Shown here: positions 1 through 42,174 of the stretch, piece after piece
Layout of the letters: the number at the start of each line of letters is the position of its first letter
How positions within the stretch are numbered: position 1 is the first letter of the stretch
IMG/VR virus record: IMGVR_UViG_3300032431_000019
Coordinates: 1 to 42,174 of that record
Direction: 5' to 3' (one strand)
Source: a virus
DNA: 42,174 nt
Program-made: the position numbers and the translations under genes
The notes under the pieces: generated by a model
What the model saw: the letters and a program-made list of their open reading frames with translations, nothing else
Told to the model about the DNA's origin: nothing
Database searches by the model: none

Positions 1-127
1 AAGCGCTTAACAAGCACATTCGTAACTACTTCCCAGATATGCGCGACGTTGGTAGCGCAACATACGCTATCGACAAATACGCCATCATGTACTTCTCTTG
101 GCAAGCTTCAATGATGCCGCGTGTACT
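1..127. repeat. Terminal duplication, copy 1 (identical to 42048-42174); marks circular closure of the assembly
   Basis: Bases 1-127 (aagcgcttaacaagcacattcg...gccgcgtgtact) read identical to 42048-42174. The reading frame of a large ORF is continuous across the junction. Confidence 0.95.
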
Positions 128-1202
128 GCGCGATGTTGTGCGTCGTCCATGGAGGTACGCTGCTTACGAGAAGTTGCGTCAGTTTACCGCCGAGCCACTG
201 CGTGAGGATGACTCCATAACTGAAGCAGGTATATCGCCCGACATCTTGAAGGGTATGCCTTATTTCATTGGTAGAGGTAGAGACGACAACAAACTTGTTT
301 TCTGGAACGATGCCTCTTATAACCCTACTAACTCCACATTTGAATTTATCCGCGAAACTCTAAACATGAATGAGACAGTCGCTGACCGTCGCGCTAAATT
401 ACAAGGCGATGCGCGCAATGCTACTCTCGTTCGTGCGCTACAATCCTCTTATGCACCCGCAAAAATAATCTATGAACTTGCCTCAAACTCAAGCCTCCGC
501 ACAGGTAAAGCCCTCAGAAGTGGTGAAAATGCCATCCCACTGCTCGGATTTAAAGTACCGCCAGAGTTGTACAGTATTATTAACAACTCTATACCATACC
601 TTGGAGCGCTCGACAGACTAGATATCGAATGGTTGAGTGGTAGTCCCGAAATTCGTGACAACAATAACGAGATTATCCAACAAGGTAAGCGTGGTTTTGG
701 AGGTGCAGTACCTGACGCAACTGGTCGTATGCTGCGTAGCAAAGAGGTAGAGTCAGATTGGGCGTACCGTATATTGGGTACAATTGGTGGTAATCTGCGC
801 GTTGTCGACATGGTGAAGCAAAACAAGATTACCTACAACGATGTGTCGCGCTCTCTTGATGTGGTGACTAAACAGCTTGACCGTGAAAAAGAGTCTTTAC
901 TCTCTGACACTCGCGCTGGAAGTATCAAAAATACTAAGTCGTATACCGAGAGGGTGCAGAATATGGAAAAACTGCTCATCACGCGCACCCAATTGCAGAT
1001 TGATGAAGACCGCATCTACCTCTATTTGCGCGAACGTGGCACTCTTACTGACAAAGAAATTAAGCAGAAAGAGATGTACCTCAACCAAATACAGCAGATG
1101 GGTGTATCACCTATTGATGCCGCCATACAAAACCAAGCGCAACAGCTTATGAAGTTTAGACAAGAATGGAGTATACCTCAATATGGCAAAACGAGTCCAT
1201 AA
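1..1202 (+). CDS. C-terminal part of the wrap-around 1318-aa giant internal virion (ejection) protein; same gene as 39293-42174
   Basis: The ORF is open from ATG 39293 to the window end. Its frame continues through position 1 (= 42048) to TAA at 1200-1202, so 2755 + 1202 = 3957 nt. It is the third of three consecutive giant ORFs after the tail genes, the position of T7 gp14-16. No catalytic motif was recognised. Confidence 0.85.
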   Translation, partial: ALNKHIRNYFPDMRDVGSATYAIDKYAIMYFSWQASMMPRVLRDVVRRPWRYAAYEKLRQFTAEPLREDDSITEAGISPDILKGMPYFIGRGRDDNKLVFWNDASYNPTNSTFEFIRETLNMNETVADRRAKLQGDARNATLVRALQSSYAPAKIIYELASNSSLRTGKALRSGENAIPLLGFKVPPELYSIINNSIPYLGALDRLDIEWLSGSPEIRDNNNEIIQQGKRGFGGAVPDATGRMLRSKEVESDWAYRILGTIGGNLRVVDMVKQNKITYNDVSRSLDVVTKQLDREKESLLSDTRAGSIKNTKSYTERVQNMEKLLITRTQLQIDEDRIYLYLRERGTLTDKEIKQKEMYLNQIQQMGVSPIDAAIQNQAQQLMKFRQEWSIPQYGKTSP

Positions 1203-1407
1203 CAAGTCCACAGGTCGCGATTACACATATGACAAGAAGTACCAGAAGACCGCCAAACGCAAGAAATATCGAGCCGAGCTTAATGCCTATAATCGGAAGA
1301 AGGGTACTTATGGTAATGGCGATGGTTTGGATGCCTCGCATAAAGGCGGTCTTATATCAGGGTTCGAGCCAGAGTCAAAAAACAGAGCAAGGAAAACTAA
1401 AAAGTAA
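1183..1407 (+). CDS. Small, very basic conserved-looking phage protein (74 aa), function unknown
   Basis: ATG ORF overlapping the stop of the giant gene. It is Lys/Arg rich with a GNGDGLDASHKGG core that resembles a degenerate HNH-like segment. It is the second-to-last gene of the late operon. Confidence 0.6.
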   Translation: MAKRVHNKSTGRDYTYDKKYQKTAKRKKYRAELNAYNRKKGTYGNGDGLDASHKGGLISGFEPESKNRARKTKK

Positions 1408-1913
1408 TGAAAAACACCGTCGCACAAGTTGTGCAACCTCAAATGCCACAGCAACCAGTCCAACCATCGCAGGGAGTGTTTACCGCTGAACTGATGCTCA
1501 CGTTCTTTGCAGGTATAGTCACCGTATTGGGTATACCTCAATTAGTAAAGGTGTTCGCCACAGAGAAAGTAAAGTCTATGGCGGATGAGCGTCGTCGTGA
1601 AGATAAAGTTTATGACTCAATGTTCACCTCTTTAGAAAATATGCTAAAGGGTATGAACGACAGCAACAAACAAATGGCTGCTGGACAGTCGAGCGCAACG
1701 TCTGAGAGCTTTCAATTAATGGCTACCCTCATACAAGAGATTGCTCTTATTCGGGAAGTAGTGATTAACAACACAGAGGTGATGCGCAAGGTTGGCGACA
1801 CTAGCGAAGCGCTGACTCATGAGATTCACGAAATGCGCGTATCTGGTATTGAGTTAAAAGAAGAAGTGCAAACTCTTAGAAGAGAGGTGAATGATATCAC
1901 AAAGAAATACTGA
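1407..1913 (+). CDS. Membrane-anchored coiled-coil protein (i-spanin-like or holin-like candidate)
   Basis: There is one hydrophobic segment (LMLTFFAGIVTVLGIPQLV) after a Pro/Gln-rich N-terminus, followed by about 110 aa of heptad-like helical sequence. It is the last late gene and is start/stop coupled (TAATG) to the upstream ORF. Confidence 0.6.
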   Translation: MKNTVAQVVQPQMPQQPVQPSQGVFTAELMLTFFAGIVTVLGIPQLVKVFATEKVKSMADERRREDKVYDSMFTSLENMLKGMNDSNKQMAAGQSSATSESFQLMATLIQEIALIREVVINNTEVMRKVGDTSEALTHEIHEMRVSGIELKEEVQTLRREVNDITKKY

Positions 1914-2159
1914 AATTTTACTGATAACGATATTTATACGAAAGGGTCGATCGAGTTGGGTGACAAGAAGTTATCGATCATAAATCAACACAGAGGCGAC
2001 AAGGATCGCTTTCTAGGCGTGATACTCTAATGATCGATAGAATGTACCTTAGCAAATTAGAAAGCCGTACAGAATCAAACAGAGCATTCGTATAACTTTC
2101 ATACATATAGTTATCACCTATTATTCGTTTAAATATCACATTATTATAACACACAAAAT

Positions 2160-2194
2160 AACCGTAGAATTTGCGTTCTACGGTTATTTTTTTT
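2160..2194. terminator. Bidirectional intrinsic terminator where the two arms converge
   Basis: A 10-bp stem AACCGTAGAA / TTCTACGGTT with loop TTTGCG is followed by a T9 run on the plus strand and by ATTTTGTGTG on the minus strand. It lies between the late operon and the stop of minus-strand gene 2193-3338. Confidence 0.8.
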
Positions 2195-3338
2195 ACCAGT
2201 TGTTGCACCTCTCAAGAGCGCGTACGAATAATTTAGTGTCTTTCACCCCACTGAAATATGTGAGGCGCGACTTGTAATCACTGACGCGCAAACTGGCAGC
2301 TTTAAGCAACTCGTCTGTACTGTCGAGCATTGTCGTCTGCGACTTGTTAAGGTAGCTACCATCAAGCCAAACAAACCTGTCAATGTTTGGGTTGGTGTTA
2401 AGCAAGCCGAGATAGAGTTGCTGACCATCGCAGTCGCCCGACACAATGATGGTGCTGACTCCATACTTGTCGCACAAGCCGTTAATTTGCTTGACGTAAA
2501 AAGGGCGAGAAAGTGGACAATCTATAACAGACGCATCTAAATCACCGTCTCTGTCAAAGTCCTTAACATAATCATTACCGTGCATGGTTAAAGTTTCGCT
2601 GCTACGCACACCATTAACTACATACCACTTTGGCACCCCATTATATGTGGGTGCAACAATAACATTGAAGTCATCGCGGATAGCACTGACAGCATTTAGC
2701 AGTGTTGAGTACAACGTGTTGTAAGAACTGCACGATGGCGAAAAGTCAGGTAGAAAAAGAATAGACGGCGTTTGACGGTCTTTCTTTTTAGTATGTACAG
2801 ATACGTCGCGGTAAGTTTCTAGACGTTTCGCGAATTTACTACCGTCAAGTTCATCGCTGTCATTCGCCATACCACCCTCTACCAGTTGGTAGATAGCACC
2901 TTGTATTCGCTTAATGTCATCGTATCCCACCTTCTCTTTTTTTGGAGGTGTAACAATGACAGCGCGCGGATACCAGTTGTTTGGGTCTGACGATGAGCTT
3001 GCGACAGGTGCGCTGAGAGTGTCAAACTGTATGTCAACTTCTGTGTCAGAGTCGAAGCCATCCTCATAGTCAGGGTTTATCACCTCTTCATCAATGAGGT
3101 ACTCAATTTCTTGTTCGCGCAACTCTGTGAGTTTGTCGAAGTCTTCGTCAGAAATGAGTTCGTCAATTATCGCCGCAGCTTCGGAATCACCCTCAGAGAT
3201 AACGTCAATTAGCTCACTCTTGAGGGTAGGTTCTTCTGTAATTGTCGTGACTACAAAATTGAGGCGCAACAGAGTCTGGTACTCTTCGGAGGTACACTCT
3301 TTATAGTCACCATCAACAGTCTTGTAAGCGTATTTCAT
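2193..3338 (-). CDS. VWA (von Willebrand A) domain protein, CobT-like; acidic N-terminal half
   Basis: The MIDAS-type DxSxS motif (LFLPDFSPSCSS, about nt 2733-2747) is followed about 105 aa later by IIVSGDCDG, as in VWA folds. The N-terminal 120 aa are strongly acidic. TAATG coupling links it to the upstream AAA+ gene. Confidence 0.65.
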   Translation of the reverse strand: MKYAYKTVDGDYKECTSEEYQTLLRLNFVVTTITEEPTLKSELIDVISEGDSEAAAIIDELISDEDFDKLTELREQEIEYLIDEEVINPDYEDGFDSDTEVDIQFDTLSAPVASSSSDPNNWYPRAVIVTPPKKEKVGYDDIKRIQGAIYQLVEGGMANDSDELDGSKFAKRLETYRDVSVHTKKKDRQTPSILFLPDFSPSCSSYNTLYSTLLNAVSAIRDDFNVIVAPTYNGVPKWYVVNGVRSSETLTMHGNDYVKDFDRDGDLDASVIDCPLSRPFYVKQINGLCDKYGVSTIIVSGDCDGQQLYLGLLNTNPNIDRFVWLDGSYLNKSQTTMLDSTDELLKAASLRVSDYKSRLTYFSGVKDTKLFVRALERCNNW

Positions 3339-5053
3339 TAGAATGGCATCCTCGTAGAAGAGTTGTTACTGATGTAAAATTTGGTGGCGTAGTTCGCCTT
3401 GCTCAAGATTTCGTAATCTTCAGGTTCTTTACAAAGATAGGCGAACATCAGCGTCTCCACATCTTTAATAGATTGCGCGTGTTCGAGCGATGCAGCAAAT
3501 TGCATACCCTCTTTTACGGAAGGTGAACTTGCACCTCCAGCACGAATAGCAATTAGCGCGTCAACAATTATGGATGCTTGCTTGTGCGCGATTAAGCTGA
3601 TTTCCACATCACGCGGCAGAAAGTCAAAGTGGTGGCGATAGCAGCGGCGCAAGAAAGCTTCACTGTGAGGGCGGTAGCCATTAGAGGTGAAGAAGAGGGT
3701 AATGTTTTTAGCAACACCAACTTCTTGACGGTCTAGGAAAGGTACGCGGTAGTTCTCTGCAAAGTCGAGTAGCAAGTTTTCGGTGCGCTTCGACGCTTTA
3801 TCAATTTCGTCAATACACACCACAACTTTACCTTTGCGTGAAGCTTGCACAGCGCGGAGAAGAATACCAGCTTGGTACACCTCTTCGTGATTGTCAGCCT
3901 CACGGAGTACCGCTTTGCCGACGTTGACGCTGTAGAACAAGTCTTCGCTGTTTGTACCATCATGGCAGAGGGTATAAATGTACTCTGCTCTGTTACGAGC
4001 GGCGTAACAGGAGGTGAAGAAAGTCTTGCCAGTTCCAGGTTTTCCAAGAAGAAGAGCGACATTAGTTTTGTTTTCTGTGTCTTCTAGGATGCGGATTAGC
4101 AGTTCGTCAGGCTTGCGGAGTTTATATGTTCCCATATCCATTGTTTGTGTGTAGATTGGTTCTGTTTCTGTGACTTCTGTTAGAGGTACGCGAGTGAATA
4201 CATATTCATCACCGTAATCTCTTATCGTTTTAGTATCAAGGTGCGGCTGTACATTTATAGATTGCTCTAAGTCTTCAACCACACAATCGAACCATCCAAA
4301 TGTTTTGCTTTCGCAGTAGAACACATGCAGCATTGATTTTGAGCTGAACGAGACAACTGCTCTCGGAGCTACATCTGAACGTATAAAAATGTAGAGTACA
4401 TCGTAGAGTACAAATGCAACTACCTTTGTTTGTTCTTTGTCAATAGTTAGTGAAGACATGAAATCTTCAGCAAGAGAGCGCTGCTCGTCACAGAATTTTT
4501 GCGCATCTTTTAGGTGATACTTCTGTGTGGTATTAGCACCATCACATGTTACACGAACTGGTGGACGAACAAAGGTCTGTGTGAGCGCGTCATAAAGCAC
4601 AGAGTCAGCATCTTCAAGGTCATTGATGTTTGGTAGACCTAACGGAAAAGGCGGTTGCACGATGCTAAATCTTTTAAACCTTACGTTTGAACGCTTTCCA
4701 TTAACATCTACAGTAAAGTTTAGAGAATTTGTAAACCTAGGTATTAAGCCAAACTTCTCAAATTCGTCCCAAGCTGCTCTTGCTACATCAGCATTGTAAC
4801 TTGCACCATTGTGTATTTCCCAACCTGTGTTTGTTGTTGTTGTTGTTGGTGCAAGCTCTTTGATGTCGTCAGTTTGTTTTCTTTTAAACATTCCATTCAC
4901 AACCATTCCGCTTGATGGGTTTATAACAGAGAAACTAAACGACTGTACATCATCGTCTGGAACGCCACGTCTGTAAAACTCATCCCAAGCTAGTCTCTCT
5001 TGGGTATTACTGTATTTACCACGGTCATCACAAAGCTCCCATTCTGTATTCAC
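3338..5053 (-). CDS. AAA+ ATPase, MoxR/CobS-like, with an about 320-aa N-terminal extension containing a tandem duplicated domain
   Basis: Motifs seen are Walker A LLLGKPGTGKTF (about 4021-4056), Walker B VVVCIDEIDKA (about 3796-3830), sensor FFTSNG and LRRC. A GTG start overlaps the upstream stop (GTGA) and is preceded by AGGAG 9 nt upstream. Confidence 0.85.
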   Translation of the reverse strand: MNTEWELCDDRGKYSNTQERLAWDEFYRRGVPDDDVQSFSFSVINPSSGMVVNGMFKRKQTDDIKELAPTTTTTNTGWEIHNGASYNADVARAAWDEFEKFGLIPRFTNSLNFTVDVNGKRSNVRFKRFSIVQPPFPLGLPNINDLEDADSVLYDALTQTFVRPPVRVTCDGANTTQKYHLKDAQKFCDEQRSLAEDFMSSLTIDKEQTKVVAFVLYDVLYIFIRSDVAPRAVVSFSSKSMLHVFYCESKTFGWFDCVVEDLEQSINVQPHLDTKTIRDYGDEYVFTRVPLTEVTETEPIYTQTMDMGTYKLRKPDELLIRILEDTENKTNVALLLGKPGTGKTFFTSCYAARNRAEYIYTLCHDGTNSEDLFYSVNVGKAVLREADNHEEVYQAGILLRAVQASRKGKVVVCIDEIDKASKRTENLLLDFAENYRVPFLDRQEVGVAKNITLFFTSNGYRPHSEAFLRRCYRHHFDFLPRDVEISLIAHKQASIIVDALIAIRAGGASSPSVKEGMQFAASLEHAQSIKDVETLMFAYLCKEPEDYEILSKANYATKFYISNNSSTRMPF

Positions 5054-5874
5054 TCTATAAAACTCCTATACCAATAAGGTTTGTAAGTCAGAAGGTACTG
5101 ACCATCACAGTCATAAAATGCCTCTTTGTAGAAGGAGTAGCGCATATTAGGAGGTACAAGAAACTTACCAGTCAATGTACCTCCACGCTTTTCTGGCACT
5201 CCTTCTGGTGCATTAAGATTCTCGATGATGTAGTCAATACCATCTGTGTTGTCAAAGTGTTTGATGACGAGTCGTGCGCGAGTCAAAATCCTGTCATCCC
5301 ACTTCAACGGAATTTCTCGCAGTTCGTTGGTAGACTTGTTTATGATAAGCCACACGCCGCGCTTTGTTTTCTTTGCAGCACAGTAAATGTGCAGTTGAGT
5401 TAGATACCCTCTGTCATCATTCTGGTTACGGCAGAACTCGCGGAAGTAGGTGTCAGACATTGTTTTAACTTCTACTACCGCTTCACCTACCATAAAATCG
5501 ATATGACCGAGAACACCTCCAAACTCAACTTCGTCTTGTGCGCTGTGGATGTCATACCCCAATAGGAATATGACACACATCACAAACGCCTCGAAGACGT
5601 GTCCAAGCATGAATATCCAGCGCAACTTAAAATTAATTGCATCAGGTTCGCTATACCCAATCTTCGCTAAACAAAGAAGAATAAGCGGCTTACCCATTGC
5701 TGATACGCGAAGCTTGTCAGAGTGTGCGCCATCTCTAAAGAAAACATCTTGCACAGAGGATGCGAGAGTCTTGGAGAAGAACGCAACGACCTTGATGATA
5801 GTGGCGCTATCCACAGGGTATGCGCCAGCTTCGTCGCCGTTCCAGTATTCGAGTAGCCGCCTAAATGTGTTCAT
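5050..5874 (-). CDS. PD-(D/E)XK (RecB/Cas4/YqaJ-like) exonuclease
   Basis: The core motif is GHIDFMV...EAVVEVKT (D...ExK), followed by YLTQLHIY (QxxxY). It is ATGA-coupled to the upstream ORF and sits next to an annealase, the typical exo plus SSAP pairing. Confidence 0.75.
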   Translation of the reverse strand: MNTFRRLLEYWNGDEAGAYPVDSATIIKVVAFFSKTLASSVQDVFFRDGAHSDKLRVSAMGKPLILLCLAKIGYSEPDAINFKLRWIFMLGHVFEAFVMCVIFLLGYDIHSAQDEVEFGGVLGHIDFMVGEAVVEVKTMSDTYFREFCRNQNDDRGYLTQLHIYCAAKKTKRGVWLIINKSTNELREIPLKWDDRILTRARLVIKHFDNTDGIDYIIENLNAPEGVPEKRGGTLTGKFLVPPNMRYSFYKEAFYDCDGQYLLTYKPYWYRSFIE

Positions 5875-6173
5875 CTTCTTCTTGTTGTTTTACGTTTTGC
5901 TGGTTCTTCTTTCTTCGGTTGGCGCACTTTGACTGTACCACCAAGGACGGGATACTTGCCGCCACCGTCTGGTTTGTCCCAAATCGCCACATCGAGTGTG
6001 TAACGGTCTTGGTCGTCACCATCACCTTGAAGGTTGACGGCTTCATTGAGAATCTCTTTCATTTCGTCAATGGTGAATTGGAGTGTACCCTTGTACATCG
6101 GGTGTGCGTCAGTTGTCGCATACTCGTTCTCCCATAAGGAGATGTACGCTGTTGATTCTTTAGATTTAGCCAA
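5871..6173 (-). CDS. Hypothetical 100-aa protein with a basic tail (possible OB-fold or ssDNA-binding accessory; unverified)
   Basis: The TTG start overlaps the annealase stop and is preceded by AAGAGAG 8 nt upstream. The first in-frame ATG would be at 6098. It lies between the SSAP and the exonuclease, where SSB genes sit in Sak3-type modules. The C-terminus is PKKEEPAKRKTTRRR. Confidence 0.55.
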   Translation of the reverse strand: MAKSKESTAYISLWENEYATTDAHPMYKGTLQFTIDEMKEILNEAVNLQGDGDDQDRYTLDVAIWDKPDGGGKYPVLGGTVKVRQPKKEEPAKRKTTRRR

Positions 6174-6909
6174 AGGGGTTAGCTCTCTTACTTGTTGTTG
6201 CTGGTTTTTGACTGCGCGAGTTTGTAGTTGCGGTCGATGAGCGCGAAGTCGATGAGGCTGCTCTTGCTGGTTGAGTGCGACGAGCTAGAGGCTTTTTTTC
6301 CTCTGTCTCGAAGACTTCTTCTTCTTCGTCTTCGCAGTCTTCTTCCTCATCATATCCGCTATCATCGTCTGAATACTCTTCATCTTCAACCACAGGCGAT
6401 GGAGCAGGTCGTCTAGCAGGTGCGGCACGTTTAGCTGTTTCGCGAGTAGAAACAGGAGACGAACCATTGATGTCCTCTTCTTCAAGTCTAAGCCATAGAT
6501 TTAAACCAATTCCAGTCACCTCTGCCAAGACCTTCGCCTTTGCACGCTGAATACTGTCAGTGATAGCGCGAGAGTCAGGGTCAATAGCGCTGCTGTGGTT
6601 GAAACCAGTCATAACTGGAAAATGACTAGGCAAAGAGGTAGCACCACTAATTGTATCCACGATGAGTACAGATACAATTGCGCTACCATCTGGTAAAAAC
6701 ATGACAGGTTTGCCGTCAAACAACTCCGTGGTGAATGAAAATTTAGGATAATGGCGCTTCATAAGCATGAGACACACACTCCATGGAAGGTATTCCATAC
6801 CACCCTTCGGATACTTCTTGACAAGATTGGAAACGTCAAGAGCAACGTTGGTTTCAAACTCTGCGTTTGGTATAGAGATTGTCATCGTGTTTGCTTGCAC
6901 AGTCATCAT
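6166..6909 (-). CDS. Single-strand annealing protein, Sak3/DUF1071-type (Rad52 superfamily), with acidic then Ser/Thr/Lys-rich tail
   Basis: The pattern EYLPWS...HYP...DG...VSVLIV...FPVM...N...IDPD...ITDSIQRAKAKVLAEVTGIGLNLW matches the remembered Sak3/DUF1071 signature (YLsW, PVM, QRa.vKa.a..GlGL.lY). The start is set at ATGATG 6909 (AAGGA 9 nt upstream) rather than the GTG at 6963 in the ORF track. Confidence 0.7.
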   Translation of the reverse strand: MMTVQANTMTISIPNAEFETNVALDVSNLVKKYPKGGMEYLPWSVCLMLMKRHYPKFSFTTELFDGKPVMFLPDGSAIVSVLIVDTISGATSLPSHFPVMTGFNHSSAIDPDSRAITDSIQRAKAKVLAEVTGIGLNLWLRLEEEDINGSSPVSTRETAKRAAPARRPAPSPVVEDEEYSDDDSGYDEEEDCEDEEEEVFETEEKKPLARRTQPARAASSTSRSSTATTNSRSQKPATTSKRANPFG

Positions 6910-7009
6910 CGGTGATTGTCCTTGTAGCATTAGTTTAGTAGTTAGTAAAGAACTTGAACGCACATTTAGGGTGCAGTCTGGCTAGGGTGTTTCTAGTCAC
7001 CAACGACAT

Positions 7010-7807
7010 TTACAGCATCCTCAAGAATACAGGAAAGCGCGGCTTAACCTGTTCAGAGCGCTGATACTTGAACTCAACAGACTTGCCGATGAGTTCATCT
7101 TTTATACTCCACAGGATAGAGCGCGACATATCATCAAGACCGCTGCCACATGAGAACTCTACACCCTCAGAGGTGCGAAGTTGTAATGAGCCGAGAGTGT
7201 CAACAGACATGCCGCCTTCGAGTTTGCACTCATATCCGATAACTCTAGCAGTTTCTGTCATGGCACGTTTGAATGATAAGTAGGACTGTTCTTTGAATGT
7301 AACCCTACCGAATTTGTAGGGTGCGTCAGGGTCGCGGATAATTACACCCTCTAGACCATCTAACACATATTGTTGTTCAAGCTGTAATAGCTCTTCGAGA
7401 GAGTTGACTATATCATACGATGCACAATGGATTCGTAATGATGGCTTGCGCTCAAAGTGTAGACGGTGAATCCTGTCACCAAACTCTTTGTCAGGTATGT
7501 CAAACCTGTCGAACATATAAAGATGCCAACGCTCATCCTCTTTGTAGTGAGAACGGACAAAAGAAGTAGTGTCGCTAAAAGAGTTGTTAACTACAAGCTC
7601 ACCTTCTCTACCATCGGGTAAATCTTTTAGTGCAGCGCGGAGGTAGCCATTAGGTACGGTTTTACCTGAACGCATCTTAAGTACGCCGTTAACCTTCATA
7701 ACGCGGATACCATCATACTTTGGCATGACAATCTTTGGAAACGTGATGAGGTTGAGAAACTTCTCTCTACCTCCATCAAGAGTGTGGTCAGCTAACATTG
7801 CTTTCAT
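7010..7807 (-). CDS. ATP-dependent DNA ligase (minimal, 265 aa)
   Basis: Nucleotidyl-transferase motifs are present: I PKYDGIRV, III LYMFDRFD, IV LEGVIIRD, V LSFKR and VI-like KPRFPVFLR. TAATG coupling links it to the polymerase gene. Confidence 0.9.
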   Translation of the reverse strand: MKAMLADHTLDGGREKFLNLITFPKIVMPKYDGIRVMKVNGVLKMRSGKTVPNGYLRAALKDLPDGREGELVVNNSFSDTTSFVRSHYKEDERWHLYMFDRFDIPDKEFGDRIHRLHFERKPSLRIHCASYDIVNSLEELLQLEQQYVLDGLEGVIIRDPDAPYKFGRVTFKEQSYLSFKRAMTETARVIGYECKLEGGMSVDTLGSLQLRTSEGVEFSCGSGLDDMSRSILWSIKDELIGKSVEFKYQRSEQVKPRFPVFLRML

Positions 7808-9747
7808 TAAGAACTCTTCTCCTTGGCTTCATACCAGTTTTTACCATGATGAAACTCGCAAGTGATTGGCACTGCGAAATCTTCACCTACTAATATAGTA
7901 TCATTAGTATAGAGAGAAGTCAACACTTTACAGTAATCATCTGCAAGCCCTTCTGGAGCTTCATATACTACCTCATCATGGACTTGTAACAACTGATGCA
8001 GACCAGCATCTTTTAACTGTCTGTCCACACTAACACTGTTGATATAAGACATTACACCTGAAGCAGCAGTTAAATCTAAGAATGACATTGACGCTCCATT
8101 TTGAAGTACTTTAAACACACTAGATGCACCGCCTTGTATGAGGTAATTAAAGCATTGTCGCGACGCTCTCGCATACTCCTGACCTTGACGGTCATAGACT
8201 ATACCCTCAACACGCAACAATCTACCCATAACATCTTTGAAGCAACCTTTGTTCTTACGCGCATGAGAGATTAGCTCTTCCTTTAACTCCTCGATTGGAG
8301 TAGTAGCATAAATGCGTTTGATTACTTGCTTTGCTTCTTTGACAGCAATACCTGTGATGTGTGCAATCTTATTTGCACCACCACCATACACCAAACAGAA
8401 GATGACAGTTTTTGCTACACGACGTTCACAATGCCACAAGTCTGCATTAGATTGGTGCAAGTCTTCACCTGCACGAACCGCGTCACTCATGCCAGTGAAG
8501 CCAAGCACCAACTCAAGGTAGTAAGCAAGCACAACAAGCTCAATCCTATTAAGGTCGCCAACAACCAAAGAATATCCCTCAGGTGCAATGAAACACTTTC
8601 GGATGTTGTAAGCGTCATCTGCTCTATATGAGTAGGTGTCACCAGCTTTCTTCTGCGCTGGCATATTCTGGAGATTTGGCGCGGCTGACGACAACCTACC
8701 TGTACGAGTGTTAAATTGTTTAAACGATGTTCTGAGTCGTCCACGAGAATCTACTCCATCACGCAATGGTGGTACGAATTTTAATACAGCGTCGAGGTCT
8801 TTAAGCTCAACGATAGACCTTGCCAAAGGGTGAGCCAGTTGCTCTAATGCGTCGCGAGTGAATGATGGTTTGCCCGAACCAGTGAACTCCACGAAGTCGG
8901 TAAAGCCATCTTTAGCGAGTGCCATTTCAATCTGGTCACCACTGTTAGGGTTAAACGGTTTAACAAGGCAGTGGTCGTAGGTGATTTCGTTATTACGCTT
9001 GTTATACCCTACCATCTGGATTTTAGGTCTTGTTGCAAATATTACCTTCTTGGAGTAGATAACTTCTTTGTCAGGTACAAGACCGACACGATTCTCCATG
9101 GCTTGCACCATCTTGAACCGCGCACCGTCTAGGAGTACACCCATAGAGATGAGTTCGGCGGTGTTCATCAATACGCCATTACCTTGCATGGCAATGATGC
9201 GCTCGATGTAGGGTAATTCTACAGTGTGGTAGTAGTCTAGTAAGCGCGGGTCTTGAGCCAGTCTATCTTGGAGGTAGTAAAAGACGTTGCGTGTAATCTC
9301 AACGTCGTTTACGTTGTACTCTTCAAGGTCGAGCGCCCACTCGTCATACTCCTCATCACCCTCTTGAGGTGGAGCAGACTTAAAGTCAAAGTGCATCTTT
9401 TCACCACCACCAGCTTCTTGAGCTAGTGTGGCGAGAGAGTGTGCATTGAGAGGTGCAGGATTGAGACAGTACGACATACACATTGTATCATCGTAATTGC
9501 GAATGTCAAAACCATTGAGGCGCAGAGTAGGTACATCAAAGGCGGCATTGTGGAATACAAACCTGTCATTACGCATTATATACGTTTTTAGGTGAGCAAA
9601 TAAAAGAGTGCTGTCTAGTAAGTCTGTGTAGCTGTAACTAATAGCTGGTTCGTCATCTACAGCTATACCAACTCGAGTAATATGACAGTTAATGTCGTAT
9701 GTACTCTCTAAACCTTGTGTCTCAATGTCACAGAAAATTCTTTGCAT
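7807..9747 (-). CDS. Family A DNA polymerase with 3'-5' exonuclease domain (T7 gp5-like)
   Basis: Motifs seen are ExoI FCDIETQGL, pol motif A SLVVGDLNRIELVVLA, motif B RRVAKTVIFCLVYGGG and motif C LQVHDEVVYE. The start is set at ATG 9747; the track start at 9756 is a TTG three codons upstream. Confidence 0.95.
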   Translation of the reverse strand: MQRIFCDIETQGLESTYDINCHITRVGIAVDDEPAISYSYTDLLDSTLLFAHLKTYIMRNDRFVFHNAAFDVPTLRLNGFDIRNYDDTMCMSYCLNPAPLNAHSLATLAQEAGGGEKMHFDFKSAPPQEGDEEYDEWALDLEEYNVNDVEITRNVFYYLQDRLAQDPRLLDYYHTVELPYIERIIAMQGNGVLMNTAELISMGVLLDGARFKMVQAMENRVGLVPDKEVIYSKKVIFATRPKIQMVGYNKRNNEITYDHCLVKPFNPNSGDQIEMALAKDGFTDFVEFTGSGKPSFTRDALEQLAHPLARSIVELKDLDAVLKFVPPLRDGVDSRGRLRTSFKQFNTRTGRLSSAAPNLQNMPAQKKAGDTYSYRADDAYNIRKCFIAPEGYSLVVGDLNRIELVVLAYYLELVLGFTGMSDAVRAGEDLHQSNADLWHCERRVAKTVIFCLVYGGGANKIAHITGIAVKEAKQVIKRIYATTPIEELKEELISHARKNKGCFKDVMGRLLRVEGIVYDRQGQEYARASRQCFNYLIQGGASSVFKVLQNGASMSFLDLTAASGVMSYINSVSVDRQLKDAGLHQLLQVHDEVVYEAPEGLADDYCKVLTSLYTNDTILVGEDFAVPITCEFHHGKNWYEAKEKSS

Positions 9748-10225
9748 ATACCTCAAAACTCCTGTGGTCTGTGTAGCTCATTGGCAGCGAACGGATACCC
9801 ATCTTGTTTGCCCATGAAATCATTTCTACTCCAGTTAGAGGAAACTTACCATGAGGTGCAGGATTGCCACGCATAAGATGATAGTTCGCTAGTTCTACCT
9901 TTGTCAATTGTGGTGCAATTGCGTAGTGCAAGTCTGGATAGTGAAAGATGGTAGTAGAAAGATAGGGTGCAAGAGCTTCGCGCAACTTGTCAATCTCCTT
10001 AAACTTTGCACCAACAATAACATAGATGTTATCAGTGGTGAGAAAGGAGAAGGTGCTGCTAATTTTCTGCGCGTCATCTTTCTGGAGTACACCCTTTAGC
10101 TCAATGATGAACTTGCCCTCCACATGGAAGTCAGGAACATAATTGCGGATGTACGGAAGAGACAACTCTTCATATGGTAGAGGGTGCTTCTTAATAAAGC
10201 ACTCCTCGAATTGGCTTCGTGTCAT
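9728..10225 (-). CDS. T7 endonuclease I-like Holliday junction resolvase
   Basis: SQFEE...PYEE..LPY...YVPDFHVEGKFIIELKGVLQKDDAQK parallels T7 gp3 (FEYEEWKVPY...YTPDF...FVETKG...DDRKK). A GAGGT Shine-Dalgarno lies 7 nt upstream. Confidence 0.85.
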   Translation of the reverse strand: MTRSQFEECFIKKHPLPYEELSLPYIRNYVPDFHVEGKFIIELKGVLQKDDAQKISSTFSFLTTDNIYVIVGAKFKEIDKLREALAPYLSTTIFHYPDLHYAIAPQLTKVELANYHLMRGNPAPHGKFPLTGVEMISWANKMGIRSLPMSYTDHRSFEVYAKNFL

Positions 10226-10413
10226 TAGGAGTACCTCTGAAGTTTAACGTCACCTTTAAGGTCTTCGCCTACAAAGAATAAAGAACCTTCACCTTTCAAA
10301 TTAGATTGCAACATTAGGGCAACAAAGGATAATGCTAATGCTACAACTTCTTGCTCTGAAAGAGTAGTGCTAATCTGAGAAATGTCGAAAATCATTTCAG
10401 GTGTGAGTTTCAT
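10225..10413 (-). CDS. Hypothetical small protein (62 aa), paralog of 10413-10622
   Basis: It is TAATG-coupled. It shares the pattern E..(x)LAL.(F/Y)VA.M...F.(V/I).ED..G...L with the upstream ORF. Confidence 0.6.
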   Translation of the reverse strand: MKLTPEMIFDISQISTTLSEQEVVALALSFVALMLQSNLKGEGSLFFVGEDLKGDVKLQRYS

Positions 10414-10622
10414 TATGTATCCATGATGAGGGTGATATTACCTGTGTGGTCTTCTGCAATGTAAAACACGCAGTAGTCATCGGAATTAAGCACCTCTTCG
10501 GCGCACATCTCTGCAACATACTTGAGAGCAAGCTTTATTGTGTCCTCTTCGTTTGCCAGATTTTCATGCACATTGCGAATGATATTAATCTGTTTACGCA
10601 TTGCGTCAGTTATTGTCGTCAT
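10413..10622 (-). CDS. Hypothetical small protein (69 aa), paralog of 10225-10413
   Basis: ATG ORF overlapping the primase-helicase stop by 17 nt. See the paralog pattern above. Confidence 0.6.
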   Translation of the reverse strand: MTTITDAMRKQINIIRNVHENLANEEDTIKLALKYVAEMCAEEVLNSDDYCVFYIAEDHTGNITLIMDT

Positions 10623-12237
10623 GTCTTATAATCTCCGTATACTGTTTTGTAACTGAGTCATAACTCAATGTGGCGTTGAGTTGTAATGTGTCACGCATCC
10701 GTGACTTCTTGATAACTTGAAGGTAGCGCATATTGTCTTGAACGTCACCGTTCATTGCAATAACACAGGTGGCTTTCTGTTTAATAGCACCACCTCCACG
10801 AATCTCGCCAAGTGTGACATTGGATGATTCTTTTGTACCCTCAGAGCGAGTGTGCTGAATAGCAATGACGGCAACAGGCGGCTGTCGTTCGTCAGGGTTG
10901 CCTTGAGTCAGTGTTACCAACTCTTGCATAACCCTTGCAGCAACATCGTACTTACCAGCAAAGTCACTGTCGATGTCTTGCAGCACATCTATAAAGATAA
11001 CCTCAACGCCGTGAGTCATAATAGCATTAACGCACGCTTCTATAACTTTGTCAACATCACCAAGTAAGTTGTTGTAGAACAACAAGCCAGACGATATGTA
11101 ATTGACGGCATCACTCTCTGTTTGGGTGTTGATGTCTACTACCCCAAGCTCATTACGGTAAGGGTAGCCAGTGTGTCTCTCGATGAACTTAATCACCATC
11201 TGGTTAGGTAGCATTTCTGTACCTACCCAAAGGCATTTGACACCACAAGTGTGCATATGGTACGCAACGCAACAACCAAGTGTAGACTTGCCGCGTCCTG
11301 TGTGTGCCACAATGATTAACAATTCACCTAATTGTATACCACCACCACCTAACATCCTATTGAGTCCATCGAAGCCCATGTCGATACCAGCAGACGCACC
11401 CATCGAAGTCTTCCACTTGTAGAAGTCTTTTACCAATGAAGTGCCAGTAATGATATCGCTAGATGAGAGTGCAGTCGCATCAGAGTGTGCTTGACGCAAC
11501 TCCTTAACGGTGCACTCACACACATCATTCTTCTTTGGAGGTATAATCATGGCGAAGGTGCGCCATTTGGGTAGTAGTTCTAAAGCTTTTGCCAGTGCTT
11601 CTCTACCAGCATTGTCATTGTCCATGCAAACGTAGATACGCTTGAATGAGCGCACCCACGTTGCTGCGGCTGTAAGAGCCTTTTCTACACTGTCCGTACC
11701 ACTAACACCTACACAGGTATCATGTGGAAAGACTTGGGACATTGCCATCGTGTCGCTTTCACCCTCACATATGAATAAGGTGTCAGACATACTAGACTTG
11801 GTGCGTGTGCCGAACAAAGAATGTGGTGCACCATGCCACCAGATGTGTTTCTTGTTGTCTCGCACTTCGGCAGCGAAGTCGCGATACTTCACACCAGTTA
11901 GTCCACCTTGTAAGTCATAATACGGATAGACCGCAACGTACGTGCCTTGACCATCTTCTTCTAATTGAAACACCTCATACTTGGTGAGGGTTTGTTGGGT
12001 GATAAGACCACCCTTAAAGGACGGGATATATGTCAAGTTAAGCGGCATAGAGGGTGAAGGTATTATACCCTTACTACCCTTCGTTGCCTTCTTATCATAT
12101 GCAGAGTGTACATGGTAACCACAAGCGAAACAGTGTGAACCACCATCGGCGTAGTTCACAAGATTGTCGCCCGACTTGTCGTTACCTTCTTTTCTACACG
12201 CTGGACAAGCGCTTTTACTAATGACAGCGTTAGCCAT
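10606..12237 (-). CDS. Bifunctional primase-helicase (T7 gp4-like)
   Basis: Domains seen are an N-terminal Zn ribbon CPACRK...HCFACG, TOPRIM FICEGESDTMA ... CMDNDNAG, and a DnaB-type helicase with Walker A VAHTGRGKST and Walker B-like IFIDVLQD. GGAGG lies upstream. Confidence 0.93.
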   Translation of the reverse strand: MANAVISKSACPACRKEGNDKSGDNLVNYADGGSHCFACGYHVHSAYDKKATKGSKGIIPSPSMPLNLTYIPSFKGGLITQQTLTKYEVFQLEEDGQGTYVAVYPYYDLQGGLTGVKYRDFAAEVRDNKKHIWWHGAPHSLFGTRTKSSMSDTLFICEGESDTMAMSQVFPHDTCVGVSGTDSVEKALTAAATWVRSFKRIYVCMDNDNAGREALAKALELLPKWRTFAMIIPPKKNDVCECTVKELRQAHSDATALSSSDIITGTSLVKDFYKWKTSMGASAGIDMGFDGLNRMLGGGGIQLGELLIIVAHTGRGKSTLGCCVAYHMHTCGVKCLWVGTEMLPNQMVIKFIERHTGYPYRNELGVVDINTQTESDAVNYISSGLLFYNNLLGDVDKVIEACVNAIMTHGVEVIFIDVLQDIDSDFAGKYDVAARVMQELVTLTQGNPDERQPPVAVIAIQHTRSEGTKESSNVTLGEIRGGGAIKQKATCVIAMNGDVQDNMRYLQVIKKSRMRDTLQLNATLSYDSVTKQYTEIIRHDDNN

Positions 12238-12377
12238 GGATTACCATACCTCCAACCATTGTGACTCTGTTGAAACGAAGTTCTGGATATCCACGAATTC
12301 CCATTTCATAATAGAAAACTGTGTTAAACATCGCTGACAGTTCAAGAATCAGATAGGCACAATAGAGACGGTAGTTT

Positions 12378-12689
12378 CTATGCCTGTTTCGGCGCTTCCA
12401 TCTTTTTTGTTTTCTTACCACGTTTTGTTGCTCCTTTCCTTATATAATAACCCGAACCATTACGATAACCGAGAATACGGCTACCGTCAACCAAATAAAA
12501 CAAATTTATACCTACTTGCTGTTCACCAACCAGCTTGGCGACTCGAATGTATACATAATCCTTAACAGATACGAAATCACCCAAGGGAGTGAGTACCATC
12601 TGTTTAGAGCGCGACACATAAGGATTGCGTATGAAAGTTACTGGAGTAGTGTTCGCGGGTACTCCAGTAAAGAACTCAAACGGTGACAT
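12378..12689 (-). CDS. Hypothetical protein (103 aa), beta-rich with a basic tail
   Basis: ATG ORF in the operon frame series. It overlaps the upstream stop by 14 nt. The C-terminus is KRGKKTKKMEAPKQA. Confidence 0.55.
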   Translation of the reverse strand: MSPFEFFTGVPANTTPVTFIRNPYVSRSKQMVLTPLGDFVSVKDYVYIRVAKLVGEQQVGINLFYLVDGSRILGYRNGSGYYIRKGATKRGKKTKKMEAPKQA

Positions 12690-13002
12690 CCGCTTTTAAG
12701 AATGTGTACAGTTCGTCAGGTGACAAACCAATTTTTACATTTCTACCCAAGCAGGACAGAATGAAGTTCGTACAAAGGTATTGGTTGCGGTTGAACACCC
12801 ATAAGGTAGCTTTAAACCACCAATGACCAAAACCAGACGGCAGTATGTCGCGCAAAGTTGCAGCGCGGTCTGCAATCAACGCCATTTCAAACTCAGATGG
12901 TGATAGTTCTACTTCCCACACAGACTCAACCAAGAAGTCTTGCTGTGTGTATAGCACTCCATTCCATGTGTAGTGAAATAGAGTCTTATTCTGAAAAATC
13001 AT
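12676..13002 (-). CDS. Hypothetical protein (108 aa); very tentative permuted NlpC/P60-like Cys/His pattern
   Basis: The start is trimmed to ATG 13002 (MIFQNK...). The 76-aa upstream extension in the ORF track overlaps the better ORF 12986-13678. Residues HYTW ... CTNFILSCLG suggest His-before-Cys. No other support. Confidence 0.5.
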   Translation of the reverse strand: MIFQNKTLFHYTWNGVLYTQQDFLVESVWEVELSPSEFEMALIADRAATLRDILPSGFGHWWFKATLWVFNRNQYLCTNFILSCLGRNVKIGLSPDELYTFLKADVTV

Positions 13003-13678
13003 CACTACATGGGTCGAGTAGCTCGTCTTCCCCGCTAAGGAGAGAAATAAAGACATCACTTTGGAGTGTTTCGTCCGTACATTCATTCCTAACACCCTCA
13101 ATGAATTGGGTGAGCAAGTGGTCATTGATGAGTGTTTCCACCCACTTGGAGCGCCATGCCCAAGTGTCTTGAGTTTTTTGTTGCGGATAGCGTTCATACT
13201 TCCGCGTGTACCAGTCAATGTAACTTTCATGTCTTCTCCAGAGGGTGAAATAAGTGACTACACTGTAGACTTGCCAAGACGAGGCTTGGTCAGCCGCTAA
13301 GCCGCCTAGTCCCCATCTTCTCATCATCAGTATCGCTTCTATATTAGTGAAGGCACTAATAAAAGCTTTGCAATTCCAGCTAATTGACTTGTCCCATTTA
13401 AGGGCACATAACTCATAAAAAAAAAGTACACGCTGGTCGGTGTACTCTTTATTCTTCTGACGCTGTTGGCGAAAGTGGTTACGTTCTACTTTCTTAATGA
13501 ACCCGTACACTTCATACCATAAGGCTTTACGCTCACTCTCATGAAGGTGCCCGCCGAGGGTGACAAATGGCATAAGCCATTGCAGCGCGTTATATCCTTC
13601 ACCTCCATGCGCCATATGTTCGCGGAGAAGTTCTTCGCGAGTTAAGTCAGGAGGTGCTTTCTTTCTTCTCAGCTTCAT
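12986..13678 (-). CDS. Hypothetical Trp-rich helical protein (230 aa), acidic C-terminus
   Basis: A long ATG ORF with amino-acid composition plausible for a real protein. No motif was recognised. It contains a T9 homopolymer (13417-13425) encoding LFFY. Confidence 0.6.
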   Translation of the reverse strand: MKLRRKKAPPDLTREELLREHMAHGGEGYNALQWLMPFVTLGGHLHESERKALWYEVYGFIKKVERNHFRQQRQKNKEYTDQRVLFFYELCALKWDKSISWNCKAFISAFTNIEAILMMRRWGLGGLAADQASSWQVYSVVTYFTLWRRHESYIDWYTRKYERYPQQKTQDTWAWRSKWVETLINDHLLTQFIEGVRNECTDETLQSDVFISLLSGEDELLDPCSDDFSE

Positions 13679-13823
13679 TGTCTTTTATAATAGGAAACAC
13701 AACAATTAATTCATATATGCTAAGGAGCATATCTTGTTCTTGTTCTGTCAGGTCTACCGCGATTCGTGAGACATGCTGCGCTGCATTATGCGCAACAGTG
13801 TGTAGTTTACAAGCTTTATCCAT
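13647..13823 (-). CDS. Hypothetical small protein (58 aa)
   Basis: The start is moved to ATG 13823, which has GAGGAG 4 nt upstream and overlaps the upstream stop (ATGGATAA). The track start at 13844 lacks a Shine-Dalgarno. Confidence 0.55.
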   Translation of the reverse strand: MDKACKLHTVAHNAAQHVSRIAVDLTEQEQDMLLSIYELIVVFPIIKDNEAEKKESTS

Positions 13824-14064
13824 GATACTCCTCAAAGTTGTCATCGAAGTAAGCTTTAGACACTAACCATTGGTCATTGTGGTCTTTAAGGTTACGAGCT
13901 ATCATGTCTCCAGACTTTGGACTTCCATTTTCTTTGTCAAAATCTGAAATTGAAATTGAAGTATTTAAAGAGTCACCCGCGACATAATGTCGGAGTTCAG
14001 CGATAACTTTTCTTTTGTATCTTTTAAATTCCATTCTTGCACTTAATACAGAGTAACAGTCCAT
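13816..14064 (-). CDS. Hypothetical small protein (82 aa; alternative start 14034)
   Basis: ATG ORF in the operon series. Composition is protein-like. Confidence 0.5.
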   Translation of the reverse strand: MDCYSVLSARMEFKRYKRKVIAELRHYVAGDSLNTSISISDFDKENGSPKSGDMIARNLKDHNDQWLVSKAYFDDNFEEYHG

Positions 14065-14111
14065 TGCACAGTAAAGAGTGTGCAGTTATTAGCCGCACAC
14101 TCCAGAGGTTA

Positions 14112-15209
14112 TTAGAAGCGCTTGCTGAAGAGCTTACCCTTTCCAGTGGGTGCTTTCTTGGCAGCTTTAGCCTTGAGAGGCTCCTTGATGTCGTTATCTA
14201 CCTTCCATGCGTCGAACACGAAAGCAGACACCTTCGCAGAACCACGAGCGATATTAGCATCTGTCGCGGTAGCCAAGAACTTGGTTTCGCAAGCAACATA
14301 ATTGTCAGCCAACCAGTGGATAGAACCCAAAAATTCTTTCTCATTTGTGAGGTACTTCTTGGCTTTAGCAAAGAAAGACTTACCAAATGACAGAAGGGTG
14401 CTTTCGCGACGTTGCAACTCACCACTGTACAATGTGAGAACTGTGCCAAATGCTTCGGCGGCTGATAGTCTGCCACTGAAAGCTGCTCTTACGAGAGATT
14501 CGGCGTTGTACTCAATGTTGAGTGAAGACAACTTGAACGCGGCTTTTTCACCAGCATATGCCTTACGGCTTGCGTTATCGGCAAGTACAAGTGCACCACT
14601 GAGGAGTGTATCTTCTACACCCTCTGCGTTAACGCTAGATGACACCAAACACTGCAATTCTTGGTTTAGCCAAGAGTCGTCGAGAATATTGACACCTGCG
14701 CTGTGAGCAATTAGAGAGAGGGTAGTGATGCGATGGCGCAAACCTACACCAACATACTCCAGCAGACCAGTCAAAATATTAACACGTTCGGTAACGTGCG
14801 GAGCGCTTAACAGTTGTTGAACTGTGAAGAAGCCAATTTGTGGGTCGGCGAGAATACCACTGATAGATGTCACGTTGATTTCGCTCTGCGTACCATACGC
14901 GTCGCTTTCCTCAATGGCATCATACAGCTCCTGAATTGTGAGGTAGCGCAATTCGCGAGTAATGCTACCTTGAAAGCGTGTGTACAAGAAACTGGTGTCG
15001 CCAGATTCTACGCCATCTTTGAAGGTTGGCGCATCTTCGCTATTGCTGAAGTCTGCAACTAGACTAGCCGCCTTACTGGTTAGACCAGATAACAACACAG
15101 AATAAGCTGTGTCGCCATTGTCGTTAACAGGAGATTCATCAACGAAGATGCCTTGCACATATGTACATTCAACACCTTCAATCTCTTCTTCTTCTGGTTC
15201 AAATCCCAT
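14112..15209 (-). CDS. Hypothetical helical protein (365 aa); acidic N-terminus, basic C-terminal tail ending GKLFSKRF
   Basis: A long ATG ORF with AAGAGAG upstream. Its tail resembles that of the ParB-like protein (17115-18008). Confidence 0.65.
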   Translation of the reverse strand: MGFEPEEEEIEGVECTYVQGIFVDESPVNDNGDTAYSVLLSGLTSKAASLVADFSNSEDAPTFKDGVESGDTSFLYTRFQGSITRELRYLTIQELYDAIEESDAYGTQSEINVTSISGILADPQIGFFTVQQLLSAPHVTERVNILTGLLEYVGVGLRHRITTLSLIAHSAGVNILDDSWLNQELQCLVSSSVNAEGVEDTLLSGALVLADNASRKAYAGEKAAFKLSSLNIEYNAESLVRAAFSGRLSAAEAFGTVLTLYSGELQRRESTLLSFGKSFFAKAKKYLTNEKEFLGSIHWLADNYVACETKFLATATDANIARGSAKVSAFVFDAWKVDNDIKEPLKAKAAKKAPTGKGKLFSKRF

Positions 15210-15286
15210 TATATACTCTCTTTGCGGTGGGTTAGTGTACCACCACGCTGCACTAGATGTGCAGACGGCTCCTTTTCTTTATACCC

Positions 15287-15305
15287 TCTGTGAAGTCAAG
15301 AGGTG
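15287..15305. repeat. 19-nt exact repeat, copy 1 (tctgtgaagtcaagaggtg); minus-strand reading CACCTCTTGACTTCACAGA
   Basis: It is identical to 15859-15877. Both copies are flanked by tatacc(c/a). It is intergenic, upstream of gene 14112-15209. Confidence 0.85.
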
Positions 15306-15311
15306 CAGAAT

Positions 15312-15809
15312 TTACGTCTGTTTAACAGATACTTCTACCATCTGGTCTTCTGAAACTTTAACTTCGAGTAGAGTTGTCGTTCTACCTGATGGGTAGCCAG
15401 CTCTATTGGCGCTAAGCTTGAATGATGGGTGCTTTCCATCAGGTAATACCAAGAAGAAAGCATCACCAATCTCTACCTCTGAAAACTTAACACGTTTGTA
15501 CTTCGTTGTCAAGACGCGGTTAGGGTAGTGTTTGCTCTTATCGCTACCAATCAAGTCAAAGATTTCAGTGTCTCTAATGTACTGTTCATCTGACTTTAGA
15601 TAAGTCTCGTTCAGTTCCTTAAGTCCGTCAACACTCTCTGCCATGACTGTGTACTGCGTGGTTTGCTCAAAACCAGCAGTTCTAACACCTTGCTCACGAT
15701 ATATCAAATGACAGTATAGAGCTACTGAATACTTTCTACAACCGTAACCGCCTGAGTCAGAACAGAAGTAAGGACAGTCAATTTCTCTGCAAACATTAAT
15801 AAGTGACAT
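15312..15809 (-). CDS. Hypothetical protein (165 aa) with a Cys-rich N-terminus
   Basis: The N-terminus reads CREIDCPYFCSDSGGYGCRKYSVALYC (five Cys in 27 aa, possibly metal-binding). The ATG follows promoter 15843-15871. Confidence 0.6.
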   Translation of the reverse strand: MSLINVCREIDCPYFCSDSGGYGCRKYSVALYCHLIYREQGVRTAGFEQTTQYTVMAESVDGLKELNETYLKSDEQYIRDTEIFDLIGSDKSKHYPNRVLTTKYKRVKFSEVEIGDAFFLVLPDGKHPSFKLSANRAGYPSGRTTTLLEVKVSEDQMVEVSVKQT

Positions 15810-15839
15810 TTGGTTTCCGTTTGTAATTTAAGTTGTAAG

Positions 15840-15857
15840 GGTATAGTAGGCTATACC
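15840..15857. repeat. Intergenic palindromic hairpin, variant copy (GGTATAG-TAGG-CTATACC)
   Basis: A 7-bp inverted repeat related to the 8-bp palindromes at 16733-16752 and 17085-17104. It overlaps the spacer and -10 of promoter 15843-15871. Confidence 0.8.
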
Positions 15858-15871
15858 ATCTGTGAAGTCAA
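15843..15871 (-). promoter_or_regulatory. Sigma70-type promoter TTGACT-17-TACTAT
   Basis: The minus strand reads cacctcTTGACTtcacagatggtatagccTACTATaccc. The -35 is at 15866-15871 and the -10 at 15843-15848, with a 17-nt spacer. It lies about 35 nt upstream of ATG 15809. Confidence 0.6.
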
Positions 15872-15877
15872 GAGGTG
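15859..15877. repeat. 19-nt exact repeat, copy 2; contains the -35 of promoter 15843-15871 and overlaps the stop of gene 15868-16104
   Basis: Identical to 15287-15305. Confidence 0.85.
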
Positions 15878-16104
15878 GTGTAGTAATTTTTAGCAAGTTT
15901 GACACAAAGCTCTAGTGCTTCTTGCATTGAATCAGTTACTACAAAAGGGCGTAAATCGTTAACGTTACTATACACGCAAACTTGACCATTTAAGTAATGT
16001 TCACGCTGATTAGGATAGTCATCCATGTGTCGTAGACGAGCAGAGAGCTTATCTAGTATACACTTGATAGTAGCGTGTGTAGATGGTATGTAGAATATTT
16101 GCAT
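15868..16104 (-). CDS. Hypothetical early protein (78 aa), paralog of 16762-17049
   Basis: The shared C-terminal block is VVTDSMQEALELCVKLAKNYY here versus VVIDSMQEALEFCLSVIQDYY in the paralog. Confidence 0.7.
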   Translation of the reverse strand: MQIFYIPSTHATIKCILDKLSARLRHMDDYPNQREHYLNGQVCVYSNVNDLRPFVVTDSMQEALELCVKLAKNYYTTS

Positions 16105-16128
16105 TGTTTGTTGTTACCTTATGTAAAA

Positions 16129-16320
16129 TTAAGAAGTGAACGCGCCACCTTTAGTGGTTATAATACGGTGTACTGCTTTGTCAGACCATTGAAATCCAAC
16201 GTGTGTTTTTAAATCTACCACAGTCATAAACTGTTTGCTAAAACCTGCAAGTATCGCAGGATTACCATCTAATGTGATACCTACTTCATCAGACAATTTT
16301 ACAAGTTCGGCTCTAGTCAT
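16129..16320 (-). CDS. Hypothetical early protein (63 aa)
   Basis: The start is set at ATG 16320. The GTG at 16362 in the track would sit at the predicted transcription start of promoter 16369-16397. The leader is ACAACAAACAAACAAACAA. Confidence 0.55.
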   Translation of the reverse strand: MTRAELVKLSDEVGITLDGNPAILAGFSKQFMTVVDLKTHVGFQWSDKAVHRIITTKGGAFTS

Positions 16321-16368
16321 TTGTTTGTTTGTTTGTTGTAATTTAACGTGGCTTAATTCCACCTCTAT

Positions 16369-16397
16369 ATACTACCACCATATCAATTGGGTGTCAA
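16369..16397 (-). promoter_or_regulatory. Sigma70-type promoter TTGACA-17-TAGTAT with TGn extended -10
   Basis: The minus strand reads agagTTGACAcccaattgatatggtggTAGTATatag. The -35 is at 16392-16397 and the -10 at 16369-16374. It lies directly downstream of terminator 16488-16517. Confidence 0.7.
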
Positions 16398-16425
16398 CTC
16401 TTATTTTGAGTTACTCCGCAACAGG

Positions 16426-16453
16426 TTGATGATAGTTCACTTGCGCGTATAAT
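16426..16453 (+). promoter_or_regulatory. Plus-strand (antisense) promoter-like element TTGATG-16-TATAAT
   Basis: A perfect -10 hexamer lies at 16448-16453 and a -35-like TTGATG at 16426-16431. It points against the early operon, with no convincing plus-strand gene downstream. Confidence 0.4.
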
Positions 16454-16487
16454 ATAATTGAACGTGCGCGAGGAAGAATTTTTAGAC

Positions 16488-16517
16488 AAAAAAAAAGTCC
16501 TACCGATTAAGGTAGGA
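16488..16517 (-). terminator. Intrinsic terminator (minus strand)
   Basis: The minus strand reads TCCTACC-ttaatc-GGTAGGA followed by C and a T9 run (plus-strand A9 at 16488-16496). It lies 8 nt after the stop of the small ORF 16525-16698. Confidence 0.6.
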
Positions 16518-16524
16518 AGGAAAG

Positions 16525-16698
16525 TTAAGAATAGGCTAGATCCCAGATATTTTCTAAACCCTCATAAGAAATGTAGCACATCATCACATCGTCAAAATCT
16601 CCCAGATCCTCGATTTTGTCGTATGTATCAAGCTTGTCGCAAGAGTGACTAGCTCTAAGATATTGAATGTAATAGGCAAGAAGTAAGTAGTAAATCAC
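16525..16698 (-). CDS. Possible small acidic early protein (57 aa, GTG start)
   Basis: It is not in the ORF track because it is under 60 aa. It reads VIYYLLLAYYIQYLRASHSCDKLDTYDKIEDLGDFDDVMMCYISYEGLENIWDLAYS. It is co-oriented with the operon and followed by a terminator. It has no Shine-Dalgarno. Confidence 0.35.
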   Translation of the reverse strand: MIYYLLLAYYIQYLRASHSCDKLDTYDKIEDLGDFDDVMMCYISYEGLENIWDLAYS

Positions 16699-16732
16699 GA
16701 TTGTAGTTATAAGGTTTGTTAGAAGGAAGGAA

Positions 16733-16752
16733 GGGTATAGGCGGCTATACCC
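16733..16752. repeat. Intergenic palindromic hairpin GGGTATAG-GCGG-CTATACCC (copy)
   Basis: An 8-bp perfect inverted repeat with a 4-nt centre. A 23-nt block (agggtataggcggctatacccta) is identical to 17084-17106. It lies 10 nt after the stop of 16762-17049. Confidence 0.85.
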
Positions 16753-16761
16753 TAAGGAAGA

Positions 16762-17049
16762 TTAAACGTAATAGTCTTGAATGACAGATAGACAAAACTC
16801 AAGCGCTTCTTGCATAGAGTCAATTACAACCATTGTATGTCTACCATCTTTAGCCTTTACAAATAAAGAAACATCACGGTCAAGACTAACCATGTTGTTA
16901 GATGTATTGAATTTAGACGCAATATCAAAGCGCTTAGCAAGCTTAGCTAACACAAAGTCTACAGCCTTAATGCAACTGTCAGTAGTTAAAGTAGCTACAT
17001 CTAATGGTTCAAGTGTGAATACTGTAGATTGTACTTTTTGATTAATCAT
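16762..17049 (-). CDS. Hypothetical early protein (95 aa), paralog of 15868-16104
   Basis: See the paralog block above. ATG start with the leader caacaaattaca. Confidence 0.7.
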   Translation of the reverse strand: MINQKVQSTVFTLEPLDVATLTTDSCIKAVDFVLAKLAKRFDIASKFNTSNNMVSLDRDVSLFVKAKDGRHTMVVIDSMQEALEFCLSVIQDYYV

Positions 17050-17084
17050 TGTAATTTGTTGATAGTGATTTTTAGAAGTAGAGA

Positions 17085-17104
17085 GGGTATAGGCGGCTAT
17101 ACCC
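17085..17104. repeat. Intergenic palindromic hairpin GGGTATAG-GCGG-CTATACCC (copy)
   Basis: Identical to 16733-16752. It lies 11 nt after the stop of the ParB-like gene. Confidence 0.85.
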
Positions 17105-17114
17105 TATTGGATTG

Positions 17115-18008
17115 TTAGCCTAACTTGCGACTGAACAAAGTTGCTTTAGCATTGCGTTTAGCCTGTTTCTTTTGGGGTGCTTCTTGTACCTCTAAACCCA
17201 ATTCAGCGATGATGGAGTCAACAACTACATTGGATGAGCGCTGTACAGCGGTCACGTTTGAAACCTTACACGCGGTTTCAATGCTGGACAACATTGAGTC
17301 CATAAGGTCACAGATTTCTGCAAAGCTGTAGTGCATCTTGACGCAAGCGCTGTAGAATGTACCGCCTATACCTTGGACTGTGGTGATAGAGCGTTCTCCA
17401 AACTCGTTAGCAGTGTATGAAAACCAACAAGCGTTGGAATAGCCATCTTTCTTGGACAAGATGTTTTCACGCGCCGCTCTCAGACAGTCGTTGCAGTTAG
17501 GCTCTACACCATACTTGGCAAGCTTGAACCCCGCTGTCTCCCCTTTTGTCACAGAGCGCGATCCGTTGCTAGTCAATACCATGCTCATCGCAAGACCGAT
17601 AGAGTCAGGACGGAACAAGACAACGTTAATCAATGTATCCATTGATAAACCGTATCGCGTTAGCTCAAACAGAGCGCTTATTCTATGTCTACCAGATACG
17701 GCATAATAGGTATCATCTACAACAGCAACAAAGATAGGTTGCTGAAGTACACCTGAAACCAAGAAACCGCCTGAAGTGTCAAATAACACTTTCTGGATTT
17801 TAGAATCAGAAATGTCTGCTTGCATACCCAAGTCAGCTACATTTCGCATAGCACCAAGCAAATCAGTTAGCGCCATCAAGTCAGACACAAAGTCAATTTG
17901 GTATTGACTGAAGTCAGCGCTCATCGCTGCACATTCTGACTTGATGATTGCGATTTGTTCAGCGCTGTAGGTAGCGAAGGTTTCTTTAGTCGTTAGTGAT
18001 TCAGACAT
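17115..18008 (-). CDS. ParB/Srx-superfamily (ParB-like nuclease domain) protein; basic C-terminal tail ending KATLFSRKLG
   Basis: The segment FVAVVDDTYYAVSGRHRISALFEL matches the ParB N-terminal-domain GxxR / DGQHR-like box. It is an early-arm ATG ORF. Confidence 0.6.
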   Translation of the reverse strand: MSESLTTKETFATYSAEQIAIIKSECAAMSADFSQYQIDFVSDLMALTDLLGAMRNVADLGMQADISDSKIQKVLFDTSGGFLVSGVLQQPIFVAVVDDTYYAVSGRHRISALFELTRYGLSMDTLINVVLFRPDSIGLAMSMVLTSNGSRSVTKGETAGFKLAKYGVEPNCNDCLRAARENILSKKDGYSNACWFSYTANEFGERSITTVQGIGGTFYSACVKMHYSFAEICDLMDSMLSSIETACKVSNVTAVQRSSNVVVDSIIAELGLEVQEAPQKKQAKRNAKATLFSRKLG

Positions 18009-18083
18009 TGGAGTTAATTTCCGTGATAGTTGGTTACTGGAGTATAACCATATATGTACCGTTTGCTAGACGATACAGTATGG

Positions 18084-18323
18084 TTAGACTTGCGATAGAG
18101 TGATTAAAGCACTGATAATCATCATGCATTGCTTATAGCTGTGACATAAGTCTATACACTTCACAATGTCAATTGTTGGTTGATATTTTGTTGAAACGTG
18201 CATACCAATCACCACATATTCCATAAGATGCTTGGCTAAATTTTCTTTCTTCTGTGCGTTCATCGCATCTATAGCAGTACTGATAGAGTTATGGCATTGA
18301 ATGTAGCTATTAATAGATTGCAT
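18084..18323 (-). CDS. Hypothetical early protein (79 aa)
   Basis: ATG ORF with the leader caggtaacaacca and no Shine-Dalgarno. Confidence 0.55.
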   Translation of the reverse strand: MQSINSYIQCHNSISTAIDAMNAQKKENLAKHLMEYVVIGMHVSTKYQPTIDIVKCIDLCHSYKQCMMIISALITLSQV

Positions 18324-18353
18324 TGGTTGTTACCTGTAATTGGTTATGAGAGT

Positions 18354-18382
18354 AGTAAAGCAGAAGTGAGAATGAATGTCAA
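18354..18382 (-). promoter_or_regulatory. Weak candidate promoter TTGACA-17-TTTACT
   Basis: The -35 TTGACA (18377-18382) sits in the decamer aatgtcaagc, which is shared with promoter 18563-18591. The -10 is poor. Confidence 0.3.
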
Positions 18383-18537
18383 GCAATTGTGATTTGAATT
18401 TTGTTAGTTGGTTGATGGTGACATGGCATCAGAAAAGAAGGATACCAGTATCGCGCCTCTACAATTTTATACACAATACGGATATGTAGCGCTTTACGAG
18501 TGTAGTTAATAGCTCTAGCTGTTTTATGTGTGTTCAT
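18379..18537 (-). CDS. Possible first early gene (52 aa, basic)
   Basis: It is not in the track because it is under 60 aa. The ATG at 18537 lies about 25 nt downstream of the -10 of promoter 18563-18591. It reads MNTHKTARAINYTRKALHIRIVYKIVEARYWYPSFLMPCHHQPTNKIQITIA. Confidence 0.4.
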   Translation of the reverse strand: MNTHKTARAINYTRKALHIRIVYKIVEARYWYPSFLMPCHHQPTNKIQITIA

Positions 18538-18562
18538 GTCGGTTGGTTTGGTTTACCTAATT

Positions 18563-18591
18563 AATGTAGTTCCTTATTGGCGCAATGTCAA
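18563..18591 (-). promoter_or_regulatory. Sigma70-type early promoter TTGACA-17-TACATT
   Basis: The minus strand reads gcgcTTGACAttgcgccaataaggaacTACATTaatt. The -35 is at 18586-18591 and the -10 at 18563-18568. It is the outermost promoter of the minus-strand arm. Confidence 0.7.
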
Positions 18592-18753
18592 GCGCTAACC
18601 TAGTTTAGATTGTTATTGTGTAGCTGTAACGATTGGTGAGTATAGGTTGTAGGTAGTAAATATTGTTTGTGTGATGTGTGGTAACAGGTCTGAATTGGTA
18701 AACCTATTAAGCCTCACACATAACTATCATAACTCCCATTAAGGAATTGCACC

Positions 18754-18821
18754 CACACACACAGTATTAATCGCACTCGCGCACGCGCACACATATGCAG
18801 ACACGCGCGCGTATATGTACG
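18754..18821. repeat. Alternating purine-pyrimidine (Z-DNA-prone) tracts
   Basis: The tracts are (CA)5 at 18754-18763, a perfect 22-nt RY alternation at 18778-18799 (cgcgcacgcgcacacatatgca) and a 21-nt alternation at 18801-18821 (acacgcgcgcgtatatgtacg). Confidence 0.85.
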
Positions 18822-18900
18822 AACACGAATTTTGTGTAAATAAAATATGATGAAAATGTTGTAAAGTTTGTGAAGTAAATTGTTCGTAGGGGGAAACGGC

Positions 18901-18921
18901 TAACTACTAACTACTAACTAG
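18901..18921. repeat. Tandem heptamer iteron TAACTAC x3
   Basis: The sequence ggcTAACTACTAACTACTAACTAgat was read directly. Confidence 0.85.
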
Positions 18922-18930
18922 ATATCCTTA

Positions 18931-18954
18931 AAATTTATGTGAAAATTTATGTGA
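18931..18954. repeat. Tandem 12-bp direct repeat AAATTTATGTGA x2
   Basis: The sequence aaatttatgtgaaaatttatgtga was read directly. Confidence 0.9.
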
Positions 18955-18962
18955 AAAATAAC

Positions 18963-18998
18963 TACACCACCTCAATTCTTACACCATCTCTTTACACC
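18963..18998. repeat. Three spaced TACACC boxes
   Basis: The boxes are cTACACCa at 18963, tTACACCa at 18980 and tTACACCc at 18993, spaced by 17 and 13 nt. Confidence 0.6.
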
Positions 18999-19178
18999 CT
19001 CATATAGAGGCGCGACAGCGCCAGTGAACAGTCATGAACTACTGTCTTCTATTATATTATATTAAGGCTCCGCTTTTACCATTGTCTTAGTATACTCTTT
19101 ATATAGATAGTGGGTATATAGTAATCGATTGTAACAATTGTTTACACTCACAATCAATGGAGTGGTACAACATACACT

Positions 19179-19574
19179 ATGACAGCCGTATGCAATGAGT
19201 ATAAAAATATGAGCAATGCGCAGAGCATTTACAACGCTATCGTCCAGAAGCAACAAATTGAAGAGGTCGAGCTTGCAGTCGAAGATTACAAGCTGCTCGT
19301 CAAGAAGGCGCACCAAGGACACATTTACGGTAGAACAACACACCCAAGTAGAGAGGCAAAGGAATTAGATGGGCATGGGAACTCCAGCACCGATGGTGAG
19401 TGGTCCGACACAAGCGGAACTCGACCAGAGACAGAGGCAATTCGACGTGACGACATCGATGCAGCGCGAGAGTCAGGCGCAACAGATGGGATTGCAGGAA
19501 CGACAGTTGGTGCTCCAAAGAGAGGCGCAAAACCGTCAGTTGGAGGCGCAGCAAAGAGAGGTGCAAATCGCTGA
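19179..19574 (+). CDS. Questionable first late ORF (131 aa); only the N-terminal approximately 60 aa look protein-like
   Basis: The ATG has GGAGTGG 13 nt upstream. The last 206 nt overlap the better-supported ORF 19369-19794 in another frame, and there the translation becomes low complexity. Confidence 0.3.
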   Translation: MTAVCNEYKNMSNAQSIYNAIVQKQQIEEVELAVEDYKLLVKKAHQGHIYGRTTHPSREAKELDGHGNSSTDGEWSDTSGTRPETEAIRRDDIDAARESGATDGIAGTTVGAPKRGAKPSVGGAAKRGANR

Positions 19575-19794
19575 CAACGGTAGTCGGCGCAACACTCTCT
19601 TGCAGCGGTCGGCTAATATGGCAGCATCAAACGATGCTTCGCTGTTTGGCAGTATGCAAGGTGAGCAGTCGGCGCTGACTTCTAACGTTTCTAACACAGC
19701 GAAGGAAAAACAGAAGAAGGTTTCTGCTACGTCGAATGATGACAGAACAAATCTTATAAGTTCACTCACCCGCGCTCGGAGTATATATGGCTAA
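19369..19794 (+). CDS. Gln-rich coiled-coil protein (141 aa), probable virion or assembly protein
   Basis: AAGGA lies 5 nt upstream of the ATG. Q/E/R heptad-like repeats resemble the Q-rich protein at 32611-33678. Confidence 0.65.
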   Translation: MGMGTPAPMVSGPTQAELDQRQRQFDVTTSMQRESQAQQMGLQERQLVLQREAQNRQLEAQQREVQIADNGSRRNTLLQRSANMAASNDASLFGSMQGEQSALTSNVSNTAKEKQKKVSATSNDDRTNLISSLTRARSIYG

Positions 19795-20266
19795 CATTGC
19801 CGATTCTACAGGTTCACAGATTGGAGAGGCAATTCGTAATAGTGCGCCTACTCGTCTCACATGGACAGGCTTCACTGATAATGCGACTGCTAAGGAAATT
19901 TTCCTTATCTCGGCGGACAACCCTGCCTCTGGTGGTAGGTTAATTATTCCGCTCAATTGTGTAATTGTCGCTGAGGGTTTACTCGCAGCATATAACGTCA
20001 CAGATAACAACGTGTTTGCAATAGGTCGACTTGCTGTCGGAGTTACCAATTTAGCTAATACAGTTGCCGCTAGCGGTGTAACTCTTGAATGGGATGCGGC
20101 TGCAACTGACGCTAACCCATTCGTACAGTACTTTGTTGGTGCTGCTCCTGCTGTGGCAATCACTTACAACAACACCACAAAGTCGCTCGTTGTGACCGTT
20201 ACTGGCTTGGCGGCGAAGCGCATCAATTGGCGCGTCACTATGCAATTGCAGACTGCTGGTTCTTAA
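19787..20266 (+). CDS. Beta-rich structural protein (159 aa), fibre- or decoration-like
   Basis: GGAG lies 5 nt upstream. Composition is rich in Ala, Thr, Val, Asn and Gly. It is followed by a strong hairpin (20277-20296). Confidence 0.65.
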   Translation: MANIADSTGSQIGEAIRNSAPTRLTWTGFTDNATAKEIFLISADNPASGGRLIIPLNCVIVAEGLLAAYNVTDNNVFAIGRLAVGVTNLANTVAASGVTLEWDAAATDANPFVQYFVGAAPAVAITYNNTTKSLVVTVTGLAAKRINWRVTMQLQTAGS

Positions 20267-20276
20267 GCAAAATTAT

Positions 20277-20305
20277 GCGGTGGCACACGTCACCGCCTTT
20301 CTATT
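20277..20305 (+). terminator. Hairpin plus U-rich tail (attenuator or partial terminator)
   Basis: GCGGTGGC-acac-GTCACCGC (8 bp including one G-U pair) is followed by CTTTCTATT. It lies between 19787-20266 and 20306-20887. Confidence 0.5.
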
Positions 20306-20887
20306 ATGGGTGTAAAATCCGCACAGCAAATTTACAACGAAACGAGAGCAGACAGATTCAACACTCAAAATCTGCCACCTATACTAACAAAGTCAAATTG
20401 CTTTCGTTCGACAGCAATAATACAACGTGCTAACAATTTAACTGCTTACACGTTTGCTGCTTCACCAGAGTCAGGCGACCAGTATGGCGCAACAATGTTG
20501 TTAGAGAATTTTGGCACTCCAAATTCATTTGTCCTTCTGTTGGGTATCGAAATAACAATGAATATTGTTACGCCGATTCCTGCAACTTTAGGTACTGCAA
20601 AGCTCTACTTGTTTTCAGAAACACCAAACCCTGCAAGAGTTGATAATGACGTGTTTGCGCTACCACTTGGCGATAGTAATAATTGTCTCACGAAGGATGG
20701 TATTCCGTTCACGTTTCGCGCTGCTACTGGTGGTGGCTCATGTGTTGCTGTAGTTAATGATACAAGACGCTTAATGTTTGTTCCTGCAACTGGTAATGTA
20801 TTTGCTTGTATTGTATTAGGTACTGCATTAATACCAAATGCCGTCAGTGAGTCAGGTGTGCTCACCACTATTACCTTGGAGGCATAG
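20306..20887 (+). CDS. Beta-rich structural protein (193 aa), possible receptor-binding or fibre component
   Basis: ATG ORF with jelly-roll-like composition and no recognised motif. Confidence 0.6.
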   Translation: MGVKSAQQIYNETRADRFNTQNLPPILTKSNCFRSTAIIQRANNLTAYTFAASPESGDQYGATMLLENFGTPNSFVLLLGIEITMNIVTPIPATLGTAKLYLFSETPNPARVDNDVFALPLGDSNNCLTKDGIPFTFRAATGGGSCVAVVNDTRRLMFVPATGNVFACIVLGTALIPNAVSESGVLTTITLEA

Positions 20888-21694
20888 GTGAGAAACATAA
20901 TGAAGCTTTTGCTGCTTCCTGTAATCACAAATTTTGCTCTTCCCGCTTCACTTATCCTAGACACGTTATCAGTCGCCGCCATCGCCATTTACTCTTTGCG
21001 GTTAATGCGTGGCGCGTACACTGGTTTCTGCATAAGAGTACGGCGCTCTAGCGATAACACTGAGCAAAACATTGGCTTTGTTGCTGGCGTAATTGATACC
21101 GTCGCACTACTAGCTTTTGTCGGCGCGGGTAACGGATTTATCGTTACTTGGTATGACCAGTCGGTTAATGCGAGAAATGCTACGCAAGCAACGGCGGCGC
21201 TGCAACCAAGGATAGTTAATGCTGGCGTTTTAGAAGTTAGGAATACCAAACCAACCGCCTTTTTTGATAGACCCGCTAGCAACTCTCTATCAATAGGAGT
21301 TGTGGGTTCTTTTGATATAGGCACTTTAGTGGCAGTCGCTAGTTATAATGCCGCAACTTTTGCTAGTTTTGACGGATGCTTTACAGGTAGTAATAGTTCT
21401 CCAGCCCGAGCTATTTCAGGCTCTGCTGGAACTACTAGCCTACTTTCGTTTGGTACTCATTTTGTTAACGGTATTTCGACTTTAGTATTATCTATGAATA
21501 GTATTTTAGACGTAATGACTGTAACTAACACTGTTGCGGCTTCTACTAACTTATTTATTGGGATAGACAGGTCAGTTAGTCCCAGAAATTGGAATGGCTC
21601 AATCTCTGAATGTGTCGCTTTTGCAACAGAGTTATCCACAGCAGATCGCCAATTGCTAGAGGCAAACCAAAAAGCCTATTACGGTACACCATAA
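20888..21694 (+). CDS. Fibre-like protein with a probable ConA/LamG-type lectin fold (268 aa; alternative start ATG 20900)
   Basis: The N-terminal signature AIYSLRLMRGAYTGFCIRVRRSSDNTEQNIGF ... VTWYDQS ... QATAALQPRIV recalls the AYSLRkL...VRRssD...WYDQSG module seen in phage fibre proteins. This is from memory and unverified. Confidence 0.55.
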   Translation: MRNIMKLLLLPVITNFALPASLILDTLSVAAIAIYSLRLMRGAYTGFCIRVRRSSDNTEQNIGFVAGVIDTVALLAFVGAGNGFIVTWYDQSVNARNATQATAALQPRIVNAGVLEVRNTKPTAFFDRPASNSLSIGVVGSFDIGTLVAVASYNAATFASFDGCFTGSNSSPARAISGSAGTTSLLSFGTHFVNGISTLVLSMNSILDVMTVTNTVAASTNLFIGIDRSVSPRNWNGSISECVAFATELSTADRQLLEANQKAYYGTP

Positions 21695-21697
21695 ATT

Positions 21698-22099
21698 ATG
21701 TTCATACCAGTATCAAACCTAGAACGCGCCAAAGAATTAAGCGAAAAGCTATATAGCTTATCGCGCCCAAATCCTAGCCCCGATGACGTTACAACATCGC
21801 TAATTAGTTGGATAGTCAACCCTACTGATGGACGGGTAATGGCAGACATTCCTGATGGTATTCGCTTACCCGTAGCTGTCGCGAGTGACCCTAAGATACT
21901 CGCAACGCTATTACAACCGTTTGTAATCGCGGGTAAAATAACGGCGGCTGATGTAATCGCAGTCGAGACTAAACTAACGCAGGACAAAGGCAATAGCGTT
22001 TTATTGACTGACATCTTGCCTAATTTCTGGCTCAATGAAGCGCAGACTTTTGAACAACTAAAAGCGGATGGCTGGTTCTTCGACCCTCTGAGTTTTTAA
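21698..22099 (+). CDS. Hypothetical protein (133 aa) in the position of a small terminase subunit
   Basis: It lies immediately upstream of, and is tightly coupled to, TerL. No DNA-binding motif was recognised. Confidence 0.45.
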   Translation: MFIPVSNLERAKELSEKLYSLSRPNPSPDDVTTSLISWIVNPTDGRVMADIPDGIRLPVAVASDPKILATLLQPFVIAGKITAADVIAVETKLTQDKGNSVLLTDILPNFWLNEAQTFEQLKADGWFFDPLSF

Positions 22100-22100
22100 A

Positions 22101-23696
22101 ATGAGTATTTTAGATAATCCATGGGAGTTGTGCGACGCTCTAGATTACCGTGGAGGTGCGCGCAACTTTTCTGCTATTCATTTTGAAATGATGGAAGAGT
22201 TGTGTAGTCCGCAACTCGACGATTACCAGTATGCGTCAAAGTTTGTGAAGGTTTCGCGAGGTCACCTCAAATCGACCTTGCTAATTTTATATATTCTTTG
22301 GCGCATTTATCGCAACCCAAACATTCGCATACTGTACTCCACAAACACTAAAGACTTGTCGCGCTCTTTCGTCAGAGAGGTGCGGCAGTATTTTGAGAGT
22401 GCAGAATTGCAAGACTCAGTGTGGAATAACCGCGAACACATAAGCGGTAATCTAGTACCTGCGCTAGATGCTGGCACTCGACGACGACGAAGTATGAGTG
22501 GTGATAATGATACAGAAGCGGCAGATAAAAAGATAATTTGGTCACGCGAAGCAATTCAAGTAATACGACCGAAGAAACTTAAAGAGCCTACTCTCGTTGC
22601 CGCTTCTATTTTATCTACCAACACTGGTGAGCATTACGATTTAATTATTAACGATGATGCTGTTGACTTCCAAAACTCTGACACAGAAGAGAAAGCTGAC
22701 AAAATTAAGGATTGGGCAATGGACGCGTACAGTGTTCTTGACCCGCCAATGTTTGACCAGACTACACCCACATTTGGAGAGTGGTTAGGTAACTCAATGT
22801 ATGTAATTGGTACAACCTACTACCCTTGGGATTACTACTCATTCATTGAACAAAATACTGATGCACTCGGCTTTTGCACCTTCGAGGCAAACATCTACGT
22901 TAATGGTATAAATAGTGAAGACGGCTACACCTACCCTGAAAAGTTCAATGATGCTTATGTCACATCATTGATGGGTAGAATGTCGCGCAAGAAGTTTTCC
23001 GCACAGTACCTTCTGCGTCACATTTCTGACGAAGATGTTATACTCGATGAAAGTCTTATTAATTATGTTGCACCCGCACAAGTGCATTTTACTGGTGACG
23101 GTTTTGCAACTGTAAATATTGGTGGTGGTCTTCAAAAGAGAATACGCCTCTTCATGGTGGTAGACCCATCGTCAGGTAAAACAAAGGGTGCAATCGACAA
23201 CACCGCAATTGCAGTAGGTGGTCAAGATGAGGCGCTCAATCTGTACGTCTTATATTTATATGCAAAGCGCACACTCACACACGAAACAATTAAACTGATT
23301 TATGAGCTATCAAGTAAGTATGGGTTGGTGTCTTGCTTTGTTCTTATACGAGGTGTGGGTGAACTTCTACCCCATGCGATAACTCGCGAACGCGCAACGT
23401 ACAACAAAAACATTGTAGTTAAACCAGTGCACGAAACTGGTAACAAAAAGTTGCGCATTACAAACGCGCTACAACCTATAATTAAACTTGGTAAATTGTA
23501 TGCTACCTCATGGGTGCAACTACACACGCCATTTATAAAAGAACTGCGCCAACATCCAGAGGGTACACAAGATGACTGTCTTGATGTGGTCACTGGTTTG
23601 GTGACAATTTCTTCAGGTACTCGACAAGGTAAACCAAATAGTGATAAGAGATGCAGACATCTAAAAATAAACAAAAAGTACGGCGGCTCGTTGTAG
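22101..23696 (+). CDS. terL: Terminase large subunit
   Basis: It has a Walker A-like VSRGHLKSTLL, an ATPase coupling region and a C-terminal nuclease-like MVVDPSSGKTKGAIDNTAIAVGG. It is 531 aa and lies directly upstream of the portal. Confidence 0.85.
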   Translation: MSILDNPWELCDALDYRGGARNFSAIHFEMMEELCSPQLDDYQYASKFVKVSRGHLKSTLLILYILWRIYRNPNIRILYSTNTKDLSRSFVREVRQYFESAELQDSVWNNREHISGNLVPALDAGTRRRRSMSGDNDTEAADKKIIWSREAIQVIRPKKLKEPTLVAASILSTNTGEHYDLIINDDAVDFQNSDTEEKADKIKDWAMDAYSVLDPPMFDQTTPTFGEWLGNSMYVIGTTYYPWDYYSFIEQNTDALGFCTFEANIYVNGINSEDGYTYPEKFNDAYVTSLMGRMSRKKFSAQYLLRHISDEDVILDESLINYVAPAQVHFTGDGFATVNIGGGLQKRIRLFMVVDPSSGKTKGAIDNTAIAVGGQDEALNLYVLYLYAKRTLTHETIKLIYELSSKYGLVSCFVLIRGVGELLPHAITRERATYNKNIVVKPVHETGNKKLRITNALQPIIKLGKLYATSWVQLHTPFIKELRQHPEGTQDDCLDVVTGLVTISSGTRQGKPNSDKRCRHLKINKKYGGSL

Positions 23697-25516
23697 ACAC
23701 TGATGAAGCGCGTGGTAAAGTTTTGCAGTACATGGTGACTCGCCTTTCTTCTATGAAAGATTGTCGCACCACAATTGAAGAGACTTGGGTAGAAACGTAT
23801 GCTCAGTACATTGCGTCTAGTGAAGCGCAAGGTGAACTGCGCTCTAAACAACTGGAAACAGTCGGCAATGTAGGTACAGATTGGCGGCACAATATTGATG
23901 TTGGTAAGGCATTTGAGGTAGTAGAGACTATTCATGCCTACCTTCTTGGCGCGCTCTTTCCTAATGATAACTGGTTTGACGCAGTTCCGCGTATGCCAGC
24001 AGACATTGACGCTATTCGTATCGTCAAGAAGTTCATGCGTGACGAACTTAAGGATTTAGAGTTCGAGATTGTCATGGATGACTTTGTGCGCCAGATGGTG
24101 ATAACTGGTAACTCTTGCCTGTTCTTTCCTTGGGACGACGATAATGACAGAGTTGACCTTGAAGTAATTAATGTGTTCGATTGCTGGTTAGACGCAATAG
24201 GTAAAGACCCTATGAACTCTGACTTTGTTCGACGAATGTATGTAAACCGTTCAGAGTTAGAAGAAAGGGCAAGTAAAGGTCAGTACGAACTCATTGATGA
24301 ACTTGATGTCGCGCACGTTATTGGTTTTCGCTCATTTAATACGTTCGATAGAGTTAAATCTTTCCAAGGTTTGAATAAAACTCAAATGGATAATGGCGAT
24401 ATCATTGAGGTGTACGAATATTGGGGTAGTGTAATTATAGACGGCGACGAATATAAGAACATGGTAATCACTTTCTGCACCGACAAGCTCTTAAGCGTCC
24501 AGCAGAACGAGTATTATTGTGGTGTACCAATGGTTTACTGCAATTACATACCAATGCTCGACACTGTGTACGGAATTGGTTCTTTGCAGTCTTCACTTGG
24601 TCTTATACACGTTTTAAACATACTGCAAAACCAGCGTTTAGATGGTATTGAGCTTGTCACCAACCCAATGTGGACAAAGAAGTCAACTTCTAATTTAACG
24701 TCAGAGGAATTGTACGCAGAACCGGGAAAAGTGCTCGAAGTTGACGACCATGATGATGTTAGACCAATGACTCCTGCTCAATTTAACGTAAGTATATCGT
24801 ATGAGGAGGCAGATAGAGCAGAAAGGGCTGTAGACAAGAACTGCGGAACTGGTCCTCTAGTGGGTGCAGGTGGTGGTAGGACTGGTGAGCGCGTAACTGC
24901 GGCTGAGATTGCAGCTGTTCGTGAAGCTGGCGGTAACAGATTGAGCAGTGTACACCGCAGACTTGAGAAGCGCGGCTTAACAGGTGCACTCAATAAAATA
25001 GTGAAAATTTATCAGCAGTATAAAAGCGAAGACTCTGTTGTTCGTTATGCTGGTGATAAAGCGGGTGAGTTTAACTATGCTGAAATTTCACCATCAGACA
25101 TTATGGATGTGCGCATTGATGCAAAAGGTTCTGACCATGTTATTGAGAAGCGCAAAGCACTCCAAGACATCTATGACTTTCTTGCAGCAGTAAACCAAGA
25201 CCAAGAAATGGGTGCACTCATTGATAAAGAAGCTGTGCTAAGACGAGTGATGCGACACCTACCATTCGATGACCCTCAAGAGTTCTTGAAGAAAGAGGCG
25301 ACACCCGCCGAAGACCCAATAGCGCAAATTGGCGGTCAGAGTGGTGCAAATGCAATTAATCAGCAGTTGCAAACAGACGGTGGAAATTCACTTGTAAATA
25401 TGTTAAAGGATAGTTATGGCAGACCAGCAACCACAATCGACCCCACAAGTCCCAACGTCGCCAGCGCAGGGCTTGACCCGAGTATCGGACAAAGCATCGA
25501 CGTTCCTCAACAATGA
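23651..25516 (+). CDS. Portal (head-tail connector) protein, podovirus type
   Basis: It is 621 aa and lies between TerL and the scaffold/capsid genes. The start is uncertain: 23651 overlaps TerL by 46 nt, and the next ATG is 23732. Confidence 0.8.
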   Translation: MQTSKNKQKVRRLVVDTDEARGKVLQYMVTRLSSMKDCRTTIEETWVETYAQYIASSEAQGELRSKQLETVGNVGTDWRHNIDVGKAFEVVETIHAYLLGALFPNDNWFDAVPRMPADIDAIRIVKKFMRDELKDLEFEIVMDDFVRQMVITGNSCLFFPWDDDNDRVDLEVINVFDCWLDAIGKDPMNSDFVRRMYVNRSELEERASKGQYELIDELDVAHVIGFRSFNTFDRVKSFQGLNKTQMDNGDIIEVYEYWGSVIIDGDEYKNMVITFCTDKLLSVQQNEYYCGVPMVYCNYIPMLDTVYGIGSLQSSLGLIHVLNILQNQRLDGIELVTNPMWTKKSTSNLTSEELYAEPGKVLEVDDHDDVRPMTPAQFNVSISYEEADRAERAVDKNCGTGPLVGAGGGRTGERVTAAEIAAVREAGGNRLSSVHRRLEKRGLTGALNKIVKIYQQYKSEDSVVRYAGDKAGEFNYAEISPSDIMDVRIDAKGSDHVIEKRKALQDIYDFLAAVNQDQEMGALIDKEAVLRRVMRHLPFDDPQEFLKKEATPAEDPIAQIGGQSGANAINQQLQTDGGNSLVNMLKDSYGRPATTIDPTSPNVASAGLDPSIGQSIDVPQQ

Positions 25517-26174
25517 AGGTCAAGAAGTCTTCATTGATGAAGATTTAGAAGTGACTGAAGGTGCAGCAGAAGAAGCTGACGAAGACGACACTGACTTGGT
25601 GAATCTACCTGACATCGAAGAGCCTATTGTCGAAGAGCTACCTCCAGAAGAGGAACTACCTCCAGAAGAGGTGAAGCTCGATGAGAAGTTCACTGCTTAC
25701 TTCGAGAAAGCTACAGGTATGCCAATGGCTGAGTTCGGTGCAACTATGCATCAATTCAAAACAATTGTTAATGATATTGGTGCAGATGGCTTTAAAGAAG
25801 GTGTCACTTTTATTAAGTCTGCTATGGCTGCTCAACAGATTGAGAGTCTACGTTCTGAAGTAGATGAAATGTGGTCTGTAGACCGTGCAGAAACTAATAA
25901 GCGCCTTAAAGCAATTAAGCCATACTTTGAACGTCTGTCAAAAGCGGACAAGAAACTGTATGACACTCCAAAGGGTGCAGACATCTTGTGGCGCTCTATC
26001 CAGAAGCAAACTGGTGGCGCTAAGACAAGTACATCGAAGGGTACAACTTCTCCTACAGGCAAGCGTTTCTTATACTCCCAGAGTGAGATAAACGCTATGT
26101 CGAGAGAAGAGTATGCAACACACGCAGACAGAATCACTTCTGCTTACAATAGAAATTTAGTTTCTGGAGAATAA
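25416..26174 (+). CDS. Scaffolding protein
   Basis: It has an acidic, helical N-terminal region (EELPPEEELPPEE) and lies immediately upstream of the capsid gene. AAGGA lies 5 nt upstream. It overlaps the portal 3' end by 101 nt. Confidence 0.6.
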   Translation: MADQQPQSTPQVPTSPAQGLTRVSDKASTFLNNEGQEVFIDEDLEVTEGAAEEADEDDTDLVNLPDIEEPIVEELPPEEELPPEEVKLDEKFTAYFEKATGMPMAEFGATMHQFKTIVNDIGADGFKEGVTFIKSAMAAQQIESLRSEVDEMWSVDRAETNKRLKAIKPYFERLSKADKKLYDTPKGADILWRSIQKQTGGAKTSTSKGTTSPTGKRFLYSQSEINAMSREEYATHADRITSAYNRNLVSGE

Positions 26175-26177
26175 ACA

Positions 26178-27203
26178 ATGGCTTTGCCACAACCCTATAA
26201 CGGCACTGCAATGACAGTTGCGGCTAACCCCAACTTCATTCCAAAGATGTGGCAGTCGGAGTTCAAACGTGAACTCGACGCAAACATCATTTTGTCGCAG
26301 TGTGTAGATAAAGTACCTTTTATCGGCAAGAAGGGTGATACTTTAAAGTATCCGCTAATTCGCAGAATGGCAGTAAATGAAAAGCTGGCGGAGACTCCAG
26401 TTCAGTTGCAAGCGTTCCAAGATGAAACTTGGGACTTAAAGGTAGACACCTACAAAGAAGTTTCATTTCTTGTTGAAGACATTCTTGACTTGCAATCGGC
26501 GTACTCACTGCGTCAGCCATATATCGAAGAAGCTTCTTACGCATTGGCTATCGACATTGACAACACTGTTCTCTCTTTGCGCGACAGCATCCCGCTTACA
26601 CAGCAGATTGTTGTTTCTGACAACGGTTTGATTACTGGTAATCCTCTAGCATTAAATGATGCGGCTATCCTTGCTGGATTGCAGTTGCTCAACGAAGCTA
26701 AAGCACCAAAGCGCGACCGTATGTGGATTGTCAGTGAAGGTCAGTACACTGACTTGCTTGGTATTGCCAAGTTTGTTTCAGCTGACTTTGTTAATGGTTC
26801 TCCTGTTAGCAATGGCATCGTCGGAAGCCTTTATGGTATTCCTGTAATGTCGACCACACAGATGATGGCTAACTCTTTGTTAGGGTACATCAATGGTTTT
26901 AACGGTATACCTCAACCTACTCCTGCTGTAGTTGGTTCTCCTTACCGCTCCAAGCAAGACCCTAATGTTGGCTTCGTACTTGCTGGTCTGCCTCGAGGTA
27001 GAACTGGTTTTGAAGTTGCGCAACCATTCGTATCTTGTATGTTGGTGCAAAAAGGTTGGGCGAAACTTGCAATGCAAAAAATGCCTAACAGTGAAATGTC
27101 TCGCGAGAATTTGATGCAAGCAGACGCCATCGTAAACACTCACGTTTACGGTACTCGCGTCTATCGCCCCGACCATTGCGTAATCGTGCACACTGCAATC
27201 TAA
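26178..27203 (+). CDS. Major capsid protein (HK97 fold, T7 gp10-like)
   Basis: It is 341 aa with GGAG upstream. The segment KEVSFLVEDILDLQSAYSLRQPYIEEASYALAIDIDNTVL parallels T7 gp10 (...LIYDIEDAMNHYDVRSEYTSQLGESLAMAADGAVL). Synteny supports the call. Confidence 0.85.
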   Translation: MALPQPYNGTAMTVAANPNFIPKMWQSEFKRELDANIILSQCVDKVPFIGKKGDTLKYPLIRRMAVNEKLAETPVQLQAFQDETWDLKVDTYKEVSFLVEDILDLQSAYSLRQPYIEEASYALAIDIDNTVLSLRDSIPLTQQIVVSDNGLITGNPLALNDAAILAGLQLLNEAKAPKRDRMWIVSEGQYTDLLGIAKFVSADFVNGSPVSNGIVGSLYGIPVMSTTQMMANSLLGYINGFNGIPQPTPAVVGSPYRSKQDPNVGFVLAGLPRGRTGFEVAQPFVSCMLVQKGWAKLAMQKMPNSEMSRENLMQADAIVNTHVYGTRVYRPDHCVIVHTAI

Positions 27204-27412
27204 TGAAAAGAACAGCTGTTAAGTCATCGAACATAAAAGCTGTTGGTTATGACTCAACTTCTAGAACGCTGGAGGTTGAGTTTCTCTCTGGTGGTTTATA
27301 CCAATATTTTGGAGTAGAGCCAGCGGTTGCACTTACTTTAAGAAGAACGAAGTCAAAAGGTCAGTACTTCGCAAACAACATAAAGAATGAATACGAAAGC
27401 AAGAAGTTATGA
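27203..27412 (+). CDS. KTSC-domain protein (69 aa)
   Basis: SSNIKAVGYDSTSRTLEVEFLSGGLYQYFGVEPAVALTLRRTKSKGQYFANNIK matches the KTSC signature (SSnI..vgYd.....L.V.F..G..Y.Y..VP......l....S.G.yf...Ik). It is TAATG-coupled to the capsid stop. Confidence 0.75.
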   Translation: MKRTAVKSSNIKAVGYDSTSRTLEVEFLSGGLYQYFGVEPAVALTLRRTKSKGQYFANNIKNEYESKKL

Positions 27413-28044
27413 TTACTCAATTAGATTTTATTAACTCTTGTCTACTCTCCATTGGTGAGATTGACTTCATGAAAGCAATTATTGTTTCTGCTGCTCAACG
27501 TCGCGCTTACAAGATATTTAAAGATACTTACGAAAGCTTCATTCATGAATATGGATGGAGCTTTCTTCGTAAGATTGGAGTACCTTTGTCTTGGGTAGGT
27601 AATGTCGCAACAGTACCACAATACTCTACTGTGCAGTCTGTGTTTTTAGGTTTAAAGAAGCTTACCGCAACTTATGAAGTGGAGATGCTTGGAGTAGACC
27701 AGACTAAAGAAGGTACAGTTGGTTATTACAACTTGGTTGATAACACAACTATAAAGTTCTATGCACTACCAAGAGTAACAGACAGAGCGCTAATTAAAAT
27801 AGATTACGTTTCTGACTTACCACTACCAGCCTTTAGTCAATTAGCGGCTATACCCTTCACTGATAGTTATGTTGCAATTATGCAGCACCTCATGTCTGCG
27901 AAACTTGCTCTACAAATGCTTGATGACCAAGGTGCGTATCAGTCATTTATGCAAGAGTATATGATGAGGGTAAAGAAAGCAATACAGAAAGACCAGCGCA
28001 TAGACAATGCACGACCTAACATGTTTAGAGGAGGTAGAAGATAA
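27409..28044 (+). CDS. Tail tubular protein A / adaptor-like (211 aa)
   Basis: Size and position after the capsid gene match T7 gp11. The call rests on synteny only. Confidence 0.55.
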   Translation: MITQLDFINSCLLSIGEIDFMKAIIVSAAQRRAYKIFKDTYESFIHEYGWSFLRKIGVPLSWVGNVATVPQYSTVQSVFLGLKKLTATYEVEMLGVDQTKEGTVGYYNLVDNTTIKFYALPRVTDRALIKIDYVSDLPLPAFSQLAAIPFTDSYVAIMQHLMSAKLALQMLDDQGAYQSFMQEYMMRVKKAIQKDQRIDNARPNMFRGGRR

Positions 28045-31000
28045 TGAAGAGAGAGTTTGGCGGTCTAAACATAATAAGTGGTTCTCTTTCACTACCCGAG
28101 AAAGATTCACCTTCTCTGCTGAATGTGGACTTTGATATTAGTGGTGCAGTAAAGAAGCGCAAAGGTACGCTGACAATCTACAAAGACAGCGCTACTTTAA
28201 ATCCAGTGTTTGTAAGTCGCTTTGTGACTATACTTGGATTTGAGTTTATTATCAGCAAGTACGACAACATCTTGAGGGTGCTAGATTTAGTTGATGATGT
28301 TTCAACTGTTGTGTGGTCAAAAGTTAACGTCTTCCGCGACGTTACTCTTACACCCTTCAGTGTACCTTTAGATGATAATATCAATCTTTTATTGTGTGAA
28401 AAGCATGCACCAATTCAAGTGCGCTTCCAAGAGTTCAGACAGAGCGTTGTCACTGCTGGCACAACCATTGATATCAATGTTGGCGTTGAGTGGGTTAACA
28501 CTTTTGTTGACACAATTGTGTATGTTAATGGCAAGCGCAGAACTGCCACAAGAGCGTATTCTGCTGGTGTACTCACACTTACCGCCATAACTCTTCTCGC
28601 TGGTGATAGTGTTTACGTTTGCACATTCTCTTGGCAGTGGTGGGCGGAGGCTTTGATTTGGTTTGGTGATAGCTTCTACCAACGAGTGTCGCGCTTTGGC
28701 TCATCTCCTGAAGATATACACGTTAAGATTCCTAACAGTATTGTTACGGATGAAATACCAGACGCAACTCGTTATGGTGTGTTTGCTTACCAGACAGACG
28801 CTTTCGGTAGACAGTATGCATTTAAGTCTAACAACCAGCCACAGATTTCATTAGATTACTCCTTCTCTGATGGTGCAAGTTATACACCTTCCGCAGAGAC
28901 GTTCACAAGTCCTTCAAGGTTCTTTGTAACCTTTGGTGATATTACTAGTGAAAATGAGCGCACGTTTTCTGACAAAGACGTTACTGCTAATCAAATTACA
29001 ATACTTAAGCACAAGTATGAAAGTTTCGATATAATATCTTTTAGAAATACTGAAGGTGACGTACCAAATGGTACTGTAGAGGGTAGCTCATACTTTGTCA
29101 AAAAGATTAGCGATGACATTATAGAGCTATACTCTAATGTTGCGCTCACTACAATTGTACCGCTAACAGCGCGTAACACAAGAGCTTTCACAGACTTGGC
29201 AGTAGACTACACCGACAACTTCATTGCGATAACTGCACATGGGTTTATATCTGGTCAACCAATAAGATTTACATCTAGTGGTAATCTTCCAGTTGGTCTA
29301 AGCGAAAACACAACTTACTATGCTTCAGCACTTAATGTAAATGCGTTCAGTATATTCTTTGACCAGAAGCTGCGAAAGAAAGTTATCTTTGTGTATCGCA
29401 CAGAGTTGTTCTTTAATGCTACAAACGTCTCTGGTAGTATATTAAATATACCTCAACACAACTTGTTCACAGGTGATGCTGTTAGGGTGAAAACTACTAA
29501 TGGCACACTACCAGCTACTTTAAATGCAACGAGCGTTTATTATGTACTTGCTCTTACTGCTGGCGCAATTAGACTTTATTCAGACTCTACACTACTAACA
29601 ATTGTTGCAAACTACACTGGTCTTGTTGGTGATATATTCCTGTATCTGGATGGTGGTGTACATAACGCTGTTGCTGATGGTTTGACAACAACAGTGTTGC
29701 GCGTTGCTTATGATGCTGTCTCTTTTATACGTTTGCGTCAGTTGCGCTTTAATGGCGAAAGCGGATTAACTGTTGCAAATCTTTCTGTGTTTGTAGATGG
29801 TGTTCTTGCTACGCGCAACAACACGCTGCTGGAGTCAGCGATTACACCTTCTTACTACACTCATGAAACAGAGTCACTCACTCCCTATATTGGTACTACC
29901 ACAAGACAGAAGTTTATTTCTTTCTCGGCGGACACACCTATTGGGGTAGATAAAGATTCGCTTGTAGAGTTGATAAACACTCAAACCTCTTGGTGTGGTA
30001 TCGCAGCGTTGAGTTCTAAGTTTAACTTTGATAACGGTTCGTATGTACCAGCTTATGGTTTCGGTGATTACGCAGACTACCTCACTGGAGTATTTCCAAC
30101 ATTTGGCGCACTCTATCAAAACAGGTTGTGCTTGTCGGGTTTAGATACAACTGTGTTAATCAGTGGCGTATATGACAGAGTTGTAGAAGATGCGCCTTAC
30201 AGGTACTTCCAGATAACAGATGATTTAGAGAACCCTCTCTTAGACCCTTTTCGTATTCGTATACCCTTCTCGCAGTCTGACTCAGTTACTGCTATGCGAC
30301 AGTGGCAGCAGTTCTTATTCATATTTACTCGCAGTGAGGTGTTTAAAACTTCTCTAGATGGTAACGGTCAATTCAACTCTAGCACACCATCTACTACATT
30401 GGCAGCTAGTGTTGGGTGTATAAGTAGAGAGGGTGTGGCGACAACTGAGAGTACCATCTATTTTGTGTCTGACTCAGGAGTGTTTGATTTAGCAGTAGCG
30501 GTGCAAAACGAGTACCGCGCTAGCGAAATCAGCTTGCCTATTCGTGAGATTGTAAAGAAGCTGACTAGAAGGACAAAGATTGTTTATGACAGTTTCAACA
30601 ACAAACTGTATATTTACGATGAGCGCCTTCTTGTTTACTTTACAGACATTAAGGCTTGGACTGAGTATCGCGCAATACTTCCATGGGATATAACTTCTTT
30701 GGTTAGTTGGCGTGACGCTACCATACTTTGCTGCAAGTTATTATGCGACTTTCAGATGGTGAAAACAGAGTATGAGAAGTATGTTGATTTTGCTAAGCGC
30801 TTTGTTGGTGGTGAGTCTGTGTATATGCAGCCTGTGATATCTACTACACCAACGTTTGCTTCTGTAAACAGATATTTATGCCATACTCCTTTTCTACCTG
30901 ACAGGTCTATAGAGGATGTACTGGTAAAGTTAAACTCTGTTGCGCTACAGTTTGGCACTGAGTGGTATAAGTTAGAAGACAATTACATTTATGTAGTGTC

Positions 31001-32117
31001 TCCTATCGTTGGTACACTTTCTTTTACTGCACTTTATGATGACACCTTCTATGGTGTGGTAGAAATTCTTGACAACGTTCTAGTACCACTTACAAATACT
31101 TCTTTGGGTATAGCAAATCCTGTGTCTGTCTGCGCAGAGCTGTTTGTAATTTATTACACCACAATGACAGTTAACTATTTAGACGGCACGACGTTTACTG
31201 CTACAAATGCAGACTACTCAACTCGCGCCGCTTTAGTAGCATCTGGCACTGTTCCCGCTAACACAGAAGTGATTACCAAAACTGATGGTAATACAGTTCT
31301 TAGAACAACTAGCCGAGCAACAGACCCGACGTTTGATGCTGGAGAATTGCGCATAGAGGCTTACACTACAAAAGCATTTACATCGTGGGTAGTTAATGTT
31401 GAAGCGTGGAGTTCTGCTGCACCAATTGAGATTAGCCGAACTAGCGAGTTATACGCGAGAACAGTTGGTGAGCAGTTTAATTACACTCTTGCTGGTAATC
31501 CTTCTAATGCTTTGCGTGTTGCTGCGCTACAGCCAAACGGATTATTTAGGAGTAACGTGAGTATATCGCGCACATTCCAAGCTGGTGGTAATGCTTTTGT
31601 GGTAGACAGGTTAGAGGCTTTCACTGTACCTAAAGTGTCAGACATTACTTTAAACACTGGATTAACAGTCACTAATTGGAAGTGTATTAGTGGTCTTTGC
31701 GTACCAGATGCAAACGGTGTTTATACGAGTCAAGTGGCGTGTAATGCGGCGTTGATACCACCTGCGTTTACTGGCGGACAATGTGTTAATCAAGCATATC
31801 TTGTCTTTGCAGACTTCTTGCAAGGTGGTATATGGCAAGGCATAGTCTACACAGGTATTGCCATGAATGGGCGAATCGTTAGCGTTGTGATTACGAATGA
31901 CACCGTAGTCTTCCCAAATGCATTGATTACCGCTACTAGCAGTGCTGGTGCTGTTGTGACAAGGAACGCAAGAGCCAATGTTAGTGGGCAAGAATGGCGT
32001 ACCCCTGCGGTAAGATTGGCTATTTATGGTTCTAGCTGGCTTAACCCACTAGGCGCAACTGGTCAAAGCGGTGCTATTGACGATGGATGCGGTAATCTTC
32101 CTTCAACTTGTCCATAA
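28044..32117 (+). CDS. Giant tail protein (1357 aa): tubular protein B / nozzle-like with extra repeat and Cys-rich modules
   Basis: GAGGAGG lies upstream. It occupies the position of T7 gp12. It has three tandem repeats of about 50 aa (28998-29595) and a C-terminal Cys-containing module (31675-32117). Confidence 0.7.
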   Translation: MKREFGGLNIISGSLSLPEKDSPSLLNVDFDISGAVKKRKGTLTIYKDSATLNPVFVSRFVTILGFEFIISKYDNILRVLDLVDDVSTVVWSKVNVFRDVTLTPFSVPLDDNINLLLCEKHAPIQVRFQEFRQSVVTAGTTIDINVGVEWVNTFVDTIVYVNGKRRTATRAYSAGVLTLTAITLLAGDSVYVCTFSWQWWAEALIWFGDSFYQRVSRFGSSPEDIHVKIPNSIVTDEIPDATRYGVFAYQTDAFGRQYAFKSNNQPQISLDYSFSDGASYTPSAETFTSPSRFFVTFGDITSENERTFSDKDVTANQITILKHKYESFDIISFRNTEGDVPNGTVEGSSYFVKKISDDIIELYSNVALTTIVPLTARNTRAFTDLAVDYTDNFIAITAHGFISGQPIRFTSSGNLPVGLSENTTYYASALNVNAFSIFFDQKLRKKVIFVYRTELFFNATNVSGSILNIPQHNLFTGDAVRVKTTNGTLPATLNATSVYYVLALTAGAIRLYSDSTLLTIVANYTGLVGDIFLYLDGGVHNAVADGLTTTVLRVAYDAVSFIRLRQLRFNGESGLTVANLSVFVDGVLATRNNTLLESAITPSYYTHETESLTPYIGTTTRQKFISFSADTPIGVDKDSLVELINTQTSWCGIAALSSKFNFDNGSYVPAYGFGDYADYLTGVFPTFGALYQNRLCLSGLDTTVLISGVYDRVVEDAPYRYFQITDDLENPLLDPFRIRIPFSQSDSVTAMRQWQQFLFIFTRSEVFKTSLDGNGQFNSSTPSTTLAASVGCISREGVATTESTIYFVSDSGVFDLAVAVQNEYRASEISLPIREIVKKLTRRTKIVYDSFNNKLYIYDERLLVYFTDIKAWTEYRAILPWDITSLVSWRDATILCCKLLCDFQMVKTEYEKYVDFAKRFVGGESVYMQPVISTTPTFASVNRYLCHTPFLPDRSIEDVLVKLNSVALQFGTEWYKLEDNYIYVVSPIVGTLSFTALYDDTFYGVVEILDNVLVPLTNTSLGIANPVSVCAELFVIYYTTMTVNYLDGTTFTATNADYSTRAALVASGTVPANTEVITKTDGNTVLRTTSRATDPTFDAGELRIEAYTTKAFTSWVVNVEAWSSAAPIEISRTSELYARTVGEQFNYTLAGNPSNALRVAALQPNGLFRSNVSISRTFQAGGNAFVVDRLEAFTVPKVSDITLNTGLTVTNWKCISGLCVPDANGVYTSQVACNAALIPPAFTGGQCVNQAYLVFADFLQGGIWQGIVYTGIAMNGRIVSVVITNDTVVFPNALITATSSAGAVVTRNARANVSGQEWRTPAVRLAIYGSSWLNPLGATGQSGAIDDGCGNLPSTCP

Positions 32118-32128
32118 CTTTACATGTA

Positions 32129-32611
32129 ATGACATTAACTACACCTCCAAACAGTAAAACTGTCTTTGGTTACTTATACCCCTCTTGGTATATAACACCG
32201 CTCGATATCGAAGACGCAGCGCAAAAAGGTGTTATGCACCTTCAGCGCATGAAAGGAATTAAACACGTCTACGTTGTAATTGACCGTGATGATAAGTCGC
32301 GCTACATTGCATCTGATGTGAATCTACTCACTCAACCATACTCGGCGCTAGTTGGTCAATACAAAAGTCAGCTAGACGCAAACGTAACTCTCATCATACA
32401 ACACAAAGAAAACTCTGTGACTGCCGAGGAGTTGTTCTCATACATTGAAGATGAGAATGACGACTATTGGGTGTTTAAAGAACAACTCCAAGGATTGGGG
32501 TATAGTCATCAAGTTTGCGTATGGAACAATACAAGCGGTTACTTCAAGCTTACCGCTATGGATGTAGAGACTAAATTAAAAGGTAAGCGCTATTTATCAG
32601 GTACAACATAA
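32129..32611 (+). CDS. Hypothetical virion-module protein (160 aa from ATG 32129; the track start at 32108 is a TTG)
   Basis: The ORF lies in the late operon and is TAATG-coupled to the next gene. No motif was recognised. Confidence 0.55.
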   Translation: MTLTTPPNSKTVFGYLYPSWYITPLDIEDAAQKGVMHLQRMKGIKHVYVVIDRDDKSRYIASDVNLLTQPYSALVGQYKSQLDANVTLIIQHKENSVTAEELFSYIEDENDDYWVFKEQLQGLGYSHQVCVWNNTSGYFKLTAMDVETKLKGKRYLSGTT

Positions 32612-33678
32612 TGGGTTTCATTGCTCCAATAATAGGTATTGTGTCCGCTGTTGGTGGTGCAATATCCGCTTCTAGTGCAGCGTCAGCGCAAAACGCAGCT
32701 AACGCAATGCAAATAGAAGCTAACAATCGTGAAGAGCAAATACGTTTGCTTGATGTAGAAGCACAGCGCCAGTCTAACCAGATTGACTTTGAACTTGGTT
32801 CTCAGCAACGTCTAACACAGTTAGCAGCTGCACTCTCTTCTTCGCAAATAGCGCGACTAGACGCTCAAACACAACGCACCCTCCAGAACACCCAAATAAG
32901 TGGAGCGCAATCTGCTATTGATGTAGGTTCAAAGAAGGGTGAAGTTGACAGAGCTAACACACTCCAGAATAGCCTGTCACAAGCAGCGCAAGCTAGAGGT
33001 ATAGATATCCAAGGAGTACCATTTGATAAACTTGCTGGCAATGTGGTGACACAACGCGCAGCTATCATGGCAGCACTAAACCCTATGATGGCAGATATGT
33101 ACCGTACTGGTGAAGAAGATAAAGTACTATCTCAGTTTGACCAGCTTAGAAGTGCAGATGGTGACCAGATGCAACAGTTGGATTACGCGCAACAATATGG
33201 TGATTTGCTACAAGGGTTTGGTGAACTTACCCAACAATCTGGCGACACTAACGCATCAATACAAACAGCAGCAGCGCAAAATGCCTTAAGTGCTTCTGAT
33301 GCAATGCAGCGTAATGCTTTTCAAGCTAACGACTCATTGTTTAACACCACTCAAGAGATGCAAGCTCTCAACAGTCAGATAGACCAACTCTCTGCTTTCC
33401 GTAAAGTTGTGGGTAATGAAAATCTTGCTGGCGCTCAAGAGTCTAACATTAGGAGTGCAACTAGCGCGAAGAATGTTGATGTGTCGCGAAATAATAGAAG
33501 CTTCTCTTTATTTGATTATGTTGCACCAATAGCAACTGCTGGTATATCACTGTTTAACAGTTTTGGTAGTCAACAGCAACAAGCACCTGCTTCACCATTC
33601 TCACAACCTACTGGTTTAAGAGTATCTGATTCGCGCTATGACCCTAACTACAATTTTAGAGGAGGTTTCTCTACATGA
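32611..33678 (+). CDS. Internal virion protein, Gln-rich coiled coil with an N-terminal hydrophobic segment (T7 gp13/14-like position)
   Basis: MGFIAPIIGIVSAVGGAISASSAASA is followed by long Q/A/N-rich helical sequence. Confidence 0.6.
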   Translation: MGFIAPIIGIVSAVGGAISASSAASAQNAANAMQIEANNREEQIRLLDVEAQRQSNQIDFELGSQQRLTQLAAALSSSQIARLDAQTQRTLQNTQISGAQSAIDVGSKKGEVDRANTLQNSLSQAAQARGIDIQGVPFDKLAGNVVTQRAAIMAALNPMMADMYRTGEEDKVLSQFDQLRSADGDQMQQLDYAQQYGDLLQGFGELTQQSGDTNASIQTAAAQNALSASDAMQRNAFQANDSLFNTTQEMQALNSQIDQLSAFRKVVGNENLAGAQESNIRSATSAKNVDVSRNNRSFSLFDYVAPIATAGISLFNSFGSQQQQAPASPFSQPTGLRVSDSRYDPNYNFRGGFST

Positions 33679-36518
33679 AATTTATTGGAAGTGATTTTAA
33701 AATTGAACCAGTCAACACGCAGATGCAAGACGGTAAAATGCTCGACGTGCCTGACATTGCTAGTGCGTCGTTTAACAGTATTCGCCAGTCTGTTGCGGAG
33801 GTGCAACGTATTAACAGTACTGCTTCTAATGCAGATGCGGAGGCAACTGGTCGTAAAGTTATAGCACAGCAACCTAACATCTTCGGAGGTATAGCTGAGA
33901 TTGCTAAAGTTGGTTTGGGTTACTTAGATGCACAGAAGAAAGCAGAAGCGGCGGCAGCTGAGAAAGAGTTTATTTTAGAAGCTAACAAGCTTGCCGCTAA
34001 TGCGCCTGATTTAATTAACAAAACTGACCAAGGAGGTATTGGTTACCAGAAACAAGTTGAAGCCCTAGCTGCTAGGTACACTGACAGTGTGGACGCTGGA
34101 CAACTACAGACACAACTTCTTCGACTGTACAATCCTGTTCAACAGAACCAAGAAGCAAGCGTTACTGCACTCCGAAAAGAGGGTGATAAAATTCGTGAGT
34201 CTTCTATAGAAGTTTTTGTAAAGACACAGACGTTAAATCTCGATACTCAACTTGCTGACCTCGAGCTTGTAACTGACCCACAAGAGAGACAGACAAAGAT
34301 TAATAACATTACTACAATCTTTACTAGTTCTTTAGTTAACTCCAAACTAAGGAAAGAAGAAGTGTTGTATGCTACCAACATGTTTCTTAATACACTTGGT
34401 AAGTCTTCCGCGAAGGGTAGTGAAGTTGGTGCAAAGCTTACCGAGACTCTTCGACAAGTTGTTATCACCAATCAAAGAATATCTGAGGCTAACGAACTAC
34501 CTCCAGAGCAGAGAGCTGTAATGCTTTCATCTATACAGGCTATTACACCTCCGAATATTGCTGATGCTTTTAAAAACTTTCTCAACCCTACATACGAAGA
34601 TGACCGCGCTTTTGATTTGCTAAAACGCTCTGATGAAATCTATGCAGCACAACGTCGTAATGAGATAACTTCTGACCAAGCTTTCACAATCACTGATGAT
34701 TTAGCTACTGCGCTAACTGCCTCGTATATTTCTGCGGATGGTACGCAAAGAGCAACAATAGAAGCGCGCGCTAAAGGTGTACCAGTACTAGAGAGTGCAG
34801 TACAAGCTGGTAAACAGTTTTTATCTGACGGAGAAAAGAAGACTGTACTTGTAGGGAAAATTAACGCTTATGCTGTTACAATTGCTAATCTTAACAAGGG
34901 TGATGCAAAAGACCGTTTGAGTAATGTTCGCAAAGCTTTTGAGCTTCCTAACATTTCTTTAAACACTAATATTGTAGCAGAGTTCTCACAGTTGGCTCAA
35001 CAGTTTGCAAAAGCTCAATCCCAAGGTACTCCATTGGAGGTGCAGAAAGCAATACAAGACGTTGAAGCTTTCAGTAAAGTTGTTTTAGATGCCTCTAATC
35101 TAGGTCTTAGATCTTTGCAGACTGAACTTGGTAATCTATCTTCTCCTTGGTTTAAAGTTGAGAAACTGGTGAACGACCCACAACAGCGGCAAAATATACA
35201 AAGAAGGGCTGACGAAGTTTACACTAATCTAGAAACTTCTCGTAAGTTTATGAGAAATTCGACTAACCAAGGAACTAACCCAAATTTTAATATGCCCCAA
35301 CTTGCCGAGCTACAGGTTGGGGATGTTAAATTACCACTACCATTTGCTGTGGGTACTCCAGTCACGTTTACATCAGACAGGTCACCCGACCGTAATGGTA
35401 GACCTCATTCAGGTATAGATATTGCAGTCGCGTCAAATACGCGCCTTATTGCACCTCTGGGCGGTACAGTCACTACAGCAAGATGGGATGATGGTTATGG
35501 GTATTTTATTGACTTGCGCACTCCTGACGGTAAGTATCTTCGTTTTGCTCATCTTAACAGTATGAGTGTGAAAGAAGGCCAAGAGGTAATGGCTGGAAGT
35601 CTTCTTGGGCTTACTGGCAATACTGGTGGTAGTACTGGACCGCACCTTCACTTTGAAGTTCGCAACGATATGCACGGTGGTTATGACCAAACAGAAGACC
35701 CTATTGCTTGGAGTGTAAAAAACTTATCTAATGCAACTCGCGGTCTTAACGCTAAGCGCGGCAATGGGGTGCCAAACAATATGCCGCCTAATGCTTACCC
35801 TCTTAACGGTGCGTACCTCTCTGATGGTAAGATAGTTCGCAATGATGGTACATCGAGTGCACCTAATTACTCTGCGCGTAATCCTATCACCAACCAGAGA
35901 CTGCCAGCAGATAAGAGTGCATATACCTCCAGTCCTGACAAGAACTACGGTTACGCAGTCTTGGCTAAAGATGCACCTTTCCGCAGAGAATTGCACAATA
36001 CAGCGAAACGTCTTGGAGTACCTACACAGTGGTTAGCAGACGCTATTGCGTTTGAGAGTGGTGGCACATTCTCATCTAGTATAACTAACCGTTTTGGCTA
36101 TACTGGTCTTATACAGTTTGGTGACGAAGCAGCAGTAGACGTTGGTACTACTAAAGCTGCGCTAGCTCGTATGAGTAATGTAGAGCAGCTAAAGTATGCA
36201 GAACGTTTTCTTAGACAGCGCAGTGAATCTAATGGTCTAAAGTTTAACAAACCTGAAGCAATAATTATGGCTATTTGGGGTAGAACTCAAGACATTAGAG
36301 ATTATGTGCGCGACCCTCAAAGTGTTGCAAACGTTACTGATGGTGATACCACGTTCTCTGCTTACGTCAACAGAGTGGGTGAACACGCTGGTCGTTCTTA
36401 CGAGACATCTTACACCCCGAAGGTTGCGCCAGTACACCAACGTTACCGTTCTTCTTGCACAGCCTGTCAAGGTCTTACTAGAGCAGGTATGGGATTTATA
36501 CCACATCAAGCACCGTAA
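33675..36518 (+). CDS. Internal virion protein with an M23 peptidase and an SLT-type lytic transglycosylase domain (947 aa)
   Basis: AGGAGG lies upstream. M23 motifs are HSGIDIA (about 35405) and GPHLHFEV (about 35640). SLT motifs are AFESGGTF (Glu codon at 36054-36056) and YTGLIQFG. Confidence 0.9.
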   Translation: MKFIGSDFKIEPVNTQMQDGKMLDVPDIASASFNSIRQSVAEVQRINSTASNADAEATGRKVIAQQPNIFGGIAEIAKVGLGYLDAQKKAEAAAAEKEFILEANKLAANAPDLINKTDQGGIGYQKQVEALAARYTDSVDAGQLQTQLLRLYNPVQQNQEASVTALRKEGDKIRESSIEVFVKTQTLNLDTQLADLELVTDPQERQTKINNITTIFTSSLVNSKLRKEEVLYATNMFLNTLGKSSAKGSEVGAKLTETLRQVVITNQRISEANELPPEQRAVMLSSIQAITPPNIADAFKNFLNPTYEDDRAFDLLKRSDEIYAAQRRNEITSDQAFTITDDLATALTASYISADGTQRATIEARAKGVPVLESAVQAGKQFLSDGEKKTVLVGKINAYAVTIANLNKGDAKDRLSNVRKAFELPNISLNTNIVAEFSQLAQQFAKAQSQGTPLEVQKAIQDVEAFSKVVLDASNLGLRSLQTELGNLSSPWFKVEKLVNDPQQRQNIQRRADEVYTNLETSRKFMRNSTNQGTNPNFNMPQLAELQVGDVKLPLPFAVGTPVTFTSDRSPDRNGRPHSGIDIAVASNTRLIAPLGGTVTTARWDDGYGYFIDLRTPDGKYLRFAHLNSMSVKEGQEVMAGSLLGLTGNTGGSTGPHLHFEVRNDMHGGYDQTEDPIAWSVKNLSNATRGLNAKRGNGVPNNMPPNAYPLNGAYLSDGKIVRNDGTSSAPNYSARNPITNQRLPADKSAYTSSPDKNYGYAVLAKDAPFRRELHNTAKRLGVPTQWLADAIAFESGGTFSSSITNRFGYTGLIQFGDEAAVDVGTTKAALARMSNVEQLKYAERFLRQRSESNGLKFNKPEAIIMAIWGRTQDIRDYVRDPQSVANVTDGDTTFSAYVNRVGEHAGRSYETSYTPKVAPVHQRYRSSCTACQGLTRAGMGFIPHQAP

Positions 36519-36524
36519 TAAACA

Positions 36525-39299
36525 ATGTCAAATATAATCACAGAAATTGAACAGTCTCTTAATGACGTTCCGCCTTTAAAGATTGATATTGCGCCAGTCA
36601 CCATTCCTTCTGCACCTCCAGTGGATTTGACGAAGATTGCGCCACCTATTACACCTCCTCAACTAACTCCTGTTCAACCATCGCAGCCACAATCTCCGCC
36701 TCTTGAAGCTGTACAGTCCTCAGGTTCACCACAGACACCATTACCTGTCATTGATGCGTTATCTTTTGGTGACACTATCTCAAATATGTCGGCTGATTCT
36801 GCTGCTGAAACTGCGAGGGTGCTGGCGGATACTACCCCAAAGTCTAACAGTGTCGCTGATGTGCTAAACCCAATGCAAGCGCCTGTTCAGATAAACCCTC
36901 AACTATCATCGCAAAACAATCCTTTTGCAGCAAGTAAGGCAAACTCACCACAAAATGCATCTGAACGTCTGGCGTTTGAACCACCAAGACTGGCTAACGG
37001 TATGGCAAATCCATTCTCTGACCCTAACGCTAGGGCGGCTGTGGCTGCTGGTATCTCTAAAGAGGAGTACCTTGCTTACATCCGCGATGCTGCGTCTAAA
37101 GGTGATGACTTAGGTTTTGGTACACCTGTGACAGGTAATAATACAGACGCTCAGTTGCAGCAAAAAGCTCGTCGAGATAATTGGGCAAACAAGAACGCAG
37201 ACCAGATTCGTGCTGAGATGGCTAAGAAGACTGGCTACCTCTCTGGACGGCGCAACTTCAATATGTCTTTTCTACCTCTCTCTGGTGGTGAGAATCGTAG
37301 TGAGTTAGAAACCTTGTTTTCTGCTCTTGCTTTACCTGCTAACTTATTTAAGGGTATTGGTTTAGACATTCTGCGATTACCAGCGTCTGTTATTTCTGGT
37401 GGTTTTAATGTAGAAGAAATAAAGAAAGCGTATGCAGCTACGCGACCTACAAGTGGTGGTACTTTTACAGGTGCTGCTATTCTTGGTACACAGTTTAGCT
37501 CTCTTGCACAAATAGACGAAAAGGGTGCACAGTTTAACCCTCTTGCTGCTGTTCGTGACGATAAGAACATATTTCAAGTTGGTCTTGGTTTTGGTTTAGA
37601 TATACTTGCTGACCCTCTCAACAGTGACATTCTTGTTGGTAGATTACTCCGACCATTTGGTAGAGCTAACAAAGTAGTAGACGTAATTGCTGAACTACCT
37701 AAAGTAGATGTACCAATAAGAACGCCAGACGTACCGCGCCTACCTGAACCAGAACGTTTTAGGGTGCAGCGCGAATTAGCTACAGCTATTCCAGAAAATA
37801 CTAAACCTCTTTCTTTAGACGTACCTAGACTAAACCCACCAGCTGAGGTAGTAGTCTCACGTGAGATTGCGCGCAATCAGGAGCTTGCTACTATAAAGCC
37901 AGTAGAGCGAGTGTTCATTGAACCAAGTCAACCTTTCACACCAATCCCTGATAGTCGAGCAATTGTACCAACCGTACCAGAGGTTAACCTATACAACAAT
38001 GTAACTTCTGCATTTAATGACTCACCATCTCTTCCAGAAGTACAACAGTTGATGCGCGAAGTTGTGGAGTATCGCGCCATACCTGATGAGCGCGCTCTTT
38101 CTGTGGTAGTGCGAGATAATCCAATAATACAAGATGTGCTAGAGTTTGCGCGTACTGGCGACATCACTCCAAACATTGCTGTACTCCAAGGCGCAACGAA
38201 GTCAGAGATTGCAGCTATTGTCGCTGACAGACTTGAACTCATAAAAGAGACTCCTTTCGTTGTACCTAAATTAGAGATAGAACTTCCAAGAGAGGTGCCA
38301 AGATTAGAGTATAATACTATTGAGCAGATGCCACGTCAACCTGCGCGTAATGCTAACAGTTTCATGCCTGAGCCTAAACCAACTGCTGTACCTGAAGCTA
38401 TACCTACACCAACGTCTAATCCTGTGGTGTTGGGTGAATCTTTAATTAACAATATTGCAGACTTAAAAGATGAGGTGCGCATCGACTCTCTCACTCTAAA
38501 CAAAGAGATGACCGCATGGATGCCAAAGAAAGACAATTTCACAGTCGAATTAAAAGACGTAATTAAATCTGTTGATGACTTGGGTATAGACGCTTTGAGT
38601 ACAACGACCGTAGATTTAGTTGTGACTGGACGACAAGGTAAAATGCTCAACAGCACTGTGGAAAGAACATCTAGAGCTTTAAACAGGTTGCCTTTAAATG
38701 ACATTAATATCGATGTCGCAAAGAGTCTTTTTGATGGACTGTGGCGCAAATCTAAAGACAGACAGCGTATAATAATCACCTCTAACATTGATGCTAAACG
38801 TCTTGATGAGTTAGGATTGGAGAAGGTGCAGACGAAACTACCACCACCTCCTGACTTACCCGCACTATCTTACGTTAAAGCTTCTACGGTTACTCCAGAG
38901 GTAGTAGACGCTTATAGAGTAGCGAACAACTCCGCACAGTCTATAGAGAACCTCCGCGTTGCTGTACTGCGCGAACAAGGTTTTACTGGTCGTGAAGCTT
39001 CTTCTATGAAGGTGCACCCTCTATCGGAAGAAATCGCTACCACTGGAAGAATTAGTGATACCTCTCTTGAACGTTTCTTGAAGGGTAGAGAGCTATCTGT
39101 ATCTACTCCAGCAGAGCGCAATTGGAGCAGTAAAATGTTGAAAGACATCTGGGAGGTAGCTACTCCAGCGCAGAAGGCTCTCATAGTTGACAGCATGAAA
39201 GCTAACGACTTGGAGTACCTTGGACTTGAACGTATTGCGCGTTCTAACGTTGTTGATGATTATTTACCTAAAGAAGGATTGTTTGACATACCATGCTAA
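36525..39299 (+). CDS. Internal virion protein (924 aa) with a Pro-rich N-terminus
   Basis: A long ORF between two other giant virion ORFs. The N-terminal 80 aa are rich in Pro, Gln and Ser (PPITPPQLTPVQPSQPQSPP). Confidence 0.7.
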   Translation: MSNIITEIEQSLNDVPPLKIDIAPVTIPSAPPVDLTKIAPPITPPQLTPVQPSQPQSPPLEAVQSSGSPQTPLPVIDALSFGDTISNMSADSAAETARVLADTTPKSNSVADVLNPMQAPVQINPQLSSQNNPFAASKANSPQNASERLAFEPPRLANGMANPFSDPNARAAVAAGISKEEYLAYIRDAASKGDDLGFGTPVTGNNTDAQLQQKARRDNWANKNADQIRAEMAKKTGYLSGRRNFNMSFLPLSGGENRSELETLFSALALPANLFKGIGLDILRLPASVISGGFNVEEIKKAYAATRPTSGGTFTGAAILGTQFSSLAQIDEKGAQFNPLAAVRDDKNIFQVGLGFGLDILADPLNSDILVGRLLRPFGRANKVVDVIAELPKVDVPIRTPDVPRLPEPERFRVQRELATAIPENTKPLSLDVPRLNPPAEVVVSREIARNQELATIKPVERVFIEPSQPFTPIPDSRAIVPTVPEVNLYNNVTSAFNDSPSLPEVQQLMREVVEYRAIPDERALSVVVRDNPIIQDVLEFARTGDITPNIAVLQGATKSEIAAIVADRLELIKETPFVVPKLEIELPREVPRLEYNTIEQMPRQPARNANSFMPEPKPTAVPEAIPTPTSNPVVLGESLINNIADLKDEVRIDSLTLNKEMTAWMPKKDNFTVELKDVIKSVDDLGIDALSTTTVDLVVTGRQGKMLNSTVERTSRALNRLPLNDINIDVAKSLFDGLWRKSKDRQRIIITSNIDAKRLDELGLEKVQTKLPPPPDLPALSYVKASTVTPEVVDAYRVANNSAQSIENLRVAVLREQGFTGREASSMKVHPLSEEIATTGRISDTSLERFLKGRELSVSTPAERNWSSKMLKDIWEVATPAQKALIVDSMKANDLEYLGLERIARSNVVDDYLPKEGLFDIPC

Positions 39300-42174
39300 T
39301 ACCTACCTGTCCTCTACCATCTGGACGCGCTAAAGTTGCGTTCACTCAAGATGAAAGCAAGACCATCAAAGCGCGTACTGCTGCTGTGCTCAAAGAGCGC
39401 AAGATGGCTATTGATTACGTTAAGATGCTCGACACTCCTGAGACTGTCAAGATACTGACTGATGCTGAAAATGCAGTAGTTACCGCTCAAAACGCTACCA
39501 ACAAACTTCGCACACGTATTGAGAACCTTGTACTCAACGACAAGTCTATCACCGCCAATCTTGTATCGCGTCGCAAAGTTGTCGCCGCAGAGGAGGTAGC
39601 CGTCAAAGCCAGTAAAAAAGTCGAGCAAAACATTCAGAACTCTATCGACAAGCTTGACACTGCTTTTAACAAAGCTAATTCTGACGTTGACCCTAGCCTC
39701 ATTAAATCTTACGAGAACCTCTTCTACCTTGCGAAGAAAACTACTGACCCTGAGACACTCAAGAAGATTGACTCTGCTCTTGTGCAGATGGAGAAAGCTC
39801 TCGAGAAAGAAGCAAAGGGAGTAGCGGGTGAATTGAAGAAACTTTACAAGACGCGCGATGGTCTTATAAGTCAGCAGAACAAGCAAGTTCTCACAACTGC
39901 GAAGGCGCAACAGAGGGTAATAAAAGCGGAGAAACAGTGGGGTGAAGCTGCTGCGAAGGTAGACAAGCAACTATCATCGGACTACACCAAAGCACAGGCA
40001 GAACTTGATGGTGCGCAATTTAAGCTCGACATGACGCGCGATGTGCAAAATCGTTACGAAGCACAACGTCGCTCTAACGTCGATGATTTAGCACAGACGC
40101 GACTTAACCGCGATGCTTACCACTCAAACCTCACCGAGTCAATTGACCTTGACCCAAGACAGGGTAGAGGTGTTATGGATTGGGCTGTGTCAAAGTTTGG
40201 CATCACGATGGAACTAATTAAAAGTATGAGTCCTGCCATTAAAGTGCGACTTGGTTTGCAACGTGCTGGTACTATTGCTGAGACTGCGGTTAACAGAATT
40301 TCTGATATAGTAGAAATTAAGAAGCTTATGGACTTCCGTAATGAGTTCACTAAAGCCGCAGACGCATTAGGTATTACACCCAACCAGCGTCGCGTGTTGA
40401 TGGTAGATACTATCGAGAAAGGTCAGATACCAAATTTCTTGTCATACTTTGACCCCGACAACTTTGCAGTGCGTCATGTACAAGAGGCACGTTATCAGCA
40501 GTACCAAACAGAAATGATTCGCGCTGGTTTCACACAACCACAGATTGACCAGTTCATTAACCAAGCTGTAGATGTGTCGCGCATCTCTGATGACATTCGC
40601 AAAATGGCTGTGTCATTTGGTGTAGATATTGACAAGATGGAACCGTTCTTGGGGTACATTACGCGCATCTTTAACATGGATGGTAAAATATGGCGTAGGC
40701 GTATCATTGAAGCTGAGGCTAAGCAAGGTAGCGTTCTACCTGTTGGTAAAGATGCAAAGTTCAAGTTCGACATTGCGCGTAAGTATGACTACCTTGTACC
40801 AACTGACCTTGACCTTGCAGCTGAGATAATGCAAGTTTCACCTCCAGACTTACTAGCACTCATCGACAATCCGTTACAGATGCAGTTGTTTATGGAAGCT
40901 AATTTATCTGTTGCCCAGATAGATACACTTCTCAATGTTGGCTTTTTCCAGAAGTTACCTATGAGCACCTCAGAGGTGTTTGACTACTTGAAGACTCAAT
41001 ACCAGCTACCCTTCAATAGCGCGGCTGATATGTTTGAGCTTGACCCTGTGGTGCTAATGCAGAGCTACTCCAGAGCTATTGGTGACCAAGCTAACATTTC
41101 TATGATGTTGACTGGTATACTTGCAGAAGATGGTGTAAAGCTTGGTTGGAGTATACCAAAGGGTGTATACGAGAACGACGCGTTACTACCAGTCGGACAG
41201 CGTAAGTACGCTAATTACGTTAAGATGGAAGACAAGATGCTTGAGTGGACTTCGCGATTAGGTATAACTGCTGAAACGCAAGCTGCTTTAGGTGACATAC
41301 TCATGAACCCTGTAGTGGCTGACCAAGTTATCGCCATACTCGACATCACTAAATCTCCAGCGTTGCTTGGACAGCTTGGGGGTGCTATTGGTGCAATCAA
41401 CACTTTCTACTCAAAGCTAAAAGGTGGTAATCTTGTTGCTAACGCGCCTGTCTACCTCGCTAACCAAGTGCGCGGAAACTACCACCAAATGCATGCTGCT
41501 GGTGCAAACGTTCTTTTATACCTGCCCACATTCAATGATGTTCGTAGAGTAGTTAGTGGTGAAGGACTTGACCACTTAGACAACACCATCAAAAAGTATG
41601 AAATAGATGGTAAGCAGCTGACTGAGCGCGAACTATTTCTTGACCATGTTTACCAAGAGCATGGTACATCTAGTACTGCAATATTCGGTGAACGTGGTAA
41701 ACCAGCCTCATTCAACCCTAAAGATGCTGCGCGTGAGATGATTGGCAACAGTAGTTCGTCAATGTACCAACTCATGATGTATATGTTTGGTAGTGGTGAA
41801 CTGACTGGAGGTAAGGCGCTGAACTCAATGGAGCGCATCTTGGGAGGTGTAGATTATTTTATGCAGAAGTCGGGTGCTGTCATTGATGGTTTATCTTCAC
41901 CTGTATTCTATACTGCTAACATGATTGACTTCGCTGCGAAGTACACTACTCTACGGTCTGTAGTTAAGCGCATTGATGGTGCAGATACTTTCGATAAAGG
42001 CATGACTTACATGTTTTCGCAGAGCATGAAACAGTTTGATACAACTGAAGCGCTTAACAAGCACATTCGTAACTACTTCCCAGATATGCGCGACGTTGGT
42101 AGCGCAACATACGCTATCGACAAATACGCCATCATGTACTTCTCTTGGCAAGCTTCAATGATGCCGCGTGTACT
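39293..42174 (+). CDS. N-terminal part of the wrap-around 1318-aa giant internal virion (ejection) protein; continues at 1-1202
   Basis: ATG 39293 overlaps the upstream stop (ATGCTAA). There is no in-frame stop to the window end, so the ORF is absent from the track. The first roughly 250 aa are K/E/A-rich coiled coil. Confidence 0.85.
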   Translation, partial: MLIPTCPLPSGRAKVAFTQDESKTIKARTAAVLKERKMAIDYVKMLDTPETVKILTDAENAVVTAQNATNKLRTRIENLVLNDKSITANLVSRRKVVAAEEVAVKASKKVEQNIQNSIDKLDTAFNKANSDVDPSLIKSYENLFYLAKKTTDPETLKKIDSALVQMEKALEKEAKGVAGELKKLYKTRDGLISQQNKQVLTTAKAQQRVIKAEKQWGEAAAKVDKQLSSDYTKAQAELDGAQFKLDMTRDVQNRYEAQRRSNVDDLAQTRLNRDAYHSNLTESIDLDPRQGRGVMDWAVSKFGITMELIKSMSPAIKVRLGLQRAGTIAETAVNRISDIVEIKKLMDFRNEFTKAADALGITPNQRRVLMVDTIEKGQIPNFLSYFDPDNFAVRHVQEARYQQYQTEMIRAGFTQPQIDQFINQAVDVSRISDDIRKMAVSFGVDIDKMEPFLGYITRIFNMDGKIWRRRIIEAEAKQGSVLPVGKDAKFKFDIARKYDYLVPTDLDLAAEIMQVSPPDLLALIDNPLQMQLFMEANLSVAQIDTLLNVGFFQKLPMSTSEVFDYLKTQYQLPFNSAADMFELDPVVLMQSYSRAIGDQANISMMLTGILAEDGVKLGWSIPKGVYENDALLPVGQRKYANYVKMEDKMLEWTSRLGITAETQAALGDILMNPVVADQVIAILDITKSPALLGQLGGAIGAINTFYSKLKGGNLVANAPVYLANQVRGNYHQMHAAGANVLLYLPTFNDVRRVVSGEGLDHLDNTIKKYEIDGKQLTERELFLDHVYQEHGTSSTAIFGERGKPASFNPKDAAREMIGNSSSSMYQLMMYMFGSGELTGGKALNSMERILGGVDYFMQKSGAVIDGLSSPVFYTANMIDFAAKYTTLRSVVKRIDGADTFDKGMTYMFSQSMKQFDTTEALNKHIRNYFPDMRDVGSATYAIDKYAIMYFSWQASMMPRV
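42048..42174. repeat. Terminal duplication, copy 2 (identical to 1-127)
   Basis: Direct reading. See the feature at 1-127. Confidence 0.95.

Follow-up and report, generated by a model that had tools for sequence, protein, structure and literature searches.

An ordinary recombination trio and an adjacent NorQ/CbbQ-like ATPase/VWA gene pair, probably two separate modules, in an uncultured podovirus

NorQ-NorD and CbbQ-CbbO each combine a MoxR AAA+ ATPase with a VWA adaptor and act as metal-insertion and Rubisco-activase remodellers. In the mechanistic template that they provide, a finger is placed in the pore and the MIDAS on the target (PMC9976466, PMC13036017). AAA+/VWA pairs have already been reported in viruses, including Bacillus phage 0305phi8-36 (orf63/orf66), the haloviruses Hardycor1 and HVTV-1, Acidianus two-tailed virus (ATV; p618/p892) and phages with cobS/cobT, and vWA proteins also occur in HCTV-2 and HHTV-2 (PMC2147016, PMC7911831, PMC11288001). 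The pair described here is a separate family among these viral pairs. It lies in the 42-kb genome of an uncultured podovirus, analysed as one stretch of 42,174 nt (the window), where an earlier note had read five consecutive minus-strand genes as one candidate functional system. Our analysis favours two adjacent modules, an ordinary recombination trio (6909-5050) and a mobile ATPase/VWA cassette (5053-2193), as the probable arrangement.

All five open reading frames were confirmed on the minus strand (6166-6963, 5871-6173, 5050-5874, 3338-5053 and 2193-3338). The longest annealase frame opens with a GTG at 6963, and translation likely starts at the ATG at 6909, which is preceded by the best Shine-Dalgarno sequence (AAGGA). 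The trio and the terminator that follows the block are as follows.

6166..6909, minus strand: single-strand annealing protein of the Sak/DUF1071 (Sak3) type (Pfam SSAP_Sak PF06378 and PHROG 8492/659)
5871..6173, minus strand: orf100, a small conserved protein with a basic C-terminal tail (26 homologues, conserved Shine-Dalgarno sequence and TTG start)
5050..5874, minus strand: PD-(D/E)XK (Cas4-domain) exonuclease (PHROG 1990)
2155..2190, no strand: hairpin terminator with a 15-bp stem and A/T tracts on both sides, between the convergent arms

The annealase and exonuclease identities proposed in the earlier note are borne out. The annealase matches SSAP_Sak at 4.1e-10 (39.8 bits, cutoff 22.3) and PHROG 8492/659, ‘Sak-like ssDNA annealing protein’, and is 51-59% identical to its orthologues in six related loci. 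The exonuclease matches PHROG 1990, ‘Cas4-domain exonuclease’, at 3.4e-21 and, below cutoff, Pfam DUF3799 (PDDEXK-like); identity is 74-76% inside the clade and 27-34% to the terminal exonuclease gene of the cyanopodoviruses PP, Pf-WMP3, A-4L and TR020. The product of orf100 falls in no family of Pfam, PHROG or PADLOC. Every one of its 26 homologues comes from the present phage clade, with S12, L13, W14, W65, G70 and G71 among the invariant residues, and its GAGGAG Shine-Dalgarno sequence and TTG start are conserved in five relatives; the distant relative L004 has ATG there. PP and TR020, the nearest cultured relatives, each carry a small ORF in the corresponding place, and by position orf100 belongs to the ancestral recombination trio. 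In both phages the same arm ends with annealase, small ORF and exonuclease, followed by convergent tail genes, with no ATPase/VWA pair; TR020 carries a different gene at the spot where the window has the pair. The trio would appear to have been inherited with a T7-like, RNA-polymerase-less replication arm common to this podovirus and the Saffermanviridae-type cyanopodoviruses.

Gene overlap had been part of the case for joining the five genes. Read from the sequence, three junctions show the proposed 4-8 nt, namely annealase/orf100 (TTGGCTAA, 8 nt), orf100/exonuclease (ATGA, 4 nt) and exonuclease/AAA+ (GTGA, 4 nt), but AAA+/VWA (TAATG) overlaps by only 1 nt. Overlap is found at 23 of the 38 same-strand junctions in the window, including that of ligase and PolA and those of most structural genes, so that such start/stop overlaps are usual in this genome and nothing special to the five-gene block. 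The block had also been taken for the last transcription unit before a bidirectional terminator. The hairpin is present, but a unit of its own is not supported, because the five genes close an uninterrupted leftward array that begins at ~12.7 kb, the gap from the ligase gene is only 46-100 nt, and promoter-like sites do not exceed their frequency in shuffled sequences, with none inside that gap. In relatives, orf100 and the exonuclease gene stand apart, with additional small ORFs between them or gaps of 84-296 nt; the exonuclease/ATPase overlap of 4-8 nt is retained within the clade, even in L004, its most distant member.

The fourth gene encodes a 571-aa AAA+ protein, of which the C-terminal 265 aa form a MoxR-class module.

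3338..4135, minus strand: MoxR-class AAA+ module, NorQ/CbbQ-like, residues 307-571 plus stop codon (AAA_5, NorQ, Foldseek)
4022..4045, minus strand: Walker A, GKPGTGKT, residues 337-344 (conserved in 26 homologues)
3800..3826, minus strand: Walker B, VVVCIDEID, residues 410-418 (D415 and E416 invariant in 26 homologues)
3641..3694, minus strand: sensor-1 strand FFTSN (N458) and arginine-finger region FLRRC (R469, R470), invariant columns
4136..5053, minus strand: N-terminal extension, residues 1-306, hypervariable among relatives
4877..5047, minus strand: internal repeat of the extension, copy 1, residues 3-59 (local alignment)
4667..4828, minus strand: internal repeat of the extension, copy 2, residues 76-129 (local alignment)

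Residues 334-470 match Pfam AAA_5 at 9.3e-19 over profile positions 3-138 of 139. NorQ is the best PDB sequence match of the module, followed by cellular MoxR ATPases (1e-8 to 1e-4), and Foldseek ranks 1-17 are all NorQ and CbbQ (E 1.5e-10). In Walker A, G337, P339, G340, T341, G342, K343 and T344 are invariant among the 26 homologues and K338 is nearly so; the sensor-1 and arginine-finger regions align to the ‘SYNPGY’ and ‘...R’ regions of NorQ. The MoxR assignment of the earlier note therefore holds and the module is closest to NorQ/CbbQ, not to CobS.

The last gene product (381 aa) appears to be a VWA protein with a divergent domain of the CoxE/ViaA type, a call made from a model of medium confidence (pLDDT 67), its Foldseek matches (E 2e-3 to 2e-5) and sequence scores that stay below threshold.

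2196..2786, minus strand: VWA domain, about residues 185-381, CoxE/ViaA type (VWA_CoxE, hhalign, AF2, Foldseek)
2733..2747, minus strand: MIDAS motif DFSPS (D198-x-S200-x-S202), invariant in homologues
2424..2438, minus strand: GDCDG loop with D302, the distal MIDAS aspartate (invariant in alignments A1 and A3)
2787..3338, minus strand: N-terminal part of the VWA protein (conservation and AF2)

The DxSxS motif does not vary among 32 close homologues, nor in a set of 33 in which distant ones are included; the MIDAS threonine was looked for in the protein and not located. VWA_CoxE (PF05762) is the only Pfam family matched by the protein and its relatives, at ‘R..D...F..RL.T.R...(5-10)...hhhhDxSGS’; matches on β1/α1 are weak, occur in 21 of 32 family members and all score below the gathering cutoff (16 bits vs 26.4). 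The protein is in no PHROG. When the family profile is aligned to Escherichia coli ViaA (hhalign), the DxSxS strands coincide, and in the AF2 model the domain shows an alternating β/α pattern at pLDDT 75-90. The top PDB match in Foldseek is 9qhe_G, from the NorQD complex, a chain that we take to be the VWA domain of NorD, and BFVD yields VWFA proteins of Thermus phage P74-26, Streptomyces phage Samisti12 and Gordonia phages. These matches agree with the VWA fold that had been proposed. Upstream of the domain, residues 1-33 form a small β-β-α-β domain, the motif EYxIDEELINPDYDE is conserved in an acidic linker, and the helices that precede the VWA domain contain ‘LDGxKFxKRLETxRDV’, whose segment ‘R.D...F..RL.T.R’ is conserved across a wide family.

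The further label ‘CobS/CobT-like’ did not survive. That the genes are cobaltochelatase auxiliary metabolic genes, as annotated in many marine phages, is highly improbable. A weak partial match of PHROG 249 ‘porphyrin biosynthesis’ (cobS; 3.4e-5) and the cobS/cobT pairs reported in CRP-810-type and other phages (PMC11288001, PMC11705849) point that way, but Pfam and NCBIfam give no CobS_N, CobT or CobT_C match, NorQ/CbbQ clearly outrank the chelatase BchI in Foldseek, and no CobN-like match was found among the eight large or unassigned ORFs scanned. Neither protein has a tblastn match in about 50,000 phage records, cobS/cobT carriers included.

A VWA profile search of the representative library returned about 90 cluster representatives (clusters at 50% identity), and the pair family is found mainly on phage and prophage-like contigs. 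In eight of eight distant contexts (L006, L007, L014, L015, L016, L022, L024 and L025; at least three of them viral) an AAA_5 gene directly adjoins the VWA gene: the conserved unit is the ATPase/VWA pair. The distant ATPases score 122-186 bits against the window core in the five loci scored (generic MoxR, 48 bits); the free-standing 267-aa ATPase of L007 is 41% identical to the core over 251 aa, and those of L007 and L022 carry a faint bpMoxR (PF20030) mark. Annotated neighbours (PHROG and Pfam) are terminase, HNH, integrase, transposase, SNF2 helicase and PAPS reductase. In five of the eight loci, searches for homologues of the annealase, orf100 and the exonuclease of the window found none, and in the other three no recombination family is among the Pfam marks, within flanks of up to 8-10 kb and on contigs of sometimes only 2.6-10 kb with many unannotated neighbours, among which unrecognised recombinases could be present. 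The survey thus contradicts the idea that the pair always travels with exonuclease and annealase. Since the pair occurs elsewhere without detected recombination genes and the trio occurs in PP and TR020 without the pair, the two are modular and independent.

These distributions leave a single five-gene system, in which the MoxR/VWA motor would remodel recombination nucleoprotein complexes during recombination-dependent replication (for example by loading or stripping the annealase, or by handing off exonuclease-processed ends), unsupported and unlikely. It would fit the adjacency of all five genes in every clade member examined, L004 included, the conserved exonuclease/ATPase overlap, and the fact that nothing in the block is better conserved than the exonuclease and the ATPase core (69-74% identical). 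Whole-genome synteny inside one clade accounts for the adjacency, however, overlaps are generic in the genome, tblastn finds the pair in no cultured phage, and the ATPase extension evolves fastest, which is unexpected if well-conserved neighbours are its targets. Because the pair always adjoins the exonuclease gene within the clade and the overlap is kept even in L004, co-expression with the recombination genes is conserved there, and some functional link may exist.

A role as a virion-assembly or maturation chaperone is still less probable. The precedent is Acidianus two-tailed virus, whose MoxR-type p618 and VWA-containing p892 are implicated in tail development (PMC7911831); the pair also abuts the convergent structural arm, and in L006 it sits between the terminase gene and the capsid genes. 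In the window, however, the pair lies on the strand of the replication genes and is transcribed together with them, the structural module being on the other strand; PP and TR020, which are related podoviruses, lack the pair and yet build similar virions, and the hypervariable extension contrasts with conserved structural proteins.

A hypervariable N-terminal extension of ~300 aa on an ATPase that is ~70% conserved is an unusual feature. It cannot be aligned across the 26 homologues, and its internal repeat scores 61 in local alignment, compared with 27.3 ± 4.6 (maximum 47) for shuffled sequences. AF2 pLDDT is mostly <50 here. The distant ATPases of L004 (253 aa) and L006/L007 (267 aa) lack the extension and begin where residue 307 of the window protein aligns. 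Because it is clade-specific, internally duplicated and hypervariable, the extension may be a fast-evolving specificity domain, in which case the target would more plausibly be host-specific or related to conflict than one of the conserved recombination proteins.

The two-module reading, which we prefer, would make the pair a cassette of two genes, self-contained and horizontally mobile, that encode a minimal MoxR ATPase resembling NorQ/CbbQ and a VWA-MIDAS protein of the CoxE/ViaA type. Its insertion in this clade would have taken place where the arm reaches its 3' end, after the exonuclease gene and before the convergent terminator; relatives have other accessory genes at that spot. If NorQD, CbbQO and RavA-ViaA are a guide, the ATPase may form a hexameric ring on which one VWA protein docks as adaptor; the metal bound by its MIDAS would capture an acidic residue of the target protein, and ATP hydrolysis would remodel the captured target. 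A specific version of this explanation names the target class: as a counter-defence or host-takeover device, the motor would dismantle or inactivate a host (e.g. defence) complex while the extension tracks host variation. We regard it as tentative and somewhat doubtful. The unalignable, duplicated extension, missing in distant homologues, the placement of the cassette at an accessory-gene hotspot, its mobility among unrelated viral contigs, and the use of MoxR-VWA modules by prokaryotic conflict systems (PMC7159879) are consistent with it. Against this, no PADLOC defence model matched, the literature searched contained no link of a phage MoxR/VWA pair to counter-defence, and hypervariability is equally compatible with relaxed constraint on a dispensable appendage, in a region of low AF2 confidence.

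Among known systems, the MoxR-vWA ternary conflict systems (Kaur et al. 2020, PMC7159879) have the MoxR and vWA core in common with the window, which differs in having no third VMAP or effector component and in its setting, a lytic-type phage genome instead of a cellular defence island. The Saffermanviridae-type cyanopodoviruses (PP, Pf-WMP3, A-4L, TR020) share its replication arm and its order of genes (primase/helicase, PolA, annealase, small ORF, Cas4-domain exonuclease, then convergent tail genes), but their annealases are Erf- or Rad52-like and they are without the pair. Other viral AAA+/VWA pairs have the same two-gene architecture on a virus genome, with at most ‘chaperone’ proposed as function, while tblastn detects no sequence similarity of the window pair to cultured-phage proteins. 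RavA-ViaA and CoxD-CoxE are approached by the VWA protein, through its sub-cutoff VWA_CoxE match and the segment that aligns to ViaA, whereas the ATPase is not of the AAA_3/RavA type. From NorQ-NorD and CbbQ-CbbO the pair differs in being carried by a phage and having no NOR or Rubisco client genes in its vicinity, in an identity of only about 20% with no CbbQ_C domain match in the window, in the ATPase extension of the clade, and in a short VWA partner (381 aa vs 600-770); it nevertheless has the same minimal ATPase module of ~265 aa, matched best by NorQ and CbbQ in both structure and sequence, and an adjacent partner gene whose product carries a C-terminal VWA-MIDAS domain after an N-terminal domain and a disordered acidic linker, the best PDB fold match of that partner being the NorQD complex chain.

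The window is a podovirus genome, complete and assembled as a circle of ~42,047 bp: an exact overlap of 127 nt between its two ends (1-127 = 42048-42174) shows the contig to be circular. The ORF 39293-42174 + 128-1202 probably makes up a single structural gene of about 1,300 aa, putative across the junction. A rightward structural arm encodes terminase, portal, scaffold, capsid and large internal proteins with an M23 peptidase. The leftward replication arm (~12.7 kb down to 2.2 kb) carries primase/helicase, endonuclease, PolA and an ATP-dependent ligase, and ends with the five ORFs of the earlier note:

6166-6909, minus strand: annealase
5871-6173, minus strand: orf100
5050-5874, minus strand: exonuclease
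3338-5053, minus strand: AAA+ ATPase, 571 aa
2193-3338, minus strand: VWA protein, 381 aa
2155-2190: hairpin with a 15-bp stem, the point at which both arms converge

These genes had been described as overlapping one another by 4-8 nt throughout. This is true of three junctions, annealase/orf100 (TTGGCTAA, 8 nt), orf100/exonuclease (ATGA, 4 nt) and exonuclease/ATPase (GTGA, 4 nt), but the ATPase and VWA genes overlap by 1 nt (TAATG). Overlapping junctions are found at 23 of the 38 same-strand junctions of the genome; the overlaps are real, yet they do not mark out a five-gene block. As to the claim that the block is the last transcription unit before the terminator, its position and the hairpin agree, but a promoter of its own was not found: only 46-100 nt separate it from the ligase gene, and a promoter scan of this gap gave nothing convincing. 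The counts in that scan equal those in shuffled sequence, so it is uninformative on a promoter belonging to the block. Elsewhere in the genome, the early region (12986-18323, minus strand, and 19062-20887) has many ORFs without a Pfam or PHROG family (for example 14112-15209, 17115-18008 and 12986-13678). Compared with the rest of the genome, the intergenic gaps here are wide, and this suggests that early genes are promoted separately. The window has no recognised single-subunit RNA polymerase.

The first three genes form a recombination trio. The annealase is of the Sak/DUF1071 (Sak3) type (PF06378, residues 36-157, scoring 39.8 bits where the cutoff is 22.3) and also matches Sak-like PHROG families. 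The exonuclease matches PHROG 1990, a Cas4-domain PD-(D/E)XK protein (3.4e-21), is homologous to genes annotated 'Cas4-domain exonuclease' in phages PP, A-4L and Pf-WMP3, and on direct reading contains the sequence ...IDF(x9)VEVKT...; scanning its translation by eye revealed no obvious C...CxxC...C pattern of the kind that holds the four-cysteine Fe-S cluster of true Cas4. Between them, orf100 has no relative in Pfam, PHROG, NCBIfam, PADLOC or the PDB. Its TTG start and GAGGAG Shine-Dalgarno sequence are conserved, and all of its 26 homologues belong to this phage clade, so orf100 provides no independent context.

Residues 334-470 of the 571-aa protein match Pfam AAA_5 (9e-19; 68.3 bits, the cutoff being 22), the match spanning profile positions 3-138 of 139. 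Its best sequence match in the PDB is NorQ and, beyond its own clade, the next relatives among 5.8 billion proteins are MoxR ATPases of 320-340 aa (1e-8 to 1e-4). In an alignment-based AF2 model the C-terminal module has a pLDDT of 75-90, and Foldseek ranks NorQ and CbbQ at positions 1-17 in the PDB (E 1.5e-10 to 2e-7), with MCM, ClpA, BchI and Lon behind them. Aligned to NorQ, the module has Walker A (GKPGTGKT), Walker B (VVVCIDE), sensor-1 (N458) and arginine finger (R469/R470); across 26 homologues the catalytic residues do not vary, K338 being nearly invariant. DSSP assignment of the model places a hairpin (436-445) ahead of the sensor-1 strand, and an insert (364-396, pLDDT only ~60) aligns to the H2I region of NorQ. 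Since Pfam detects no CobS_N, AAA_3 or CbbQ_C domain in the protein, the sequence, motif and Foldseek matches place the module in the MoxR class, closest to NorQ/CbbQ and not to CobS; of the earlier assignment to a MoxR/CobS-like ATPase, the first half is kept and the second dropped. A weak match to a clamp loader family (PHROG 168, 4.8e-12) covers the generic P-loop region only and is outranked by the AAA_5, NorQ and CbbQ evidence. A lid motif, G-A-S-S-P-S-x-K-E-G (residues 506-516; 3506-3538, minus strand), is conserved across the family; we take it to resemble the 'G-x-S-P-R' sensor-2 segment of MoxR, except that Ser replaces the Arg and a conserved Lys follows two positions later.

The 381-aa protein belongs to no PHROG and matches VWA_CoxE below threshold (16 bits against a cutoff of 26.4), as do family members at the same strand (21 of 32). 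The DxSxS residues D198, S200 and S202, at the end of a predicted strand (192-198), and D302 of the GDxDG sequence that follows strand 294-300, are invariant both in the alignment of 32 close homologues (A1) and in the 33 sequences that include distant ones (A3, down to 19% identity); in neither alignment could a conserved distal MIDAS Thr/Ser be placed between the two motifs. In the family profile the MIDAS strand aligns with that of Escherichia coli ViaA. In the AF2 model the C-terminal domain alternates β and α elements (pLDDT 75-90). The top Foldseek match of the model in the PDB comes from the NorQD complex: chain 9qhe_G (probability 0.96), which we take to be the VWA domain of NorD. Several named top matches in BFVD are phage VWFA proteins (best E 1.6e-5). 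Foldseek scores are modest because the query was the whole multi-domain model. On the invariant MIDAS core, the VWA_CoxE matches, the ViaA alignment, the AF2 pattern and the Foldseek and BFVD matches, the predicted VWA fold of the C-terminal domain stands despite its sub-threshold domain score. The earlier note was thus largely right about the fold, but the likeness to CobT that it named found no domain match. Searching PDB sequences with profiles A1 and A3 returned low-complexity or chance matches only (GH57, eIF3c and CobT, the last with E=1 in an acidic linker). The model also has an extra hairpin (257-270) in a variable region; a pore-inserting 'finger' has been described for MoxR-associated VWA domains (PMC9976466, PMC13036017).

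A search of 1.84 billion representative proteins with the VWA-family profile gave ~90 clusters, mostly proteins of 500-600 aa in which the homologous VWA domain is C-terminal. In all eight distant loci that were read (contigs L006, L007, L014, L015, L016, L022, L024 and L025) an AAA_5 gene of 264-278 aa directly adjoins the VWA gene, as in the window and in the related loci that cover the ATPase position. Scores were taken for five of these distant ATPases: against the window core they reach 122-186 bits, compared with 48 for generic MoxR, which marks them as its specific relatives, and one is 41% identical over 251 aa, its residue 1 corresponding to residue 307 of the window protein. The neighbours of the distant pairs are terminase, HNH, IS605-type and other transposases, integrases, SNF2 helicases, PAPS reductase and unknowns. 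In five of the loci, searches for the annealase, orf100 and exonuclease of the window detected no homologue, recombination families are absent among the Pfam marks of the other three, and PHROG scans of the neighbours found no recombination family.

Several features are peculiar to the distant loci. The long VWA partners (P0154-P0206, 500-600 aa) share the motif 'RPKGTDEVAPQS..PSEDS..HGGDGxSGEV' (A3 columns ~320-360), within a low-complexity acidic region, and an N-terminal 'P-x-T-V-R-x-A-Q-K' motif; both are absent from the window protein. Two unrelated pairs adjoin helicase genes, L016:9393-12017 (PHROG 62, 'DNA helicase') and L025:4631-6682 (Pfam SNF2-rel_dom), which may be coincidence or a recurrent association. 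In one sub-lineage the VWA gene is directly followed by a third, conserved ORF of 126-137 aa (mutual E 1e-25 to 1e-45), which has no PHROG, is absent from the window and could encode a third component or a client:

L006:9788-10180: third ORF after the VWA gene
L007:9088-9501: third ORF after the VWA gene
L014:5058-5438: third ORF after the VWA gene

The converse arrangement is seen in cultured phages. Those nearest to the window are Saffermanviridae-type cyanopodoviruses (PP, Pf-WMP3, A-4L and TR020; PolA 29% and exonuclease 27-34% identical), and the replication arm (window 7010-12237; L020/L021) is wholly syntenic with that of the freshwater phages of this type, although the proteins are only 27-34% identical. 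In the two inspected, PP and TR020, the same arm ends with annealase, small ORF and Cas4-domain exonuclease, as in the window trio. Directly after the exonuclease, however, PP has convergent tail genes and TR020 an unrelated extra gene, where the window has the ATPase/VWA pair. With the region, ATPase and VWA protein as queries, megablast and tblastn found no match in ~50,000 phage records; neither protein is found in a cultured phage by tblastn, and the collection holds no cultured member of the clade. About 25 metagenomic contigs of 38-44 kb make up the clade itself, and the genes annealase, orf100, exonuclease, ATPase and VWA keep this order even in the most divergent member, L004; 3' of the VWA gene there is nothing in the window and DUF3310 or small ORFs in relatives. 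As the clade genomes are syntenic throughout, the conserved five-gene order is, in evolutionary terms, one observation.

The evidence thus does not support the undescribed five-gene functional system first proposed. To the question whether the pair always accompanies exonuclease and annealase, the eight distant neighbourhoods answer that it occurs where no recombination genes were detected; the trio likewise occurs alone in PP and TR020, and the independent travel of the two argues against functional unity. The simplest history would be insertion of a mobile ATPase/VWA cassette at the arm's 3' end, where accessory genes are typically found. When a phage genome is compact, tight gene overlaps combined with synteny inside one clade are no evidence for a multi-gene functional system. 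The family is shown to move as a two-gene cassette.

In this clade the ATPase carries an additional N-terminal stretch of roughly 300 aa (residues 1-306), missing in L004 and in the free-standing distant homologues. In the window this extension has an internal duplication of ~55 aa (residues 3-59 against 76-129; score 61 against 27 ± 4.6 for shuffles):

4877-5047, minus strand: first extension repeat, motif W-E-x...Y...A-W-D-E-F...G...F-K-R
4667-4828, minus strand: second extension repeat, same motif

The VWA protein's own small N-terminal domain has no similarity to these repeats (score 20 against 25 for shuffles). The extension is essentially unalignable between phages with cores 69-74% identical; the corresponding identity is 74-76% for the exonuclease, 58% for the ligase, 56-59% for the annealase and 45-48% for the VWA protein. 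Such a pattern fits a fast-evolving specificity or recognition domain, which would favour a host-specific or conflict-related client over well-conserved recombination proteins; alternatively, the same hypervariability may reflect relaxed constraint. Read as a recognition domain gained by the ATPase in one clade, the fast-diverging extension offers a concrete handle for a target search.

The probable mechanism, drawn by analogy from NorQD, CbbQO and RavA-ViaA, is as follows: the core of the ATPase would form a hexamer, the VWA protein would dock on its ring as an adaptor, the MIDAS metal of the VWA domain would bind an acidic residue of the client, and ATP hydrolysis would remodel that client. 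A more speculative proposal, which we regard as rather unlikely, is that this phage NorQ-like family is a programmable dismantler of host proteins for host takeover or counter-defence. If so, a conserved motor and MIDAS adaptor would be retargeted by swapping the hypervariable extension.

Genomes of phages and archaeal viruses repeatedly carry AAA+/VWA pairs, which are commonly labelled 'cobS/cobT auxiliary metabolic genes' or 'chaperones'. A CobS/CobT/CobN cobaltochelatase was considered and rejected: NCBIfam CobS does not match the ATPase, which has only a partial PHROG 249 match (3.4e-5), and Pfam and NCBIfam find no CobT or CobT_C in the window VWA protein or 10 distant relatives. A scan of eight large or unassigned ORFs of the window gave no CobN/Mg-chelatase match, a host-encoded CobN being possible. 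With CobS_N, CobT and CobN all without a match, the chelatase reading fails. The MoxR-vWA ternary conflict system fails as a model for want of a third component and of a matching defence model: the terminator directly follows the window VWA gene, leaving no VMAP or effector gene there, and no PADLOC defence-system model matches any of the five proteins. Phage N4 gp24/gp25, which we had assumed to be a possible AAA/VWA pair, share nothing beyond the P-loop with profiles A2 and A3 in hhalign (probability 3% and 0.5%).

Adjoining AAA+ and VWA genes are present in Bacillus phage 0305phi8-36 (PMC2147016) and in haloviruses Hardycor1 and HVTV-1, with vWA proteins in HCTV-2 and HHTV-2 too (PMC7911831); the latter paper cites ATV p618/p892 as a viral AAA+/VWA pair. 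The 'cobS/cobT' annotation is widespread in marine phages, its function acknowledged as uncertain (PMC11288001, PMC11705849), and no paper in the literature searched gives any phage MoxR/VWA pair a function. Judged by sequence, the window pair is a distinct family within these known viral AAA+/VWA pairs: NorQ-like, absent from cultured phages and PHROGs, and carried mainly on viral or prophage-like contigs.

Follow-up and report, generated by a model that had tools for sequence, protein, structure and literature searches.

The DNA analyzed here (the window) is a stretch of 42,174 bp that makes up a complete virus record and carries direct terminal repeats at its ends. Its large terminase is 35–38% identical to those of the cyanopodoviruses PP, Pf-WMP3, LPP-2, A-4L and TR020, which have filamentous cyanobacteria as hosts, and on the strength of its sequence we assign the virus as a podophage with a complete 42-kb genome, distantly related to the cyanopodoviruses of filamentous cyanobacteria. 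The rightward arm is structural and carries the genes for terminase, portal and major capsid protein. The leftward arm is devoted to replication and recombination and encodes a primase-helicase, an endonuclease, a family-A DNA polymerase, a small ATP-dependent ligase, a Sak-type annealase, a 100-aa ORF and a Cas4/PD-(D/E)XK exonuclease. The ligase (window 7010–7807, minus strand) has just 265 aa; it is conserved at 57–58% identity in all four related loci, which makes its small size a lasting trait of the clade.

The exonuclease gene is followed on the same strand by genes for an AAA+ ATPase and a partner protein, within a coupled Sak–orf100–exo–ATPase–VWA block. This gene order is conserved in the related loci L004 and L005. 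Directly after the partner gene lies a strong terminator-like hairpin with a 15-bp stem (window 2155–2190, minus strand), which marks the end of the coupled unit and faces the end of the late operon. The features of the locus are as follows.

2193..3338, minus strand: partner gene, 381 aa (P0122), with a MIDAS-like D-F-S-P-S motif; in translational coupling with the ATPase gene, and on the ATPase contigs in all relatives
3338..5053, minus strand: AAA+ ATPase gene, 571 aa (P0001); start codon GTG, overlapping as GTGA with the exonuclease stop
3341..4138, minus strand: MoxR/NorQ-type AAA+ core and lid, residues 306–571; Walker A G-K-P-G-T-G-K-T, Walker B V-C-I-D-E-I-D
4139..4669, minus strand: clade-specific middle region, residues 129–305; no family match, 63–69% identity with P0003 and P0154
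4670..4679, minus strand: 10-nt direct repeat GTTTAAAAGA, copy 2, which terminates repeat 2 exactly 210 nt (70 codons) downstream of copy 1 in the gene
4670..4831, minus strand: repeat 2, residues 75–128 (N-T-G-W-E-I ... F-K-R); AF2 pLDDT 66–85
4832..4879, minus strand: linker, residues 59–74, with T70–T74 at its end and (ACA)5 at 4832–4846
4880..4889, minus strand: 10-nt direct repeat GTTTAAAAGA, copy 1, which terminates repeat 1
4880..5050, minus strand: repeat 1, residues 2–58 (N-T-E-W-E-L ... F-K-R); HMM domain 1, i-E 2e-41
5050..5874, minus strand: Cas4/PD-(D/E)XK-type exonuclease gene, upstream of the ATPase gene

The C-terminal part of the ATPase is a MoxR/NorQ-type core. Residues 334–470 match Pfam AAA_5 with a score of 68.3 bits (cutoff 22; E 9.3e-19), and the Walker A (G-K-P-G-T-G-K-T, 337–344) and Walker B (V-V-C-I-D-E-I-D, 410–418) motifs are invariant in 24 family members. 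When the core was compared with PDB sequences, the best solved relative was NorQ, a MoxR-family ATPase of 270 aa (E 3e-4); a profile of the whole ATPase family found none at E <= 0.01 in the same collection. CobS-type models gave a weak partial match only (phrog_249, "porphyrin biosynthesis", E 3.4e-5, residues 306–424) and the NCBIfam CobS model gave none. To our knowledge, MoxR/NorQ-type ATPases are ~270–340 aa long and normally have no N-terminal extension of this kind, and the size of NorQ bears out the original prediction on this point.

The partner carries an invariant D-F-S-P-S sequence (DxSxS, MIDAS-type) in its C-terminal half. Its N-terminal third, ahead of the MIDAS-bearing half, is strongly acidic and of low complexity (D-E-L-I-S-D-E-D-F-D; E-E-V-I-N-P-D-Y-E-D-G-F-D-S-D). 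Among the relatives it is present on the same contigs as the ATPase, always downstream of the core, and in the phage that encodes P0003 it is 88% identical to the window partner. The only family match was to Pfam VWA_CoxE, below threshold at 16 bits against a cutoff of 26.4; there was no match to Pfam above threshold, to NCBIfam or to PDB sequences, and a partner-family profile likewise found none among the latter. The DxSxS motif and the sub-threshold score together make it likely that the partner is a VWA protein. A tblastn search of 50,697 phage records (INPHARED) returned no match for either the ATPase or its partner.

A tandem repeat in the ATPase N-terminus

The original prediction placed an unrecognized, tandemly duplicated domain of ~55 aa at the N-terminus of the ATPase, and self-alignment confirms the duplication. 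Local alignment of residues 1–66 with residues 67–135 (BLOSUM62) scores 67, whereas 2000 shuffled controls have a mean of 21.9, a standard deviation of 4.1 and a maximum of 45 (z = 11; 0/2000 reach 67). The two copies share 20 identical columns, or ~35% identity, including W5, E6, Y14, R20, A22-W-D-E-F26, G30 and F56-K-R58. The predicted coordinates of the duplicated domain, 4667–5044, are correct, and both peptides quoted for it are present, the second at residues 77–129 as given and the first at 4–59, one residue longer than the 4–58 that had been stated. The poly-Thr linker is also real (T70–T74, encoded by five ACA codons) but lies at 4832–4846 and not at 4843–4857, a shift of ~11 nt. The ~190 aa said to precede the ATPase core come in fact to ~177 residues (129–305), close to the claim. 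A third copy is absent further along the protein, and six-frame searches of the window and the related loci turned up no extra copy.

The codons speak to the age of the duplication. The two copies are only 53% identical as DNA, and 7 of the 20 identical residues are encoded by differing synonymous codons, from which we conclude that the duplication is, by this comparison, ancient and that both copies appear to have been kept by purifying selection.

Structural modeling gave a partial view of the region. AlphaFold2 (AF2) run on residues 1–320 as a single sequence produced an unusable model (pLDDT 37), and with an alignment of 24 sequences the mean pLDDT rose to 49. The best part of this model is repeat 2, with a strand (78–81), a helix (88–100) and a hairpin (110–117/120–128) at pLDDT 66–85; in repeat 1 a comparable arrangement of helix and strand was predicted with low confidence. 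Residues 181–270 were modeled as a helix, a four-strand meander and a second helix (pLDDT 51–62), and repeat 1 and the middle region as a whole fall at pLDDT 29–62. We describe the module as a small predicted beta-alpha-beta-beta unit of the alpha+beta type, with a fold that is unassigned.

The prediction had proposed that residues 1–320 be modeled and searched by fold; done in this way, the search found no credible neighbor in BFVD, the PDB or the VIA wide search. The sole BFVD match at E <= 0.001 (Foldseek) has a TM score of 0.11 and an rmsd of 32 Å and is not credible, and Foldseek against the PDB found none at this threshold. Two tries at a protein-atlas feature search yielded no usable match. 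For an atlas ESM model of repeat 2, an Argonaute cluster was listed at TM 0.58 and the DUF4060, DUF7446 and RelE/ParE-like proteins at ~0.5, values that are uninformative at ~55 residues. Neither the Argonaute N-domain segment nor the RelE/ParE-like, DUF4060 and DUF7446 proteins share sequence similarity with the window repeat, and fold scores carry little information for such short stretches.

Rarity of the module and exchange of the front end

Searches with the repeat recovered very few relatives. Neither repeat 1 (residues 1–60), repeat 2 (residues 74–132) and the tandem (residues 1–135) nor residues 136–320 matched any Pfam or PHROG model at E <= 10. An exhaustive HMMER search of 1.84 billion representative proteins with a two-repeat profile found one true relative, P0154 (E 9e-32), a 241-aa fragment at a contig end that carries a single copy. 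Four other HMMER matches, each of ~20 residues and in many copies, fell in cadherin/VCBS-like or low-complexity repeat proteins and were judged spurious. A word-indexed search of 5.8 billion clusters returned only the window protein itself and P0154.

The single copy in P0154 is 92% identical to repeat 1, while the adjoining linker region has diverged. After this copy, P0154 passes straight to the residues that come behind repeat 2 in the window protein. Deletion between the two GTTTAAAAGA strings would reproduce this one-repeat architecture. A further relative, P0003 (L008 as DNA), retains the first half of one copy only (hmmsearch i-E 8e-6), in which the motif reads W-G-E-F, and the repeat profile found no copy in the 21 other family members. 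Since P0003, P0154 and L008 all keep the start position and the N-T-E-W-E motif, a true start further downstream, which would leave the 5' part untranslated, is unlikely. Copy number within this one gene family thus takes the values 2, 1, 0.5 and 0. When viral contigs were searched for related loci, the single ATPase protein as query found none and the family alignment found six, 0/6 with the repeat.

The suggested search for other proteins with the repeat, made here with the two-repeat profile and by words, leaves three carriers: the window protein, P0154 with one copy and P0003 with half a copy. The description of the domain as unrecognized stands insofar as the module has no match in Pfam or PHROGs; it falls as a claim about a general domain, since the module occurs in two or three metagenomic sequences only. 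We conclude that, as far as these sequence collections reach, the module is an orphan of narrow distribution rather than a widespread domain that had been overlooked. It is accessory, because one or both copies are missing from close relatives whose ATPase core is 96% identical.

The remainder of the gene is conserved as a mosaic. The ATPase has ~26 close relatives of 450–525 aa on contigs of up to ~42–44 kb, and among them the sequence from residue 306 to the C-terminus is nearly invariant. In comparisons with four related phage loci, the DNA polymerase is 67–73%, the exonuclease 74–75% and the ATPase core 72–77% identical, with lower values for the ligase (57–58%), Sak (51–54%) and the downstream partner (43–46%); residues 1–305 of the ATPase have no tblastn match at E <= 0.01 in the same loci. 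In a profile-profile comparison (hhalign), the middle region shared by the sub-clade of P0001, P0003 and P0154 gave a probability below 1% against the N-regions of the 21 remaining proteins, so that no similarity between the two groups was detectable.

Synonymous divergence points to the origin of this pattern. Between the window gene (3338–5053) and its nearest relative, L008/P0003 (L008:2998–4386), the core is 96% identical with a dS of 0.43 and an omega of 0.06. Residues 176–305 have a dS of 0.75 and an omega of 0.23, and dS is saturated (> 2) over residues 136–175 and the repeat remnant. Such a jump within one gene implies that its 5' part has a different history, one of recombinational exchange of the front end and not only of faster protein evolution. 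These data indicate that a front end of ~305 aa has been swapped between sub-lineages as a module, and the unevenness of dS along the gene suggests one or more internal recombination breakpoints. The front end is also remodeled by indels, even between near-identical genes.

The other sub-clade (P0018, P0020, P0021, P0023, P0026 and P0159) has an N-terminal motif of its own, W-x(3-8)-D-D/E-x-x-Y/S-T-M-x(5)-W-K-A-K. This motif lines up, without any shift in register, with the N-terminal half of the repeat (W-E-L-x-D-D...Y-S...A-W-D-E-F), a correspondence that is not significant (hhalign 3%, P 0.015); nor is the match between the repeat profile and the N-termini of P0018, P0020, P0023 and L005 (W...DD...Y/S-T...W-K; hmmsearch i-E 3). 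The motif may be a very remote remnant of the repeat or a convergent peptide. In L005, a related phage of 43.7 kb, the ATPase's N-terminal extension is carried by an ORF of its own (147 aa; L005:4240–4683, plus strand) in a different reading frame. This ORF contains S-W-Y-D-E-D...Y-T-A-F-E-H-K-A-W-K-A-K-K and overlaps the ATPase ORF (L005:4464–5870) by ~220 nt. In sister proteins, P0023 among them, this extension is fused in frame, and the arrangement in L005 could reflect a frameshift, an error in sequencing or a gene that is split.

Possible roles of the repeats

Our analysis establishes the repeat, the selection on it, its rarity, the mosaic conservation of the gene and the conserved pairing of the ATPase with a VWA-like protein. 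On this basis we favor a model, to which we give about even chances, in which the module is a lineage-specific, dispensable and bivalent recognition module on a phage MoxR–VWA remodeler. It is a general property of AAA+ proteins that their N-domains select clients or adaptors, and we read the module as a recognition element on account of this rule together with the selection on both copies, the cassette-like character of the front end and the conservation of motor and partner.

We envision that the ATPase is probably a ring-shaped remodeler whose partner is the VWA-like, MIDAS-bearing product of the gene directly downstream, and that the ~305-residue N-region would be its specificity end, docking the ring on a client or adaptor. 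At the tip of this region the two module copies, joined by a flexible Thr-rich linker, could bind bivalently, and a hexamer would display twelve copies and so allow 12-valent binding. The module is readily gained or lost, with the 10-nt direct repeat at both copy ends offering a ready path for deletion. Relatives without a full copy combine a 96%-identical core with an 88%-identical partner, which implies that the core function of the machine would be independent of the module. Ring assembly, remodeling activity and the recognition role of the module are the parts of this model that we infer.

The absence of any family or fold match, the restriction of the module to two or three sequences in searches of 1.84 billion representatives and 5.8 billion clusters, and a copy number of 2, 1, 0.5 or 0 among close relatives would all be expected if the tandem were a neutral or near-neutral appendage, debris of domain accretion in a fast-evolving gene that is tolerated on a flexible linker and binds nothing in particular. 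We consider this unlikely, since the pattern of change in the copies is one of purifying selection and not of decay: at 35% identity they still share a 20-residue motif with synonymous codon differences, and the copy in P0154 has remained 92% identical to repeat 1 while the adjoining linker region diverged.

The operon context makes it possible to imagine the repeats as a DNA- or nucleoprotein-recognition module that tethers the ATPase to DNA or to intermediates of the co-transcribed Sak annealase and PD-(D/E)XK exonuclease. Relatives in the same operon context do without the module, and its properties argue against such a role, which we regard as quite improbable: the copies have net charges of -2 and +2 and the middle region one of -12, there is no HTH, zinc or OB signature, and every structural score is below the noise level stated by the tool. 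With these charges, no DNA-binding signature and no significant structural neighbor, the prediction that the extension serves in substrate or DNA recognition gained no direct support, and a role of this kind remains something we infer. MIDAS ligands are acidic side chains, as with Rsa4 and Ytm1, the ligands of the midasin MIDAS; both copies carry the invariant acidic pair D24 and E25, and the partner carries DxSxS. Even so, an intramolecular or partner-docking element in which the invariant acidic W-D-E-F helix is the carboxylate ligand for the partner's MIDAS metal, or repeats that mediate ring assembly, is very improbable given that the P0003 phage has an 88%-identical partner with half a repeat reading W-G-E-F and that the partner is retained in the 21 relatives that have no module.

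A recognition module on a MoxR–VWA remodeler thus remains the reading that we prefer, and taken alone, as a narrow orphan, the module changes little. What is of broader interest is a clade of ~42-kb phages in which a conserved MoxR/NorQ-like ATPase and a MIDAS partner are wired into a recombination operon. If the front end sets client specificity, the natural 2-, 1- and 0-copy variants provide a series for finding the client of this MoxR–VWA machine. It is conceivable, and in our judgment rather a long shot, that the tandem module, with the whole of the exchangeable 305-aa front end, is a host-target recognition cassette that aims the machine at a host protein. If so, its target could be, for example, a defense or DNA-repair complex of a filamentous cyanobacterium, the kind of host that the terminase affinities suggest. 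Sister phages, whose N-regions lack homology although the ATPase core behind them is 75% conserved, would then bear the trace of an arms race fought by exchanging modules, much as receptor-binding proteins are exchanged, but played out inside the cell.

Known MoxR–VWA systems

MoxR–vWA pairs are chaperone/co-chaperone machines in which extra domains confer client specificity; examples are midasin, RavA–ViaA, CoxD–CoxE and a tail-assembly pair of Acidianus two-tailed virus (ATV), and some MoxR lineages carry N-terminal regions of their own (PMC7159879). One such lineage is that of the VMAP ternary conflict systems, whose MoxR proteins are common in multicellular bacteria, cyanobacteria among them (Kaur et al. 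2020, PMC7159879). Like the window ATPase they pair with a vWA protein and have a family-specific N-terminal region rich in conserved aromatics, but their motifs (WxhapG and PsWRxa) differ from the window repeat. The window gene, moreover, is phage-borne and not part of a host defense locus, and a third VMAP-like component was not identified at the window.

The proteins p618 and p892 of Acidianus two-tailed virus are a studied MoxR–vWA system for tail assembly (PMC7159879). By description they resemble the window pair in that a viral MoxR-type ATPase extends beyond the minimal core and works with a VWA protein. They belong to an archaeal virus and a structural-gene context, unlike the window pair, which sits in a replication and recombination block.

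By sequence, the nearest solved relative, NorQ, belongs to the NorQ/CbbQ-type ATPases, whose VWA partners are NorD/CbbO. The differences are clear: the 305-aa N-terminal extension is absent from NorQ and CbbQ, the window ATPase is encoded by a phage inside a recombination operon, its sequence similarity to them is weak, and the window partner falls below every VWA Pfam threshold. The likenesses lie in the size of the motor, with an AAA_5 core of ~266 aa in the window against 270 aa for NorQ, and in gene order, the ATPase gene being followed immediately by a gene for a DxSxS protein in a pairing that is conserved.

Follow-up and report, generated by a model that had tools for sequence, protein, structure and literature searches.

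A divergent gene-free hub as the probable terminal region of an uncultured podophage genome related to the Saffermanviridae

The Saffermanviridae are freshwater cyanopodoviruses. Their linear records place the start of the early arm at the left end and that of the late arm at the right end (records and PMC10140849). The large terminase gene (TerL) is on the strand opposite to the DNA polymerase gene, 2.3–3 kb from the right end (PP, Pf-WMP3, A-4L and Pf-WMP4). All seven isolate records with ends read (PP, Pf-WMP3, LPP-2, Pf-WMP4, LPP-1, A-4L and TR020) have direct terminal repeats (DTRs), with lengths of 107, 115, 216, 222–234, 234, 237 and 810 bp. Since the arms start at opposite ends, these DTRs fall in the equivalent of a divergent hub. 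The seven records also open in the same way, with 19–26 nt followed by TCCCCCC.

T7 offers a second comparison. As proposed below for the phage studied here, its DTR is regenerated from a single concatemer copy, and strong host promoters are found near the left end, which enters the cell first. Dunn and Studier are said to have described, in 1983, arrays of short 7-bp repeats flanking the T7 repeat. T7 differs in that its genes all point in one direction and that it encodes its own RNA polymerase; to our knowledge it has neither a C-run box nor alternating purine-pyrimidine (RY) tracts. A passage of PMC3276506 (citing Zhang and Studier 2004 and Yamagishi 1985) places the T7 recognition sequences at most a few percent away from the ends and gives a short junction signal a part in starting maturation.

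The window, i.e. the whole stretch of 42,174 nucleotides analysed here, was assembled as a circle: it is the complete 42,047-bp genome of a podophage plus an exact 127-bp end overlap. The same 127-bp circular overlap is present in the contig of one relative, the one beginning inside the hub. The internal position of the hub in the window is thus no argument against termini. By TerL (31–38% identity over 98–100% of TerL) and by DNA polymerase (27–29%) the nearest cultured relatives are Saffermanviridae, and the best cultured TerL matches are their isolates, among which the seven with ends read all have DTRs. Weaker TerL matches include Vibrio and Roseobacter phages. We assign the window phage to an uncultured clade, separate from the Saffermanviridae and sister to them. 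Six hubs of this clade were compared: those of the window, L001, L003, L005, L027 (the closest relative) and L088. A second contig, found by exact-protein look-up, has an identical hub and so shows no polymorphism, and the hub DNA had no match among 50,697 phage records. No phage RNA polymerase was detected in the window genome, which fits a reliance on host promoters, as in Saffermanviridae.

The earlier note had described the interval 18538–19178 as a structured hub between two outward-facing arms, with a promoter, alternating tracts, an AT-rich block and several repeat families, and without a convincing ORF. All these elements are present where it placed them (Table 1). No ORF of more than 34 aa lies wholly inside the interval, the sole longer one touching it being a 93-aa antisense ORF (19062–19343). 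Nothing credible came from tRNA prediction or from Rfam, whether searched at the gathering threshold or, for the hub, with permissive settings.

The hub lies 2.9 kb upstream of TerL, whose ORF (22101–23696) comes after that of the small terminase (21698–22099), and ends placed between the starts of the early and late arms would match the organisation of the Saffermanviridae, which likewise have genomes of ~42 kb, lack a phage RNA polymerase and have their ends in a divergent gene-free hub 2–3 kb from TerL. The proteins are nevertheless only 27–38% identical, and the ends of the isolates are taken from linear records whereas those of the window are predicted from assembled sequence. In the outer contigs L056 and L059, homologues of p141 and p159 adjoin a hub with a G-run; L055 has them just upstream of TerL, yet a G6 run was not found there. 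A metagenome scan with the p141 alignment, swamped by low-complexity patterns, gave one locus only.

Table 1. Features of the hub of the window phage and their coordinates.
Feature	Position	Strand	Basis or remark
Early promoter of host sigma-70 type, leftward, TTGACA-17 nt-TACATT	18563–18591	-	promoter scan and conservation
GT-rich tract, candidate far DTR boundary	18600–18690	.	inferred
(CA)5	18754–18763
(CA)5 and two perfect alternating RY runs	18754–18821	.	within predicted terminal repeat or at its far boundary
Non-conserved AT-rich spacer (77% AT)	18826–18885	.	replaced by further RY tracts in L027, non-alignable in others
G-box TAGGGGGAA (TTCCCCCTA on early-arm strand), T(T/A)CCCCCTA	18887–18895	-	candidate counterpart of Saffermanviridae terminal TCCCCCC
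Variable filler of fixed length, with TAACTAC x3	18896–18929	.	holds predicted left end, ~18912–18926
TAACTAC TAACTAC TAACTAG, third copy imperfect	18901–18921
A-tract/T-tract box AAAATTTATGTG(A), tandemly duplicated in window	18930–18954	+	just outside predicted end, predicted right-end unique DNA
AAATTTATGTGA x2, perfect 12-nt tandem duplication
CTACACC box, then two more TACACC copies	18962–18998	+	TACACC at 18963, 18980 and 18993
GGCGC-gaca-GCGCC hairpin	19009–19022
Indel site overlapping the hairpin	19015–19040	.	L027 comparison
Conserved blocks ACTGTCTTCTATTATATTATATTAAGGCTCCGCTTTTAC and TTGTCTTAGTAT..TATATA	19041–19106	.	conserved in clade, unique in genome
ATTATATTATATTA	19051–19064
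Leftward promoter-like TTGATT-18-TACAAT overlapping near-palindrome TGTAACAATTGTTTACA (19130–19146)	19128–19157	-	promoter scan, 9/12 with TG

Two elements of the hub recur with a constant arrangement. The first, the G-box TAGGGGG(A/T)A, is invariant in 6/6 clade hubs; the 42-kb genome has just one other G/C run of at least 5. Its complement on the early-arm strand has the orientation of the C-run of the isolates. Outside the clade, a run of at least six G is found in the hub, in the same orientation and upstream of TerL, in 15 uncultured contigs (TerL 33–39% identical) as well as in the IMG/VR copies of three isolates. The box of the window differs from that of the isolates, C5 being followed by TA rather than C6 by G, and an nhmmer profile built from the G-box sites of the outer relatives scores the window site only at E = 41; the link to the isolates is one of position, orientation and spacing, not of sequence score.

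The second element is the A-tract/T-tract (A/T) box, of which one copy is kept in all clade hubs; the window, L027 and L088 have two copies, and its sequence is unique in the genome. The distance from the G-box to the A/T box (AAAATTTATGTGA) is exactly 43 nt in 6/6 hubs, despite unrelated filler between them: (TAACTAC)3, (GT/GTAT)n, (GACTC)3 and (ACTTT)3 are found among the hubs, and the tandem periodicity of the filler is above background in most of them. In four isolates (LPP-1, Pf-WMP4, TR020 and A-4L) an A-tract/T-tract box lies 5–14 nt outside the left-end cut, and that of the window begins 4–18 nt past the predicted end. Most outer relatives have AAA(A)TTT..CAC-like boxes 34–39 nt after the G-run, some of them as tandem arrays (L059, 3 x 33 nt). 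The filler at the predicted end of the window differs from that of the isolates in being a tandem repeat. The alignment of relatives called for in the earlier note thus retains one A/T box in every clade hub, but neither the AT block nor most of the repeats.

From the synteny with Saffermanviridae ends, the C-run box and the fixed 43-nt spacing we infer that the hub is a concatemer junction. Probably the podovirus genome is linear and terminally redundant, and the hub is its terminal region, joined up by circular assembly. The packaged genome would begin at ~18912–18926, inside or beside the TAACTAC repeats, and read along the minus strand, in the early-arm direction. From this end it would run through the C-run box (18895–18887), the AT spacer and then the RY tracts, and would reach the early promoter (18591–18563) at ~320–350 nt; this promoter would fire once that end enters the cell. 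The DTR would be the segment from the end leftward to a far boundary, for which 18778–18821 and 18640–18690 are candidates, giving a repeat of roughly 100–330 bp, present as a single copy here and predicted as two in virion DNA. In concatemers the hub would join two genome copies. To the right of the predicted end would lie unique right-end DNA, with the A/T and CTACACC boxes, a putative regulator-gene remnant described below and the conserved blocks as far as 19178. A two-part recognition site may be formed by the C-run box and the A/T box, held at a fixed distance: a terminase of the T7 type would cut the filler between them, which is unconstrained in sequence, and another cut, made at the far boundary, would together with fill-in synthesis regenerate the repeat. 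An unannotated hub in an uncultured phage thereby yields a testable prediction for the ends, the repeat length and the distance of the promoter. The packaging or termini option, one of three offered in the earlier note, is in this way backed by synteny and by a conserved, correctly oriented candidate counterpart of the C-run at 18887–18895.

The early promoter is the best sigma-70-like match between 18000 and 19600 (10/12). Its TTGACA is invariant in 6/6 clade hubs, always with a 17-nt spacer, although the spacer sequences are unrelated; this agrees with its earlier designation as a promoter. The -10 hexamers are TACATT, TAGATT (three hubs), TAACTT and GATAGT, and the promoter lies 288–316 nt to the left of the G-box in the clade. 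In the Saffermanviridae, too, early promoters of host type lie a short way inside the left end, the C-run being 19–26 nt from that end: in the Pf-WMP4 record host promoters are annotated before each early ORF, and PP has one TTGACA within its DTR.

Between the early promoter and the G-box lie the RY tracts, described in the earlier note as unusual for a phage of this composition. They are indeed the two longest of the genome (22 nt, 18778–18799, and 21 nt, 18801–18821), the next ones being of 15 and 12 nt. When the genome was simulated with an order-1 Markov model, 4.3% of the simulated genomes had one run of at least 21 nt, so that two adjacent runs are far beyond chance. RY runs are present at the same place in every clade relative, and around the G-box, up to 350 nt away, runs of at least 13 nt show a 48-fold enrichment (21 loci, phylogenetically non-independent). 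The Saffermanviridae also have GT/CA-type RY runs at or near the repeat boundaries, and an A/T-tract box just outside the left-end cut, but the tracts of the window are much longer and more numerous. In LPP-1, LPP-2, Pf-WMP3 and Pf-WMP4 the far DTR boundary (in the orientation of the window) is at a GT-type RY run. A GT-rich tract occupies the position equivalent to 18600–18690 in all clade relatives; by analogy with these four isolates, a far boundary at this tract would give a DTR of ~230–280 nt.

With perfect alternation over 22 and 21 nt, beyond the 12 bp expected of such an element, and with CG and CA steps, between divergent arms, the tracts resemble the Z-DNA-forming d(CG)n/d(CA)n sequences known ahead of, or between, active promoters. 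Negative supercoiling would accumulate between divergently transcribed arms (twin-domain model). But the tracts also contain TA steps, which disfavour Z-DNA, and they are candidate Z-DNA elements by sequence. The alternation that would make them prone to Z-DNA is real and conserved as a property among relatives, although the sequences are non-alignable. A literature search on Z-DNA tracts at phage ends returned nothing relevant, nor did the literature searched yield any account of a family-wide enrichment of RY runs at such ends.

Most of the RY tracts and short tandem repeats could be slippage-prone filler, free of selection, in a rare piece of non-coding DNA, the promoter alone being functional. 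The tracts and fillers do differ in each relative, as expected from a mutation-driven turnover of microsatellites, and the RY tract shows no excess of hairpin or cruciform potential (z = +0.46), i.e. no structural excess. But such turnover seems very unlikely as the main explanation, because the length of the filler is fixed to the nucleotide in six hubs, conserved boxes are found on both flanks, the enrichment of RY runs around the G-box extends to many lineages, and an RY run straddles the far DTR boundary in four isolates. It is possible, though we hold it doubtful, that a two-part end site is shared by the Saffermanviridae and their sister clade and that the RY tracts, in the repeat or at its far boundary, are functional rather than neutral. 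Their role might be to mark the second cut, or else to sense or take up supercoiling from the two diverging arms. If functional, they would be an unusual example of sequence prone to non-B DNA taking part in phage genome maturation. Most likely the hub is an ordinary kind of region, that of phage genome ends, with a conserved end signature and unusually many RY tracts.

The earlier note had also seen in the hub a candidate replication origin, in which the short repeats would be iterons bound by an early protein and the AT block an unwinding element. As in the iteron-plus-AT-rich origins of plasmids and lambdoid phages, direct repeats adjoin AT-rich non-coding DNA, the hub holds two of the genome's three most AT-rich 60-nt windows, replication genes are on the adjacent arm, and some outer relatives have tandem box arrays at the corresponding place (L059, 3 x 33 nt; L067, 4 x 19 nt). 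The details do not follow. The repeats have units of 7, 12 and 6 nt in two or three copies, too short and too few against iterons of 17–22 bp, and as repeats they are mostly not conserved: only L027 keeps TAACTAC x3, unrelated tandem repeats occupying the site elsewhere; the more distant hubs L001, L003 and L005 have a single A/T box, and TACACC is present once in L003 and L005 and twice in L001. L027, the closest relative, lacks the AT block, and the AT content of this block is equalled by other 60-nt windows (2101, 17018, 28989), which makes it unexceptional. The minimum of the cumulative GC skew, a check proposed in the earlier note, is at 15,752 for raw and detrended values alike, 2.8 kb from the hub, and the detrended maximum is at 4,657; no inflection falls in the hub. 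Finally, no initiator was identified beside the hub. The neighbouring protein previously called ParB-like has no Pfam match, giving only a sulfiredoxin match at E = 0.9, and a pattern search with it returned zero relatives. We therefore regard an origin at this site as quite improbable.

To the right of the A/T box, the first CTACACC copy is kept in the window, L001, L003 and L005 and is displaced in L027 and L088; TCTACACC is present in three copies in L027 and two in L001. TACACC occurs 50 times genome-wide, so that the cluster by itself is weak evidence. At the indel site L027 has ~240 nt encoding, on the minus strand, a 112-aa HTH_3/XRE protein (Pfam E = 4.7e-9). This gene is missing from the window and from 4/5 other clade hubs, and we interpret the 26-nt segment of the window as a remnant of the XRE regulator cassette. 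Accessory or mobile genes are also present in the hubs of the Saffermanviridae (GIY-YIG in Pf-WMP3, an endonuclease in TR020). The conserved blocks that follow the indel correspond in L027 to the start codon region of the XRE gene and to a GGAG ribosome-binding site; on inspection no consistent sigma-70 spacing was found in them.

These features bear on another reading, in which the hub is only a divergent transcription-control region, the boxes and the palindrome being promoter or operator elements for early-late switching, and packaging follows another route (e.g. headful, with permuted ends). A transcription start would then be expected 7 nt downstream of TGAAAAAT (~18966). Promoter-like sites do face both ways, the hub of L027 holds a repressor-like XRE gene by the near-palindrome, AAAATTT followed by TTGACA-like hexamers resembles an UP element and a -35 in several outer relatives, and the assemblies are circular. 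But this reading seems unlikely because every characterised TerL relative has fixed ends with DTRs in the equivalent hub, the C-run is at a fixed distance from the ends in 7/7 isolates, inspection of the relatives gave no consistent -10 at 16–18 nt after the A/T box, the boxes occur nowhere else in the genome, and the XRE gene is absent from most of the clade. For the switch proposed in the earlier note the support is thus indirect: a close relative has an XRE-type regulator gene in its hub, but the window keeps only the 26-nt remnant, with a single near-palindrome (19130–19146) and no repeated operator set.

If the hub is indeed the terminal region, the succession of C-run box, fixed spacer and A/T box would provide a rule by which circular assemblies of Saffermanviridae-like phages from metagenomes could be oriented and trimmed. 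Contig ends are not more frequent near the hub than at other positions, so that the assemblies lend the predicted termini no independent support.

Two other candidate elements were rejected. The A/T box and the TTG(A/T)CTTAGTAT block were considered as a sigma-70 late promoter, but their -35/-10 spacing is inconsistent across relatives. The hairpin was considered as a conserved element; it is at the site of the indel and is not conserved in other relatives. The leftward TTGATT-18-TACAAT site is shared with L027 and faces the XRE gene there; more distant relatives have not conserved it. The 56-nt segment 18995–19050, which includes the hairpin and a second 5-bp stem, has a DNA fold z-score of -2.9.

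On balance, the hub (the gene-free interval between the diverging early and late arms) is probably the terminal-repeat, or concatemer-junction, region of a Saffermanviridae-like podovirus. What is directly observed is its anatomy, the conservation and spacing of its blocks, its synteny and, in seven isolates, where a C run sits relative to their recorded ends. The earlier note offered it as a candidate origin, packaging or switch region with an early promoter: the termini/packaging part and the promoter are supported, the origin is not. All the hub elements listed there are present at the positions given, and as claimed the interval contains no convincing ORF (none >34 aa); Rfam and tRNA scans were negative.

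Positions of features in the window
Feature	Position	Strand	Remark
End repeat	1-127 = 42048-42174		exact, direct
Plus-strand block	39-1913	+	opens with a tail-fibre-like gene (39-1202)
Early arm	2193-18323	-	T7-like replication: primase-helicase, family A polymerase, ligase, Cas4-like exonuclease, Sak-like annealase
571-aa protein	3338-5053	-	AAA_5 / MCM-like P-loop domain
Promoter-proximal early arm	15300-18400		low GC (37-40%), skew opposite to remainder of arm
Promoter-like sites (TTGACA-type)	15512, 15871, 16397, 18330-18384	-	ahead of small early ORFs
297-aa protein	17115-18008	-	
52-aa ORF	18379-18537	-	adjoins hub
Hub	18538-19178		
Early promoter	18591-18563	-	TTGACA-17-TACATT
(CA)5 and RY tracts	18754-18821		perfect runs of 22 nt (18778-18799) and 21 nt (18801-18821)
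AT block	18826-18885		77% AT
G-box	18887-18895		TAGGGGG(A/T)A
TAACTAC x3	18901-18921		third copy actually TAACTAG
12-nt box x2	18931-18954		
TACACC boxes	18963-18998		three copies
GGCGC hairpin	19009-19022		
Indel site	19015-19040		26 nt
ATTAT-like sequence	19051-19064		
Palindrome	19130-19146		
Promoter-like site	19157-19128		
Late arm	from 19179	+	terminase, portal, scaffold, capsid, tail proteins
Late ORF 1	19179-19574	+	131 aa
Late ORF 2	19369-19794	+	141 aa; 206-nt overlap with ORF 1, different frame
Small ORFs	39314-42151	-	

The 127-bp end repeat is a k-mer overlap from circular de Bruijn assembly, an equal overlap being found in one relative's IMG/VR contig; it is no biological terminal repeat, and the unique genome is therefore 42,047 bp. 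A second change of orientation occurs at the window ends (small minus-strand ORFs, then the plus-strand block), so the layout is not simply two-armed. No RNA polymerase gene was detected in the window. Among the replication genes, the 571-aa protein could be a helicase loader or initiator. Both overlapping late ORFs have tblastn matches in relatives (44-53% identity for the 131-aa and 67-89% for the 141-aa product); the 141-aa protein is clearly real, and the 131-aa frame may be coding along its full length.

None of 50,697 phage records matched the hub at the DNA level. In protein comparisons, the closest cultured phages are the Saffermanviridae PP, Pf-WMP3, LPP-1, LPP-2, Pf-WMP4, A-4L and TR020 (31-38% identity for the large terminase, TerL; 27-29% for DNA polymerase). 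Closer relatives form a small clade in the public collections searched (TerL 74-81% identical), of which five hubs besides that of the window are readable: L027, the closest relative, from a metagenome scan, and L001/L002, L003, L005 and L088 from IMG/VR.

A two-arm layout with terminal repeats has been described for the Saffermanviridae-type group (PMC10140849). The linear records of PP, Pf-WMP3, A-4L and Pf-WMP4 carry the polymerase on the plus strand, ~9-12 kb from the left end; TerL is a minus-strand gene 2.3-3 kb from the right end. When isolates are circularised, their ends land in a divergent gene-free hub of exactly the window's kind; TerL of the window starts 2.9 kb from its hub. Direct terminal repeats measured on the records are 107 bp (Pf-WMP4), 115 bp (LPP-1), 216 bp (TR020), 222 bp exact or 234 bp at 97% (PP), 234 bp (Pf-WMP3), 237 bp (LPP-2) and 810 bp (A-4L). 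All seven isolate records start with 19-26 nt followed by TCCCCCC.

The window has a candidate counterpart of this C run. Clade hubs can be aligned in short blocks only, among which the G-box, the C-run box read on the plus strand, is invariant, and an A/T box, AAAAT(T/A)TATG(T/C)G, lies exactly 43 nt past its start. The filler between the two boxes is unrelated between lineages and in most of them is a short tandem repeat, with periodicity above background: the window and L027 have (TAACTAC)3, L001 and L003 a GT/GTAT tract, L005 (GACTC)3 and L088 (ACTTT)3. CTACACC, next after the A/T box, is shared by the window with L001, L003 and L005; in L027 and L088 it is displaced. Conserved blocks around TATTATATTA-TAAGGCTCCGCTTTT and TTG(A/T)CTTAGTAT follow. 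The conserved blocks have no further occurrence in the window genome and thus are not a repeated phage promoter. The G-box is one of only two G/C runs of at least 5 in the 42-kb genome, and of the two it alone has an A/T tract at the appropriate distance beyond it. G/C homopolymers are strongly avoided genome-wide: base composition would give some tens of runs of at least 5 (a rough estimate) versus the two observed, at 18889 and 41378.

The same arrangement recurs in outer relatives. A TerL-profile scan of IMG/VR gave about 35 contigs at 32-39% identity; 18 of these loci (15 uncultured contigs plus Pf-WMP3, A-4L and Pf-WMP4 as present in IMG/VR) have a G run of at least 6 upstream of TerL, oriented like the window G-box. 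Most also have an A-tract/T-tract box (e.g. AAAATTTACAC or AAATTTGACA) 34-39 nt past the G run. LPP-1, Pf-WMP4, TR020 and A-4L have a box of this type beyond the left-end cut, at a distance of 5-14 nt. Homologues of p141 and p159, the first late-arm proteins of the window, occur in three outer contigs: in L059 and L056 they adjoin the hub with the G run; in L055 they lie just upstream of TerL, but a G6 run was not detected there. The window site was not scored by an nhmmer profile of the outer sites (E = 41); position, orientation, spacing and rarity, rather than sequence score, therefore carry the argument. Tandem arrays lie directly beside the G-run box of L059 (3360-3458, 3 x 33 nt) and L067 (336-430, 4 x 19 nt), and others, including L037:60-152, consist of 2 x 25 nt or 12-nt repeats; repeat arrays beside the predicted end thus recur in the wider group.

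Transferring the end distances of the isolates predicts the left end of the window genome at about 18912-18926, in or just past the TAACTAC repeats. The packaged DNA would then be of unit length and bear a short direct repeat at its termini. Initiation of T7 maturation has been linked to the junction (PMC3276506). Here, a T7-type terminase would recognise both boxes, C-run and A/T, over the concatemer junction and cleave the filler between them. In T7, a second cut and fill-in synthesis duplicate the terminal repeat; likewise, the repeat of the window phage would be duplicated by cutting again at the far boundary and filling in. The end carrying the TTGACA promoter would enter first, and host polymerase would read this promoter.

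Besides this fixed-spacing two-box end signature, the enrichment of alternating purine-pyrimidine (RY) tracts may interest specialists. The RY alternation had been called unusual, and it is: the two longest runs of the genome are adjacent, the next being 15 and 12 nt. A single run of at least 21 nt appears in 4.3% of genomes simulated with an order-1 Markov model; two side by side are therefore not due to chance. Other clade hubs have runs of 17, 26, 17, 19 and 14 nt (L027), 27 and 21 nt (L003), 23 nt (L005) and six of 13-16 nt (L088); the tracts are conserved as a property and not as a sequence. Over 21 loci, the 13.7 kb lying no more than 350 nt from the G-box contain 25 runs of at least 13 nt, versus 10 in the other 264.5 kb, a 48-fold enrichment (binomial p about 2e-25, the lineages not being independent). 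An RY run spans the far boundary of the terminal repeat in LPP-1, LPP-2, Pf-WMP3 and Pf-WMP4, and another lies at nt 5-19 of the PP, Pf-WMP3 and LPP-2 genomes. By analogy, the far end of the window repeat may lie at 18778-18821 (repeat of about 100-145 bp) or, alternatively, at 18640-18690, in a GT-rich tract that is conserved (repeat of about 230-280 bp). The RY tract showed no excess hairpin potential, and a literature search found nothing tying such tracts to phage ends.

The hub as a replication origin had been suggested by AT-rich DNA beside iterons. The AT content is equalled by other stretches of the genome and TACACC occurs 50 times genome-wide, which places both among the weaker items. 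The repeat families are kept in part in relatives, but mostly not as arrays: TAACTAC x3 is retained in L027 only; the 12-nt box is doubled in L027 and L088 as in the window, the other clade hubs having a single copy; TACACC is found three times in both the window and L027, twice in L001 and once each in L003 and L005. L027 lacks the AT block and has extra RY tracts instead. The units are much shorter than classical iterons, no initiator gene was identified next to the hub, and the cumulative GC-skew minimum, raw and detrended, falls at 15,752, 2.8 kb into the early arm and not in the hub. An origin is therefore unsupported, though it may conceivably be a secondary role of the hub. The neighbouring 297-aa protein, described as ParB-like, has no Pfam or PHROG match, only a faint sulfiredoxin match (E = 0.9) centred on a GRHR motif; L003 and L005 have versions with 57% identity.

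A switch is plausible in L027. At the indel site where the GGCGC hairpin is located, L027 has ~240 nt coding for a 112-aa HTH_3/XRE protein (minus strand, L027:1908-2246), whose start region is the ATTAT-rich block, together with a near-palindrome and a promoter-like site that faces the gene; the window keeps only the promoter-like site and palindrome. The equivalent place holds a GIY-YIG gene in Pf-WMP3 and an intron-associated endonuclease in TR020, which makes the hub look like a hotspot of accessory or mobile genes.

The early promoter is the top sigma-70-like match in 18000-19600. Across clade hubs TTGACA is invariant and followed, after 17 nt of unrelated sequence, by TACATT, TAGATT or TAACTT; the promoter always lies to the left of the G-box, at 288-316 nt. 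Such a pattern is the trace to be expected of a real promoter. A cassette TTGACA..CTGCTTTACTA..CCAATTACAGGT(A/T)A is repeated, sometimes several times, in L003, L005 and L001, and the TTGACA cassettes of the window and its relatives recall sites annotated in Pf-WMP4 as "host promoter pORF1-4". In L027 the 52-aa ORF adjoining the hub is replaced by an unrelated ORF of equal length (1290-1448), flanked by the same two promoter cassettes, which suggests that early-gene cassettes are exchangeable or that the 52-aa ORF is not a gene.
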